A DNA stretch of 64,000 nucleotides from the NCBI RefSeq assembly GCF_964213995.1, contig NC_135830.1, positions 7,378,001-7,442,000 of the forward strand, written 5' to 3'. Under the pieces are notes generated by a model. That model saw only the letters and a program-made list of their open reading frames with translations. It was not told the origin of the DNA and did no database searches. The number at the start of each line of letters is the position of its first letter. The stretch's first letter is position 1. The position numbers and the translations under genes were made by a program. Source of the DNA: Mustelus asterias (taxonomy: Eukaryota). Positions 1 to 64,000 of the stretch are shown here, in pieces.

Positions 1-104
1 CCCTCCGTAACTAAATCTTCTTGCTCATTAATCTAAAATGTCTGTCTCCTCCCCACAACTTACTTCACCATCTAACTTGTTACCGGAATCTCAAACGAAA
101 CCTC

Positions 105-168
105 AGGCTCCAGCGAGAATTTGACTCGCGACCATTGGTTTACAAAAAAAAAGTGCTGTAATGAAGCC
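105..168 (-). pseudogene. tRNA-Thr(TGT) pseudogene
   Basis: Reverse complement matches the 3' two-thirds of vertebrate Thr-TGT (TGTAAACCA..GTCGCGAGTC.AATTCTCGCTGGAGCCT); D arm deleted or degenerate. Confidence 0.7.
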
Positions 169-570
169 AACTACTTGGGAAGATCAGAAAGTTTACCATA
201 AACTGTGGAGTGAGGAGCAGGCTGAATTTTTGTTGCTTGATATTTGATGGGTGTGGAAATATCTGAGATGTAGAACAGGAAGTTAAAATAATGTGACTTG
301 AGAGCGGCAGATTTGGTCATGTATCAGATCCTTGAGTGAACAATGTTTGGGCCATGTGATTTATCGTCTGAGCTTGATGTTGTTGTTACATCTCTGACTT
401 TTCCAAGTCTGATACAAGATATCCAGCTGGAAGGTGAGTCTTGTTTTGCCCTTCACAGTCACTCACTGAAAACAGAAAATGCTGATTACGCGCAGCCACG
501 CAATTGATGCTTAATGACGAATGCAAATCATACTGAAATCGGAGCTATTCTGAAACTGAAGCATTGGAAG

Positions 571-645
571 TGCTCCTGTCGGGTTTCCGAAACAGAATTT
601 TTCGCGTGCGAGGCGAATTTGATAACCACTACACTGCACATAAAC
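571..645 (-). pseudogene. tRNA-Val-derived pseudogene
   Basis: Reverse complement contains GTGTAGTGGTTATCA..TTCGCCTCGCACGCGAAA; T arm and acceptor stem disrupted. Confidence 0.7.
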
Positions 646-1408
646 GATGACGGGTTTTGAACTAGCGGATCTACTTTGCTGGAGGAGGAACGAAGCTGGT
701 TCCACAAGCCTATCAATTGCCCACAGCAATTCATATTTGCATTGCCTCTGCTCGTTCCTCCTGTCAAAATGAATAATGCTACATTCTACTGCATGATTTT
801 TTAGTGATTACATGTTCGATTAATGACGTTAAAAGTAATGACGTTTAAAGTAAAGTGTAGAGTAACTGTTACATTGGACCTGCATTGGACTTAATAGCTT
901 AGAAACTGGTAATCGTGTCCGAGTGATTAACGCGATCGAGTTAAAATCCATTGGGATTTCCCGCTTTTCATTATTCCTGCTTTTACTTGTATGTCTACAG
1001 AGTGAATTAAATCAAATCCATGCAAAAACTCGGGCGTGGTCCCATTTCCGTTAATTCACAGAAATATTCACGGATGCTGCAGCCGGAACTGGAACACCAT
1101 CAGAACCACGTTAGTGTCAGGCTTGTTTTCATTGTGTTTGTCTCTCCTCAGGCCCCTGTCTCTCGGGTGTGTGTATTTGCTTCGTTTTCTATGTGTCTCT
1201 ATGTGCTTCAGTTCCCGATGGGAACGAACAGCTGTTACCGTCACAAAATGATTCATATTCGTTCAAAAGTTGAATCTTGAAATGTTACAGAGAAAAGATC
1301 AGAATGAAAGATGTAAAGGAGTTTGTAATGTTTGAAGGAACTGCAGCTAAGAAGTAGAAGATTTGAGTGATGTTATTGATGATTGAGAGGAACGCGTTGT
1401 AACCTTGG

Positions 1409-1650
1409 GGATAAAAGCAAATTGCTGCGGATGCTGGAATCTGAAACCAAAAGGGGAAATGCTGGAAAATCTCAGCAGGTCTGGCAACATCTGTAAGGAG
1501 AGAAATGTGCTGACGTTTCGAGTCCAGATTACCCTTTTCAAAGCTGACATTTCAAATTGAGCTTTGGAAAAGTGACATCAGGACTCGAAACTTCAGCTCC
1601 TTTCTCATTCTGGCAGACCTGCTGGGATTTTCCAGCATTTTCTCTTTTGG
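1409..1650. mobile_element. Palindromic non-autonomous repeat (family B), probably Penelope-derived, with hammerhead-like motifs
   Basis: Arms AAATGCTGGAAAATCTCAGCAGGTCTG / CAGACCTGCTGGGATTTTCCAGCATTT are inverted; related copies near 15272, 31635, 43490, 53758 and 62767. Confidence 0.6.
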
Positions 1651-1776
1651 TAACCATGGGGATGCTGTTGGTCCGTTAATTGTAAACTTTGTAATCAGAA
1701 CAAACTGAGACACCAGATTCGAACAACATTTGGGTTCATGCATATTAAGAGTCGGACGAAGGTTATCACAGCAGTA

Positions 1777-1847
1777 GCCTGGCTATCTTAGTCGGTTGCA
1801 TAACAGATGTAATTTCAGAGCCTTGGGTTCAAGCCCAACGTTGGGCG
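1777..1847 (+). pseudogene. tRNA-Lys(CTT) pseudogene
   Basis: GCCTGGCTATCTTAGTCGG...GGGTTCAAGCCCAACGTTGGGCG; anticodon arm destroyed. Confidence 0.7.
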
Positions 1848-2348
1848 CCATAGTTTTTAAACTTTGCTGATTTCCTGGTTAAATTCCAGCTCTCCATTCC
1901 TCCGGCAGTGACACCACTCAAACTGAGACTTTCTCCATCCCGCGTTGTTCATCTCACAATGACGGATTTCTGAATAAAAACTGTTTGCAATCAGTAGAAG
2001 TCAAATAGTTTAGTGTTTCATTCAGAGAGAAGTTTTCTAGAAGTCATTTAGCCCGAGATTTTTATCCAGAAATAAGTGATATTTCTGTCAATGTAAACGG
2101 TTAAACCTGACCTATTACCACCCGGATTTTAGCTTGTATCACCATCTCCATCGTCAGCGCTTTGCAGCCTATCACTGCCTTTGACTATCTGTGTTTGATC
2201 TCAGCCTGTCACCCATGTAAAATGTCCAACTCGGAAACAAAACTACAAATCTCTCTGCACTGATTCTGGCAGAGGTGCTTTGGAAGAGGAAGTATTGCTG
2301 GCTTGCTTATTTTTTTAAATCTGAATATATCGAAGGCAGTCTGCGACC

Positions 2349-2386
2349 CTGAAAGCGCCGAATCCTAACCACGAGACCACCAGGAT
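2349..2386 (-). pseudogene. tRNA-Glu(TTC) 5'-half remnant
   Basis: Reverse complement TCCTGGTGGTCTCGTGGTTAGGATTCGGCGCTTTCA; paralogous remnants near 35160 and 46858. Confidence 0.65.
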
Positions 2387-2795
2387 CTCATCTGCCTGAT
2401 TCTCCCAGATACTGATTACAGCAACGTGCACAGCGCCAGTTATCCACAGACACAAACTCCTTCTTGTCTGTTAAGATTTGAAATTGTTGATATTTTCACA
2501 CTGGCTTCCATTGTGACGAAAACAGAGCTGTGTTAAGCTGATGTTGTTCAGTACATTTACCGCAGTAAGGTTCATATCAGTTCGATGCTAACATTGCTCT
2601 TTGAATGTGGTGAGCTACAGTGAAATTTAATGCGGTTGAAGGTAGCTTACACATTTTGACAGAATGAACCAGCAAGGGCACTGTGAACATGGATTGCTTT
2701 GGGAATTGACGGGATTGTGAGTGGGACTGATATTTCTCCCTGCTGTTCAAATTGGCACAGGTATTGAACGAACATTGTCAGACTGCCCAGTGCTG

Positions 2796-2867
2796 GGTTC
2801 CGTGGTGTAATGGTGAGCACTCTGGGCTCTAAATCCAGCGATCCGAGTTCAAATCTCGGCGGAACCT
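2796..2867 (+). tRNA. tRNA-Gln-derived gene with CTA anticodon (putative amber suppressor)
   Basis: 72 nt; acceptor GGTTCCG/CGGAACC 7/7 paired; anticodon stem CTGGG/TCCAG with loop CT-CTA-AA (2829-2831); T arm CCGAG-TTCAAAT-CTCGG; A and B boxes intact. Confidence 0.8.
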
Positions 2868-3542
2868 TGCTTTAATTTGTCAATGCAGATGATTGATATG
2901 TTAAAAAGCATTTCGCTTAATTTTCTCACAAAATCAGAATCGAGAGAACAATTTGTCAGCCAGTTCAATTGCGAAGACAGTGCAAATTGCTGAGCCGCTG
3001 GCGCCAGATGCCTGCAATGTCAGTGCTTTTCATCTTTTATCTACAGTTTAAATCATCTGTTGGAAGTAAGAAGCAGTTGGTGTCACAAAATAACAGTGCG
3101 ACTGGAGTCTGGTAATTATTGAGCTAGTGTGTGTGTGTGTATGTTTGAAAGAGAGAATGCGTGTGTGTGAAGGTGTGTGTGTGTGTGTGTGTTTTGGGAG
3201 AAAAGTGTAGTGCCTTGGCTCAGAGTGCTGTCAATTCCATGGTGTAACGGATCGCACTCTGGCCTGTCGCCTCCGAAGTCTAGTTTAAGTTGGGACAGAT
3301 GAGTGAGTGAATGACACGACACATGAAGGTGGACCCCCCTGCCCACTGTGGCTTCCGTGTCTCTCAGCGCTTTGTATTCTTGAGGAAAAGTCCTTTGGAT
3401 CTGATGCAATGACGCCAAGAGAGTCATTCGCTGCATCGTCTGCAATGTGATTGCGGTGGAATTCGCTAAGATTTTCTCAGTGGTTAGACTTCCACTTTCT
3501 GAGAATTTGAAATAAAATGCCCTTCAGCAAAAAAAAAGCAAT

Positions 3543-3612
3543 GCGCTGGCGGGATTGAACTCGGATTGTTGGATTCAAGGTTCAGAGTCCTCACCGGTAA
3601 ACCACGGATCCC
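3543..3612 (-). pseudogene. tRNA-Gln(TTG) pseudogene
   Basis: Degenerate reverse complement of tRNA-Gln with CTTGAATCCA anticodon region. Confidence 0.6.
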
Positions 3613-3826
3613 GAAACGCGCCCACAAGCTGCAAATGATCACTCGAAGAATTTGACCTCTTTCATTCGATGTGGCAGCAACAGCAAGTGCAACAGAAACG
3701 CCTCACTCTGCGAAGACACAGTCCCCCAGTTCGACATCAAGTCATTTCCTTCGCAAGCCGTATCGGGAGATAGCAGCAGAAATAGTCATGTCTCACAGGT
3801 CATTTGCAGCGCTTTGTTGTATCCTG

Positions 3827-3898
3827 GGTTCCGTGGTGTAACGGTAAGCACTCTGGACTTTGAATCCAACGATCTGTGTTCAAACTTCAGCGAGGCCG
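3827..3898 (+). pseudogene. tRNA-Gln(TTG) pseudogene
   Basis: GGTTCCGTGGTGTAACGGTAAGCACTCTGGACTTTGAATCCAAC; T stem and 3' acceptor strand mismatched. Confidence 0.75.
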
Positions 3899-4220
3899 TC
3901 CCTTTCTTTACCAATAATGATGATTGCTTTGCGGAAGAGCATTTCATTTAAATTTTTCACAAAGTGTGAATCGAGAGGACAATTTGTCAGCCAGTTCAAC
4001 TGCTATTTCAATGCACATTGTTGATGCTCCGGCGCCAGGTGCTTGCAACATCTGTGTTTTTCTCCCTTACTTTTCGCTACTCTTTAAAGCTTTGTCGAAA
4101 CAAAGGAGCAGTTGGTGCCAAACAACAACAATCCTTCGAAAGTAGTCTGGCAATTATTGAGAAAGAGTGTGCAAGTGATATCTGGGTGAAAGGTTTCCTG
4201 CCTTAAACATGCGCCATGTT

Positions 4221-4291
4221 GGTTCCATGGTGTAACGGTTAGCACTCTGGTTTCTTAATCCAGCAATCCGAGTTTGAATCTCGGGGAACCA
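4221..4291 (+). pseudogene. tRNA-Gln-derived pseudogene with CTT at the anticodon position
   Basis: Gln body; loop TT-CTT-AA, T-T mismatch at the stem base, TTTGAAT T loop, 1-nt deletion in the acceptor stem. Confidence 0.7.
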
Positions 4292-4382
4292 GTATGCTCA
4301 TCATCCCAACTCTTGTTTAACTTGGGACAAGTGATTCAATGAATGGTTTTGCTAGGGGAACCCTGACCTATGTGGCTTTTCT

Positions 4383-4694
4383 GGCACGGTGGCACAGTGG
4401 TTAGCACTGCTGCCTCACAGTGCCAGGAACCGGGGTTCAGTTCTGTCTTCGGGTGTCTGTCTATGTGCAGTTTGCACTTTCTCCCCTTGTGGAAGGAAAA
4501 CGAGCACCCGGCGGACAATCCAATGATGTGCGGCTTCGGGTGATTGGCCATGCTAAATTGTCCATAGCATCAGAGGGACGAACAGGGCAAATACGTGGGG
4601 TTACGGGGATCGAGCCTGGGTGGGATTGTTGCCGGTGCAGGCTCGATGGACCGAATGGCTCCCGTCTGCACAGGAGGGATTCAATGATTCTGTG
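4383..4694 (+). mobile_element. tRNA-headed SINE (HE1/V-SINE-like)
   Basis: Head GGCACGGTGGCACAGTGGTTAGCACTGCTGCCTCACAG; body GATTGGCCATGCTAAATTG; CR1-like tail. Confidence 0.85.
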
Positions 4695-4858
4695 TCTGAG
4701 CGTTTTGTATTCTTGAGCAATCGTTCTCTCGGGTTGAGGCAATGACACCAGCAGAATCATTCGCTGCATCGTCTGCAGTGTTTAAAATACCACTTTCTGA
4801 GAATTTTAAATAAAATGCCCTTCAGCAAACCCTTCATCGGCTTTGGCAAAGAAAAGCA

Positions 4859-4930
4859 AGGTTACACCGAGATCTAAATTCGGATCGCTGGATTCAGAGT
4901 CCAGAGTGCTCGCCATTACACCACAGATCC
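4859..4930 (-). pseudogene. tRNA-Gln(CTG) probable pseudogene
   Basis: Anticodon arm CTGGA-CTCTGAA-TCCAG intact; B box mutated (ATTTAGAT); acceptor stem mismatched. Confidence 0.75.
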
Positions 4931-5809
4931 AGGAGCACAGCAGTCAGCTGCAAATGGTCACTCAAAGCATGTGACCTCTTTCATTCAATATGGCAGCAAC
5001 ACCAAGTGGGTGAAATGCTTTGAGTGAGAATTAGCATCTGGCTGCTCTGTTCTATGTGCTCTGGTCGAATGGTGAGCACTCTGGATCCAGAGGCGGATTC
5101 TTGATTTCTTTCCAAAAGCTGATGATTGGTTTACTGAAGGAAATTTCGTTTAAATTTTTCACCAAGTACGAAGCGAGAGGACAAATTGTCAGCCAGTTTA
5201 ACTTCTATTACATTGCACATTGCTGAGCCTCTGGCGACAGATGCCTGCAACATCAGTGTTTTTTAAAGTCTTTTCTCTTCTCTTTAACTCGTCTGTTCAA
5301 AGAAAGGGGCAGCTGATGTCACATAACAACAACCATTCAACTGGAGACAGACAATTATTGTGCAAGTGTGTGTGTGTGTCTGAGTTGGAAGAATGGTCTA
5401 GTGTTTTAGGTCAGAGTGCTGTCGTTTCCATGGTGTAACGGTTAGCACTCTGGACTGTCGCCGTCCCACCTCTTATGTAAATTGGGACAGATAAGTGAGT
5501 CAATAACATCTGTAGGTGGACCCCCTGCTTTCTGTGGCACCTCTGCCTCTGAGCCCTTTGTATTCTTGAGCAATCGTCCTCTGGGGATGATGCAATGGCG
5601 CCAGGAGACACATTCACTGCATCGTCTGCAATGTATTTGCGGTGGAATTTGCTGAAAACATTTCAATGTTCCGAATTCCACTTTCTGAGCCTTTGAAATA
5701 AAATGTCGGCTTCAGCAAAGAAAAGCAAGGTTTCACCAAGATTTGAACTCAGATCGTTGGCTTCAGTGTCCAGAAAGAGTCATTTTTCACAGGGGCAAAT
5801 GCCCAGTCA

Positions 5810-6490
5810 TAAATCACACAGAAACGTCCCTTCGGCCCATCGCGTCCCCACCAGTCAAAATCGTCTCTCAATTCTAATCCCATGTTCCAGCACTTGGTCC
5901 AGTGCCGTATGTGCTTTAGCTTCACAGTGCATATCGGAATATGTCTTCAATGTTAAGAAGGTCTCTGCCCCGCCATCCTTTCAGCTAGTGATTTCCAGCC
6001 TCCCATCACCCTCTGGGGGAAAAGTTGTTTTCATCGCATCCCCACTAAACCTCGTGCCAATTACATCAAATCTTCACTCCTAGTCATTGGTCTCTCCACC
6101 AAATGGAAAAGTTGATTCCTGTGTACTCTCGCCATGGTCCTTATAATTAACAGGGACATGGAAACAGTGGACAAGGAACAGCTGTTCCTCTGAGCTGAAT
6201 GGTCAGCCACAAGAGGACACGGGGTTAAGATGAGGCATAGGATGGATCTGAGGATTTCCTTTCTTAACCAGAGGGTGGTGACGGTTTGAAATCCGCTGCA
6301 TGGGAGGCTGTAGAGGCGGATTGCTTCACATCCTTTAAGAAGTATCTGGATGAGCACTTGACACACCATAACATTCAGGGCTATGGTCCAATGCTGGCAG
6401 ATGGGATTAGGTGGCAGTTCGGGTGTTTCTAATGTGGTGGTGTGGACTCGATCGGCCAAAGGGCCTCCTCTGCGCTGTATTATTCGATGA
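5810..6490. mobile_element. Two degenerate CR1 LINE 3' fragments in opposite orientation
   Basis: Minus copy ~5810-6140 and plus copy ~6140-6490 (CAGAGGGTGGTGACGGTTTG, RGH/QRVV-type tail). Confidence 0.7.
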
Positions 6491-6520
6491 TACTAAGAAA
6501 TCCCGGGTCAGAACCAGCCC

Positions 6521-6629
6521 TGGTGTGAATCCGATCACAACCGTGAAGTATTTGAATGGTCCTTCCCCAGTGTGACTCTGCTATTGTATCAGTGAATGGG
6601 ATGACCGAGTGAATCCCTTTTCACTGTCA
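6521..6629 (-). pseudogene. C2H2 zinc-finger gene relic
   Basis: Minus frame reads DSEKGFTRSSHSLIQ*QSHTGEGPF, matching a decayed CGKGFxxSSxLxxHQRxHTGExPF finger with its linker. Confidence 0.6.
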
Positions 6630-7864
6630 GCTGCTAATGACCTTATTCACACTTTGATTTTACCAGTCAGTTTTCAGCTCACAGGGGGATCTCAGAGCTT
6701 TCTTTGCAATAATTCCTTATTGCGGGAACTCACCAATTAAACACAGTTATCCTGCTGCAGATGATTTACATTGCAATAAAAGCAGTAAATCCTGGAACTT
6801 TCAGCCAATCTGAGTGCGTCTGTGAAGAGCGAAACAGTGTTTACATTTCCAGTCTATGTTCTTTCATTGGAATTGCATTGTGTCTCTGCGCAACTCGATT
6901 GGCTCTGTTTATCAATACACTGAAGCTGTCACTGAAAACTACCCCCCTCCGCCCCTCCCCCTCCCCACACCTAACCCCCCCCCCCCCCACGCCACCGCCC
7001 CCCCCCCCCCCCGCCGCCCCCCCCTCCCCCCCGCCCAACTTCACTGGGAGTAAATGGAAAACGTTTATCATTGCAGCCGAACAAATATTCCTTTATGGGA
7101 TATTCCATCAACATCTGATGGGACAGAGGGGACATCAGTTTAAAATATCCGTCAGTGCAGGAAACTCTCAGTTATTGCGGGAGTTTTAACCTATATTGTT
7201 GTGTTCAAGTGGCAGTAATACAATTTGGCCGAATGACATTCCAAAATCGTTACCAACAGAGTCACAGGAAATTAAACTATTGAATGTAACAGAATTAATG
7301 GCAGGATTAGAGGGAGTGGTTCAGTAATGCATTTCACCCAGGCGGTGGCTTATAGAACTCACAGCCTGAGCTGTGATGAGGCAGAACCCTCCATTGGTTT
7401 TAAAAATAGAATACTTGGAAAAATAGTTGTGGTCCTGTAACCGACGGAGATGCAGAGAAACAGATACAATGTGGGATAAAACTGGAAGAAATTAGAGATT
7501 TAATGGTTTACAAACAAAAACAGAGTCAAGGAAAACAGATGATGAGAGGAGGAAAGATCAAACGTCCTTACGATAAAATGAAAGGCTGGAGTGATTGAAT
7601 GACAACGGGAATCATTATTGTTTCCACTGACACAATATCCCAGATTTGGTTTCAAATTTGGCGCAAAATTAGAAGAATCCTTCTCGCTGAATAAAGCACT
7701 AAACTCGTCGACTTGCAGGGCAACAGAGATAACTTTAAAGCAGAAAGCAATAAATGTGATGTGAACAAAGTGGGATGGAGAAAGTCTCAGTTTCAGCGTT
7801 GACACTGCCGGGGGAAAGTGGAGCTGGAGTTCACCCAGGAAAGCAGCAAAGTTTAAAAGTAATG

Positions 7865-7930
7865 ACACCTAACTGGGGCTCAAACCCTGAAATTAAAGCT
7901 TCATGTTTTACCGACTGAGCTAGCCAGGAA
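7865..7930 (-). pseudogene. tRNA-Lys pseudogene
   Basis: CCGACTGAGCTAGCCAGG is the reverse complement of the Lys 5' end; flanks are paralogous to the intact Lys at 40384. Confidence 0.7.
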
Positions 7931-8445
7931 CATGGAAGAAGCGGCACTCCATATCCTAAAATATGTGAAGACTAGCCTGTTTTTTGTCCATTTGTTGTCT
8001 CAGTTTATTCTGATTAAAAAGTTTACAATTAATCGACCGACATAATCCCCAAGGTTTCAATGTATTCCTCTCAATCATCAATAATTTCATTCACATCCTC
8101 CACTTCTTAGTTTCATCTCCATCCTAACAAAGCAAACTCCTCTTACATGTTTCACCTTAATATTTTTGTTCCAAGTACCCCGGCTGGGTGGAATCAACGT
8201 CTTGGTATGTACACTGTAAAACTGTCTCCCAGTTTCAGAATTTATAATCAGATTACTTCTGGTTATTCTGAACTATAGAAAGAACAGACTCATCCCACTG
8301 AATGTCTCCTCCCTGGACAACTGCCTCATCACAGAAATCAATCCAGGGAATTTAGCTCACACAGACACAGCAGGAAAAAACAGCAAAAAATGAACAGTGC
8401 GAGATGCACAGACAGAGAGACTGAGGGGAGAAAACAATGGGACCG

Positions 8446-8680
8446 TTAGAATCTTAGAATCTTAGAATCCCGACAGCACAGAAAGAGGCCATTCGGCCCA
8501 TCGAGTCTGCACCGACCACAATCCCATCCAGGCTCTACCCCCATATCCCTACATATTTTACCCACTAATCCCTCTAACCTACGCATCCCAGGAGACTAAG
8601 GGCAATTTTTAGCTTGGCCAATCAACCTAACGCGCACATCTTTGGACTGTGGGGGGAAACCGGAGCACCCTGAGGAAACA
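8446..8680 (-). mobile_element. HE1-like SINE, 3' part
   Basis: (TTAGAATC)n tail plus reverse complement of the SINE body. Confidence 0.8.
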
Positions 8681-9172
8681 TCGAGACAAAGTGAGACAGA
8701 TAGTGACAGAGATTGGGATGGACACACAACCCACGAATGAACAATAATAAACACACAGCCAGCTGTCCGAATTACAAGCATAGAGTCATGGAAGTTTACA
8801 GCATGGAAACAGGCCCTTCGCCCCACATTGTCCATGCCGCCACGTTTTTAAACACTAAACTAGTCCCAATTGCCTGTGTTGGGCCCATATTCCTCTATAA
8901 CCATCTTACCCATTTAACTGTCTAAACATTTTATAAAAGACAAACCTGTACCCCCCTCTCCTACGACATCTGGCAGCTTGGTCCAGACACTCACCATCCT
9001 CCGTGTGAAAACATTGCCCATCTGGGCACTTTGTATCTCTCCCCTCTCACCTTAAACCTATGCCCTCCAGTTTTAGACTCCCCTGCCTTTGGGGAAAATA
9101 TTGACTATCCAGCTGATCTATGCCCCTCATTATTTTATAGACCTCTATAAGAACAACCTCAGTCTTCAACTA

Positions 9173-10902
9173 GGGTGGCACGGTAGCACAGTGGTTAGCA
9201 GTGCTGCTTCACACCTCCTGCGACCTGGGTTCGATTCCCGGCTTGGGTCACTGGATAAAGAACAATACAGCACAGGAATAGGCCCTCCAAGCCCGCGCCG
9301 CTCCCTGGTCCAAACTGGACCATTCTTTTGTATCCCTCCATTCCCACTCCGTTCATATGGCTTTCTGGATCAGTCTTCAACGTTCCCAGTGTGTCCGCCT
9401 CCACCACCTTGCCTGGCAGCGCATTCCAGGCCCCCACCACCCTCTGTGTAAAATATGTCCGTCTGATATCTGTGTTAAACCTCCCCCCCTTCACCTTGAA
9501 CCCATGACCCCTCGTGAACGTCACCACCGACCTGGGGAAAAGCTTCCCACCGTTCACCCTATCTATGCCTTTCATAATTTTATACACCTCTATTAAGTCT
9601 CCCCTCATCCTCCGTCTTTCCAGGGAGAACAACCCCAGTTTACCCAATCTCTCCTCATAACTAAGCCCCTCCATACCAGGTAACATCCTGGTAAACCTCC
9701 TCTGTACTCTCTCCAAAGCCTCCACGTCCTTCTGGTAGTGTGGTGACCAGAACTGGACGCAGTATTCCAGATGCGGCCGAACCAACGTTCTATACATCTG
9801 CAACATCAGACCCCAACTTTTATACTCTATGCCCAGTCCTATAAAGGCAAGCATGCCATATGCCTTCTTCACCACCTTCTCCACCTGTGACGTCACTTCC
9901 AAGGATCTGTGGACTTGCAGACCCAGGTCCCTCTGCGTATCTACACCCTTTATGGTTCTGCCATTTATCATATAGCTCCTCCCTACATTATTTATACCAA
10001 AATGCATCACTTCGCATTCATCAGGATTGAACTCCATCTGCCATTTCTTTGCCCAAATTTCCAGCCTATCTATATCCTTCTGTAGCTTCTGACAATGCTC
10101 CTTACTATCTGCAACTCCTGCCAATTTTGTGTCGTCCGCAAACTTACTGATCACCCCAGTTACACCTTCTTCCAGATCATTTATATAAATCACAAACAGC
10201 AGAGGTCCCAATACAGAGCCCTGCGGAACACCACTAGTCACAGGCCTCCAGCTGGAAAAAGACCCTTCCACTACCACCCTCTGTCTTCTGTGACCAAGCC
10301 AGTTCTCCACCCATCTAGCCACCTCCCCCTTTATCCCATGAGATCCAACCTTTTTCACCAGCCTACCATGAGGGACTTTGTCAAACGCTTTACTAACGTC
10401 CATATAGACGACATCCACGGCCCTTCCCTCGTCAACCATTTTGGTCACTTCTTCAAAAAACTCCACCAGGTTAGTGAGGCATGACCTCCCTCTCACAAAA
10501 CCATGCTGGCTATCGTTAATGAGTTTATTCCTTTCTAAATGTGCATACATCCTATCTCTAACAATCTTCTCCAACAACTTCCCCACCACGGACGTCAAGC
10601 TCACCGGCCTATAATTACCCGGGTTATCCTCCCTACCCTTCTTAAATAACGGGACCTGTGTGGAGTTTGCACATTCTCCTCGTGTTTGCGTGGGTTTCCT
10701 CCGGGTGCTCTGGTTTCCTCCCACAGTCCAAAGATGGGCGGGTTAGGTTGATTGGCCATGCTAAAAATTGCCCTTAGTGTCCTGAGATGCGTAGGTTGGA
10801 GGGATTAGTGGGTGGATATGGGGGTAGGGCCTGGGTGGGATTGTTGGCGGTGCAGACTCGATGGGCCGAATGGCCTCTTTCTGTACTGTAGGGATTCTAT
10901 GA
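9173..10902 (+). mobile_element. HE1-like SINE split by a CR1 insertion (parts 9173-9253 and 10656-10902)
   Basis: GCTTGGGTCACTG | CTGTGTGGAGTTTGCAC rejoin to the contiguous SINE sequence seen at 27961-27990. Confidence 0.85.
9254..10655 (-). mobile_element. Young 5'-truncated CR1 LINE with uninterrupted RT frame
   Basis: [32 protein letters not shown] and FADD motifs with no stop codons. Confidence 0.95.
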
Positions 10903-12244
10903 TGCTCCAGAGAAAAAAGTCCAAGGCTATCCATCCTCTCCTTATAACTCAAAATATCTGTCCCGGCATCATCCGAGTAAATCTTTTCTGCATTCCTTCT
11001 CGTTTAATAATATCCTTTCTATAATAGGGTGGCCAGAGTTGTACACAGTATTCCAAGTGTGGCCTTACCGATGTCTTGTACAACTTCAACAAGACTCCCA
11101 ACTGCTGTGTTCAATGTTCTGGCCAATGAAACCAAGCATGCTGAATGCCTTCTCTCTCACTCTTTCCACCTGTGACTAAACTTTGAAGGAGCGATGAACT
11201 GTACCCCGAGATATCTTTTTTTCTAAAACTCTCACCAACGCCCGTCCATTAATTGAGCAAGTCCTGTCCTGGTTCGATCTACCAAAATGCATCACCTCGC
11301 ATTCATCTAAAACAAACTCCATTTGCCATTCATCAGCCCACGAGCCCAGTTGATCAAGATCCCGCTGCAATCCTCGATAACCTTCTTCACTGTGCACAAT
11401 GCCTCCAATCTTGGTGTCATCTGCAAACTTACTAACCATGCCTGCTAAATGCTCATCAAAATCATTAAAATAAATGACACATAACAGTGGAACCAGGACC
11501 GACCCTGAGGCGCACCGCTGGTGACAGGCCTCCAATTTGAAAGCAACTCTCTACAACCAGCCTCTGTCTTCTGTCATCAAGCCAGTTTTACATCCATTTG
11601 GCTACCTCACGCGGAATACCGTAAGATTTAACTTGATGCAACAACCTGCCATGCGGTATCTTGTCAAATGCCTACTAAAGTCCATGTAGACAACATCAAT
11701 TACACTGCCCTCATCGACCTTCTTGGTTACCCTTTCAAAAAACTCAATAAAAATTCGTGAGACATGATTTTCCACTCACAGAGCCATTCTGATCAGTCCT
11801 TGCCTCTCTAAATGCCTCCGGATCCTGTTTCTCAGACTGCCTTCGAACAACTTACCCACTACAGATGTGAGGCTCAGCGACCTGTAGCTCCCACGCTTCT
11901 CCCTGCAACCCTTTTTAAACAGAAGCACGACATTTCCCACCCTCCAGTATTCAAGCAGATCACCTGGGCTTTCGATGATTCAGATATCTCTGCAAGGGGT
12001 CCTGCTATTTCCCCCGAGTCTCCCATAACGTGGGAGGTCGTCTGAAGGAATGAGGTCCTCTCAATTCGTGTCTGCAAGCAGAGTCAACCATTGAAAATGT
12101 TTCGATTTACTTGTGAGCCTGCTATGGTGTTAGATTGTGCTCAGGTTCTCAACCCAAAGCCCATGTGAAGCAATCCCGCCGTGTGCAAGGAAAATAAATT
12201 TACAGAACCAGTACCTTGTCCAATATGCAACAGAAGCAAAATGT

Positions 12245-12334
12245 GGGCTTGTCCGGGATTTGAACACGGGACCTCTCGCAAGCTTGTGAATTTCAACACC
12301 CAAAGCGAGAATCATACCCCTAGACCAACGAGCC
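12245..12334 (-). tRNA. tRNA-Pro(TGG) with an 18-nt intron-like insert at position 37/38 (12281-12298)
   Basis: GGCTCGTTGGTCTAGGGGTATGATTCTCGCTTTGGG[TGTTGAAATTCACAAGCT]TGCGAGAGGTCCCGTGTTCAAATCCCGGACAAGCCC; one acceptor and one T-stem mismatch. Confidence 0.8.
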
Positions 12335-12774
12335 TTCGTTGCAGAGATCTGCCAAAATAATTATATTTTCATTGTCATCCAAAATAGATCATATATCTGC
12401 ATTGAAAGTTGAAAATGCTGGAATCGCTCAGAAAGTCAGAGAGCGTGTGTGCACAGAGAAACAAAGCTTATCTTTCATCTCTCTACCCTTTCACTGAAAC
12501 TGGGGATGTTTAAAAATGTAGAACGTTTTGCGCAAATGAGATGCAGGAGGGAGGAAACATAACATCCTGTTGGGTGGAAGTCAGGAGATGTGAGATGACG
12601 GAAACAGAGAATCACAAAGCGATTAACCGCATAATGAGGCCGTTCCGAAGTTCTTTCCAGGACACACATGTGCTGTGGATAAAGGGGAACCGGTGGATGT
12701 AATGTACATAGATTACACTGGAGCCACATTGATGAGGTTGGTGGGTCTTGAGTTTTGAAAGTTCCACTCAGTAA

Positions 12775-13180
12775 TATAGAAACAAAGGAATCAGGAGCTC
12801 AAGTCGGCAAATTCAGCCCTTCGAACCTGCTTCGTCATTCAATCAGATCATGGCTGATCTCTCCCTGGTCTCAAGTCTACTTTCCCATCTGTTCTTCTTT
12901 CCCCTTTAAACATTTTTTGAAACATCAGAAATATATCTATCTCCTTTTGAAACCATTCAATCTTTCAGAACCCACCACGCTCTGGGGCAGCGAGTTCCAG
13001 AGATTCACCACTCTGCGAGAACACTCTCTGCGAGAAGTACTTCCTCCTCATTTCAGGTTTAAATCCACCGCCTCTCAACCTATACCTGCGTCTTCTTGTT
13101 CTACATTGCCCCATAGAGGAATCATTTGGTCGACGTTTATTCCATTAGTTCCCTTTAGACTTTTGTACACCTCGATAACT
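12775..13180 (-). mobile_element. CR1 3'-end fragment
   Basis: GAGTTCCAGAGATTCACCACTCT is the reverse complement of the QRVVNLWN region; paralogs near 41720 and 50720. Confidence 0.7.
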
Positions 13181-13359
13181 TCAGCAACTTGTGAGACTAT
13201 TTCACCTCGCTGTCGACTTCATGTCCTGGCAAACACAGTGGGTGTTGTCATTCGCTGAAGGAACCAATTATGTCCCATCTAAACAGGATATTCTGAAGGA
13301 AATACTTGTCGCTGATGAAAATGATCTGAGATGAAAATAATAAGCAAAGAGATGTATTT

Positions 13360-13655
13360 TAAAGTTTATTTAGTCATGTGACAAGAAGGCTTGCATTAAC
13401 ATTTCAATGAAGTTGCTGTGAAAATCCGGTGGTCACCACTCTTGGCTACCTGTTTAGGTAATTAGCAGAAGAATCAGCATAACCAATCCAAATACCGTGA
13501 GCATCTTTGGACTCTGGGAAGAAACCAGAGCATTCGCAGGAAACCCACACAGAAACACGAAGAACGTGCAGACTCCACACAGACAATGATCCAAGCCAAG
13601 CATCGAATGCTTGTCTTTCGCACTGTGAGGTAGCAGTACCAAACGCTACACCACC
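13360..13655 (-). mobile_element. tRNA-headed SINE (V-SINE type)
   Basis: AGCATCTTTGGACTCTGGGAAGAAACC...GCAGACTCCACACAGAC...CACTGTGAGGTAGCAGT. Confidence 0.75.
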
Positions 13656-14039
13656 GTCCCATAGGGTACGTCAGTTTAAAAATACAGTTCACCCGTTACC
13701 CTTGGAGTCCAGTGGTTTGTGTAAGTAACCCCCGCCGCCCCCCCCCCCCACCCCCACCCCATCCCCGGGTTATGTTTGCTTTCAATTCCCGCTCAGGAAA
13801 AGAAGAATCATTTGCCGTTTCCAATTTTGAGGATCACGGACAGGGTGAACGGAAAGCACCTCTTCCCCTTGGTTGCGAAGTTAATCGTTGCTCTCAGCAA
13901 ATGGTTAAAAGTAATCTGATTTAAACTCTGATGTAAAGCAGATCAGTAGAATCAGCAGAGTGAAGTTTGCAAGTTTACTTCAGAGGTGGAAATGTCAAGA
14001 ACAAACTCAGAAAGAGAAGAACAGTGAGAGATTGTAATG

Positions 14040-14205
14040 AGTTGGAGCTGCTGGCATTGTGCGGTGGGCACAGAAATAAATCTAATAACACCAGGATAAA
14101 GTCCAATAGCTTTATTCGGAATAAATAGTTCAAAGAAGCAGCGCTCCCTAAGCTGGTGATTCCAAATAAACCTGTTGGACTTTAACCTGGTTGTTGTGAG
14201 ACTTC
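14040..14205. mobile_element. Palindromic Penelope-derived element (family A)
   Basis: AACACCAGGATAAAGTCCAA / TTGGACTTTAACCTGGTTGTTGTGAGAC inverted arms; same terminus as the Penelope element at ~59930. Confidence 0.7.
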
Positions 14206-14932
14206 TAAAAGTAATAGATTACAAATCGCTGAGGACAGCGATGGTGAAGCAAGGTAAAATCTGGAAGAGAATGGATCAGATTTCACCGTTTATACTGACA
14301 CTGAATTATAAAACTTTGAAAATTATCTCACTCTGTAATGAACAATCTTTGGAAATATTTATGTCCGGTGTCGCACCCTCGGAACCAAACGTGATGACTG
14401 CAGTGGAGCGTTTGTTGTCATTATCTGAACACATTCAATTATGGATGATGACAAAATAACAAATAGAACGTGGATAAATCAAATTGTAAAACACGCTGCA
14501 AGATGCTTGTCTGGGGGTTAGAGTTTGACACTTTCACTGCTGTTTTAATTGCAGGTCAGAAAATGAAGATTTATTGCTCTCGTCCGAACCGTGAAAATAA
14601 ATATAGGATATTTCCTGGAAGAACAGAGAAATCTCAGTCTCACTTCGTGTCCGTCCTTTCTGAAGTGAAGACCGTGATCAAATACAACAGGACGTTTTAT
14701 TTTCATTTCGCAGGAGATTGGGAAACAGGCGAGGTTAAGGTAGTTTAAATGGTGCCGACCCTTCACTGCAGCTCATTTTGTTTCAGACTGGAGATGGATT
14801 CTATTTGTTACACAGTTCAGGATTACCAGATTCAGTGAAGGAGCAGATTAAAGCCTTCTGATGGCCTTTCCCAGCTCCGTTGCTTCTAATGTATTTCAGT
14901 AACAAAATCAGTAAATAACACGCTTACCATGT

Positions 14933-15017
14933 TGTTTAGCGTGGCCGAGTGGTCTACGGCGCTGGATATAATACTCTAGTTTCTGCAGAAAAGTTCCTTC
15001 GAATCCCATCGTTGACA
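14933..15017 (+). pseudogene. tRNA-Leu pseudogene
   Basis: TAGCGTGGCCGAGTGGTCTACGGCGCTGGAT...TTCGAATCCCATCGTTGACA; upstream flank paralogous to the intact Leu at 58759. Confidence 0.7.
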
Positions 15018-15949
15018 GAATTGTTGTTTGCTTTGGCCCTTGCAGCTGAAGATAAACAGCTCAGATTGAATGTAGCAGTGTGGGCGGTGTCGTTCCTGGT
15101 AGGAAAAAAGAGGAGGAACAGTGCCAATTAAACAGTTGTTGGGGTAATGGAGAATGTGTGCAAGGAGTGTAGTTGCTCCTATAGGGGGAACATACGGATA
15201 CACCGGCTGAATGACTGGCTGCCGATATAAGCAACAGTGAGACTGTATTCCCGGCCCAGGGGTTAAGTTCTGGATAAAAGCAAATTACTGCGGATGCTGG
15301 AATCTCTGAAAAGGAGTCATCTGGATTCGAAGCTACAGCTCTTTTCTCTCCTTACAGATGCGACCTGACCTGCTGAGGTTTTCCAACATTTTCTCATTTG
15401 GTTCCAGGGAGAAATGTGATGAATTTAGATTTTCCAAGTGAAGTTCAAATCCTGTCATGTACGCTTCCCATCATTCCTCATTGTGACTATGTTTTTAGGG
15501 AAAGTTATTTGAATTAAAGCAATGGGTACGGAGATGATCATCTCATTACCAATGTGTCACATCAGCTTCCCTGAGAGCATAATGACCAGGATTCGGCGCA
15601 GTGGCCCCACGTTCAATTTCCAGTCATGGAGTCAATCATCTTTTGTTCAATTCTTCATTTAATGAAAACACGACTCACAGCGCCTGTGAAGGGAGAAACA
15701 AGGTTAATCTTCCAGCTGGATGAACTTGTATCAGAGCTGGAAAAATCAAAGGTGTAACTTTGACAATAAACTCTGAAGAAGAGTCAGATGATACACACGA
15801 CGCACATGTCAAATCTTGCCATTTTCAAGTTGCATCTTTTAACTTGCTTCCCCTGTGACTGAGGGAAGTGCAGTTGACGTAGTTTGTTTTGTTCGAGCAA
15901 AGCACTGAGAAGGTCCCACAAGGGAGACTGATTGAGAATATAGAAGCAC

Positions 15950-17055
15950 TTGGAATTCAGGAAACTGGGCGAGATGGATCGGAAAATGTCTTCATAATTG
16001 GACACATAGGGTAGTGGTAGAAGTCCGTTCTAATTAATGGAGGTGAGAGCACAGTGGCCTACGAGAGGTTTCAGTGCTGAGACGCTTTTTGTTTGTTACA
16101 TGCATAAATAATATAGATAATAATTTGAGGGGAATTGTAAGAAGTTTGCAGCTGGTACAAAGATTGTTGGCGTGGTTAATATTGAAGACGAAAACCCTAT
16201 GTTAAAAGAAGATCTCGATAGGTTGGTCAGATGGAACGAACAGTGGCAGATGGTGTATTAACCTGATAAGTGCGAGGTGATGCACTTTGGAAGAAATAAT
16301 AACACAGGTGACTATTTCATGAATCGCAGGACATTAGGAAGCTCAGAGGAACATGTGGATTAGGAATACTAATAAACAGATCCCTGAAGGTGGCAGAGCA
16401 GTTGAATAGGATAGCTACAACGGCATAAGGGACACTTGTTTTTATCAGTCGTGGCACAGAATATAAGGGCAAGGAATTAACGTTGGTGTTGTATAGAGCG
16501 GTGGTTAGGCCAGTGCTGGAGTACTGTGCGCAGTTCTGGCCAGCTCACTATAGGAAGGATATGATTGCACTAACAGGGGAACAGAGCAGATTCACCAAGA
16601 TTTTTCCTGGGACGGAGCATTTGAGCGAAAAGGGGGAAGTGGATAGGGTTGGATTGTTTTCCTTTGAGCAGAGAAAGCTGAAGGAGTGCGGGGGCTGATT
16701 GTGGCATATAAGTTTGAGGTTCATGTACAGGGTGAAGGGAAAGCGTCTCTTCCCCTTTGTTGAGATGTTAATCACGAGGGGGCATAGTTTTAAGCTAAGG
16801 GGCTCGAGATTCGGCAGGTATTGTTTTCACGAAGAGGTTGTTGGGCATGTGCAGTACAGCGCCTGCGAAGGTATTATTGGAGGCCAGAAAAGTTACAAAC
16901 TTTAAAAAGTATCGGAATGAACACTTGAAACATAATAGCATTCAAGGATATGGGACACGTGCTAGAAAATGGGATTAGCGGGATGTTCGTGGCAGTTATT
17001 GTTGTTGTACACTCGATGGGCCAAACCGTCCCTACTGCGCTGTACGACTCTATGA
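15950..17055 (+). mobile_element. Degenerate CR1 LINE 3' portion
   Basis: LYRAVVRPVLEYCAQFW and TRGHSFKL motifs, frameshifted. Confidence 0.85.
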
Positions 17056-19967
17056 CTAAGCACAGTTCACGGTGAGGAGAAATGCAACATGTCCTCTGTC
17101 AGTGACCAACGCCTCTGCTGATAATCCGACCTATCAAGGAAAAAAAAGGCACAACCAAACTGAGGAGAAACTGTGATAATGCGGGGATTGCGGGAAGGGA
17201 TTCAAGTAACATAAAGAATGAGAGAAATAAATGGGGGGAAAAGCGCGGAAGAAAATAAGACAGAGATTAATATATCAAATGTTGAACTCAATTTTGATTT
17301 CTCCTGGCTTTATCGTGTCCCCTTTTCATTTGATAATAACGTATTATATTTCTATTTCAGTTCAGATGAAAGGTCAGAGAGCTGTCATCTGATCATCTGT
17401 TTCTCTCTTCACAGAGCCGAGTCTGATCTGCTGAGGACATGACATTCACAGTTTTACATTCCAGTCTGGTGTGGATTGATAATGAGAAGCTCCTTTAATT
17501 GAGAAAAATAAATGTATTTGGGTTCTGACTTGAAACAAAATAAGCCGCACTCGTGAGTGAAATAAACATTTTCTGATTTGATGATGTCAGTCAAACCGAG
17601 CTTAAAGAGTTAGGACGTTGTATTTGCATATTTTCAATCCACCAGGACTATTCCTGCATCGAGGGAATTTTACACTATTGAAGCCAATATATTGGTAGCC
17701 ATTCTAATTTCGGTTCAGTTGCAAACCGAACTTCTTGCACAGGTCCCACAGTCTCCCAAAACAGTCCGAGTGTCCGCGAAGTCTGAAGTCCACAATTCTG
17801 CATCTATTCTCCAGACACACATTCTTCTCAACTACCCGCCTATTTCTAAACTCACTAACACGTGGCACCGGAGTAAGCCTGAGATGGCGAACTTCTTTTT
17901 TTTGTTTGATCTACTTCTTGGCTCCATGAGCACTGTTTGCAGGATTTCCTCGCTTGTTATCTTATTTTGTTCAATTCAATACTCATTACGATTTTTGTAT
18001 ACCACCTCCAGCCTCCTCCTCCCCCCCCCTCGCCCCCCCCCCCATGATCCCCCCTCTCCCCCCTCCAACCGCCAATCCTCCCCCCCAACCCCTCCACCTT
18101 CAGAAAAAGTTGCAGTCCTTTAGTGACATTCTGACCCTGGTACGAGGGAGGCAGCACACCATCCCAGAAATGTAAGTCTTTTCCCCTTAGAATTGAATCC
18201 CTTCCTCTATAGCAATGTCATTTTCCTCCTCCCCTATTGTGCAGCAGACACATGCATGTTGCCGCGACGTTGACTGTCACTGCTTTCCCCGGCGCAGTAA
18301 GCCCCCCACCCCCGCTCCACCACGAAGTAAACAGCAGAGCACCCCCTCCCCCACACCACGAAAGAAACAGTAGCCAAAACGTTATATCTGCTCGATGCCC
18401 ACAGGCGACTCCTGAACTACCTTCCTTCCTCTACTCCGCCTAGCGGTCACCCATGGGCTTTCTGCCTTTTCAACCTTCACCTGCGGTGTGGTTACATTCG
18501 GAACATGTTATCGACGACTTGCTCAGTTATGCGAATGCTCCACACTGAACCTCCTCAGCCTCAGCTTCGAAATGTGGTTAGCCAGTAGCTACATTTGGAC
18601 ACGCCTCCTGAACACGTGGTCACTCGTGACACCTGAAACTTGCACTGTTGCCATATCGAACAATCGAAGCATAGGAGAGGTGCAAGCTCTCCTGCCATGA
18701 CTACCCTTAACCCCATCCGTCTAGCCCCCAACCGCTCCACGCTCTCCCCCACCCCATCACACCTCCACCTCCCGCCCCGCCATCACACCTCCACCTCCCG
18801 CCCAATCATACACACACACACACAGAACACACACACAAAGCCGCAACAACGCACCAATTGGCTGCCTGGACACGTCAGAAAAGTTAGCTGGCAATCGCAG
18901 TTTGCATGTTGCGTATGGGATTCATGGTCATGTGTTGGTAAATACGGTAATAGGATGTATCAAATTGATTGAATGTGTAGCGCACATTTCCGTACAGTAT
19001 GGTATTTGGACGCAATATTGAGCACAAACATGCCTTCTGATCTTCACTTTGATTGCTAGCCTAGAAAGATATCCGCCAATCTATTGCTTTTGCTCATGGT
19101 CCTTCAAACGAATGAGCATTTCCGGCGATTATCACCGTTTTATTTCATTGATGTTTTTTTTCGATTTTTCTCTAATATTTATTCCCCTCATTTGGGACGC
19201 CTGGCTCCTCGCGTTGTGCTCTTGGACCAATGAATGCCCCGATTCCATTTAATGGAAAATCAAAAGTGAACTGTTTCTGTCAGAACGGCAGGCCTGGGTT
19301 GGCGGGGGGGGGGGGGGGGGGGGCGGGGGGTGCGGCGGCTTGTGGGGGGGGGGGGGGCGGTTGTTTCCCCCAGCAGAGTAGCCTTGGTTGATGAATATAA
19401 CCAGAAGACAATTGCAATGTTCATAGCCTGGGGCCAGTTAACTCAGGAAATACATATCTGGACATTCCCCCATTTTAATTTTACTCAGAATGGAGTTCAT
19501 CGCTAAATTTCAGTGGATAAATGAATAAGAACCCGCGTTTTTATTTATATATCTGTGTCAGTGTGTTTTCCGTATGTGTGTCTTTTCTGTGTATGTGTGT
19601 GTGTGTGTGCGCGTGTGTCTGTCTGTATCTATGTGTTTGACTGTGTGTCTGCGTGTGCCTGACTGTATGTGGATGTCTGTGTGTCTTTGTTTGTGTCCCT
19701 GTGTTTGTGTCCCTGTGTTTTGTGAGTTTCTGTGTGTGTCTGTGTATAACTGTACCTAATTTTATCTGTAATAGAGAACCTATGTGGCGAAAGAGAGAAT
19801 ATGTTTTTGTGATTGTGTGTGAAGAGAGAGAGACAGATAATGCGCGTATTTTTGTCTGTAAGAGTGTATGCGTTTGAGAGAGAGAGAAATTGTGCTCAAA
19901 ACGTGTTTCATTTTAATCAAAAACACATCTAAAAATTATGTTTATCACATTCTGTTATTTTTTCCAG

Positions 19968-20275
19968 CGCACAGCCAGCTGGATGAACTTTTCCTAAAGC
20001 CCACAGTAGTAGCAGTGAGTGAAGGGGGTACTGTGGTGTTGTGCTGTCACTACCCCGCCACATACACAGCAGCTTACCTATATTGGTACGTACAGTACTC
20101 GGGACAGGGCCATCAGTACATGCTGTTCAGACATACTGCTGGTAATGAAGAGAACGCGCCGGCATTTGGAAAGCGGCTTTTTGCTGTATAGGATGAAATG
20201 ATCACAAACATCCCTTTGAACATCACAGACACTCAGCTTTCTGACTCAGCCATGTATTACTGCGCGGCGATGAAG
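19968..20275 (+). pseudogene. T-cell receptor alpha/delta-type V segment 1 with in-frame TAG (20189-20191)
   Basis: Acceptor TTTTTCCAG at 19967; reads ..EGGTVVLCCHY..YLYWYVQYSGQG..KRLFAV*DEMITNIPLNITDTQLSDSAMYYCAAMK, with the V-domain Cys, Trp and DxAxYYC hallmarks. Confidence 0.88.
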
Positions 20276-20314
20276 CACCACGTTACATCGAGCCTTAACA
20301 CTCGTACAAAAGCT
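20276..20314 (+). promoter_or_regulatory. 23-RSS of V1 (degenerate heptamer)
   Basis: CACCACG + 23-nt spacer + ACAAAAGCT. Confidence 0.8.
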
Positions 20315-22052
20315 AACAATTCGAGGTGGTCTGTGGCATGACCGCATGGTGGATTTGTTAACACGCTCTTTCGGAGAATGTGCGCAGACGCGATGGGCCA
20401 AGTGGCCACCATCTGCACTGCAGGGATCGCATGCATTCCATGGATCCCGAATTGTCCTGAAAGTAAATGGCTTGCTGCTGGGTTCAGAGAGTAGTTAAGA
20501 GTCAATCTGGAGTCGCATGTCGGTCAGGTTAAGGGGAGATGGCGATGTCCTCCCCTGACGCCCTGAAGGACATTGCTGAGTAAATTAATTTTCCATGTCA
20601 AACGATGGAAATTCACGGTCACCATTATTGATATTAATTTTAAATCACTGACTTTGTTAATATAACATTTACCAGTTTCAAATGTTAGAATTGAATCAAT
20701 TGGTGTGGAAGATTAACATGGCCCTCTGACTAATTAGCGGTGACATTGTCACGTACCCACTGTTTCCTCTGTAAGGGATGTTATTTTCCAGACATTGCAA
20801 CAATGACTGCATTGTGAAAGTACCGCATTGGCTGTCACATGCTTTAGGATAACTGGTGGTGCTGAAATTTATTTGTTTCCAGTTTCCAATTCTCCAGAAT
20901 GGCTAAACTTTCAATGATTTATCTGAGGAATTTGCTGCTGATAATGAACACTATAAAGCGCTGAAGGTTTATCTTAGTCTCTAACTCTGACGTTACACAA
21001 CGTGTTGGTGTTTCATATGCCCTATTAAAACAATTCCCCTTCTCTGTTCTGATCTTCATTACTCCACTTTAATTTTCAATTGCTTCAAATTGAATTTAAT
21101 AATTTGATCATCAGAATGAACTTGGAGCGGAAATCTGTGATCTCAGTAGCATTTGCAGGAGCTGAACATTTTTCTATGAATCATCTTCAGCAGAGAATTA
21201 CACATCCTTACATTCGGTCACTGTTTCTATCAGGAGTTACATGTAGATGAGAAAATGCCGTTAGAACCGGATATGCACCTGTATCTGACTGAGGTAACTG
21301 GGACCGCAACTGTCAATCTCAGGTGATGGCAGCAGCGAGAAGCTCCACCTCCCGAGCTCGCTTTATAATAACGTTAGCGGTTAAACTGACAACGGTGCAC
21401 TTTCTTTTCTCAAGGAATCTTCATTCGGGTAAAGGTGACAAAGTGAGCATTTCATTAATTGGACGACTGATTTTGCAAGTTATGGTCACAGCGAGGACGT
21501 AAGGTAAAAAAAAATCTGCTGAATAAGTGCTAACTGAAAGTTTAACAGAATTGTCCATAAGTGAAACTATAAACTTATAAATCCCTTTGAATTTGTGAAA
21601 TCTTAATCCCGGATTCTAAAAGTCCTGCATGAACTAAACATTCATAAAAGATCCGTTATTTATCATATATTCCCTGCACTTTATCAATGTGTGTCACATT
21701 CTGTGTTCGCTATGTCGTACATGTGAATTCTAATATATTGCTGTTAAATTAAAGCAATTCGAACCTTCAGCAGTGTCAGTGATTACTGTGCGTTCACACA
21801 CACTCAGTGTGTGAATCGCAGCATTGTACATTGATGCCATTGAATGATAAATGTTACTTCCTTCTGAATATCATTATCCCGTTTGAAATTTCAATCTTTG
21901 CAGTTTGTGCGATTGGATCAGTTACTGTCCGATTGCCAGGAGACTGGCGGCTGTCCCCGACGAAAAACACTGAATGTTATGACATATGAGCGGGAACAGG
22001 AGGAGACACCGAGCCTCACTACGGATAGAACTTTGTTTCCCATTTCATCCAG

Positions 22053-22359
22053 GTTTTAGTCAGGAATTCTCTGTTACCCAACGCCGTCCAAAAGTGATTA
22101 GGACAGAAGGAGACATTACAACTTTAAACTGCATCTACTTTACGACAGAAAATTCCTTCAGTTTATTCTGGGTCCGACAATTCCTTGGGAGAGAACCTCA
22201 AATACTAAATCGCAGATTTTCGGCTGGTTACGAAATTAAAGCGGATTTTGCTCGAAGCCGTTTCTCCTCTGGGCTGGACAGTTCGAGTGGAAACTTTACC
22301 TTAACCGTCTCCAAACTGCGGCTCTCTGATACAGCCATGTACTACTGCGCACTGACTCT
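22053..22359 (+). CDS. T-cell receptor alpha/delta-type germline V segment 2 (open V exon)
   Basis: Acceptor TTTCATCCAG at 22052; reads FSQEFSVTQ..EGDITTLNCIY..LFWVRQFLGREPQ..RFSSGLDSSSGNFTLTVSKLRLSDTAMYYCALT with no stop. Confidence 0.9.
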
Positions 22360-22398
22360 CACAGCGATACCAACCTGTTCAATACTCGTACAATAACT
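22360..22398 (+). promoter_or_regulatory. 23-RSS of V2
   Basis: CACAGCG + 23-nt spacer + ACAATAACT, close to consensus CACAGTG/ACAAAAACC. Confidence 0.9.
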
Positions 22399-22704
22399 GG
22401 AGGGTATGTGACATGTAGCTGAGCTCTACGTGCGGCTGGGCAGACTCACAATGAGTGGAATATTAATGGATATTAGGCACGAAATCAAGTGAAATACTAA
22501 AAATTATTATTTTTTAATCTTAGGGAGCGGTTGATTTTATATGTGTTTCAATGCATAATGACGTTTCTTCGATTAATGCAAGACTGGGTGAGCAACCTCC
22601 CAATAAATTGGAAGCATTTCCAGGCGGTTATGGAAGTTCATCTCACTCGCAGTCAGATTTTCTGGTTGGATGGTTGTTTCGTTGGCCAGTAATGTTACAG
22701 CAGT

Positions 22705-22950
22705 AAGCTTGCACGTTCCCCCCGTCTCTGCGTCGGTTTCCTCCGGGTGCTCCGGTTTCCTCACACAAAGACGTACACGCTTGGTGGATTAGCCATGGTA
22801 AATTGGACCCCATTGTCCCAAGATTTACCATGTGTGCGGTTTCTGGGTTCCGGCGGGGCGAGGGCTCTGTCAGGGAGTTGTTGCATTGAAAAGATGCTCT
22901 GTCAAAGTCGGCGCAGCCTCAATGGGACCAGTGCCCTCCCTTTGCTCTGT
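22705..22950 (+). mobile_element. V-SINE-type SINE, 5'-truncated
   Basis: GGTTTCCTCCGGGTGCTCCGGTTTCCTC core. Confidence 0.75.
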
Positions 22951-23257
22951 CTGGCTACTATGATTATATGAACGCCGTAATTGACAGCTCAGCAATGTCA
23001 AAATACGCGACCGGCTGAACAGCCGTTTCTGTGTCACTATGATGGGCTACCTGCCCCTGTGAAACATGACTATTTCTGCTAATACGGCTTTGGATGTAAT
23101 GAAATGCTGTTGATTTGGGGGCAGTGTCTTCTGAGTTTTTAGCATATTAATGTCAGCGCATAACAACACATTGTTCTCACACTTGCTGTTGCTGCCACAT
23201 TGAATGGAAAACGTCAAATGCTTTGAGTGACCATTTGCAGAGGGCGTCTGGGTTCTG

Positions 23258-23329
23258 GCTTCACTGGTGTAATGATGAGCACTCTGGACTTCGAATCCAG
23301 CGTGCCGAGTTCAAACCTCGGTGGAAATT
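23258..23329 (+). pseudogene. tRNA-Gln-derived pseudogene with TCG at the anticodon position
   Basis: CTGGA-CT-TCG-AA-TCCAG arm and T arm intact; acceptor stem mismatched. Confidence 0.7.
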
Positions 23330-23726
23330 TGTTTTGCTAAAGCCGGCGATTGGTTTGCTAAAGGACATTTTATTTAAAATTCTCAGAAAGTGGAATTTTA
23401 AACTCTGAGGAAATCTCAGCAAATCCCACCGAAATCACATTGCAGACGATGCAGCGAATGACTCTCCTGGTGACATTGCATCATACCCATCGAACGACTG
23501 CACAAGAAAGCAAAGCTTTCACAGGCAGAGACGCCACAATGGGCAGAGGGTCCACCTATAGGTGTCCCTCACTCACTCATCTGTCCCAATTTAAAGAAGA
23601 GGTGGGACGGTGAGAATAGTCGCTCCTCTGAAATTCCAACTCACATTACTGAATTCAATGCCCAGAGTAAACTTTATAACATGAAACTGAAAGGACTCTG
23701 CCGATGGCACGAGGACTTTCTCCCAA

Positions 23727-24700
23727 AACACACACACACATACACACACACACACACACTTTCTCTCTCTCAGGTGCGCACACACCATTACACACGCACA
23801 CAATAACACACGCACACACACAATCACACACAATCACACACACACACACTAAATCACACACACAAAATCACGCACACAATCACACGCACAATCACACGCA
23901 CACAATCGCACACAATCACACACAGACACACATACACGCACTCAATCGCAAACACACACAAACACATAATCACACATACAAACACACGGACACACATACA
24001 CGCACACAATCACACGAACAATCACGCAGGCACACATACACGCACACAATCACACACACACACACACACACAGACACACGCGCATACGCGCACACAATCC
24101 CACACACACAAATGCACACAATCGCATACACACACACACACACACACACAAAGATAACGCGGTTCGTACAGATTCAGGGGCACACACAGATTCAGGGGCA
24201 CTCACGGATAGCGGGGCACACAGATACAGGAGCACACACACACAGACTCAGAAACTGGGGCATACAGAGATACGGGGGCACACACAGATTCAGGGGCATG
24301 CACAGCGTAAGTGGGGCAAACACAGACTCAGGGCACATGCAGGTGCAGGCGCACACACACAGATACTGGGGCATACACAGATACAAGGGCACATACAGAA
24401 TCAGGGCATACACACAGAGATACTGGGGCATACACAGCTACAAGGGCGCACACAGAATCAGGGGCATACACACAGAGATACTGGGGCATACTCACAGAGA
24501 TACTGAGGCATGCACAGATACAAGGGCACAAACAGAATCAGGGGCATACGCACAGAGATGTGGAGCATACATAGACACTGGGGCATACAAACAATCAGGG
24601 GCATGCACACAAAGATAGTGGGGCTTACACGGATACAGGGGCTTACACAGATTCAGGGACGTACACAGCGATACAGGGACATCATCGGAGATAGAAGCGC
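23727..24700. repeat. CA-rich microsatellite grading into a GGGGCATACACAGATAC-type minisatellite
   Basis: Directly visible; explains the H/T-rich spurious ORFs. Confidence 0.9.
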
Positions 24701-26821
24701 ACAGTGATGTGACCACAGATGGTGCCAAACCGACTGAGAACTTACAAAGTCTGCTGTTTATATTTTTGTTCTCGGTTTTTTTGTTACATATCACACACAG
24801 CAAGTCGGCAATGATCAGTAGATTGAGGACAGGGTTAAACATTCACCAGACTGACATATTTAGCACCGTAAAATTCTGAGATAGAAAGTAGTGAATTTAA
24901 ACTAATCGTGCGTCAGTTCCTTTCACTGCCATAGAACATAGAACATGACAGCGCAGCACAGGCCCTTCGGCCCTCGATGTTGCGCCGAACTGTGAAACCA
25001 ATCGAAAGCCCATCTAACCTATACTATTCCAACATCATCCATATGTTTATCCGATGAGCATTTAAATGCCCTGTCTGCTCTGTGTTGCCTTGTATGTTTC
25101 ACTGGAGCGAGAGTGATGAGTTTGGAGGATTTTGGAATTTGGAAGATACACATGAGCAGCTTATGGGATTGTTTCACCTCGCTGTCTATTTCATGTACCG
25201 GGTAACAGCAACCGCTGTTACTGGCGGAAGGAGCCACTCCTGTTCCATCGAAACATGGCATTTTGTCAGTCTCTGGTATGAAAAAATACTGGAATGGAGC
25301 TGAAGCGCAAAAGTAGTACAGATCGGTGAGATGAAAGTGCAGACAGACGCCTTCCCTGATTCGATGCTTCTACTGTCGCGGCCCGCGTTCAATCCCCAGT
25401 CCGGGATGCAGCTCCATTGTTCTCGTACAGCACATGAATGGAAAGGAGCTGGAATTGCTTCCAGATACAGATGCGCATATGTGGACATACTATCTACACG
25501 ATCTGGTATTACGTCTCTACTTCCTGATCGAAATCATGAGTGATACTCATGCCGGTTTGCAAAACAAGAATCAAATCTCTGTCTCGCTCCGCAATCCTAT
25601 CAATTGCCCCCAACAATTTATATTCCATTGCCTCTGCTGGTTCATTTTATCAAAATGAATAATGATGCATTCTATACATTAACTCTGAGCCATGATATGA
25701 TCGAGGGAAGGTATTTCATGACGTTTAAACTAAAACAATTGAAATTTCTACAGCAATGAGATTGGATCCCAAGCCTCCACAAAACCTCAATTCATTCCCT
25801 CGGACAACTCCTCAACTTTACCAGTAGGGAAATACATTCGGTTGCTTTTGGCAGTGAACAGAATCGATGGTGTTGGAGTGGATCATATTTCCCTTTGCAC
25901 CTCCTCTACCACATAATAACCTCGTGTTGGATCGCCAGCTCAACACCAATTTCCCACCTCGTCCCGACTTCATTTTATTCCCTGAGAGTTCAAAAATCTC
26001 ACCATCTCAGCCTTCAACATTCTCATTGGTTGAGGATCCACAAACCCCTGGGCAACAGAATTCCAATGATTCACAAGCCTTGGAGCGAAGAACTGGCTCC
26101 TTACCTCGGTCCTAAATGTCTGACACACCAGTCGGAAAATGTAAGTCCTGTTCTCGACACTCCACCCGGGAAACCGGTGGTTGGGGGGCGGGGGAGAGAG
26201 GCGGGGCGGGGGGGGGGGGGGGGGGGGGCGGCGGATGGCGCCGGGGTGGGGTGGGGGAGGCGGGGAGGGTGTGCAATCTCTCAGCATGTACACTGTCAAA
26301 CTCACTGGCAGTTCCAGCCTTTTCAATGAGATAATTTCTCATTATTCCAAACCCTAGAGAGAACATAGTCATCCCACTGAATCCCTCCTCCAAGGGCAAC
26401 TGCCTCATCACAGCAATCAATCCAGTGAACTTTGGTTACACAAACAGCGAGAGCTTAGAGAGAAATAAGAGCATAATAGGGAAAGGAGATGGAGGCACAG
26501 AGAGATTAGGAGAGTGAAAGAGACTGAGGTCGATACACAGAAGCAAGGGGAAACATAAAGAGACAGAGAGTTGAGTAGTCAGCCATAACACACGAATGAA
26601 CAACCAGGGGCCGGAACCCACAAGCATTGGGTCCTCTGAATCGTTGACTAGGTATAAAGAGAATGTCCACAAGAGTAGTGAACATTTGAAAACGTCTTGA
26701 ATTAGTTGTGAGTGCGTTGGGTTGTTGGATTGCCTGCATTGTCAGGTTCTCAAACCAAACCGCATCCTGCCGTGTGCACGGCAAAGAAATGAACAAAACT
26801 TGGCCATCGCAAACAACAACA

Positions 26822-26911
26822 GGACTCGCCCGGAATTCGAACCCGGGCTTTCTCGCAGCCTTGCGAATCCCGACAAATAAAGCGAGAATCAAACCCCCAA
26901 ACCAACGAGCT
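26822..26911 (-). pseudogene. Intron-bearing tRNA-Pro pseudogene
   Basis: GCTCGTTGGTTTGGGGGTTTGATTCTCGCTTTATT[TGTCGGGATTCGCAAGGC]TGCGAG; anticodon mutated. Confidence 0.7.
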
Positions 26912-27850
26912 GCGGTTGCGAAAGCTGTTCCAATACAGATACTTATATTGTCATCTAAATCTGATCAGTCTGAAAGCGCTGGAAACACTCAGGAAGCCAG
27001 GCAGCATGAGCGCACAGGGAAAGGTTTCTCTTTTTACACCTCCATAACCTTTCATTTAAATGGATGTTTGGAAATGTCGGAAGTTTTAAACAAGTGAAAT
27101 CGAGGAGCTAGGAAACACAACAACAGGAAAGGGCTGTGATCGGGTACAATTCAGGAGAGATAAATGAGCCTGCACTTTGCGGTCCATGGCCTGAGCGTGA
27201 GGAAAGCAGAATATCACATAATATTTATACCACAGAATGAGACCATTCACAAGATCTTTGAAGCAGTCAGGTGTGCTGTGGATAATAGGGAACAGGTGGG
27301 TGTACTGTATAGTGATGACACAGGAGCCGCAGTGATGAGTTTGATAGATTTTGGTAATTGAAAGTAACACATGAGCAGCTTGTGTGACTGTTTCACCTCA
27401 TTGCCCCTTTCATACTGCAACGAACAGTAATCGTTGTTGCCATTGGATAAAGGAGTCACTTATGTTCTACCTGAACAGAACATTTTGAAAGAGAGACTTG
27501 CCTCTTGTGGAAATAGATCTGACATGAAAATAATGAAATGTAAAATGAAGGAAATTAGATTAAATATCAAACGTATTAGAAATATTGGGGCATCCAACCT
27601 ATTCGAAATATTGGGTTCACAAGAAGTGACATGAATTGATGTTGTGATCGCAGATATAGAACTGGAACCCACCATCACACTGAGTGAATCCGCTGTCTCG
27701 TTAAATGTTGACCAAAGAAAATTTTTGACCATCTTCCACATTGGAAAGTACGGGAGCTCAGACAATAAGCTGTCTCCACTCACAAATAACAGAAAGGGTC
27801 AATTTCATCTCGCAACTTTAAGCCTTTACCATCTTCTGTACATTAATCAT

Positions 27851-28210
27851 GGGGCGGCACGGTAGCACAGTGTTTAGCACTGCTGCTTCACAGCTCCACG
27901 GTAGCACAGTGGTTAGCAGTGCTGCTTCGCAGCTCCAGAGTCCCGGGTTCGATTCCCGGCTCGGGTCACTGTCTGTGTGGAGTTTGCACATTCCCCTCGT
28001 GTCTGCGTGGGTTTCCTCCTGGTGCTCCGGTTTTCGTCCACAGATGTGCGGGTTAGGTTGATAGGCCAGGTTAACAATTGTCCCTTAGAGTCCTGCGATG
28101 CGTAGGTTAGAGGGATTCGTGGGTAAATATGTGGGGATAGGGCCTGGGTGGGATTGTGGTCGGTGCAGACTCGATGGGCCAAATGGCCTCCTTCTGCACT
28201 GCAGGGTTCC
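27851..28210 (+). mobile_element. HE1-like SINE with a tandemly duplicated head
   Basis: CACGGTAGCACAGTG.TTAGCA.TGCTGCTTC.CAGCTC occurs twice (~27858 and ~27897). Confidence 0.9.
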
Positions 28211-28276
28211 AAAAAAAAAGATTTATAAAGTAAGTAAACAGACTGTGTGATGGTTAAATAAAAATGCGTTCCCTCC

Positions 28277-28961
28277 CAGTGGCGGATTAACCATTAGGCT
28301 GAGTAGGTTTAAGCTTAGGGGCCCGGAAGGGAGGGGGGCCCGAAAGCAAAAAAAAAATTGGTTTAACCCTTTTAAGGGTGAACAAATTTTCATAACTCGA
28401 CCCCGTGGATGAATTAATATTACAAATACCTATAAATAGAGAAGCTTCACCCCCGGACTTGTGCTACATGCAAATAAATACAAAATAAATGCAACAAAGA
28501 GTTTATTGTCATGCTATAACATGTATACATACTTATTTTAGTGCATATTTAGTTACATATAGTACTTTTTTCAACATTCACCCTAACATAATATTAGTCC
28601 CACACCCCAGCACGATGACTGTCACCACTGCCTCCAGTGCTATCAACGTATCATCAAATTCACGATCATCATCTGATAATTCACCAACATCAACTTCAAA
28701 ATCCTCGACACCTAAATCACTCCCACTATCATCACTGCATAATCCATCATCAAAACTGTTGTTGAGCGCATTTACCGCCTGTGAAAACGTCAAAACAGAC
28801 TTTCGTTTGCGCGCCATCATCGTACAATGATATGTTATCTAACGTCACTTAACGTATCTTTATTCTATTCAACGAAGGGTGGGACGGGGGCAAGGGGCAA
28901 GGTTTAGGGGGCCTTACCAAAGCTCAGCCTAGGGGTCCGGGTGGTAGTTAATCCACCACTA
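28277..28961. mobile_element. hAT-type non-autonomous DNA transposon
   Basis: TIR CAGTGGCGGATTAAC / GTTAATCCACCACTA; 8-bp TSD TTCCCTCC / TTCACTCC. Confidence 0.8.
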
Positions 28962-29527
28962 TTCACTCCCTTCGGGCCCGTAAACACAGAGGAACAAGCA
29001 TAAGCATAGGCCACGCGAGACAGAAGACGAAGGAGCGACAAAACGGAGTCTTGGTATCAACGGAATAGCTGAAGGGTGGAGCATTTGACTGCAGGTTAAG
29101 AAGTTCCTGCATTCAAATCTGATGCCTCCTTCCACGCTTAACTGATATTTGTTTTTCAATTGAAAACTGCCCTTCATTGGCTGGAAAGCGCTTTCTGACG
29201 TCCGCTGGTCGGGAGAGGTTCGAAATAAATGCAAACATTTCATGATCTTCAATCCCAATCCTCTGTTACTGAGCCCAGTCAGTGGGAACAGTCTGTCCCT
29301 CCCTGCTCTATCAAACGGCCCTTTGCCCATGTTAGGAGAAGGGATTAACCATGTCACCACAGCAACACTGTGGGGTAAAACAGTTAAATGTACATGTTTA
29401 GATTTGTAAACGATACCATCATTTGGTTTTTCTGTGTCAGGTTTGGTGAAAATTGAATTGGCTTCAAATTTGCAGCCAACAAGCTGACACCCTGATTTAG
29501 GATACCATGTGGGCTGTAGTTGCCTCA

Positions 29528-29601
29528 GTCTCTGTGGCGCAATTGGTTATCGCGTTCGGCTGTTAACCGAAAGGGTGGTGGTTCGATCCCATCCAGGGAC
29601 G
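29528..29601 (+). tRNA. tRNA-Asn(GTT), near-intact
   Basis: 74 nt; one D-stem mismatch; TTTTT terminator immediately downstream. Confidence 0.8.
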
Positions 29602-31169
29602 GGTTTTTGCTATTTTTACCCTCTCCATCTGCTTTCATTATCTCTCGGTTTTTGAGTGTCACTGAGGTCCGTGGGCAACACAAGAAAAAACGTATCGTGT
29701 GTTTCTGCCTCTACTGTTAGCCGCCGTCAGTTTATTGAACATTTATCTCTAACATATTATTTGTAACAATTTATATATTTCAAATATTATTAAATTCAAT
29801 GACTGAACTCAAAACTTTAACCCATGTTTGATCTTGAGTTGCCATTTTCCTGCACATTTCCCTTCTTTCTCAGATAGATCAGGAATCTGTCTATCCCAAC
29901 CTAAAATGTGTTCATTGAGGGAAATACACAGCAAATCGGCAAAGATCAGTGGAATGAGGACTGAGTTAAACTTTCACCAGAATGCTGTTTTTATAATTGC
30001 AAAGTCATGAGATTGAGTGCAGGTAGTTCACATTTGAGGCGTTTCAGTTCTTTGAGAGATGAATGCCTGCCGTGTTTTACAAGGTGCGTTTCAATGGATC
30101 AGCAATGATGAAATTGGTGGATTTTGGAAATTGAAATTTACACGTGAACAGCTTGTGGGACTATTTCATTTATCATTGCCGTCTTGCGGTGTGTTTTATG
30201 TTCTGATAAAACCTGTATTTATAATACAAGCATTAGATTATGGAAATTTTCAGCAGGTTTGGCAGAATCTGTGGACACGCATCGAATTCTAAACTCTTCC
30301 ATGTGTCACCTGTGTTTCTGCAGTGTACTGATTACTGTGTTCGAAATAACTGACAAAACCTTTTCAAAACAGCTGTCCCATCTCTACGTGTTATTAAATC
30401 TTAAGGAATCACATTATCTCACAGCCATGTGGTATTTACACTTCCCCAATGCTTGAATAATATTCTGCAACTGCCGTCATGGAGAAAGCGATACAATTCA
30501 GGACAAATGTTATTTTCTGAATCTTATGTTAGATCAATGACTCTGCCACATGGCTAAGGTTTTCAACCGAATTATAATTCTACAAAACAAGGATTTAAAT
30601 TGCAATCAGACTGTACGGCTTGCTATTCTAGGCCGGTCACATTGGTCATGAGCAGAGTTTTGTAGGAGTTAACATGTTCACTTCATTGGCTCCACGATTC
30701 AAAATAAGGTTGAAACATAATCGAAAATATTATTATTTTTTTAATTTTCCCCGAAATTGAATTAAAGCATTCTTAGAGAGTTTAAAAGATTTAGAATGAA
30801 GTTTTAGAAGCATAGAGCAAGACGAAAAGATAGAGTTAGAAGGTATACTGGTCACTGCTTCCAAGAGGTCGCCTCGCTCGGGCGCCATCTTGCATCAATT
30901 CTGTAGCGGCATAGAGGTCTGTGAATCTTCAGCTGATGAAGACATTGAAGGTTGAGGTGGAGAGTTGTTGGAATCTAAGTGAATGGAGGGCTGTTGGTAT
31001 AAGCTGGGAAATTGGGGTTGAGGCTGTGGATCTGACTTGATTCTGTCATGGAGGAGGCTCAATGGTTCATGTGACCCTATTCTACTCCATTGATGCTGTT
31101 CATTGGCAATACCAGATACGGCATCAATAGGTTCTGCTGGTACCATTGATGAGCTCAGGGCAGTAATGA

Positions 31170-31375
31170 TGTGGAGTTGCCGGCGCTGGACTGGGGTAGG
31201 CACAGTAAATAATCTCACAGCACCAGGTTAAAGTCCAACAGGTTCATTTGGTAGCACAAGCTTTCGAAGCAAGCCTCTTCATCACGTGAGTCACCTGATT
31301 CGGACAGTGCTCCGAAAGCTCGTGCTACCAAATAAACCTGTTGGACTTTAACCTGGTGCTGTGAGACTACTGACA
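31170..31375. mobile_element. Palindromic Penelope-derived element (family A), best-preserved copy
   Basis: TCTCACAGCACCAGGTTAAAGTCCAACAGGTT...AACCTGTTGGACTTTAACCTGGTGCTGTGAGA; further copies near 35505, 36190, 47200 and 47950. Confidence 0.8.
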
Positions 31376-31551
31376 GGGCAGTGATAGTAGTTGAAGCGTG
31401 TGATCGAATCTCATCACCGTTATATGTCCAGTTCCTTAACTTTATGAAATACCTTTGTTATCGCACAAATTCCAATGGAGCGCAAATGTAAATTATTGTT
31501 TGCAATTGATGGGTTTGTGGAACCAGTTTCCTTGAATCATTGCATCGCAAT

Positions 31552-31622
31552 GTTTCTGTGGTGTAGTGGTTGTCACATTCGCCTTACACACGAAAGATCC
31601 CTGGTTTGATCGCGGCAGAAAT
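31552..31622 (+). pseudogene. tRNA-Val pseudogene (TAC at the anticodon position)
   Basis: GTTTCTGTGGTGTAGTGGTTGTCACATTCGCCTTACACACGAAAG; T arm damaged. Confidence 0.7.
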
Positions 31623-31690
31623 ACTTTCATCATAAACAGAAAAGGTTGGAAGGTCTAAAGAGACATGACAGCATCTGTGGAGAGAGGAAA

Positions 31691-31730
31691 GAGCCAAACT
31701 TTCAAGTCTGGATGACCCTTCGTCAGAGCT
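31691..31730 (-). ncRNA. Minimal type-I hammerhead ribozyme-like motif in a family-B repeat
   Basis: Reverse complement AGCT-CTGACGA-A-GGGTC-ATCCA-GACTT-GAAA-GTTT-GGCT contains the CUGANGA and GAAA cores and stems I and II. Confidence 0.55.
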
Positions 31731-32757
31731 CCGGACTCGAAACGATGGCTCTATTCTCTCTCGACAGCTGCTGTCAGACCTGCTAAGATTTTCCAGCATT
31801 TTTCTATTTTTGTTTCAGGTTCCAGCATCCGCAGTATTTTGCCTTCACAAAAAATAACAAAAGCTTTTAATTTCAGAGGGATTCGACTACTGGAATTATT
31901 TGCGCGTTTGTCACTAAACATGAACTGACCGACTGAGTATTCCCAGTATTTTCTGATTGTAAAGTGAGGAATCACTGAGCGAAAGGGGAAAAAAAAGGAT
32001 TTTTGTGATAGGGCACAAAGCAGGATGGATTACATGACACCATGAATGGTGGAAAAGACAACATCGAGGAAGTGATGGTGGAGCCTGGGTGGTCTAGTGG
32101 TTCAGAGTCAATGTTTCCATAGCTATGGCCCGGAATTGATGATAAACTGTAAACTAAACAGAGCACTTTGCTCAGCACGGACTGAATTTCTGGAGATGAA
32201 AGTATCTGAACATAAAGGAAGAAAGCATAATTTGCTTCAGTTGGTCATAAGATGTTAGAATGACTGTGTGACAATGTCAGTAGCGAAAGTGACTTGAAAT
32301 GAAGCGGTGGAGACAGAGATGGTTATCAAAGAATTTCAAATCTCTGATATTAGCTTCCCTGGCATGCCGTGGTCAGGTTTCATCGCCATGTTCCACGTTG
32401 GAGTACCAGGCAAGTAGCGAATAACTTCTTATTTAACTCTTCATTAAACGAAAGCACGCCTCACAGTGTCTGTTAAGGGAGAAACAAGATCAATCTTCAG
32501 CTGTATGAATTGTATTAGAGCCGGAAAAATCAGAGATGTAACAATACAAACTCTGAAGAAGAATGACACGGCAGACATTTATCACAAAAACAACTGACAC
32601 ACATGTCAAATTCTTCCTCTTTCAAGTCTCATCGATTGACGCCTTGTTCTCCACCTCGGATATTTCCACATCCATCAAATATCACCCACCTGAAAATTCA
32701 ATCTCTTCTTCGCTCCACTGATGATGATACACCAACTCCACGCTGGGCGCAGGAATT

Positions 32758-32780
32758 GGCTCCATAGCTCAGTGGTTGCA
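32758..32780 (+). pseudogene. tRNA-Thr 5' remnant, truncated next to a SINE
   Basis: GGCTCCATAGCTCAGTGGTT; upstream flank paralogous to 44289. Confidence 0.6.
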
Positions 32781-32792
32781 TCAGTTGGACAG

Positions 32793-33087
32793 TTTAAAGT
32801 TTATTTATTAGTGCCACAATTAAGCTTACATTAACACCGCAATGAGGTTTCTGTGACAAGTACGTCATCGGCAGAACCGGCACCTTCTCGGGAAAATTGA
32901 CAGCTAATTTAGCATGGCCAATGTACCTAACCAGCACATCTTTCACTCTGTGGGAATAAGAAGGGGCACCCGCAGGAAACCCACGCAACACGGGGAAAGC
33001 ATGCAGACTCTGCACAGACAGTAACCAATGCCGGGAATTGAAACCGGGCCCCTGGCGCTGTGAGGCATCAGTGCCACCATGTTGCCC
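32793..33087 (-). mobile_element. V-SINE-type SINE
   Basis: AATTTAGCATGGCCAAT...GCAGACTCTGCACAGAC...GCTGTGAGGCA. Confidence 0.75.
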
Positions 33088-34620
33088 AGAAAGATCTTAT
33101 CTTGTTCATAAACGGAGAAAGAGCAGACAATGTTTGTAAAGGTGACCTAGTTCTTTTTTAATTGATTAGAAATGGGTGTCGCTGCCGGCCAGCATTTATT
33201 GCCCATCCTGGTTGCCCTGGGACAGTTAGGATCAAACACTTTGCTGCAGCTCTGGAATCAATGTAGGCCAAGACGGATAAGGGACGGCAGATTTCCTTCC
33301 GTAAAGCACATTACCGAACTCAATGTTTGTTTTTCCGACAATCGACAATGGTTTCATGGTCATCAGTAGATTCTTAATTCCAGATAGTTTTTATTGAAAA
33401 ACAATTCTACAACGTGCCGTGGCAGGATTCAAAAGCGGGGCCCCATAAAATTGGATGAGTTTCTGGATAAATAATCTCGCGATAATATCACCAGGCCATC
33501 GTCTTTCCTAATATAAGCGTTTGTCTTGAGAGATTTGGGTGTGTTTGTACAAGGAACGCAGGAAGATAGCATGGTGGTGCAGCAAACAATAGGAAGGGAA
33601 TAGCATTTTGGTTTTTATTGCCAACAGATTGCTGTACAAGAATAAAAACACCAATTTACATTTATACAGGGTTTTGTTGGGAGCAAGTGTGAAATATTCG
33701 GTGCAGTTCTGATATCCACAATGCTTTTTATTTTAGAAAAAGGCTACCCTTCCAATGGAGACGGTCCACTGGGTAGGTTCCTGTGATGAGAGAGTTCTCC
33801 TGGGATGAGAGGCTGTGTAAATTGGGCTGAAATTCCCTGGAGTTTAGAAGACTGAGAGACAATTTTATTGAACCTACAGAATACTGAGAGATTGTTTCCC
33901 AGTCTCAGATGAGGACTCATCGGAGAACTGACACAAACACATCCAGCCAAGACTCTAATTCTTAACTTTAATTGCATATTTGAAATGAATATATATTATA
34001 CCTTGTGATATGGATGATATGAATATTCATTAAATAAATAATGTTGACAACACCTGACAACAGTCGAGCGGCAACACTTGAGAAATATTTTTATTGTTGC
34101 CGCGGTTCACAAGCCGGAACTGCGCGACAATGAATGCTTATGGGGAAAATAAAAGTACAACGACCGCCTCTGGATGGTACTGAGCCACCAAACATTTGCT
34201 TAAAGTCGAACGCAATAACGAATTCCGCAATTAAGACGAAGGCACACTATATTAGGGTGTCAACGAGTGCTGTTATATATCCAACCCCAATTCTCTTTTT
34301 TAAAAACATAGTCGAGAACTACAACATGACCACATCGTTTACAATACTATGCAAACCCCTTTGACTACTTTACCCCCCACAGTGTTGCAGCGATGTAGGG
34401 GTTTCCCGCTTCTCCCAACATGGGAAAGGGCCGTTTGATAGAGCAGAAAGAGACAAACTGTTTCTATTGACGATTGTCAGTAACCAAAAATTGGGACTGA
34501 AGGTAATTTATGAAAGACAGAATTGTATTTCTGTGACGCCTTTCCCGGTTGGTGGACGTCACAATGCGCTTTGCAGCCAAAGAAAGACAGTCACAATTAG
34601 AAATAAGACAAAGATAAGGA

Positions 34621-34692
34621 AGGGGGCACTCGGATTTGAACCGAGGGCCGTTTGATCTGCAGTCAAACGCTCTACCACTGAGCTACACCCCC
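34621..34692 (-). tRNA. tRNA-Cys(GCA)
   Basis: GGGGGTGTAGCTCAGTGGTAGAGCGTTTGACTGCAGATCAAACGGCCCTCGGTTCAAATCCGAGTGCCCCCT; all stems pair. Confidence 0.9.
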
Positions 34693-35832
34693 TCAGCTGT
34701 GAACTGACGCTCGGGATCCAGCATAGTCTTATTAAGTGGTGGAGGGGGTTCCAGTGGTCAGACTGCATCACGCTTTGTCTCAGAGTTACTGGTTTCTGAG
34801 TGAAGTCGGAGAGCTCAGCGTTTAAGTTAGCGAGATGTTTTCTTGTGATTTGGCTGAGATTTGGATCCAGGTCTGGGAGATGTTTGTGTCAATCTAACCG
34901 ATAAAATCAACTCCATTGTCACACAGATTTGAACTTGTATCCCCATCTCCATTGGCAGCGCTTTGCAGCCTATCACTGTCCTTCACAATCTGTGTTTGTT
35001 CTTGAACTGTTGCCCATGTGACATTTCCAATTCGGACACAAATATAGATCTAACTCCACTGCTTCTGACAGAGCTGTTTTCGACCAGGAAACGACTCAGG
35101 TTTGTTAAATGGATTGTAAAAAACTTTAAATCCTGGCATATCGAAGCCGATATATGACCCTGAAAGCGCCAAATCCTAAGCACTGGACCACCAGGATTTC
35201 ATTCTCCTGGTTCTCCCATAGACTGGATACAGGAATATGCACAGTGCCAATTATTCACAGTCGCATTCTCCTTCCTGTCTTGTGCACGTTGTTCAGCTTT
35301 GAAATTATTCATTTTTTTCACATTAGCTTCCAGTGTGATGAAAGCAGAGCAGTGATAAGCGGAAGTTTTTCAACAGATTTACCACAATAAGGTTTATAGC
35401 AAACATTACTCTTTGAATGTGGTGAGCTACAATGAAATTTAATGCAGTAGAAGGTAAGTCACTCATTCTGACAGTAGGTACCAGCAATTGCAATGTAAAT
35501 ATGATGTCGGGATACCGGCGTTGGACTGGGGTGGGCACAATAAGAAGTCTCACAGCATCATGTTAAAGTCCAACAGGTTCATTTGCTCCGATAATAAAAT
35601 CAATTTGCTTCATTTTATCAGCGCCCCGAAAGCTCCTGACTCCAAATAGACTTGGTGTTGTAAGACTTCCGAACGTAAATATGAATTGTTGTGGGTAATT
35701 GACAGGATTGTGAAATGGGGTAGATTTTTCCTTCTTCCTGTTCAACCTGCCATAAGTATCGCTCCTGTTTTCGACCAGGAAGTAATACCCACTCTCCTTA
35801 ATTCATGTGTTGCACGAGAGCAATGAATCATC

Positions 35833-35906
35833 ATTCCCTGACCGGGGATCGAACCCAGACCATTGCAGTGAAAGCAACAAATTCTATCAACGAAACCAAC
35901 ACGGAA
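35833..35906 (-). pseudogene. tRNA-Glu(TTC) pseudogene (paralog at ~47530-47602)
   Basis: TTCCCTGACCGGGGATCGAACCC...GTGAAAGC is the reverse complement of the Glu 3' half; 5' half decayed. Confidence 0.7.
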
Positions 35907-36454
35907 ATTGAGGTGATCTGAGCATTATTGAGCAATTGTGGGCGTGTGTGATTTGGGAGAAAGGTCACGTGCTCTAGGGTAACCCTTGATGAGTGAAGCC
36001 ACCGACCTCTTTATCGCTGAGGTTTTTGTGTTCTTGAGAAATCGTCCTCTGGGGCTGATGCAATGAGGCCAGGAGAGTAACTCACTGCACCGTCTGCAAT
36101 GTGATTGCGGTGCGATTTGCTGAAAGCTGTTAATTTTATAAAAATCATCTTTTTGCGAATTGTAAATGAAATGCCCTTCAGTACCCGGTAAGAATTCGCA
36201 CAACACCAGGTTAAAGTGCAACAGGTTTGTTTGTAATCACGAGCTTTCGGAGCACAGCTCCTTCATCGCTCACGCTGAGGATTCACCACATTTTTCTGTC
36301 TTTGAATGAAAGCAATAGATATCTCGTCAATTCCCCGGTATCCTGAGTGGACGACACTGATTTCCACAGTACACTGCTTTAAATGTTTGTTTTCAAAGTG
36401 AAATTAAGTGGTTTGATTCCATGTGAAGGATTTAAACTTACACTCTTCCGGGAA

Positions 36455-36760
36455 GAAGGTGACATAGTGGTAAAATGAGTGGAGTATGAATCCTGTGGCC
36501 CAGGCTCACAGGTCACGAACCCACCGCAGCCTAGAACTGAAACGGAAGTGAAAGCTAGTCTCAGTAATGAAGCTTTGTTTTCTGATTGTCATGAAAACAC
36601 ATCTTGCAGAAGGAAATCTGTCATCCTTCTCCTTTCTGGCCTCCATGGGCCTCCAGAGGAAAGGCAATGTGATAGACTCTTAACTGCCCTCAGAAATGGC
36701 CCAGCAAAATACTCAGTTCAGAGGGAAATAGGGATGGACAACAACTGCTGGCATTGACAA
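36455..36760 (+). mobile_element. Unclassified interspersed repeat, possibly a SINE (also ~48200-48505 + and ~33150-33510 -)
   Basis: Shared ACTCTTAACTGCCCTC..AAATGGCCCAGCAA..GGACAACAA.TGCTGGC; degenerate tRNA-like head. Confidence 0.55.
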
Positions 36761-37094
36761 TGGAATATATATTGCATTCGCAGCATTTTAAGAAATGATT
36801 AAATGTCATTTTGTTTCATTTCATATCAAACAGGGTGACATATTCTGGTGTCTTATTATTTAAAACCTCAGCTTTTCAACTGTTCAAACAGGTAAGATTC
36901 AGTCAGAGAAAAGTGAACCACTGTGATCCAAAACTAGGAATTGTAGTTGGTGCGAATCCCACCTCAAAACAGAAAATGTTGGAAGCACTCATCGGCTTCG
37001 ACAGCTTCTGTGGAGAGGGAAAGAGAATGAATGATTCAGGTTGCTGACCTTTGACCGTAACTGGAAAAAAGTAGTGATTTAATGGCTTAGTCAA

Positions 37095-40028
37095 GAAGTC
37101 AGTGAGGGTGGTGAGGTATTGGGGAAGGTATCAGGGTCAAGGGTGGGTACCGGTAGACAGGAAGGTGGGTTCAAGTGTGTCTACTTCAATGCAAGGAGCA
37201 TCCGGAACAAGGTAGATGAACTTGGGGGCGTGGATTGGTACTTGGGACTACGATGTTGTGGCCATTACGGAGACGTGGGTAGAACAAGGACAGGAATGGT
37301 TGTTGGACGTTCCGGGGTATCGATGTTTCACTAAATGTAGGGAAGCTGGTAAAAGAGGTGGAGGATTGGCATTGTTAATCAAGGATAGTTTAACGGCTGC
37401 GGAAAGGCACTTCAAGGGGGATCTGAACACTGAGGTAATATGGGCTGAGGTTAGAAATAGGAAAGGAGCGGTCACGTTGTTAGGAGTTTACTATAGGCCC
37501 CCAAATAGTAATAGAGATGTGGAGGAAGAAATTGCTAAGCAGATTATGGATATGTGTGGGGGTCACAGGGTAGTTGTCATGGGGGACTTTAACTTTCCAA
37601 ATATTGATTGGAACCTTGGTAGGTCAAATAGTTCGGATGGGGCAGTTTTTGTGCAGTGTGTGCAGGAGGGTTTCCTGACACAATATGTGGATAGGCCGAC
37701 AAGAGGTGAGGCCACATTGGATTTGGTACTGGGAAATGAACCGGGCCAAGTGTTAGATTTGGTTGTGGGAGAGCACTTTGGAGATAGTGACCACAATTCG
37801 GTGTCTTTTGTTATTGCAATGGAGAGGGATAGGGCCGTACGGCAGGGCAAGGTTTACAATTGGGGGAGAGGGAATTATGATGCGATTAGGCAAGAATTAG
37901 GGGGCATACGTTGGGAACAGAAACTGTCAGAGAAAGGAACTAATGAAAAGTGGAACTTTTTCAAGGAACAAATACTGGATGTCCTTGATAGGTATGTCCC
38001 TGTCAGGCAGGGAGGAAACGGCCGAGTGAGGGAACCATGGTTCACGAAAGAGGTAAAATGTCTTGTGAAAAGGAAGAGGGAAGCTTATGTAGGGATGAGG
38101 AAACAAGGTTCAGAGGGCTCGATTGAGGGTTACAAGTTAGCAAGGAATGAGCTGAAAAAGGGGCTTAGGAGAGCTAGGAGGGAACACGAGAAGTCCTTGG
38201 TGGGTCGGATCAAGGAAAACCCCAAGGCTTTTTACTCTTATGTGAGGAATAAAAGAATGACCAGGGTGAGGTTAGGGCCGGTCAAGGACAGTAGTGGGAA
38301 CTTGTGTATGGAGTCAGTAGAGATAAGCGAGGTGATGAATGAATACTTTTCTTCAGTGTTCACCAAGGAGAGGGGCCATGTTTTTGAGGAAGAGAAGGTG
38401 TTACAGGCTAATAGGCTGGAGGAAATAGATGTTCGGAGGGAGGATGTCCTGGCAGTTTTGAATAAACTGAAGGTCGATAAGTCCCCTGGGCCTGATGAAA
38501 TGTATCCTAGGATTCTTTGGGAGGCAAGGGATGAGATTGCAGAGCCTTTGGCTTTGATCTTTGGGTCCTCGCTGTCCACGGGGATGGTGCCAGAGGACTG
38601 GAGAATGACGAATGTTGTTCCTCTGTTTAAGAAAGGGAATAGAAATGACCCTGGTAATTATAGACCGGTTAGTCTTACTTCGGTGGTTGGTAAATTGATG
38701 GAAAAGGTCCTTAGAGATGGGATTTACGACCATTTAGAAAGATGCGGATTCATCCGGGATAGTCAGCACGGATTCGTGAAGGGCAAGTCGTGCCTCACAA
38801 ATTTGATTGAATTTTTTGAGGAGGTAACTAATTGTGTTGATGAAGGTAGGGCAGTTGATGTCATATACATGGATTTAGTAAGGCGTTTGATAAGGTCCCC
38901 CATGGTCGGCTTATGATGAAAGTGAGGAGGTGTGGGATAGAGGGAAAGTTAGCCAATTGGATAGTTAACTGGCTGTCTGATCGAAGACAGAGGGTGGTGG
39001 TGGATGGAAAATTTTCGGATTGGAGGCAGGTTGCTAGCGGAGGGCCGCAGGGATCAGTGCTTGGTCCTCTGCTCTTTGTGATTTTTATTAATGACTTAGA
39101 GGAGGGGGCTGAAGGGTGGATCAGTAAATTTGCTGATGACACCAAGATTGGTGGAGTAGTGGATGAGGTGGAGGGCTGTTGTAGGCTGCAAAGAGACATA
39201 GATAGGATGCAAAGCTGGGCTGAAAAATGGCAAATGGAGTTTAACTCTGATAAATGTGAGGTGATTCATTTTGGGAGGCCGAATTTAAATGTGGATTACA
39301 GGGTCAAAGGTAGGGTTCTGAAGACTGTGGAGGAACAGAGAGATCTTGGAGTTCATATCCACAGGTCTCTAAAGGTTGCCACTCAATTGGATAGAGCTGT
39401 GAATAAGGCCTATAGTGTGTTAGCTTTTATTAACAGGGGATTGGAGTTTAAGAGCCGTGGGGTTATACTGCAACTGTACAGGACCTTGGTGAGACCACAT
39501 TTGGAATATTGTGTGCAGTTCTGGTCACCTCACTATAAGAAGGATGTGGAAGCGCTGGGAAGAGTGCAGAGGAGATTTACCAGTATGCTGCCTGGTTTGG
39601 AGGGTAGGTCTTATGAGGAAAGGTTGAGGGAGCTAGGGCTGTTCTCTCTGGAGCGGAGGAGACTGAGGGGAGACTTAATAGAGGTTTATAAAATGATGAA
39701 TAGGATAGATAGAGTGAACGTTCAAAGACTATTTCCTCGGGTGGATGGAGCTATTACAAGGGGGCATAACCATAGGGTTCGTGGTGGGAGATACAGGAAG
39801 GATATCAGAGGTAGGTTCTTTACGCAGAGAGTGGTTGGGGTATGGAATGGACTGCCTGCAGTGATAGTGGAGTCAGACACTTTAGGAACATTTAAGCGGT
39901 TATTGGATAGGTACATGGAGCACACCAGGATGATAGGGAGTGGGATAGCTTGATCTTGGTTTCAGATAAAGCTCGGCACAACATCGTGGGCCAAAGGGCC
40001 TGTTCTGAGCTGTATCGTTCTATGTTCT
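37095..40028 (+). mobile_element. CR1 LINE with near-complete ORF2 (APE endonuclease + RT), two frameshifts
   Basis: YFNARSIRNK, ITETW, GDFN and SDH endonuclease motifs; RT with FADD; ORFs 37216-38916 and 38913-39953; TTCTATGTTCTA tail. Confidence 0.97.
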
Positions 40029-40383
40029 AAACAAGTACAGAGTCAAGGAAAATAGAGAGGAAGAGGAGGAAAGAACAAGCGGTCTTTTGATCGGATGGAA
40101 GGCTGGAGTGATTGAATTACACTGAAGCTGATTATTGTTCCCACTGACACAATCTCGCTGATCTGGGTTTAAATCTCATAATAAATGAGATCAAAACCTC
40201 TCGCTGAGTTCAGCGCTAAACTCCCCGCCTTCCAGTGAACTGGAGGCAGTTTTCAGTCAGAAACGCACAACTGTGAGATAAACAACGCAGAAAGGAGAAA
40301 GACTCAGTTTGAGCGGTGACACTTCTGGAGGAACGGAGATCTGGAATTCACCCAGGAATGAGGGAAAGTTTAAAAATCAATGT

Positions 40384-40456
40384 CGCCCAACGTGGGGCTC
40401 GAACCCACGGCCCTGAGATTAAGAGTCTCATGCTCTACCGACTGAGCTAGCCGGGC
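40384..40456 (-). tRNA. tRNA-Lys(CTT)
   Basis: Matches the vertebrate Lys-CTT sequence except one variable-loop base; TTTTT terminator downstream. Confidence 0.95.
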
Positions 40457-41186
40457 ACATGCACTCGAACCATTTCCATAACCTAAAATGCATGGAGACC
40501 AATACGGGTTTTCCATCATTAATTACATTATTCACATCTTCCAATTCTTAGCTTCACCTCTCCCAAATATTCCAAACTCCTCTTACATCATTCTCCTTAT
40601 TTTTCTTTGTTCTTAATAATTTAGCCGGGGTGGAGGGAACTCAACATTTACACTGTCAAACTGTTTCCCCGTTTCAGACTTTTCAATAAGATCACCTCTG
40701 ATTATTCTTAACTCCAGAGCGAACAGACTCATCCCACTGATTCTCTCCTCGCAAGAGAAACGCATAAATCAATCCAGTGAACCTCGGTTACACACAGACA
40801 GCGAAATAATGGACAGAGCAAGGAGCAAAAGATGTCAACGTAATAAAAACATCGTCAGTGAGTCTGAGGGAAATATATAGAGACAATGAAAAACAGAAAT
40901 AGCGAGTGGGGTAGACATCCACAACCCACGAATGAATAACAATAATCACACAGCCAGCTGTCTCTACCAACAAACATGGGGTCCTCTAAACTGGTGAACA
41001 GAGATAAAGTGAATGGCCACAAGCATATTCACCTTTTAATGTCTTGATTTTCTTGTGTGAGTGTTGTGTTGATAGATTGCCTGCACTGTGTGCTCAGGTT
41101 CTCAAACCAAATCCCACGTAAACTAATCCCAACGTTTGCACTGAGAAAACCTATGACTTGTCCAATACGAAACAACAGCTGATTGA

Positions 41187-41278
41187 GGGATCGAGTCCGG
41201 CATGTGAACCCGAGAACGCTCACACGTTTGTAGATGCTTACTCCCCAGGCCCGAGTCATACCCCTCGTCCAACGAGCC
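41187..41278 (-). pseudogene. Intron-bearing tRNA-Pro pseudogene
   Basis: GGCTCGTTGGACGAGGGGTATGAC.. with ~18 extra nt after the anticodon loop; stems decayed. Confidence 0.65.
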
Positions 41279-43252
41279 GCTGCTGAGGATGTTGTTCAAT
41301 GAAAATATTTCCATTGACATCCAAAGCTGCTCAGACTTCTGCAGTGAAAGGTGAAAATGCTGGAAAAACTCAGAAAGCCAGACAGCTTGTGTGCACAGGA
41401 AAACAAATCTGATATTTTAGCTCCATAACCTTTCATTGGGAACAACTGGGAATTTTTAGAAATGTAGGAAGTTTTAAACAAGTGTTATCCAGCCGCATAA
41501 CAGGAGGGTTTGAGGCCTCTTGCCGGGTGTAAATCAGGAGAGATTAAATGAGGGAAACAAAGAAATTTAAAGTAATTAAACCACAGAATGGGGCCATTCC
41601 TCAGCCCCTTACAGGACTCAGTTGTGGTGTGGATGAAGGGGAAACCTGTGGATGTAATGTATGTAGATTACATTGGAGCCACATTGATGAGTTGGTGGGT
41701 TTGAAAAATTGAAATTTACACTTAGGAACATAGAATTAGGAGCAGAAGTGGGCAAATTCAGCGCTTCGAGCCTGAACCAGCATGCAATCAGTTCATGACT
41801 GATCTCTCCCTGTTCTCAAATCCACCTCCCTACCTGTTCCAATATCCCCTCATCCCTTTAATTATCAGGAATATATCTGTCTCTTTCTTGAAATCATTTA
41901 ATGATTCAGACTCAACCGTGCTATACTGCAATGCATTCCACAAATTCACGACCCTCAGTGAGAAGCTCCTCATCTCAGTTTTAAATCTACCACCTCTCAA
42001 CATATACATTTGACATGGTGTTCCCGATTGCGCATAAGAAAAAGATTTCACTTTCTTCAATCCTATTTAGAATTTTATATACCACGATCACTTCAGCATC
42101 TTGTGGGACTACTTGACCTCACTGTCGATTTCATGTCCCAGCAAGCACAATCGGTGTTGTCATTCGCTGAAGCAGTCACTTATGTTCCATCCAAACTGGA
42201 CACATTAAGGGATATATGGTAAGTCATTTTGAAAAACACAGTTCACCCGTGGCCCTGGGAGTCCAGTGGGTTGTATTCAGTACTCCCCAGTGTTGTTTGT
42301 TTTCAATTCCCGCTGAGAGAACGATTATTTATAGCTGTCAGCAAACTATTGAAAAATAACGTGATTTACTATCTGATCGAAAGTAGATCTACTAATAGCA
42401 GCCGAGTGAGTTTTGCAAGTCTACATCACAGCTGGAAACGTCACATGTGCAACAGGTCAAGAACAAACACAGTAGCAGAAAGATAGTGATAGGCTGCAAA
42501 GCGCTGACAATAGAGATGGTGATGGAAGGTAACATTTGGATGGTACAAAGGTCAGATTTTGGCGTTCACACTGAATTATTCAACTTTTCCCTCACTCTGC
42601 AACGAAAATATTTGGAAAAGGTTCTCTCTAGTTTCAAACAGTCGGAAGTGAAATTAATAACTGTAAGTGGAATGTATGCTGTATGTTGTCACTGATTGAA
42701 AGTATCACTGGGATGGAAATAGAAGGTTCCATATTGCAACAGAGACTTGCTTGTGGTGAATGTAGTCTGGCCTGGCGCGAAAAATAAAGCAACACATGCA
42801 GTGTGTGTAATGCAAGTTGTAAAACAGGCAACAAGCAGCTGATCTGTTGGTTAGAGTTTGACACTTTCACTGCTGTTTCGATTGGTGGTCAGGTAATGGA
42901 GATTTGTTGCTCTCATCCAAACCGTAAAAACAAATGTCAGTTATTGCCTTGTGGAACATATTAAACACAATCTCGCTTCCCTGAAGTGAAGACTGAGCAA
43001 ATTCAACAGGAGGTTTTTTCTTGTCATTTCTGGCAGGATAGTGGGAACCAGACAAGGTTAAGGGCAGTTTAAATGATGCTGGTCCTTCACTGCAGCTCAT
43101 TCTGTTTCTGACTGGATGTGATTCCTGCTTGTTACAGAGTTCAGGATCAATTGATTCAGTAAAGGAGCAGGCTCAAGCCGACTGATGGACTGTCGCAGCT
43201 CCATTGCTGCTAATTTCAATAACGATACCAGTAAAGGACACAGCTGCTTACG

Positions 43253-43335
43253 TGGTAACGTAGCCGAGTAATCTAAGCCAGTGGCTGAAGGTCCAGTCTC
43301 TACGGAGTTGTTGTGTTCGACTGCACCAATGCCAG
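43253..43335 (+). pseudogene. tRNA-Leu pseudogene (paralog at ~53523-53605)
   Basis: GGTAACGTAGCCGAGTAATCTAAG..TCCAGTCTCT..GTTCGA. Confidence 0.6.
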
Positions 43336-44288
43336 AATGGGTTTGAGTTTTGGTCCCTGCAGTTGAAGTCCAGCATTTCAGATTGAATGCAAGGGTTTGT
43401 GCCGTGTCGTTTTTGGCATGAAGAAAGAGGAGCGACAGAGCAATGTGAACAGGTGTTGAGGTAAAGGAACGAGTGTGGAAGGACTGGAGCAAATTATCGT
43501 GGATTCTGGAATCGGAAACAAAAAGAGAAAATGCTGGAAAATCTCACCAGGTCTGGCAGCATCTGTAAGGAGTGAAGAAAGCTGACATTTCGAGACCAGA
43601 TGACCCTTTGTCAAAGCTGGGAGGAGTGGAGCTGCTCCGATGGAAAATATAAACGGGAACACCGGTTGAATGGCTGTCTGTCGAAATAAACAGCAGGATT
43701 GCAAACATTGAGACTGCAGTCCCGGCCCAGGGGATGGATTGGGATTTTCTAACTGAGGTTCAAATCCTATCATGTGCGCTTCCCGTCATTCCTCATTGTG
43801 ACTTTTTTTTAATTGAAAGTTATTGGAAATGAAGCAATGGGTGCAGAGATGATCAACTCGCTCCATATTTGTCACATCAGCGTCACTGAGGGTCTAGTGA
43901 TCAGCGTCGGCGCCGTGACGCGGTTTCGATTCCCAGTCTCGGAGTGAATAAATTTTTGTTCATTTCTTCATTCAATAAAAACAGCGTCCGTGAAGGGAAC
44001 AACAAGCTAAATCTTCCAGCTGGATGAACTTGTATCAGAGCTGGAAAAATCAGAGATGTAACATTAACGATAAACTCTGAAGAAGAACCACATGTCACAC
44101 ACAACATACATGTCAAGTTCATACACAATACACATGTCAAATCATGTCACTTTCAACTTCTGTCTTTTAACTTCCGGCTCTCCACCTCAGACATTTCCAC
44201 ATTCATCAAAAATCTCCGTCCTCAAACCCCATCCTGGTTCTCAATCCACGGATAATGCTGCACTTAGTGGCAGCTCCTTGCAGCATTT

Positions 44289-44361
44289 GGCTCCATAGCT
44301 CAGTGGTTAGAGCACTGGTCTTGTAAACCAGGGGTTGCGAGTTCAATTCTCGCTGGAGCCG
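44289..44361 (+). tRNA. tRNA-Thr(TGT)
   Basis: GGCTCCATAGCTCAGTGGTTAGAGCACTGGTCTTGTAAACCAGGGGTTGCGAGTTCAATTCTCGCTGGAGCCG; all stems pair. Confidence 0.9.
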
Positions 44362-44529
44362 ACGGGCAAAGTTTAGCTGATAGAAGCTGTAGGAAAGGGG
44401 AAGAGAGTCGAAAAGTCAAACAAGAGCTAAGTCGAGGTTCAGATCGGGTGTGATTTTGGAAAGCGAAAAGATATGTCCTTCTTCGTAAAAAAATCGAAAG
44501 AGCAGGACATATTTGAAGAGCTAAAATAG

Positions 44530-45190
44530 GTTAGTGTCGATATTGAGAATAGAATAGATGCATTTGTACAAGGAATGCATAAAGCTGGCATGGAGGTGCA
44601 GGCAATGATTGGAAGGAAACTTGCTTTTTAGTCTTTATTGACGGCAGACTGGAGTCCAAGTATAACGAGGTGTTGCTGCAGTTGTACAGGGTTTTGTTGA
44701 GACCACGTTGAATATTCTGTGCAGATATGATATTCACATTTAATAAAGGGTTTATTTGCATTGGAAACGGTGCAGATAAGGTTCAGCAGATGATCCCTGG
44801 GATGAGGGAGTTGTCGTATGATGAGAGGCTGAGGAAATTGGGCTGAAAGTCTCTGGAGTTTGGAGGAATGAGAGGCGATTTCATTAAACCTACACAAGTC
44901 TGATTGGGTTTGACAGGGTGGAGGCTGAGAGATTTCTTCTGCTTGTCGGGAAATCTAACCCACGGCAGTACAGTCTCAGGAAAATGGGCTGATCATTTCG
45001 GCCTAAGATAAGGCGAAATTACTTCACTGAAATGGTTGTGAATCTTTGAAATTCCCTCTGCCAGACAGTTATGGAAGCTCCATCATCGAATACATTTAAG
45101 GTTGGGATAGACAGGTTTCTGGCCTCTCGGGGAATTCAGGGATATGGGGAGCTGGTGAAAAACTGAGTTGTACCCCAAGATCAGCCATAA
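44530..45190 (+). mobile_element. Degenerate CR1 3' portion (paralogs ~33510-33910 and ~55270-55990)
   Basis: GAGACCACGTTGAATATTCTGTGCAG (RPHLEYCVQ-like); GAATGAGAGGCGAT. Confidence 0.75.
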
Positions 45191-45611
45191 CAAGCTATTT
45201 TATTCAAATAACCAAGAACTTTAAGGAAACAAGTAAAACATGTTAATTAAGGTACTGCCCTTCATTGACTGGAAAGTGCTTTGTGACGTCCGCTGGTCGG
45301 GATAGGTTCTATATGATTGCAAATATTTCATGATCTTCAATCCTCGTCCTCTGTTACTGAGCCCAGTCAGTGGGAACAGTCTGTCCCTCCCTGCTCTATC
45401 AAACGGCCGTTTTCCATGTTAGAAGGGATGAACCATTACACCACAACAACACTGTGGGGTAAAATAATAAAATATACATGTTTAGATTTGTAAACGATGC
45501 CATCATTTGGTCTTTCTGTGTCAGGTTTGGTGAAAATTGAATTGGCGTCGAACTTGCAGCCAACACGCTGTCACCCTGATTTAGGATGCCATGTAAGCTC
45601 CATTTTCGTCA

Positions 45612-45685
45612 GTCTCTGTGGCGCAATTGGTTCGCGCGTTCGGCTGTTAACTGAAAGTTTGATGGTTCGAGACCATCCAGTGACG
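45612..45685 (+). pseudogene. tRNA-Asn(GTT) probable pseudogene
   Basis: Paralog of 29528 (block 45250-46115 resembles 29165-30035); acceptor mismatch and T-arm substitutions. Confidence 0.75.
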
Positions 45686-46321
45686 GGGCTTTCACTTTTT
45701 TTCCCTCTCCATCTGCTTTCATTGTCTCTCGGTTTTTGAGTGTCACTGAGTCCTTGGGCAACACTAAAAAAAAACGTATCGTGTGTTTCTGCCTCTACTG
45801 TTAGGCGACGTTAGTTTATTGAACATTTATCTCCAACATCTTATTTGTAACAATTTATATATTTCAAATATTATTAAACTCAATAACTGAACTCGAAACT
45901 TTAACCCATGTTTTATCTTGGGTTTCCATTTTCCTGCACACTCCCCTTCTTTCTCAGATTTCTCAGGAATCCGTCTGTCGCAACCTGAAATGTGTTCAAT
46001 AAGGAAAATACACAGCAAGTCGGCAAAGATCAGTGGAATGAGGACTGAGTTAAACTTTCACCAGAATGCTGTTTTTATAATTGCAAAGTCCTGAGATTGA
46101 GAGCAGATAGTTCACATGGGAAAGGGCTGTTTGATAGAGCAGATAGGGACACACTGTTTCCACTGACGAGGGTCAGTAACCAAAGGATTGGGATTAAAGA
46201 TAATTAATGAAAGACCGACTTGTATTTATGTAGCGCCTTTCCCAGTTGCTGGACGTCACAAAGCGCTGTGCAGCCAATGGAAGACAGTTCCAATTGAAAA
46301 AAAAGTATCAGCTCGACAAGG

Positions 46322-46394
46322 AAGAGTGCACTCGCATTTGATCCGAGGACCTCTTGATCTGCAGTCAAATGCGCTACCGCTGAGCTACATCCCC
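46322..46394 (-). pseudogene. tRNA-Cys(GCA) pseudogene
   Basis: Paralog of 34621 with mutated B box and acceptor stem. Confidence 0.75.
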
Positions 46395-49190
46395 TCAGTC
46401 GCAAGCTGGTTCACGGGATCCAGCATATTCTTATTAAGTGTGGAGGGGGATCGAGTGGTCAGACTGCATCCCGCTTTGTCTCAGAGTTACTGGTTTCTGA
46501 GTGAAGTCGGAAAGCTTAGTGTTTAAGTTAGCGAGAAGTTTTCTTGTGATTTGGCTGAGATTTGGATCCAGGTCGAGGAGATATTTGTGTCAACCTAATC
46601 GATAAAATCTACCCCATTGTCATACAGATTTGTATCCCCATCCGTATTGGCAGCGCTTTGCAGCCTATCACGGCCTTTCACTATCTGTGTTTATTCTTCA
46701 ACTGTTGCCCATGTGACATTTCCAATTCAGACACAGAATTATAGATCTAACTGCACTGCTTCTGAGAGAGCTGTTTTCGATCAGGAAGCAATTCAGGTTT
46801 GTTGAACGGATTATGAAAAACTTTAAATCTTAGCATATCGAAGCCGATCTATGACTCTGAAAGCGCCGAATCCTAAGCACTGGACCACCAGAATTTCAGC
46901 TTCCTGATTCTCCCAGAAACTGAGTACAGGAATATGCACAGTGCCAATTACTCACGGTTGCACTCACCTTCCAATCGTGTGCACGTTGTTCAGCTTTGAA
47001 ACTGTTCATATTTTCACATTCGCTTCCAGTGTGATGAAAGCGGAGCTGTGATAAGATGAACCTTTTCAACAGATGAACTACAATAAGGTTTATAAGAAAC
47101 ATTACTCTTTGAATGTGGTGGGCTACAGTTAAATTTAATGCAGCAGAAGATAGCTCACTCATTTTGACAGGAGGTGCCAGCAATTGCAATGTAAATATGA
47201 TGTCGAGATACGGACGTTGGACTGGGATGGGCAGAATAAGACGACTCACAGCATCATGTTAAAGTCCAACTGGTTCAATTGCTCCGATAATAAAATAAAT
47301 TTGCTTTATTTTATCAGCGCCCCGAAAGCTCTTGATTCCAAATCGCTCCGGTGTTGTGAGACTTCTTAATGGAAATATTAATTGTTGTGGGTAATTGACA
47401 GGATTGTGGATTGGGGCAGATTTTTCCTCCTTGCTGTTCAACCTGCCACAAGTATCGCTCCCGTTTTAAATCAGGAAGCAATACCCACTCTCCTTAATTC
47501 ATGTGTTGTACGAGAGCAATGAATCATCATTCCCTAACTGGGAATCGAACCCAGACCATGGCATTGAAGGCGGCGAATTCTAACGACTCGACCAACAAGG
47601 AATTTGAGGTGTCCTGAGCATTATTGAGCAAGTGTGCGTGCGTGCGTGTGCATGTGTGTGTGCGTGTGTGGGTGGGTGCGTGCGGGTGCGTGCGTGTGTG
47701 GTTTCGGAGAAAGGTCTTGTGCTCTAGGGTAACCGCTGATGAATGAAGCCGTCGACCTCTTTATCGCTGAGCTTTTTGTGTTCTTGAGCAATCGTTCTCT
47801 GGAGCTGATGCAATGAGGCCAGGAGAGTAACCCACTGCACCTTCTGCAATGTGATTGCGGTGCGATATACTGAAAGCTGTTAATTTTATAAAAATCATCT
47901 TTTTGCGAATTGTAAATCAAATGCCCTTCAGTGCCCGGTAAGTATTCTCTCCAGCTAAAAGTGCAGCTGGTTTATTTGGAATCTCTAGCTTTCGGAGCGC
48001 AGCTCCTTCATCACACACACTGAGCATTCACCACATTTTTCTGTCTTTCAATGAACGCAATCGATATCTCATCAATTCCCCGGTATCCTGAGTCTCTGAC
48101 AATGATTTCCACAGTACACTGCTTTAAATCTTATTTTTTCAATGTGAAATTAAGCTGTTTGTTCCATGTGAAGGATTTACACTTATACCCTTCGGGGATG
48201 ATGGTGACGTAGTGGTAAAATCAGTGGAGCATGAATCCCGTGGCTCAGGCTCACAGGTCCCGATCCCACCACAGTCTAGAACTGAAACGGAAGTGAAAGT
48301 TAGTCTCAGTAATGAAGCTTGTTTTCTGATTGTCATGAAAACTCATCTGGACCTTTTGCAGAAGGAAATCTGCCATTCTTCCCCTTTCATCCATTGGACT
48401 CCAAACCCAAGGCAATGTGATTGACTCTTAACTGCCCTCTGAAATGGCCCAGCAAAATACGCAGTTCAGTGGGAAATAGGGGTGGACAACAAATGCTGGC
48501 ATTGAGAATGAAATATATATTGCATTAGCAGCATTTTATGAAATGATTAATTCTCATTTTGTTTCATTTCATGTCAAATAGGGTGACATATTCTGGTGTC
48601 TCATTATTTAAAACCGCAGCCCTTTAACTGTTCAAACAGGTAAGGTTCAGTCAGAGAAAAGTGATCCACTGTGATCCCAAGCAAGGTATTGTAGTTGCTG
48701 CAAATCCCACCTCAAAACAGAAAATGTTAGAAGCACTCATCGGCTTCAACAGCTTCTGTGGAGAGGGAAAGAGAGTGAATGATTCAGGTTGCTGACCTTT
48801 GACCCTAACTGGAAGAAATTTGTCATTGAATGGTTTTCAAACAAGTACAGAATCAAGGAAAATAGAGAGGGAGAGGAGGAAAGGACAAACGGTCTTTTGA
48901 TAGGATGGGAGGCTGGAGTGATTGAATTACAATGGAGATGATTATTGTTCCCACTGACACAATCGCGCCGATCTGGGTTTGAATCTCACAATAAATGAGA
49001 ACAAAACCTCTCGCTGAGTTCAGCGCGAAACTCCCGCCTTCCAGTGAACTGGAGGCAGTTTTCAGTCACAAACCCACAACTCTGAGATAAACAACGCAGA
49101 AAGGAGAAAGACTCAGTTTGAGCGGTGATGCTTCTGGAGGAACGGAGATCGGGAATTCACCCAAGAATGGGGCAAAGTTTAAAACGATGA

Positions 49191-49263
49191 CGCCCAACGT
49201 GGGGCTCGAACCCACGGTCCTGCGATTAAGAGTTTTATGCTCTACCGACTGAGCTCGCCAGGC
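49191..49263 (-). pseudogene. tRNA-Lys(CTT) pseudogene
   Basis: Paralog of 40384; anticodon stem TAAAA/TCGCA broken, U8 mutated. Confidence 0.8.
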
Positions 49264-50243
49264 ACATGGATCAGGTTGGTTTCCATAACCTAAAATGTAT
49301 GGAGACAAATGTTTTTCCAACTGGTGTCGATACTTGCCCTGATTTCAAAGTTTACAATGAATTTAAGACTTACCTGGATAGTCACATGAGCAGCCTGGGA
49401 ATGGAGGGATACAAACGATTGGTCTAGTTGGACCAAGGAGCGGCACAGGCTTGGAGGGCCGAAGGGCCTGTTTCCTGTGCTGTACTGTTCTTTGTTCTTT
49501 GTTCTTTGAATCGACCTACAGAATCCCCAAGGTTCCTATCCCTTCCTCACAATCATCAATTACATCATTCACATATTCCAATGCTTCGCTTCACCTCTCC
49601 CAAACATTCCGAACTCCTCTTACACAATTCACCTTTTTTTGTTCATAATAAACTAGCCTGGGGTGGGGGGAACAGCCTCTCAGCATGGACACTGTCAAAC
49701 TGTTTTCGAGTTTCAGACTTTTCAATAAGATCACCTCTGATTATTCTAAACTCCAGAGCGAACAGACTCATCCCGCTGAATCTCTCCTCCCAGGAGAAAC
49801 GCAGAAATCAATTCAGTGAACCTCGGATGCACAAGACAGCGAATGAATGAAGAGTGCAAGGATCAAAATCGGTCAACGTAATAAAAACACAGTCAGAGAC
49901 ACTGACAGATTCTGAGGGAGATATATAGAGACAATGAAAAACAGAAATAGCGAGTGAGGTACACATCCACAACCCATGAATGAATAACAATATACACACA
50001 GCCAGCTGCCTGAACCAACAAACATGGGGTCCTCTAAACTGGTGACCAGAGATCAAGTGAATGGCCACAAGCATATTCACCTTTTAATGTCTTGATTTTC
50101 TTGTGTGTGTTGTGTTGATAGATTGCCTGCTCTGTGTGCTCAGGTTCTCAAACCAAATCCCACGTAAACCAATCCCACCGTTTGCACTGCAAATACATTT
50201 ACAAAACCTTTGACTTTTCCAATACGAAATGACAGCTGAATGA

Positions 50244-50334
50244 GACCTCTTGCTTGGCCTGTGAACCCAGGACCTCTCGCAAGTTGGTGATGTTAACACC
50301 CTCAGCCCGAATCATACCCCTCGTCCAACGAGCC
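50244..50334 (-). pseudogene. Intron-bearing tRNA-Pro(AGG-like) pseudogene
   Basis: ..GGCTGAGGG[TGTTAACATCACCAACT]TGCGAGAGGTCC..; 17-nt insert at 37/38. Confidence 0.7.
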
Positions 50335-51130
50335 GCTGCTGGCGAAGTTGTTCAATGAAAATATTTCCATTGCCATTCAAAGCTACTCAGACTTCTGCAG
50401 TGAAAGGTGAAAATGCTGGAAAACAAATCTCATATTTTAGCTCCATAATCTTTGATTACCACGGGGAATGGTTAGAAATGTAGGAAGTTTTAAAGAAGTG
50501 TTTTGCAGCAGCATAACAAGAGGGGAGGCCTCTGGCCGGGTGTAAATCAGGAGATATTAAATGGGGGAAACAAAGAATTTTAAAGTAATGACACCACAGA
50601 ATGGGGCCATTCCTAAGTCCTTTACAGGACGCAGTTGTGTTGTGGATGAAGGGGAACCTGTGGATGTAATTGGAGCCACAGTAATGAGTTGGTGGGTTTT
50701 GAAAATTGAAAGTTACACTTAGGAAATAGAATTAGGAGCAGAAGTGGGCTAATACAGCGCTTCGAGCCTGAACCGTCATGCAATCAGTTCATGACTGATC
50801 TCTCCCTGTTCTAAAATCCACCTCCCTATCTGTTCCAATATCCCCTCATCCCTTTTATTATCAGGAATATATCTGTCTCTTTCTTGAAGCCATTTAATGA
50901 TTCAGACTCCATCGCGCTATGGGGAAATGCATTCCAAAAATTCACGACCCTCTGCGAGAAGTAGTTCCTCCTCATCTTAGTTTTAAATCTACAGCCTCTC
51001 AACCTATACATTTGAGCTGTTCTTCTCGATTGCCCCATGAGAAGAAACATTTCGTCGACGTTAAATCTATCAATTCTTTTTAGAATTTCATATACCCCGA
51101 TCACTTGTGAGGCACGACTTGCCCTTCACA

Positions 51131-52505
51131 GATTCGTGAAGGGCAAGTCGTGCCTCACAAATTTGATTGAATTCTTTGAGGAGGTAACTAAGTGTGTTGA
51201 TGAAGGTAGGGCAGTTGATGTCATATACATGGATTTTAGTAAGGCGTTTGATAAGGTCCCCCATGGTCTGCTTATGATGAAAGTGAGGAGGTGTGGGATA
51301 GAGGGAAAGTTGGCCGATTGGATAGGTAACTGGCTGTCTGATCGAAGGCAGAGGGTGGTGGTGGATGGAAATGTTTCGGATTGGAGGCAGGTTGCCAGCG
51401 GAGTGCCACAGGGATCAGTGCTTGGTCCTCTACTCTTTGTGATTTTTATTAATGACTTAGAGGAGGGGGCTGAAGGGTGGATCAGTAAATTTGCTGATAA
51501 CACCAAGAATGGTGGAGTAGTGGATGAAATCATAGAAATCGTAGAAACCCTACAGTGCAGAAAGAGGCCATTCGGCACATCGAGTCTGCACCGACCACAA
51601 TCCCACCCAGGCCCCACTCCTATATCCCTACACGTTTACCCGCTAAGGTGTTGTAGGCTGCAAAGAGACATAGATAGGATGTAAAGTGGGCTGAAAAATG
51701 GCAAATGGAGTTTAACCCTGATAAATGTGAGGTGATTCATTTTGGTAGGACAAATTTAAATGTGGATTACAGGTTCAAAGGTAGGGTTCTGAAGACTGTG
51801 GAGGAACAGAGAGATCTTGGGGTCCATATCCACAGATCTCTAAAGGTTGCCACTCAAGTGGATAGAACTGTGAAGAAGGCCTATAGTGTGTTAGCTTTTA
51901 TGAACAGGAGGTTGGAGTTTAAGAGCCGTGGGGTCATGCTGCAACTGTACAGGACCTTGGTGAGACCACACTTGGAATATTGTGTGCAGTTCTGGTCACC
52001 TCACTATAAGAAGGATGTGGAAGCGCTGGAAAGAGTGCAGAGGAGATTTACCAGGATGCTGCCTGGTTTGGAGGGTAGGTCTTATGAGGAAAGGTTGAGG
52101 GAGCTAGGGCTGTTCTCTCTGGAGCAGAGGAGGCTGAGGGGTGACTTAATAGAGGTTTATATAATGATGAAGGGGATAGATAGAGTGAACGTTCAAAGAC
52201 TATTTCCTCGGGTGGATGGAGCTATTACAAGGGGGCATAACTATAGGGTTCGTGGTGGGAGATATAGAAAGGATATCAGAGGTAGGTTCTTTACGCAGAG
52301 AGTGTTTGGGGTGTGGAATGGACTGCCTGCAGTGATAGTGGAGTCAGACACTTTAGGAACATTTAAGCGGTTATTGGATAGGCACAATGAGCACACCAGG
52401 ATGATAGGGAATGGGATAGCTTGATCTTGGTTTCAGATAAAGCTCGGCACAACGTCGTGGACCGAAGGACCTGTTCTGTGCTGTACTGTTCTAATTTCTA
52501 GTTCT
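51131..52505 (+). mobile_element. 5'-truncated CR1 of the same young subfamily as 37095, with an antisense SINE tail inserted at ~51528-51646
   Basis: Near-identical to 38771-40028 apart from the insert. Confidence 0.95.
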
Positions 52506-54324
52506 AAAAACTCCAGCATGTTGTGGGACTATTTTACCTCAGTGTCGATTTCATGTCCTAGCGAACTCAATCGGTGTTGTCATTAGCTGAAGCAGTCCAT
52601 GTTCCATCCAAACTGGACATATTAAGTGATGTACGGTCAGTCAATTTGAAAAACACATTTCACCCGTGACCCTGGTTGTCCAGGGAGTTGTGTTCAGTCC
52701 CACCCCAGTGTTGTTTGGTTTCAATTCCCGCTCAGGAAACAATTATTTATTGCTCTCGGCAAACTATTAAAAATAACCTGATTTGCTATCTGATCAAAAG
52801 CAGATCTACTAAAATCAGCCGAGTGAGGTTTGCAAGTCTCCATCACAGCTGGAAATGTCACATGTGCAACAGGTCAAGAACAAATATAGGAGCAGAAAGA
52901 CAATGATAGGCTGCAAAGCGCTGACGATAGAGATGGTGATGTAAGGTAACATCTGGAAGGTAAATCGGTCAGATTTTAGCGTTCACACTGAATTATTAAA
53001 CCTTTCCCTCACTCTGCAACGACAATGTTTGAAAACGTTTCTGCCCAGTTTTGAACCGTCGGAAGCGAAAGTAATAACTGTGCGTGGAATGTCTGTTGTC
53101 TGTTATAATGGACTGAATATATCACTGTGGTGGAAACAGAAGGTGCCATTTTGCGATAGAGACTTACTTGTGGTGAATCATCCAAACCATAAAAACAAAT
53201 GTCAGGTATTGCCTGGTGGAACATATAAAACACAATCTTTCCTCGTGTCCTGGGGTGAAGACTGAGCAAATCCAACAGGAGGTTTTCATGTCATATCTGG
53301 CAGTATATTGGGAACCAGACAAGGTTAAGGACAGTTTAAATGGTGCTGGTCCTTCACTGCAGCTGATTCTGTTTCTGACTGGATGTGATTTCTGTTTGTT
53401 CGACAGTTCAGGATGAATTGATTCAGTGAAGGAGCAGGCTCAAACCGACTGATGGCCTTTCTTAGCTCCTTTGCTGCTACTAAATTTCATTAACGTTTTC
53501 AGTAAAGAGCAGGATGGTTATGGGGTAGCGTGACGGGGCAATTTAAACCAGTAGTTAGGTCCCATCTCTGTATAAGCTGTGGGTTCAAATCCCGCCATTG
53601 CTCGAGTGGGTTTAACTTTTGGTCTGTGCAGCTGAAATCCAGCAGTTCAGATTGAATGCAGGAGTTTCTGCCGTGTTGTTTTTGGCCGGAAGAAAGCGGA
53701 GACACTGACCAATGTAAACAGTTGTTGAGGTAAAGAAGCGCATGTGGAAGGAGTGGAGCAAATTATTGTAGATGCTGGAATCGAAAACAAAAAGGGAAAA
53801 TGCTGGAAAATCTCATCAAGTCTGGCAGCATCAGTTATGAGAGAAGAGAGCTGATGTTTCGAGTCCAGATCACCCTTTGTCAAAACTGGAAGGAATTGAG
53901 TTGCTCCGACAGAGAATACAAACGGGAACACAGGCTGAATGGCTATCTGCCGATATAACCACAGGATTGCAAACATTGAGACTGCAGTCCCGGCCCAGGG
54001 GTAGATTGGGATTTTTTAACTGAGGCTCAAATCCTGTCATGTCCGCTTCCCGTCGTTCCTTATTTTTATTGAAAGTTATTGGAAATGAAGCAATGGGTAC
54101 AGAGATGATCAACTCACTGAAAATCTCTCACATCAGCGTCTCTGAGGGTCTCGTGACCAGAATCGGCGCCGAGACGTCGTTTCAATCCCCAGTCACGGAG
54201 TGAATAACTTTTTGTTCAATTCTTCATTTAATGAAAACACGCCTCAGAGCGTCTGTGAAGGGAGCAATGTCTAAATCTTCCAGCTGAATGAACTTGCATC
54301 GGAGTTGGAAAAGTCAGAGATGCA

Positions 54325-54815
54325 AGTCTAGGATGCCACCGGGACTTGATGGATTGAGTTATAAGGAGAGGCTGGATAGACTGGGACATTTTTCCTCTGG
54401 AGCGTCGGAGGCCGAGGGGTGATCTTATAGAGGTCTATAAAATAATGAGGGACACAGATCAACTAGATAGTCAATATATTTTCCCAAAGGTAGGGGAGTC
54501 TAAAACTAGAGGGCATAGGTTTAAGGTGAAAGGGGAGAGATACAATAGCGTCCAGAGGGGCAATTCTTCACACAGAGGGTGGTGAGTGTCTGGAACAAGC
54601 TGCCAGAGGTAGTAGGAGAGGCGGATACAATTTTGTCTTTTAAGAGGCATTTAGATAGTCACATGGGTACGATGGGTATAGAGGGATATGGGCCAAATGC
54701 GAGCAATTGGGATTAGGTTAGGGGTTTTGAATAAAAAGGCGGCATGGACAAGTTGTGCCGAAGGGCCTGTTTCCATGTTGTTCACCTCTATGACTCTATG
54801 ACTCTATGACTCCAT
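54325..54815 (+). mobile_element. CR1 3' end with (CTATGACT)n tail
   Basis: RMPPGLDGLSYKERLDRLG..TRGHRFKV; octamer-repeat tail; absent at the paralogous site near 44060. Confidence 0.9.
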
Positions 54816-55047
54816 GTAACAACAACGAACAACTCTGAAGAAGAATCACATAACAAGCACAACATACATGTCAGATACACACACAGCACACATGTCAAAT
54901 CATGTCATTTTCAAGTTGCGTCTTTTAATTTCCTGCTCTCCAGCAAATCAAACTCTCCACCAGATCAAAAATCTCCGACCTCAAACACTATGCTGTTCCT
55001 CAATCCACTGATAATGCTGCACGTAATGTGAGCGACTTGCAGCGCTT

Positions 55048-55120
55048 GGCTCCGTAGCTCAGTGGTTAGAGTACTGGCTTTGTAAACCAGGGATCGTGTG
55101 TTCAGTTCTCAAGTAGACCA
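55048..55120 (+). pseudogene. tRNA-Thr(TGT) pseudogene
   Basis: GGCTCCGTAGCTCAGTGGTTAGAGTACTGGCTTTGTAAACCAG; 3' stems mismatched. Confidence 0.75.
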
Positions 55121-57042
55121 AGCTTAGTTGAAAGAAACTGTCGGGTCGAGTCCAACAGACTGCGCGACAAAACAGGAAGCTTTTATGAGTGAAGGGGCAG
55201 ATCAGGTGCCAACTTGAAAAGCGAAAAAATTTTCTTCGTAAAAAAAACAGAAAGAGTAGAATATATTTGACGAGCTGAAAAATATTAATGTTGATATTAA
55301 GAATGGAATAGATTCGTTTGTCCAAGGAATGCGTGACGTTAGCATGTAGGTGCAGCAGATAATTGGAACGGACATTACATTTTGGTCTTTATTGCCGGCA
55401 GACTGGAGTCCAAGAATAACGAGGTGTTTCTGCTGTTGCACAGGGTTAGTTGAGACGACATGTTGAATATTCTGTGCAGATGTGATAGTCAAATTTAAAA
55501 AGGGATGTGCTTGCATTGGAAACGGTAAAGAGAAGATTCACCAGATTGCTTCCTGGGGTGAGGGAGTTGTCCTGTGATGAAATTCTCTGGAGTTTAGAAG
55601 AATGAGAGGCGATCTCATTACACCGACACAGCTCTGAATAGGTTTGATAGGATAGAGGCTGAGAGATTGTTTTTTTTTCTGCTGGTCGGGGAATCTTACC
55701 CACTGTGGCACAGATAAGGCGCTGATCATTTTGGGCTAAGATAAGGAGAAATGACTTTCCTCAAAGGGCTGAGAATCTTTGGCATTCTCTGTACCTGACA
55801 GTTATGTATGCCCCATCATCGAGCACATTTAAGGTTGGGATGAACAGGTTTCTGGTCTCTTGGGGAATTCAGCGATAAGGGGAGATGGTGGAAAAACTGA
55901 GTTGTAGCCCAAGATCAATCAAGATGGTATTGAATAGCGGAACAGTCCCGATGGACTGAGTGGTCTGCTTCTTCTCCTGTTATTCATGTTATAATAAAAG
56001 CAGAAAGTGCTGAAAGATCTCAACAGGGCTTGCAACAAATGTGGAGCAAGATATAGAATTAAGTTTCCGAGTCCAATATGACTCTTTGCAAACCAGTAAC
56101 TGATTGCGAGTTACAGCAATTAGCACAGCATCGAGAATGGGAATTGAATTGGATCCAGGCAGTGAAACGCTGAATTTAAACTGCCGCAGGATTTCTGTTG
56201 GAAAATTGTTCAGGAAAGTTGCTGCCAACTGAAAGGGAGGAGGTTTGAGAGCATCCTGCGCCAAATAGACTCCCTCTATTACTGGTTCTACTTATGTTCC
56301 CAATATTGATATACTTTGTGTCCTTCTGCATCAGGGAAATACTGTCCAAACTTTGCCAGTCTTGCTGATATTCACTGAGTTGTCATACAAATCGATCGAT
56401 GAATATTCATTTCAAATAAAACGAGATACATTGGATCATGCTGCTGTATATTTCCAACCTATTAGAAATATGGGATTCACAGTAACTGATAGAAATTGAT
56501 GCTATAGTTGAAGATATATAACTGGAACGCAACATCACACCGAGTGAATCCACTGTCTGTTTAAATGTTGATCAGTGAAAATTTCAACCATCCACTGCTG
56601 TGTAACACACGGCCACTGAGTCAAATAGCAATAGCCAGTCAAAAAAAGCCTGCATCAGTCAATCTTTCTCGCAACTTTCAAACTTGTTGTTATTCTCTGT
56701 ACCATTTGCCTTGAAGTATATGAATAAGTGAACGCAGTTTGTGATGGTAAAAAATGTGTTCACCCCCTCTGGGAACTGAATCACATTGATGCACAGAGGA
56801 ACACACACAGACACCGAGAGTCACAGAGGGCTGACAAGACACAAACACCCATAGATCAATGATGTCACTAACTGGGTTCAGTTTTGTTCCATTTCTGGCT
56901 GGGGTTTTGGTGATTTCTAGCTGATGAACAGAAATGAAGGAATGCGAAGTGAAGCAGGAAAAACAGATGGGAATATTTGAAAGATTTTGATTCCATTGAA
57001 AGAATAATAATTCTGCAGTCATCGAAAGGAATGAATGCTGAG

Positions 57043-57123
57043 CAGCGCATTGGGTGAGGTTCAAATCTCCGTGAGAAAACAATAATTTCAAATCCACCGC
57101 CTGAGCCGCTTGGCCACCACTGC
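57043..57123 (-). pseudogene. tRNA-Ser(TGA)-like pseudogene
   Basis: Reverse complement GCAGTGGTGGCCAAGCGGCTCAGGCGGTGGATTTGAAAT.. Confidence 0.55.
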
Positions 57124-57293
57124 AACCGGTGTCAATGTGTTCGTGTTACTCATATTAAATCATTGAATAGTGACAGCAACAAAAGTTGCTGTCGAGAACC
57201 TTCTGTTCTAGAAGGTCACGCTGCACCTTTCATCCCTCCTTTTTCGTTCTTACAGAATGCCATTCGCTGAAAAGACAAACGAGCTGCACTTTT

Positions 57294-57375
57294 TGGCAGT
57301 GGTGGGATTTGAATCCACAGCAATTCAGATATTGAAACTTAAATTTAGTAATTAAGACCATGCGGCTCCGCTAAC
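57294..57375 (-). pseudogene. tRNA-Leu pseudogene
   Basis: TGGCAGTGGTGGGATTTGAATCCAC is the reverse complement of the Leu 3' end. Confidence 0.6.
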
Positions 57376-57655
57376 AGTCGAAGGTAACTATTGCTCAGAA
57401 TAATACCGGCAATGGGTTAGAATATGATTGAGATTTTGGATAGAACATTTAGCCCCTCAAGCCCCTCACAATATTTTGGAAACACAGCCAAGCAGTTGTT
57501 TTCCATCTGTTACATTTCCGACTTTTCCAGCTTTGATGAAAGATCCAGCTGGAAGATTAACTTTGTTTCTCTCTCCACAGACGCTGCCAGATCTGGTTTC
57601 ATTCAATGCGGAATTCCTTTTCATGGTGTCAGTTCACACAGCAATACAAACGAGT

Positions 57656-57730
57656 TACCCTCTGGCTGGGGATTGAATCCAGTCCACAGTGATGAACGTG
57701 CCGAATCCAAACCACTCGACCAGCAGGGAA
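57656..57730 (-). pseudogene. tRNA-Glu pseudogene
   Basis: GCCGAATCCAAACCACTCGACCAGCAGGGA is the reverse complement of the Glu 5' half. Confidence 0.6.
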
Positions 57731-58758
57731 GCTGACAGTGACTTCCCCAATCAGCGGATCATCGTCATTTTAGCCATTCTCTTCCTCCTCTTCCGTCACA
57801 CAATCGACGGGTTTCTCATTTAAAAAAATACTCAACTTATTTCCACATTTGTCACCTGCCATCGAGACCATGGCCGTGAAGACGTTGACTTTGCACCATT
57901 GGAACACCCGAGTTCCGCCATCACCAGCTCAATGTTGCCTTGTCTATCATTCCTTGTGTCAAATAATACATCCTCCCTCGTTTTCTGTGCCGAACCTTAC
58001 CTTCTGCCCTTTTCAAGGAGTGACCCGTGACTTCACAACTAGAAAATGCAGGGGAAACCCATCAGACTCGTTAAAATTTGCAAATATATGAATAATATAA
58101 CTTTTCCCTCAGTCTGCAGTGAAAATGATTTGGAAAACAAATTCTACCAGTTTCACGCCGTGGGAGGCGGACGCGATAACTGTCGTGGAATTATTCCTGT
58201 AATTGGCTGAACACTTCTCTGGTGTTGAAACGGAAGGTGCCATTTTGCAGGAGAAGTTTCTGGTGCAAGTGGTCTGGCGTGGAAACTAAAATAACAAAAG
58301 GATCGTGGGCAAAGCAAATTGTAAAACGCGCTGTAATCTGTTGGTCTGCTGGTTAGAGTTTGAAACTTTCACTGCTGTTTTGATTGCAGGTCAGGAAATG
58401 AAGATTTATTGCTCTCCTCCAATGCGTGAGAACAAATATCAGTTATTTCCAGGCAGAACGCACAAATCCCAGTCTCGCCTTGTGTCCTGTCCTTTCTCAA
58501 GTGAAGACCCTGAGCAAATTCAACAGGAAGCCATATTGTCCTTTCTGGGAGCTAAACGAGGTTAAGGACAGTTTAAATGGAGCCGGCCCTTCACTGCAGC
58601 TCATTGTGTTTCTGACTGGAGATGATTTTTGTTTGCTGCGCATTTCAGGATCATCTGATTCGGCTACGATTTCGTCAGGGCCCATCCCAACTCCACAGAT
58701 TTTGATATATTTCAGTATTAATGCAATGAAACGACATGATTATCAAGACTGCCCGTGT

Positions 58759-58840
58759 GGTAGCGTGGCCGAGCGGTCTAAGGCGCTGGATTTAGGCTCC
58801 AGTCTCTCTCGAGGCGTGGGTTCGAATCCCACCGCTGCCA
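58759..58840 (+). tRNA. tRNA-Leu(TAG)
   Basis: 82 nt; matches vertebrate Leu-TAG except in the variable-arm loop; all stems pair. Confidence 0.95.
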
Positions 58841-58894
58841 GAGTCCAACAGCTCGGGTTGAACGGAGGAGTCTGAGCGGTGTCGTTTTTGACAG

Positions 58895-59970
58895 ACGCCC
58901 TTGTGAGAACAGGATATTGCGCTTGACTCATCGATCGACAGTTCCGACACGCCACAGCAAAAAAGCGCACCGAACTCCTCAGAAGACAAGTCCGGGACAC
59001 AGCCCTCAGAGTGCCCTTCCTCCTCCAGTCCGTCCCCAGAGTGCAGAAGCCAAGACATCTTCGGAGTGGAGAAGCTATGACATCTTCTTCGGAGCCTTCA
59101 GCGTACAATCGATGAAGACGAATATCACGCAAAGGCCATCTCCACGCCCCCACGACTTGCCTTCAAAAAACAGCGCAACCTCAAACAGACCATTGTTCGC
59201 AGAAAACTCCCCGGCCTTCAAGAGAACAGCGACCACGACACCACACAACCCTGCCAGGGCAACCTCTGTAAGATGTGTTGGATCATCGACACGGATGCCA
59301 TCATCACACGTGAGATCAGAATCCACCAGGTAGACGATACATACACATGCAACTCGGCCAACGTTGTCTCCCTCATACGCTGCAGGAAAGGATGTCCCGA
59401 AGCATGGTACATCGCCGAGACTATGCAGACGCTACGACAACAGAAGAATGGCAACCGCTCGACAATCACCCGGCAAGAGTATTCCCTTCCTGTCGGGGCA
59501 CGCTTAAGCAGTCAAGTGCATTCAACCACCGATCTTCGGGTAAGCGTTCTTCAAGGCGGCCTTCAAGACGCACGACAACGCAGAATCGCTGAGCAGAAAC
59601 TGATAACCAATTTCCATACACGAGAACGGCCTCAACCGGGACCTTGGGTTCATGTCACACGACTTGTCACCCTCACCATTTGGCCTGGGCTTGCAAAATC
59701 CTACTAACTGGCTTGGCTTGAGACAATTCACACTGCTTTAACCTGTCATTGTCCCCGCTCTCCACTCGCATTGTCTGTACCTGTAAAGACTTGATTCGCT
59801 GTTAAGACACGCATTCCAACCATTATCTTGCAATTGAGTCTGTGTCTTTCTATGCCCTGTTTCTAAACCCAACTCTCCACTCACCTGATGAAGGAGCAGT
59901 CTCTCGGAAGCTCGTGCGACCAAGTAAACTGATTGGACTTTAACCTAGTGTTGCGAGACTTCTTACTGTG
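58895..59970 (+). mobile_element. Penelope-like retroelement 3' part (GIY-YIG endonuclease region and terminal repeat), decayed
   Basis: TCNSANVVSLIRCRKGCPEAWYIAET..EQKLI matches the PLE GIY-YIG pattern (NVVYxIxC..YIGET); terminus CACCTGATGAAGGAGC..GCTCGTG..TTGGACTTTAACC. Confidence 0.85.
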
Positions 59971-60885
59971 AGGGCGATCAACAATGATTTTACTGAATGG
60001 CGGAACAGGCCCTAATGAAGGAGCAAATGGTCCATTGCAACACCTCTTCCCTATTCTCTTATGTTGTTCTGTTCAGCTCATTGTTCTGAGAACAGATTCA
60101 AATGGTTCCTGCTCCTCCCTCTGACGTCATGAATTGGAGACTGAAGACACTCGGAGCTGATTGGGTGAAATGTCGGATAAAGGAGATGTGAGCTGATTGG
60201 GTGTCTCCTGCTGGAAAGGAATGAACCAATCACCACTGGGGCCGGATATTACTCAACATCTTCTGAACTCTGAACTGAAACAATTGAGCTTTAACTCATT
60301 GAGTTCCCTTAGGCATTTGCTGGAGGAACGCTTTTTTAATTTGGAATTACAAGATAAGTTGATACATCAGGTTGAAAGTAACGAGTGTGTTCTTGTATGA
60401 AGTGGCATGGGTTCTCAATCTAACCATGCGAACCTGCAGCAACACAGTGGAGTTGAGCATTGTAGTCAGGTCGATTGAGTGCGATATGCTATCATTTGTT
60501 TCTGTACTGTAGTGCTTGTAAAGGACCCGGGTCCGAAACCGGGCAGAAGAATACATTAAGATTTTTCATGTCGGGTGAGAGAAATCTGAATGATTTCAGT
60601 TTGTTGCTGAATATTATCCGAATCTCGATTCATATTATCTTTGCTTGACGTCGGCCTCAAATGCTTCCTGTAAACTAAATGCTGAATATTTTGGCGCACT
60701 GACAGGAAATAAATGTTTCTATTTTGACAGCATGCGCACATTAGCTTTTCGTTCAGTCTACAACAGAATGTAACGGGTTAATAGGTGCAGACTAACAGAG
60801 TTAATCACCATCTGAAACATGTCTAATGGTAGTCTGTGCTCTAAAAGACAGGTACAAGTGAAACTGCACGTGGGCATTGTCAGCT

Positions 60886-60958
60886 GTTCCTGAAGTGTAG
60901 TTGTTCTCACATTCGCCTCACAGGCGAAAAGTCCCCGGTTCGAAACCAGGCAGAAACA
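60886..60958 (+). pseudogene. tRNA-Val(CAC) probable pseudogene
   Basis: TTCGC-CTCACAG-GCGAA arm and B box GGTTCGAAACC intact; A box mutated. Confidence 0.7.
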
Positions 60959-61931
60959 CTGTTGGATCGTTGTCATTAAGTAAGAGCGAAGTCTGCATGA
61001 TGTAAGTTCATAGCTCAACCTCATGCGAATCCGATGTCACGGTCATGTTATATTGGCTTTGATCTCGGCCTCAAAAGCATTTCGGAAAGTCAGAAATGCT
61101 CTCTTTGAGGAAGCAGGGAATAAAGAACTCCATTGTGTATACACATATTCGCAACTCGTGCAGTCCACAAATTAATTTAATGGGATTAGAGGTGCAGACT
61201 GACCTAGTTAATCACCATCTGAAATATATCGAATTGTATTGTGTGCTCATAAAGACAGACACAATTGAAATTGTAACTGAACTGGAGGAAATGGGCACAT
61301 TTCACAGAAGCACCTTTGTAAAATTGCTCTTCACAGTAAAGAAATAATTAAAGCCACTCAGACAAATGTGGAAATCGAGATTCAGTGCGGACCTCCTGGA
61401 CTTCCGATAGATGGACGAGATTTAGGCGCCAGAATACTTCACACACAGAATAAAGAGGATTCAAGTACATTTTATTTTCTTTAAAGAATGAATGTGGTCA
61501 ATCTCAAATAAACATCATGGCATGGGTATTACCCAGTGACTCTATTTCTTTTGTTGGTCAGACATGTTTCCAAGAAAATGTTGTATATTTCAGAGATATT
61601 CAATTCAGAATGAGGCCATCTGTGTTAAATAAACGTATTGAAATTAAATGTTGAATAACTACAAATATTTCATATAACTGTTTGAAATTATTTGACGGAA
61701 GATGAGAATGATGTATTAATGAATGAACCGAAACCATTGCTGCCTGAGCCATTTGCCAGACGAACGCTTTTTAATTTTGAAGTTTAAGATAAGTTGAGAT
61801 ATCAGGTTGAAAGTAACGGATTTGTTCTTCTATTAAGTGACATGGACCCTCAATGTGACCATGACAACCTGCAGCAACACAATGTAGTTCAACATTGCAG
61901 TCAGGCCAATTGGCGGCGTGGCGCATTCTCT

Positions 61932-62004
61932 TGTTTCTGTAGTGTAGTGGTTATCACATTGGCCCAACACGTGAAAGATCACCGCTTCAGAACCGGGCAG
62001 AACA
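61932..62004 (+). pseudogene. tRNA-Val(AAC) pseudogene
   Basis: GTTTCTGTAGTGTAGTGGTTATCAC..CCAACAC; anticodon and T stems broken. Confidence 0.7.
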
Positions 62005-63156
62005 TTCATCAGTTTTCCCATGCAGGGTGAGGGAAATCTGTGTGATTTCAGATCGTTGCTGAACACCATCCAAATCTGGATGTTACAGCCATCTTATCTT
62101 TGCTCTGAGCTCGGCCTCAAATATTTTCTGTAAAATAAGAAATGCTGATTGTTTTGACGCACTGACAGGAAATTTTCGATTTAGACAGCGTGCACATATT
62201 AGCATCTCTTTCAGCCCACAAATGACTTTCATGGGTTTATATGTGCAGACTAATATAGTTAATCACCATCTGAATCATGTCTAATTGCAGTGTGTGCTCA
62301 AAAAGAGAGACACAAGTGATTGTGTCAGCGAATGAGAGGAAATGGCGCACATTTCCGACAACATTTTTTTTGAAATCGTTCTTCATAAGAAAGAAATAGG
62401 AAACAGCACTCAGTCAGATGAGGAAATCGAGACTCAGTGCGGATCTATTGGACTTTCCTAAAGATGGCCAAAATTTATGTGCCTGAATGTTTCACGCCCA
62501 TTTTAAACAGGCTCAAATGCAACTAACAGATGCCTTTTCAATCTCTACCATTGAAATGGAGTTGATTTTGTTTAACAGCAGACGATGATCAATGTCAAAA
62601 TTGCGATCTGCCTTACCCAGTTAGTCGCTTCCTTCTGTTGCTCAGTTATGTTTGCAATTCAGTGATGTTCAATTTCAGAGATATTCAATTCAGAATGAAG
62701 ACATATATGTTAAATAACGCATTGATACTAAATATTGAAACAAATACTGAGTACAACTGTACAATGAGCTTTGCTAAAGTGTCATCTGGACTCGAAACGT
62801 CCGCCCTTTTCACTCCTTACAGGTGCTGTCAGACATTGTGAGATTTTGCAGCATTTTCTCTTTTCTCATCCGCAGTAATTTGCTTTTATTACTGAGTACA
62901 ATTGATTGAGATTATTCGAAGAAAGATGAAAATAATGCATTAATGAATGGGCAGAAATCATTGCACCGTTAGATATTTGCGCGACGAACGATTTTGAATT
63001 TTGATGTTCGGGATCAGTCGTACAATCAGATTGAAAGCAACGATGATCTTCCTGAATTCAGTGACATGGGCTCTCAGTCGCACCATCGGAACCTGCAGCA
63101 ACACAGCGTAGTTGAACATTGCAGATTGGCCGATTTGCTCTAGCATACTTCGAGCT

Positions 63157-63229
63157 GTTTCTGTAGTGTAGTGGTTATCACGTTCGCCGAACACGCGAAA
63201 TGTCCCCGGCTCGAATCGAGACAGAATCA
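63157..63229 (+). pseudogene. tRNA-Val(AAC) probable pseudogene
   Basis: 5' half nearly perfect but U33>G, GCTCGAAT T loop and T-stem mismatches. Confidence 0.7.
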
Positions 63230-64000
63230 TTCATGAAGCTTTCCCATGTCGGGTGAGGGAAAATTGCTTGATTTCATTTTCGTTGCTCAACATCATCCGA
63301 GCCTCGATGTGAAAGGCATGTTCTCATTGCTCTGAAATCACCCTCAAATGCTTTCTGTGAAATAAGAAGCACATTCTTTTTGACGCACTGAGAGGAATGT
63401 TCAATTTTGACACCGAGCACATATTCGCAGCTCGTTCAGTCTACAACAGAATTTGATGGGTTTATAGGTGCAGTCTAATATGGTTAATCACCATCTGAAA
63501 TATCTGATCGTAGTGTGTGCTCAAAAAGACAGATACAAGTCATACTGTAAGTGAACGAGAGGAAATGGCGCACATTTCACAGGAGAATATTTTTAAAAAT
63601 CGTTTTTCATCATGAAGAAACAGGAAACGCCAATCAGACAGATGAGGGAATCGAGACTCGGAGGGGGGGGGGGTGGGGGGCGGGGGGGCGGTGGAGGGGG
63701 GGGGGGATCTACTGGACTTTCCTGTCAAGGGCCGGAATTTATGCGCCTGAATGTTTCACGCCCATGATAAAAAGGGCTCCAGGGTCACTATCAGATAATT
63801 CTTAAATCTCTTCCATTTCCATCGAGTTGACTTTTTCAAAAGGCTGACTATGTTCAATCCTAAAATTGTGATCTGTATTACCCGGTGACTCGATTCATTT
63901 TGTTGGTCAGTTATGTTTGCAATTCAGTGATGTTCAATTCCAGAGATATTCAATTCATGATGAAGACATATGTGTGAAATAATGCATTGATACTAAATAT

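What the first reader, a model, noticed from the sequence alone, without database searches (positions are those of the whole stretch)
2796..2867. Structurally intact tRNA-Gln-derived amber suppressor (anticodon CUA)
Seen: this is the best-preserved Gln-type copy in the window. It has a fully paired acceptor stem (G7-C66 where the common Gln sequence has A-T), an intact D arm, T arm and internal promoter, and a G31-T39 wobble, yet the anticodon is CTA, one change from CTG. Established: Gln-derived CUA tRNAs are a classic route to UAG readthrough. Inference: if transcribed it could insert Gln at UAG. Caveats: only TTT runs follow immediately (first T4 about 50 nt downstream), and neutral mutation in a large tRNA array or a base-call error would look the same.
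Basis: partly seen in the sequence, partly recalled or inferred. Interest (0 to 1): 0.7.

Follow-up and report, generated by a model that had tools for sequence, protein, structure and literature searches.

The report
Latent amber suppressor in tRNA graveyard
A glutamine tRNA gene in a probable shark tRNA cluster carries an anticodon that matches the UAG stop codon and would likely read through it if expressed, but it sits among dozens of decaying tRNA copies and is most likely an unselected mutation of a known kind.

Summary
2796-2867 (+) is a full cloverleaf Gln-type tRNA gene with anticodon CTA (Rfam 65 bits, all 21 stem pairs standard, promoter invariants present). It lies in a duplicated cluster of 42 tRNA-derived copies, mostly decayed; 6 of 33 readable anticodons, and 3 of 8 Gln ones, have left their family. 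G7-C66 is shared with two neighbouring Gln copies, so it did not co-evolve with CUA. The body has 2 own changes in 72 nt (A31G, G36A) against 31 of 251 in the 3' flank (p 0.015; 0.03 as best of seven). So it was constrained, probably as a Gln-CUG gene, until late. Published human Gln-CUA tRNAs, one with G31-U39, suppress UAG, so the RNA is probably competent if made. Expression is untested; the flanks lean against it (lowest flank CpG of 13 loci, eroded terminators, a rearrangement 31 nt upstream). A drifting intact Gln-CTG gene with two hits gets a stop anticodon in 2-3% of cases, and human Gln-CTG G36A alleles are already catalogued. Verdict: a latent, probably unselected amber suppressor; new member of a known kind; interest 0.3.

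The parts
2796..2867 (+). Gln-type tRNA gene, 72 nt, full cloverleaf, U73, anticodon CTA
2829..2831 (+). Anticodon CTA (G36A relative to CTG); A36 is found in no other of 7 aligned Gln copies
2826..2834 (+). G31.T39 wobble closing the anticodon stem (A31 in most paralogs; G31 also in the heavily decayed 23691- copy)
2802..2860 (+). G7-C66 pair (bases 2802 and 2860), shared with copies 3827+ and 3611-
2803..2813 (+). Internal promoter A box region (T8, A14, G18, G19 present)
   Evidence: box definition from established knowledge
2847..2855 (+). Internal promoter B box (G53-C61 invariants present)
   Evidence: box definition from established knowledge
2871..2878 (+). Interrupted T-tract T3-AA-T3; the two same-class paralogs have T3-C-T3 here; possible weak non-canonical terminator
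   Evidence: non-canonical terminators in PMC3141230
2921..2924 (+). First T4 (T5 at the same place in both same-class paralogs); no T5 within 350 nt
1997..2764 (+). Upstream block homologous to 34802-35759 and 46503-47455 rather than to other Gln upstream flanks; homology stops about 31 nt before the gene (rearrangement junction)
2868..3133 (+). 3' flank duplicated with units at 3899-4171 and 5092-5360 (about 71-74% identity); used as the neutral yardstick
3233..5799 (.). Eight further Gln-derived copies, all damaged or truncated (3233+, 3611-, 3827+, 4221+, 4930-, 5055+, 5424+, 5799-); 4221+ has anticodon CTT
23258..23691 (.). Two more decayed Gln-derived copies (23258+ with anticodon TCG; 23691-)

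Best explanation
This is a redundant glutamine tRNA gene whose anticodon reads CUA, likely from a late, unselected G36A change in a Gln-CUG gene inside a decaying tRNA cluster, and it would act as a moderate amber suppressor only if transcribed, which is untested and probably weak or absent. Steps. (1) Shown: segmental duplications made a local family of 11 Gln copies among 42 tRNA-derived copies, most now broken. (2) Shown statistically: this copy's body changed far less than its flank; inferred from that, it stayed a working Gln gene, or was refreshed by gene conversion, for most of its history. (3) Inferred: constraint then relaxed and two transitions hit the anticodon arm (A31G, G36A). (4) Inferred from human data: if Pol III makes the RNA, RNase P/Z and CCA addition mature it, GlnRS charges it, and it competes with eRF1 at UAG to insert Gln, at lower efficiency than an A31-U39 body. 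(5) Inferred: the allele persists because the locus is poorly expressed or low readthrough is tolerated, not because readthrough is selected.
For: Cluster of decay: 42 copies listed, 13 reach the Rfam gathering score. Anticodon shifts in 6 of 33 readable copies and 3 of 8 Gln copies. G7-C66 shared with paralogs. Own changes 2 of 72 in the body versus 31 of 251 in the flank, Fisher p 0.015, 0.032 as best of seven. Chance of a stop anticodon given two substitutions and an intact structure is 1.7-3.2%, and shark genomes stand out for tRNA locus number (10.1101/2025.06.08.657570, passages). Flank CpG density 0.019 is the lowest of 13 loci compared (window mean 0.029), and CpG context is the best predictor of tRNA gene activity in mammals (10.1101/661942, passages). 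Both T-tracts are weaker than in same-class paralogs. The distal upstream flank is replaced at about -31. Rare human Gln-CTG-1-2 and -1-5 G36A alleles are listed (PMC11212642 Table 1). The natural Arg-TCG-6-1 G36A allele gave no suppression and its gene appears unexpressed (PMC12361112, passages). Anticodon shifts scale with gene redundancy (PMC3923123, passages). Competence: a human G31-U39 Gln-CUA body scored 141 versus 412 for its near-twin, which has A31 and one other difference (PMC6379413 supplements).
Against: The body is better preserved than the flank, both promoter boxes and all five body CpGs are intact, and the only strict singleton base among 7 Gln copies is the anticodon change itself. 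This is also what a still-expressed or even selected gene, or a single base-call error, would look like. The CpG retention is weak evidence (chance 0.26-0.73). Distant T4 does not block human tRNA genes. The CpG predictor comes from mammals and may not carry over. The human body nearest to this one (chr6.trna1, 4 differences by eye) scored only 3.2 as a UAG suppressor though 1532 as a UAA suppressor, and no G7-C66 Gln body was among the rows seen, so competence is not certain. No ortholog, population or expression data could be examined.
Confidence: 0.68

Rival explanations
1. The gene is still transcribed and gives real but low-level Gln insertion at UAG in some tissues; it is tolerated, not selected.
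For: Intact A and B boxes and cloverleaf. Body conserved against flank. A usable interrupted T-tract and a T4 at +53. Engineered suppressors caused little readthrough at native stops in cells (PMC6379413, passages). A Sup-TTA reference sat in a read cluster with Lys-TTT in zebrafish tRNA sequencing (PMC11417395, passage; this may be multi-mapping).
Against: Lowest flank CpG of 13 loci; eroded T-tracts and replaced distal upstream flank; the one natural human G36A allele tested was inactive and its gene apparently unexpressed.
Confidence: 0.2
2. A36 is a sequencing or assembly error; the true gene is an ordinary Gln-CTG isodecoder with G7-C66 and G31.U39.
For: A36 is the only strict singleton base among 7 aligned Gln copies; the rest of the gene is a good Gln tRNA.
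Against: No N in the window. The site is a substitution outside any long homopolymer (it extends an AA to AAA without changing loop length). Other copies show real anticodon changes. The nearest paralog differs at 10 of 72 positions, so local collapse is unlikely.
Confidence: 0.08
3. The gene is a selected, dedicated amber suppressor that supplies Gln for programmed UAG readthrough (host extensions or retroelement gag-pol type sites), with G31.U39 damping its strength.
For: It is the single survivor of 11 Gln copies. Both own changes fall in the anticodon arm. G31-U39 goes with about a third of the activity in a human near-twin pair.
Against: Single copy in the window; G7-C66 not co-evolved; chance of 2-3% per drifting copy is enough genome-wide; no target ORF was identified (53 ORFs listed, 13 scanned: LINE ORF2 pieces and one V-set exon).
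Confidence: 0.04
4. It is a pyrrolysine tRNA, as the ARAGORN label says.
For: ARAGORN names it tRNA-Pyl, apparently from the CTA anticodon under the bacterial code.
Against: Best Rfam family is generic tRNA; the body differs from a human Gln tRNA at 4 of 72 sites outside the anticodon (by eye); it has G18G19, TTC and a 5-bp anticodon stem, unlike tRNA-Pyl (features recalled); the window is vertebrate.
Confidence: 0.002

Closest known systems
Natural human Gln-CTG-1-2 and Gln-CTG-1-5 G36A alleles (PMC11212642 Table 1; passage seen)
   Same: Same change (G36A) in the same tRNA family, giving CUA in an otherwise normal Gln body in a vertebrate nuclear genome.
   Different: Those are very rare population variants (0.002-0.007%); this one is in an assembly, frequency unknown, and also carries G7-C66 and G31.U39.
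Engineered human Gln-CUA ACE-tRNAs (PMC6379413; passages and two supplementary tables)
   Same: Near-identical bodies with anticodon CUA; one has G31-U39 and suppresses UAG (141 versus 412 for its A31 near-twin).
   Different: Expressed from plasmids with a tRNA-Tyr leader and a strong T-run; no G7-C66 Gln body in the 30 of 31 rows seen; the nearest body scored only 3.2 at UAG.
Computationally annotated 'Sup' and anticodon/isotype-conflict tRNA genes of tRNA-rich animal genomes (PMC8450103, PMC9858662, PMC11417395, PMC3923123; passages)
   Same: High-scoring tRNA gene whose anticodon disagrees with its body, in a redundant family; Sup-TTA genes are predicted in 21.65% of eukaryotes surveyed.
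   Different: No paper seen describes a shark Gln-CUA gene.
Yeast SUP70 tRNA-Gln-CUG alleles (PMC3664417; passages)
   Same: A CUA-anticodon allele is an amber suppressor; the 31-39 pair modulates function, and a G31-U39 allele largely corrected the sup70-65 pseudohyphal defect.
   Different: Single-copy yeast gene and laboratory mutants; G31-U39 was tested with the CUG anticodon, where it gave no suppression.
Ciliate Gln-CUA tRNAs of UAG reassignment, and E. coli supE (recalled; ciliate papers seen only as search listings)
   Same: Gln body with CUA anticodon.
   Different: In ciliates the code itself is changed; nothing here suggests reassignment.

Membership tests
Eukaryotic cytosolic tRNA-Gln gene | Cloverleaf with standard stems | tested here: met
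   21 of 21 pairs standard; 65 bits; MFE cloverleaf
Eukaryotic cytosolic tRNA-Gln gene | Internal A and B box invariants | tested here: met
   12 of 12 positions checked
Eukaryotic cytosolic tRNA-Gln gene | Gln-type body outside the anticodon | tested here: met
   4 of 72 differences from human chr6.trna1 body, by eye; homologous to local CTG/TTG copies
Eukaryotic cytosolic tRNA-Gln gene | Anticodon CUG or UUG | tested here: not met
   CTA at 2829-2831
Eukaryotic cytosolic tRNA-Gln gene | Pol III terminator near the 3' end | tested here: inconclusive
   T3-AA-T3 at +3, first T4 at +53; such layouts occur at human tRNA genes
Functional amber suppressor tRNA | CUA anticodon in a 7-nt loop with U33 and purine 37 | tested here: met
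Functional amber suppressor tRNA | Transcribed and matured in vivo | not testable with these tools
   No expression or chromatin data; flank features lean against
Functional amber suppressor tRNA | Charged by GlnRS and inserts Gln at UAG | not testable with these tools
   Inferred from human near-twins; in E. coli U35 is a key GlnRS site and G36 contributes (PMC9976931)
Selected suppressor or codon reassignment | Multiple copies or conserved orthologs with CUA | tested here: inconclusive
   1 copy in 64 kb; no eukaryotic genome collection was available for orthologs
Selected suppressor or codon reassignment | Body changes that co-evolve with the anticodon | tested here: not met
   G7-C66 is shared with TTG-bearing paralogs; only A31G accompanies G36A
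tRNA-Pyl | Pyl-type fold: no G18G19 or TPsiC, 6-bp anticodon stem, one base before the D stem (recalled) | tested here: not met
   Standard features all present

The most novel reading that the evidence does not exclude
A shark genome carries a fixed, transcribed and charged Gln-CUA tRNA, the lone survivor of its local Gln family, tuned down by a G31.U39 wobble and kept by selection: a genome-encoded cognate amber suppressor in a vertebrate that inserts Gln at chosen UAG codons.
Probability: 0.05. Interest if true: 0.85.

Novelty: new member of a known kind. Interest (0 to 1): 0.3.

Why it matters
As most likely read, it is an ordinary product of tRNA gene birth and death, and a useful example of how a stop-reading anticodon appears in a redundant cluster. 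It is still a cheap natural test of an open question: how much cognate stop-codon suppression a vertebrate germ line tolerates, which bears on suppressor-tRNA therapy. If it proved fixed, expressed and conserved, it would be a genome-encoded cognate amber suppressor in a vertebrate. I saw no such case in the papers and listings examined; most subscription literature is not in that library.

Tried and rejected
(1) G7-C66 as a compensatory signature of selection on the suppressor: rejected, it is shared with 3827+ and 3611-. (2) tRNA-Pyl label: rejected. (3) CpG retention in the body as proof of activity: uninformative; the chance of no CpG hit in two mutations is 0.26-0.73. The local CpG transition excess (0.149 versus 0.044 per site, 5 duplicate pairs) counts sites where either copy has CG, so it is rough. 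(4) Leave-one-out majority consensus gave 7 differences for the focal copy (16, 31, 34, 36, 43, 65, 67 in sequential numbering). Five are shared with other copies and reflect ties among decayed paralogs, so I used 2 own changes; the strict singleton count is 1; counting all 4 differences from the human body set gives P 0.048. (5) The first anticodon census gave 7 of 33 with three mis-registered rows and a shifted invariant list; corrected (6 of 33). Nine of 42 copies were left out because the loop is deleted or truncated; copy starts and registers were set by hand. (6) A tree of 3' flanks groups the copy with 3827+ and 5055+ (100/99) but does not resolve the ancestral anticodon. (7) Looking for a UAG-containing target: 13 of 53 ORFs scanned, only LINE ORF2 pieces and a V-set exon; no systematic readthrough-site scan was done. 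(8) Homolog search with the V exon found nothing. (9) The zebrafish supplement that might list Sup genes was too large to read, and the Squalomix preprint's supplements were not seen, so genome-wide Sup and Gln counts for fishes and sharks are unchecked. (10) The bacterial, phage and plasmid collections were not searched, as the locus is vertebrate.

Full report
Observation. The gene is at 2796-2867 on the + strand, 72 nt, with CTA at 2829-2831, G at 2826 facing T at 2834, and G at 2802 facing C at 2860; the window has no N. Rfam scores it 65.0 bits as generic tRNA, fourth of 13 hits at the gathering score, with no non-standard pair. All 21 stem pairs are standard (G.U at 13-22 and 31-39) and 12 of 12 invariant positions are present. 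Its minimum-energy fold is a cloverleaf, z -2.05, 9 of 200 shuffles as good. ARAGORN calls it tRNA-Pyl, which reflects only the anticodon. By eye it differs from the human Gln body chr6.trna1 at 4 of 72 sites outside the anticodon: 7, 20a, 31 and 66.

Setting. The window is vertebrate and probably shark. It holds LINE ORF2 frames whose best chromosome-scale named matches are Chiloscyllium punctatum (71%) and Stegostoma tigrinum (73%), with the listed bird and turtle proteins at 39-57%. The two top named hits carry bacterial names on contigs under 2 kb, which I read as contamination. It also holds an immunoglobulin V-set exon. Self-comparison shows a mosaic of segmental duplications at 64-96% identity. 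From Rfam and BLAST hits I assembled by hand 42 tRNA-derived copies of nine families; most are truncated or mispaired. Eleven are Gln-derived, nine of them in three repeated units at 2.8-5.8 kb. Of 33 copies with a readable anticodon loop, 6 no longer match their family, including 3 of 8 Gln copies: CTA here, CTT at 4221, TCG at 23258 (9 copies left out; an earlier count of 7 had mis-registered rows). A preprint on shark and ray genomes reports that elasmobranchs stand out in tRNA locus number, with one stingray cluster of over 300 loci (10.1101/2025.06.08.657570, passages).

What is old and what is new in the gene. G7 occurs in four copies and C66 in three, so G7-C66 is shared with 3827+ and 3611-, both TTG-bearing. 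It is a trait of the local family, not a partner of the CUA anticodon. The copy's own changes are A31G and G36A. G31 also appears in one heavily decayed copy, so the strict singleton count among 7 aligned copies is 1, against 4-21 for the others. In a three-way alignment of the duplicated 3' flank, this unit has 31 own changes in 251 columns; 2 of 72 in the body is lower (Fisher p 0.015; 0.032 as best of seven; 0.048 if all four differences from the human body are counted). So the body was protected for most of the time since duplication, by selection or by gene conversion. This does not say that the CUA state was protected: selection on a Gln-CUG gene followed by late relaxation predicts the same pattern. 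A flank tree places the copy with 3827+ (TTG) and a deleted copy, so a CTG ancestor is parsimony only.

Is chance enough? Using substitution rates from five duplicate pairs in the window, two substitutions in a Gln-CTG body give a stop anticodon in 0.9-1.5% of cases, and in 1.7-3.2% of those that leave stems and invariants intact. One hundred drifting copies would yield two or three such genes (inference). The class is known. Human Gln-CTG-1-2 and -1-5 G36A alleles are catalogued at 0.002-0.007% (PMC11212642 Table 1). Sup-TTA genes are predicted in 21.65% of eukaryotes surveyed (PMC9858662). Fourteen of 414 possible single anticodon changes give suppressors, and shifts scale with gene redundancy (PMC3923123). 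tRNAscan-SE's authors regard high-scoring atypical tRNAs as probably not functional but not automatically pseudogenes (PMC8450103).

Would it work if made? In the ACE-tRNA screen, 9 of the 30 Gln-CUA rows seen (of 31) scored above 100 in normalised luminescence, against 1-5 for mitochondrial-derived copies (PMC6379413 supplementary tables). One of them, chr6.trna82, has G31-U39 and scored 141; its near-twin chr6.trna63, with A31 and one other difference, scored 412. With UUA the pair scored 272 and 1483. So the wobble probably weakens but does not abolish suppression. Against this, chr6.trna1, the body nearest to ours, scored 3.2 at UAG while scoring 1532 at UAA, an unexplained outlier, and no G7-C66 Gln body was among the rows seen. 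In yeast a CUA allele of tRNA-Gln is an amber suppressor, and a G31-U39 allele largely corrected the sup70-65 pseudohyphal defect (PMC3664417). In E. coli U35 is a key GlnRS site and G36 contributes (PMC9976931). These constructs used strong foreign flanks and say nothing about the native locus.

Is it made? Untested. Sequence hints lean against. Flank CpG density (350 nt each side) is 0.019, lowest of 13 loci compared and below the window mean of 0.029; upstream CpG observed/expected is 0.40. CpG context best predicts tRNA gene activity in mammals (10.1101/661942), though transfer to sharks is unproven. The two same-class paralogs have T3-C-T3 next to the gene and T5 at about +53; here these read T3-AA-T3 and T4. 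This is erosion, not loss, since human tRNA genes often end at interrupted T-tracts (PMC3141230). Upstream, 1997-2764 is homologous to blocks that elsewhere precede a Glu pseudogene, and the 150 nt upstream share no significant local alignment with any of 6 paralogs. Two other copies, 3827+ and 5799-, also lack such matches, so this is not unique. The gene sits about 31 nt from a rearrangement junction of unknown age. All five body CpGs are intact, which is uninformative. The one natural human G36A allele tested, in Arg-TCG-6-1, gave no suppression, and the authors suggest it persists because its gene is not expressed (PMC12361112); that gene has a damaged B box, which ours does not.

Mechanism and odds. 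Most likely (0.68): a late, unselected G36A change in a redundant Gln-CUG gene, giving a latent suppressor that is silent or nearly so. Expressed but tolerated leakiness: 0.2. Base-call error: 0.08. Selected suppressor: about 0.04-0.05. Shown: sequence, structure, paralog history, body-versus-flank contrast. Inferred: timing, charging, readthrough, silence.

Papers seen. Passages found by term search: PMC9858662, 10.1101/661942, PMC11212642, PMC3664417, PMC6379413 (plus rows of supplementary files 4 and 5), PMC12361112, PMC3141230, 10.1101/2025.06.08.657570, PMC11417395, PMC8450103, PMC9976931, PMC3923123; PMC10787021, PMC10583094 and PMC11506809 gave nothing useful. None was read whole. Searches for a described shark or vertebrate genomic Gln-CUA suppressor found only the human variants. 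Supplements of the zebrafish paper and of the shark preprint were not seen and may hold genome-wide Sup counts. tRNA-Pyl features, supE and ciliate details, and the CR1 and V-SINE names are recalled. Orthologs, other copies in the genome, reads and expression stayed unchecked because no eukaryotic genome or read collection was available.

Verdict. Observation confirmed; interpretation partly supported; new member of a known kind; interest 0.3.

Noticed in passing
window 12245-12334 (-), 26822-26911 (-), about 41190-41278 (-), about 50245-50334 (-): Four Pro-type tRNA copies with an insert of about 18 nt just after position 37, the canonical intron site; 12245-12334 has anticodon TGG and is the best kept. 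ARAGORN mislabels the 26822 copy as Ile. [quoted passage not shown]
   Followed up: partly
window about 22050-22360 (+): An open immunoglobulin V-set exon (Pfam E 3.7e-12) ending in a YYC motif and followed by a CACAG heptamer-like motif, resembling an Ig/TCR V segment inside the tRNA cluster. No close homolog found by word search.
   Followed up: partly
window 37216-39953 (+), 9195-10742 (-), 51016-52424 (+), 11176-11550 (-): LINE ORF2 copies (endonuclease plus reverse transcriptase; CR1-like, name recalled). The 37-40 kb copy has two long frames of 566 and 364 aa split by a frame change.
   Followed up: partly
window 4221-4291 (+) and 23258-23329 (+): Two more Gln-bodied copies with shifted anticodons (CTT and TCG), labelled Lys and Arg by ARAGORN; both have stem or promoter damage.
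   Followed up: yes
window 44289-44361 (+), 34621-34692 (-), 40384-40456 (-), 58759-58840 (+), 29528-29601 (+): One best surviving copy per family (Thr-TGT, Cys-GCA, Lys-CTT, Leu-TAG, Asn-GTT; 60-76 bits). The Thr, Cys and Leu copies also lack a T4 within 40 nt (92, 130 and 44 nt), so distant terminators are common among this cluster's best genes.
   Followed up: partly
window about 2764-2765: Rearrangement junction: the block that elsewhere (35.7 kb, 47.4 kb) is followed by a Glu-type pseudogene is here followed by the Gln-CTA unit.
   Followed up: partly
window about 1410-1650 (also 15.2-15.4, 31.7-31.8, 43.5-43.7, 53.8-54.0, 62.8-62.9 kb): A short repeated element with an internal inverted repeat that gives weak miRNA-family matches well below their gathering scores; likely a non-autonomous mobile element.
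   Followed up: no
window about 4380-4690, 8450-8680, 10656-10906, 27897-28212: Copies of a tRNA-headed SINE-like repeat (resembles shark V-SINE/HE1, name recalled).
   Followed up: no
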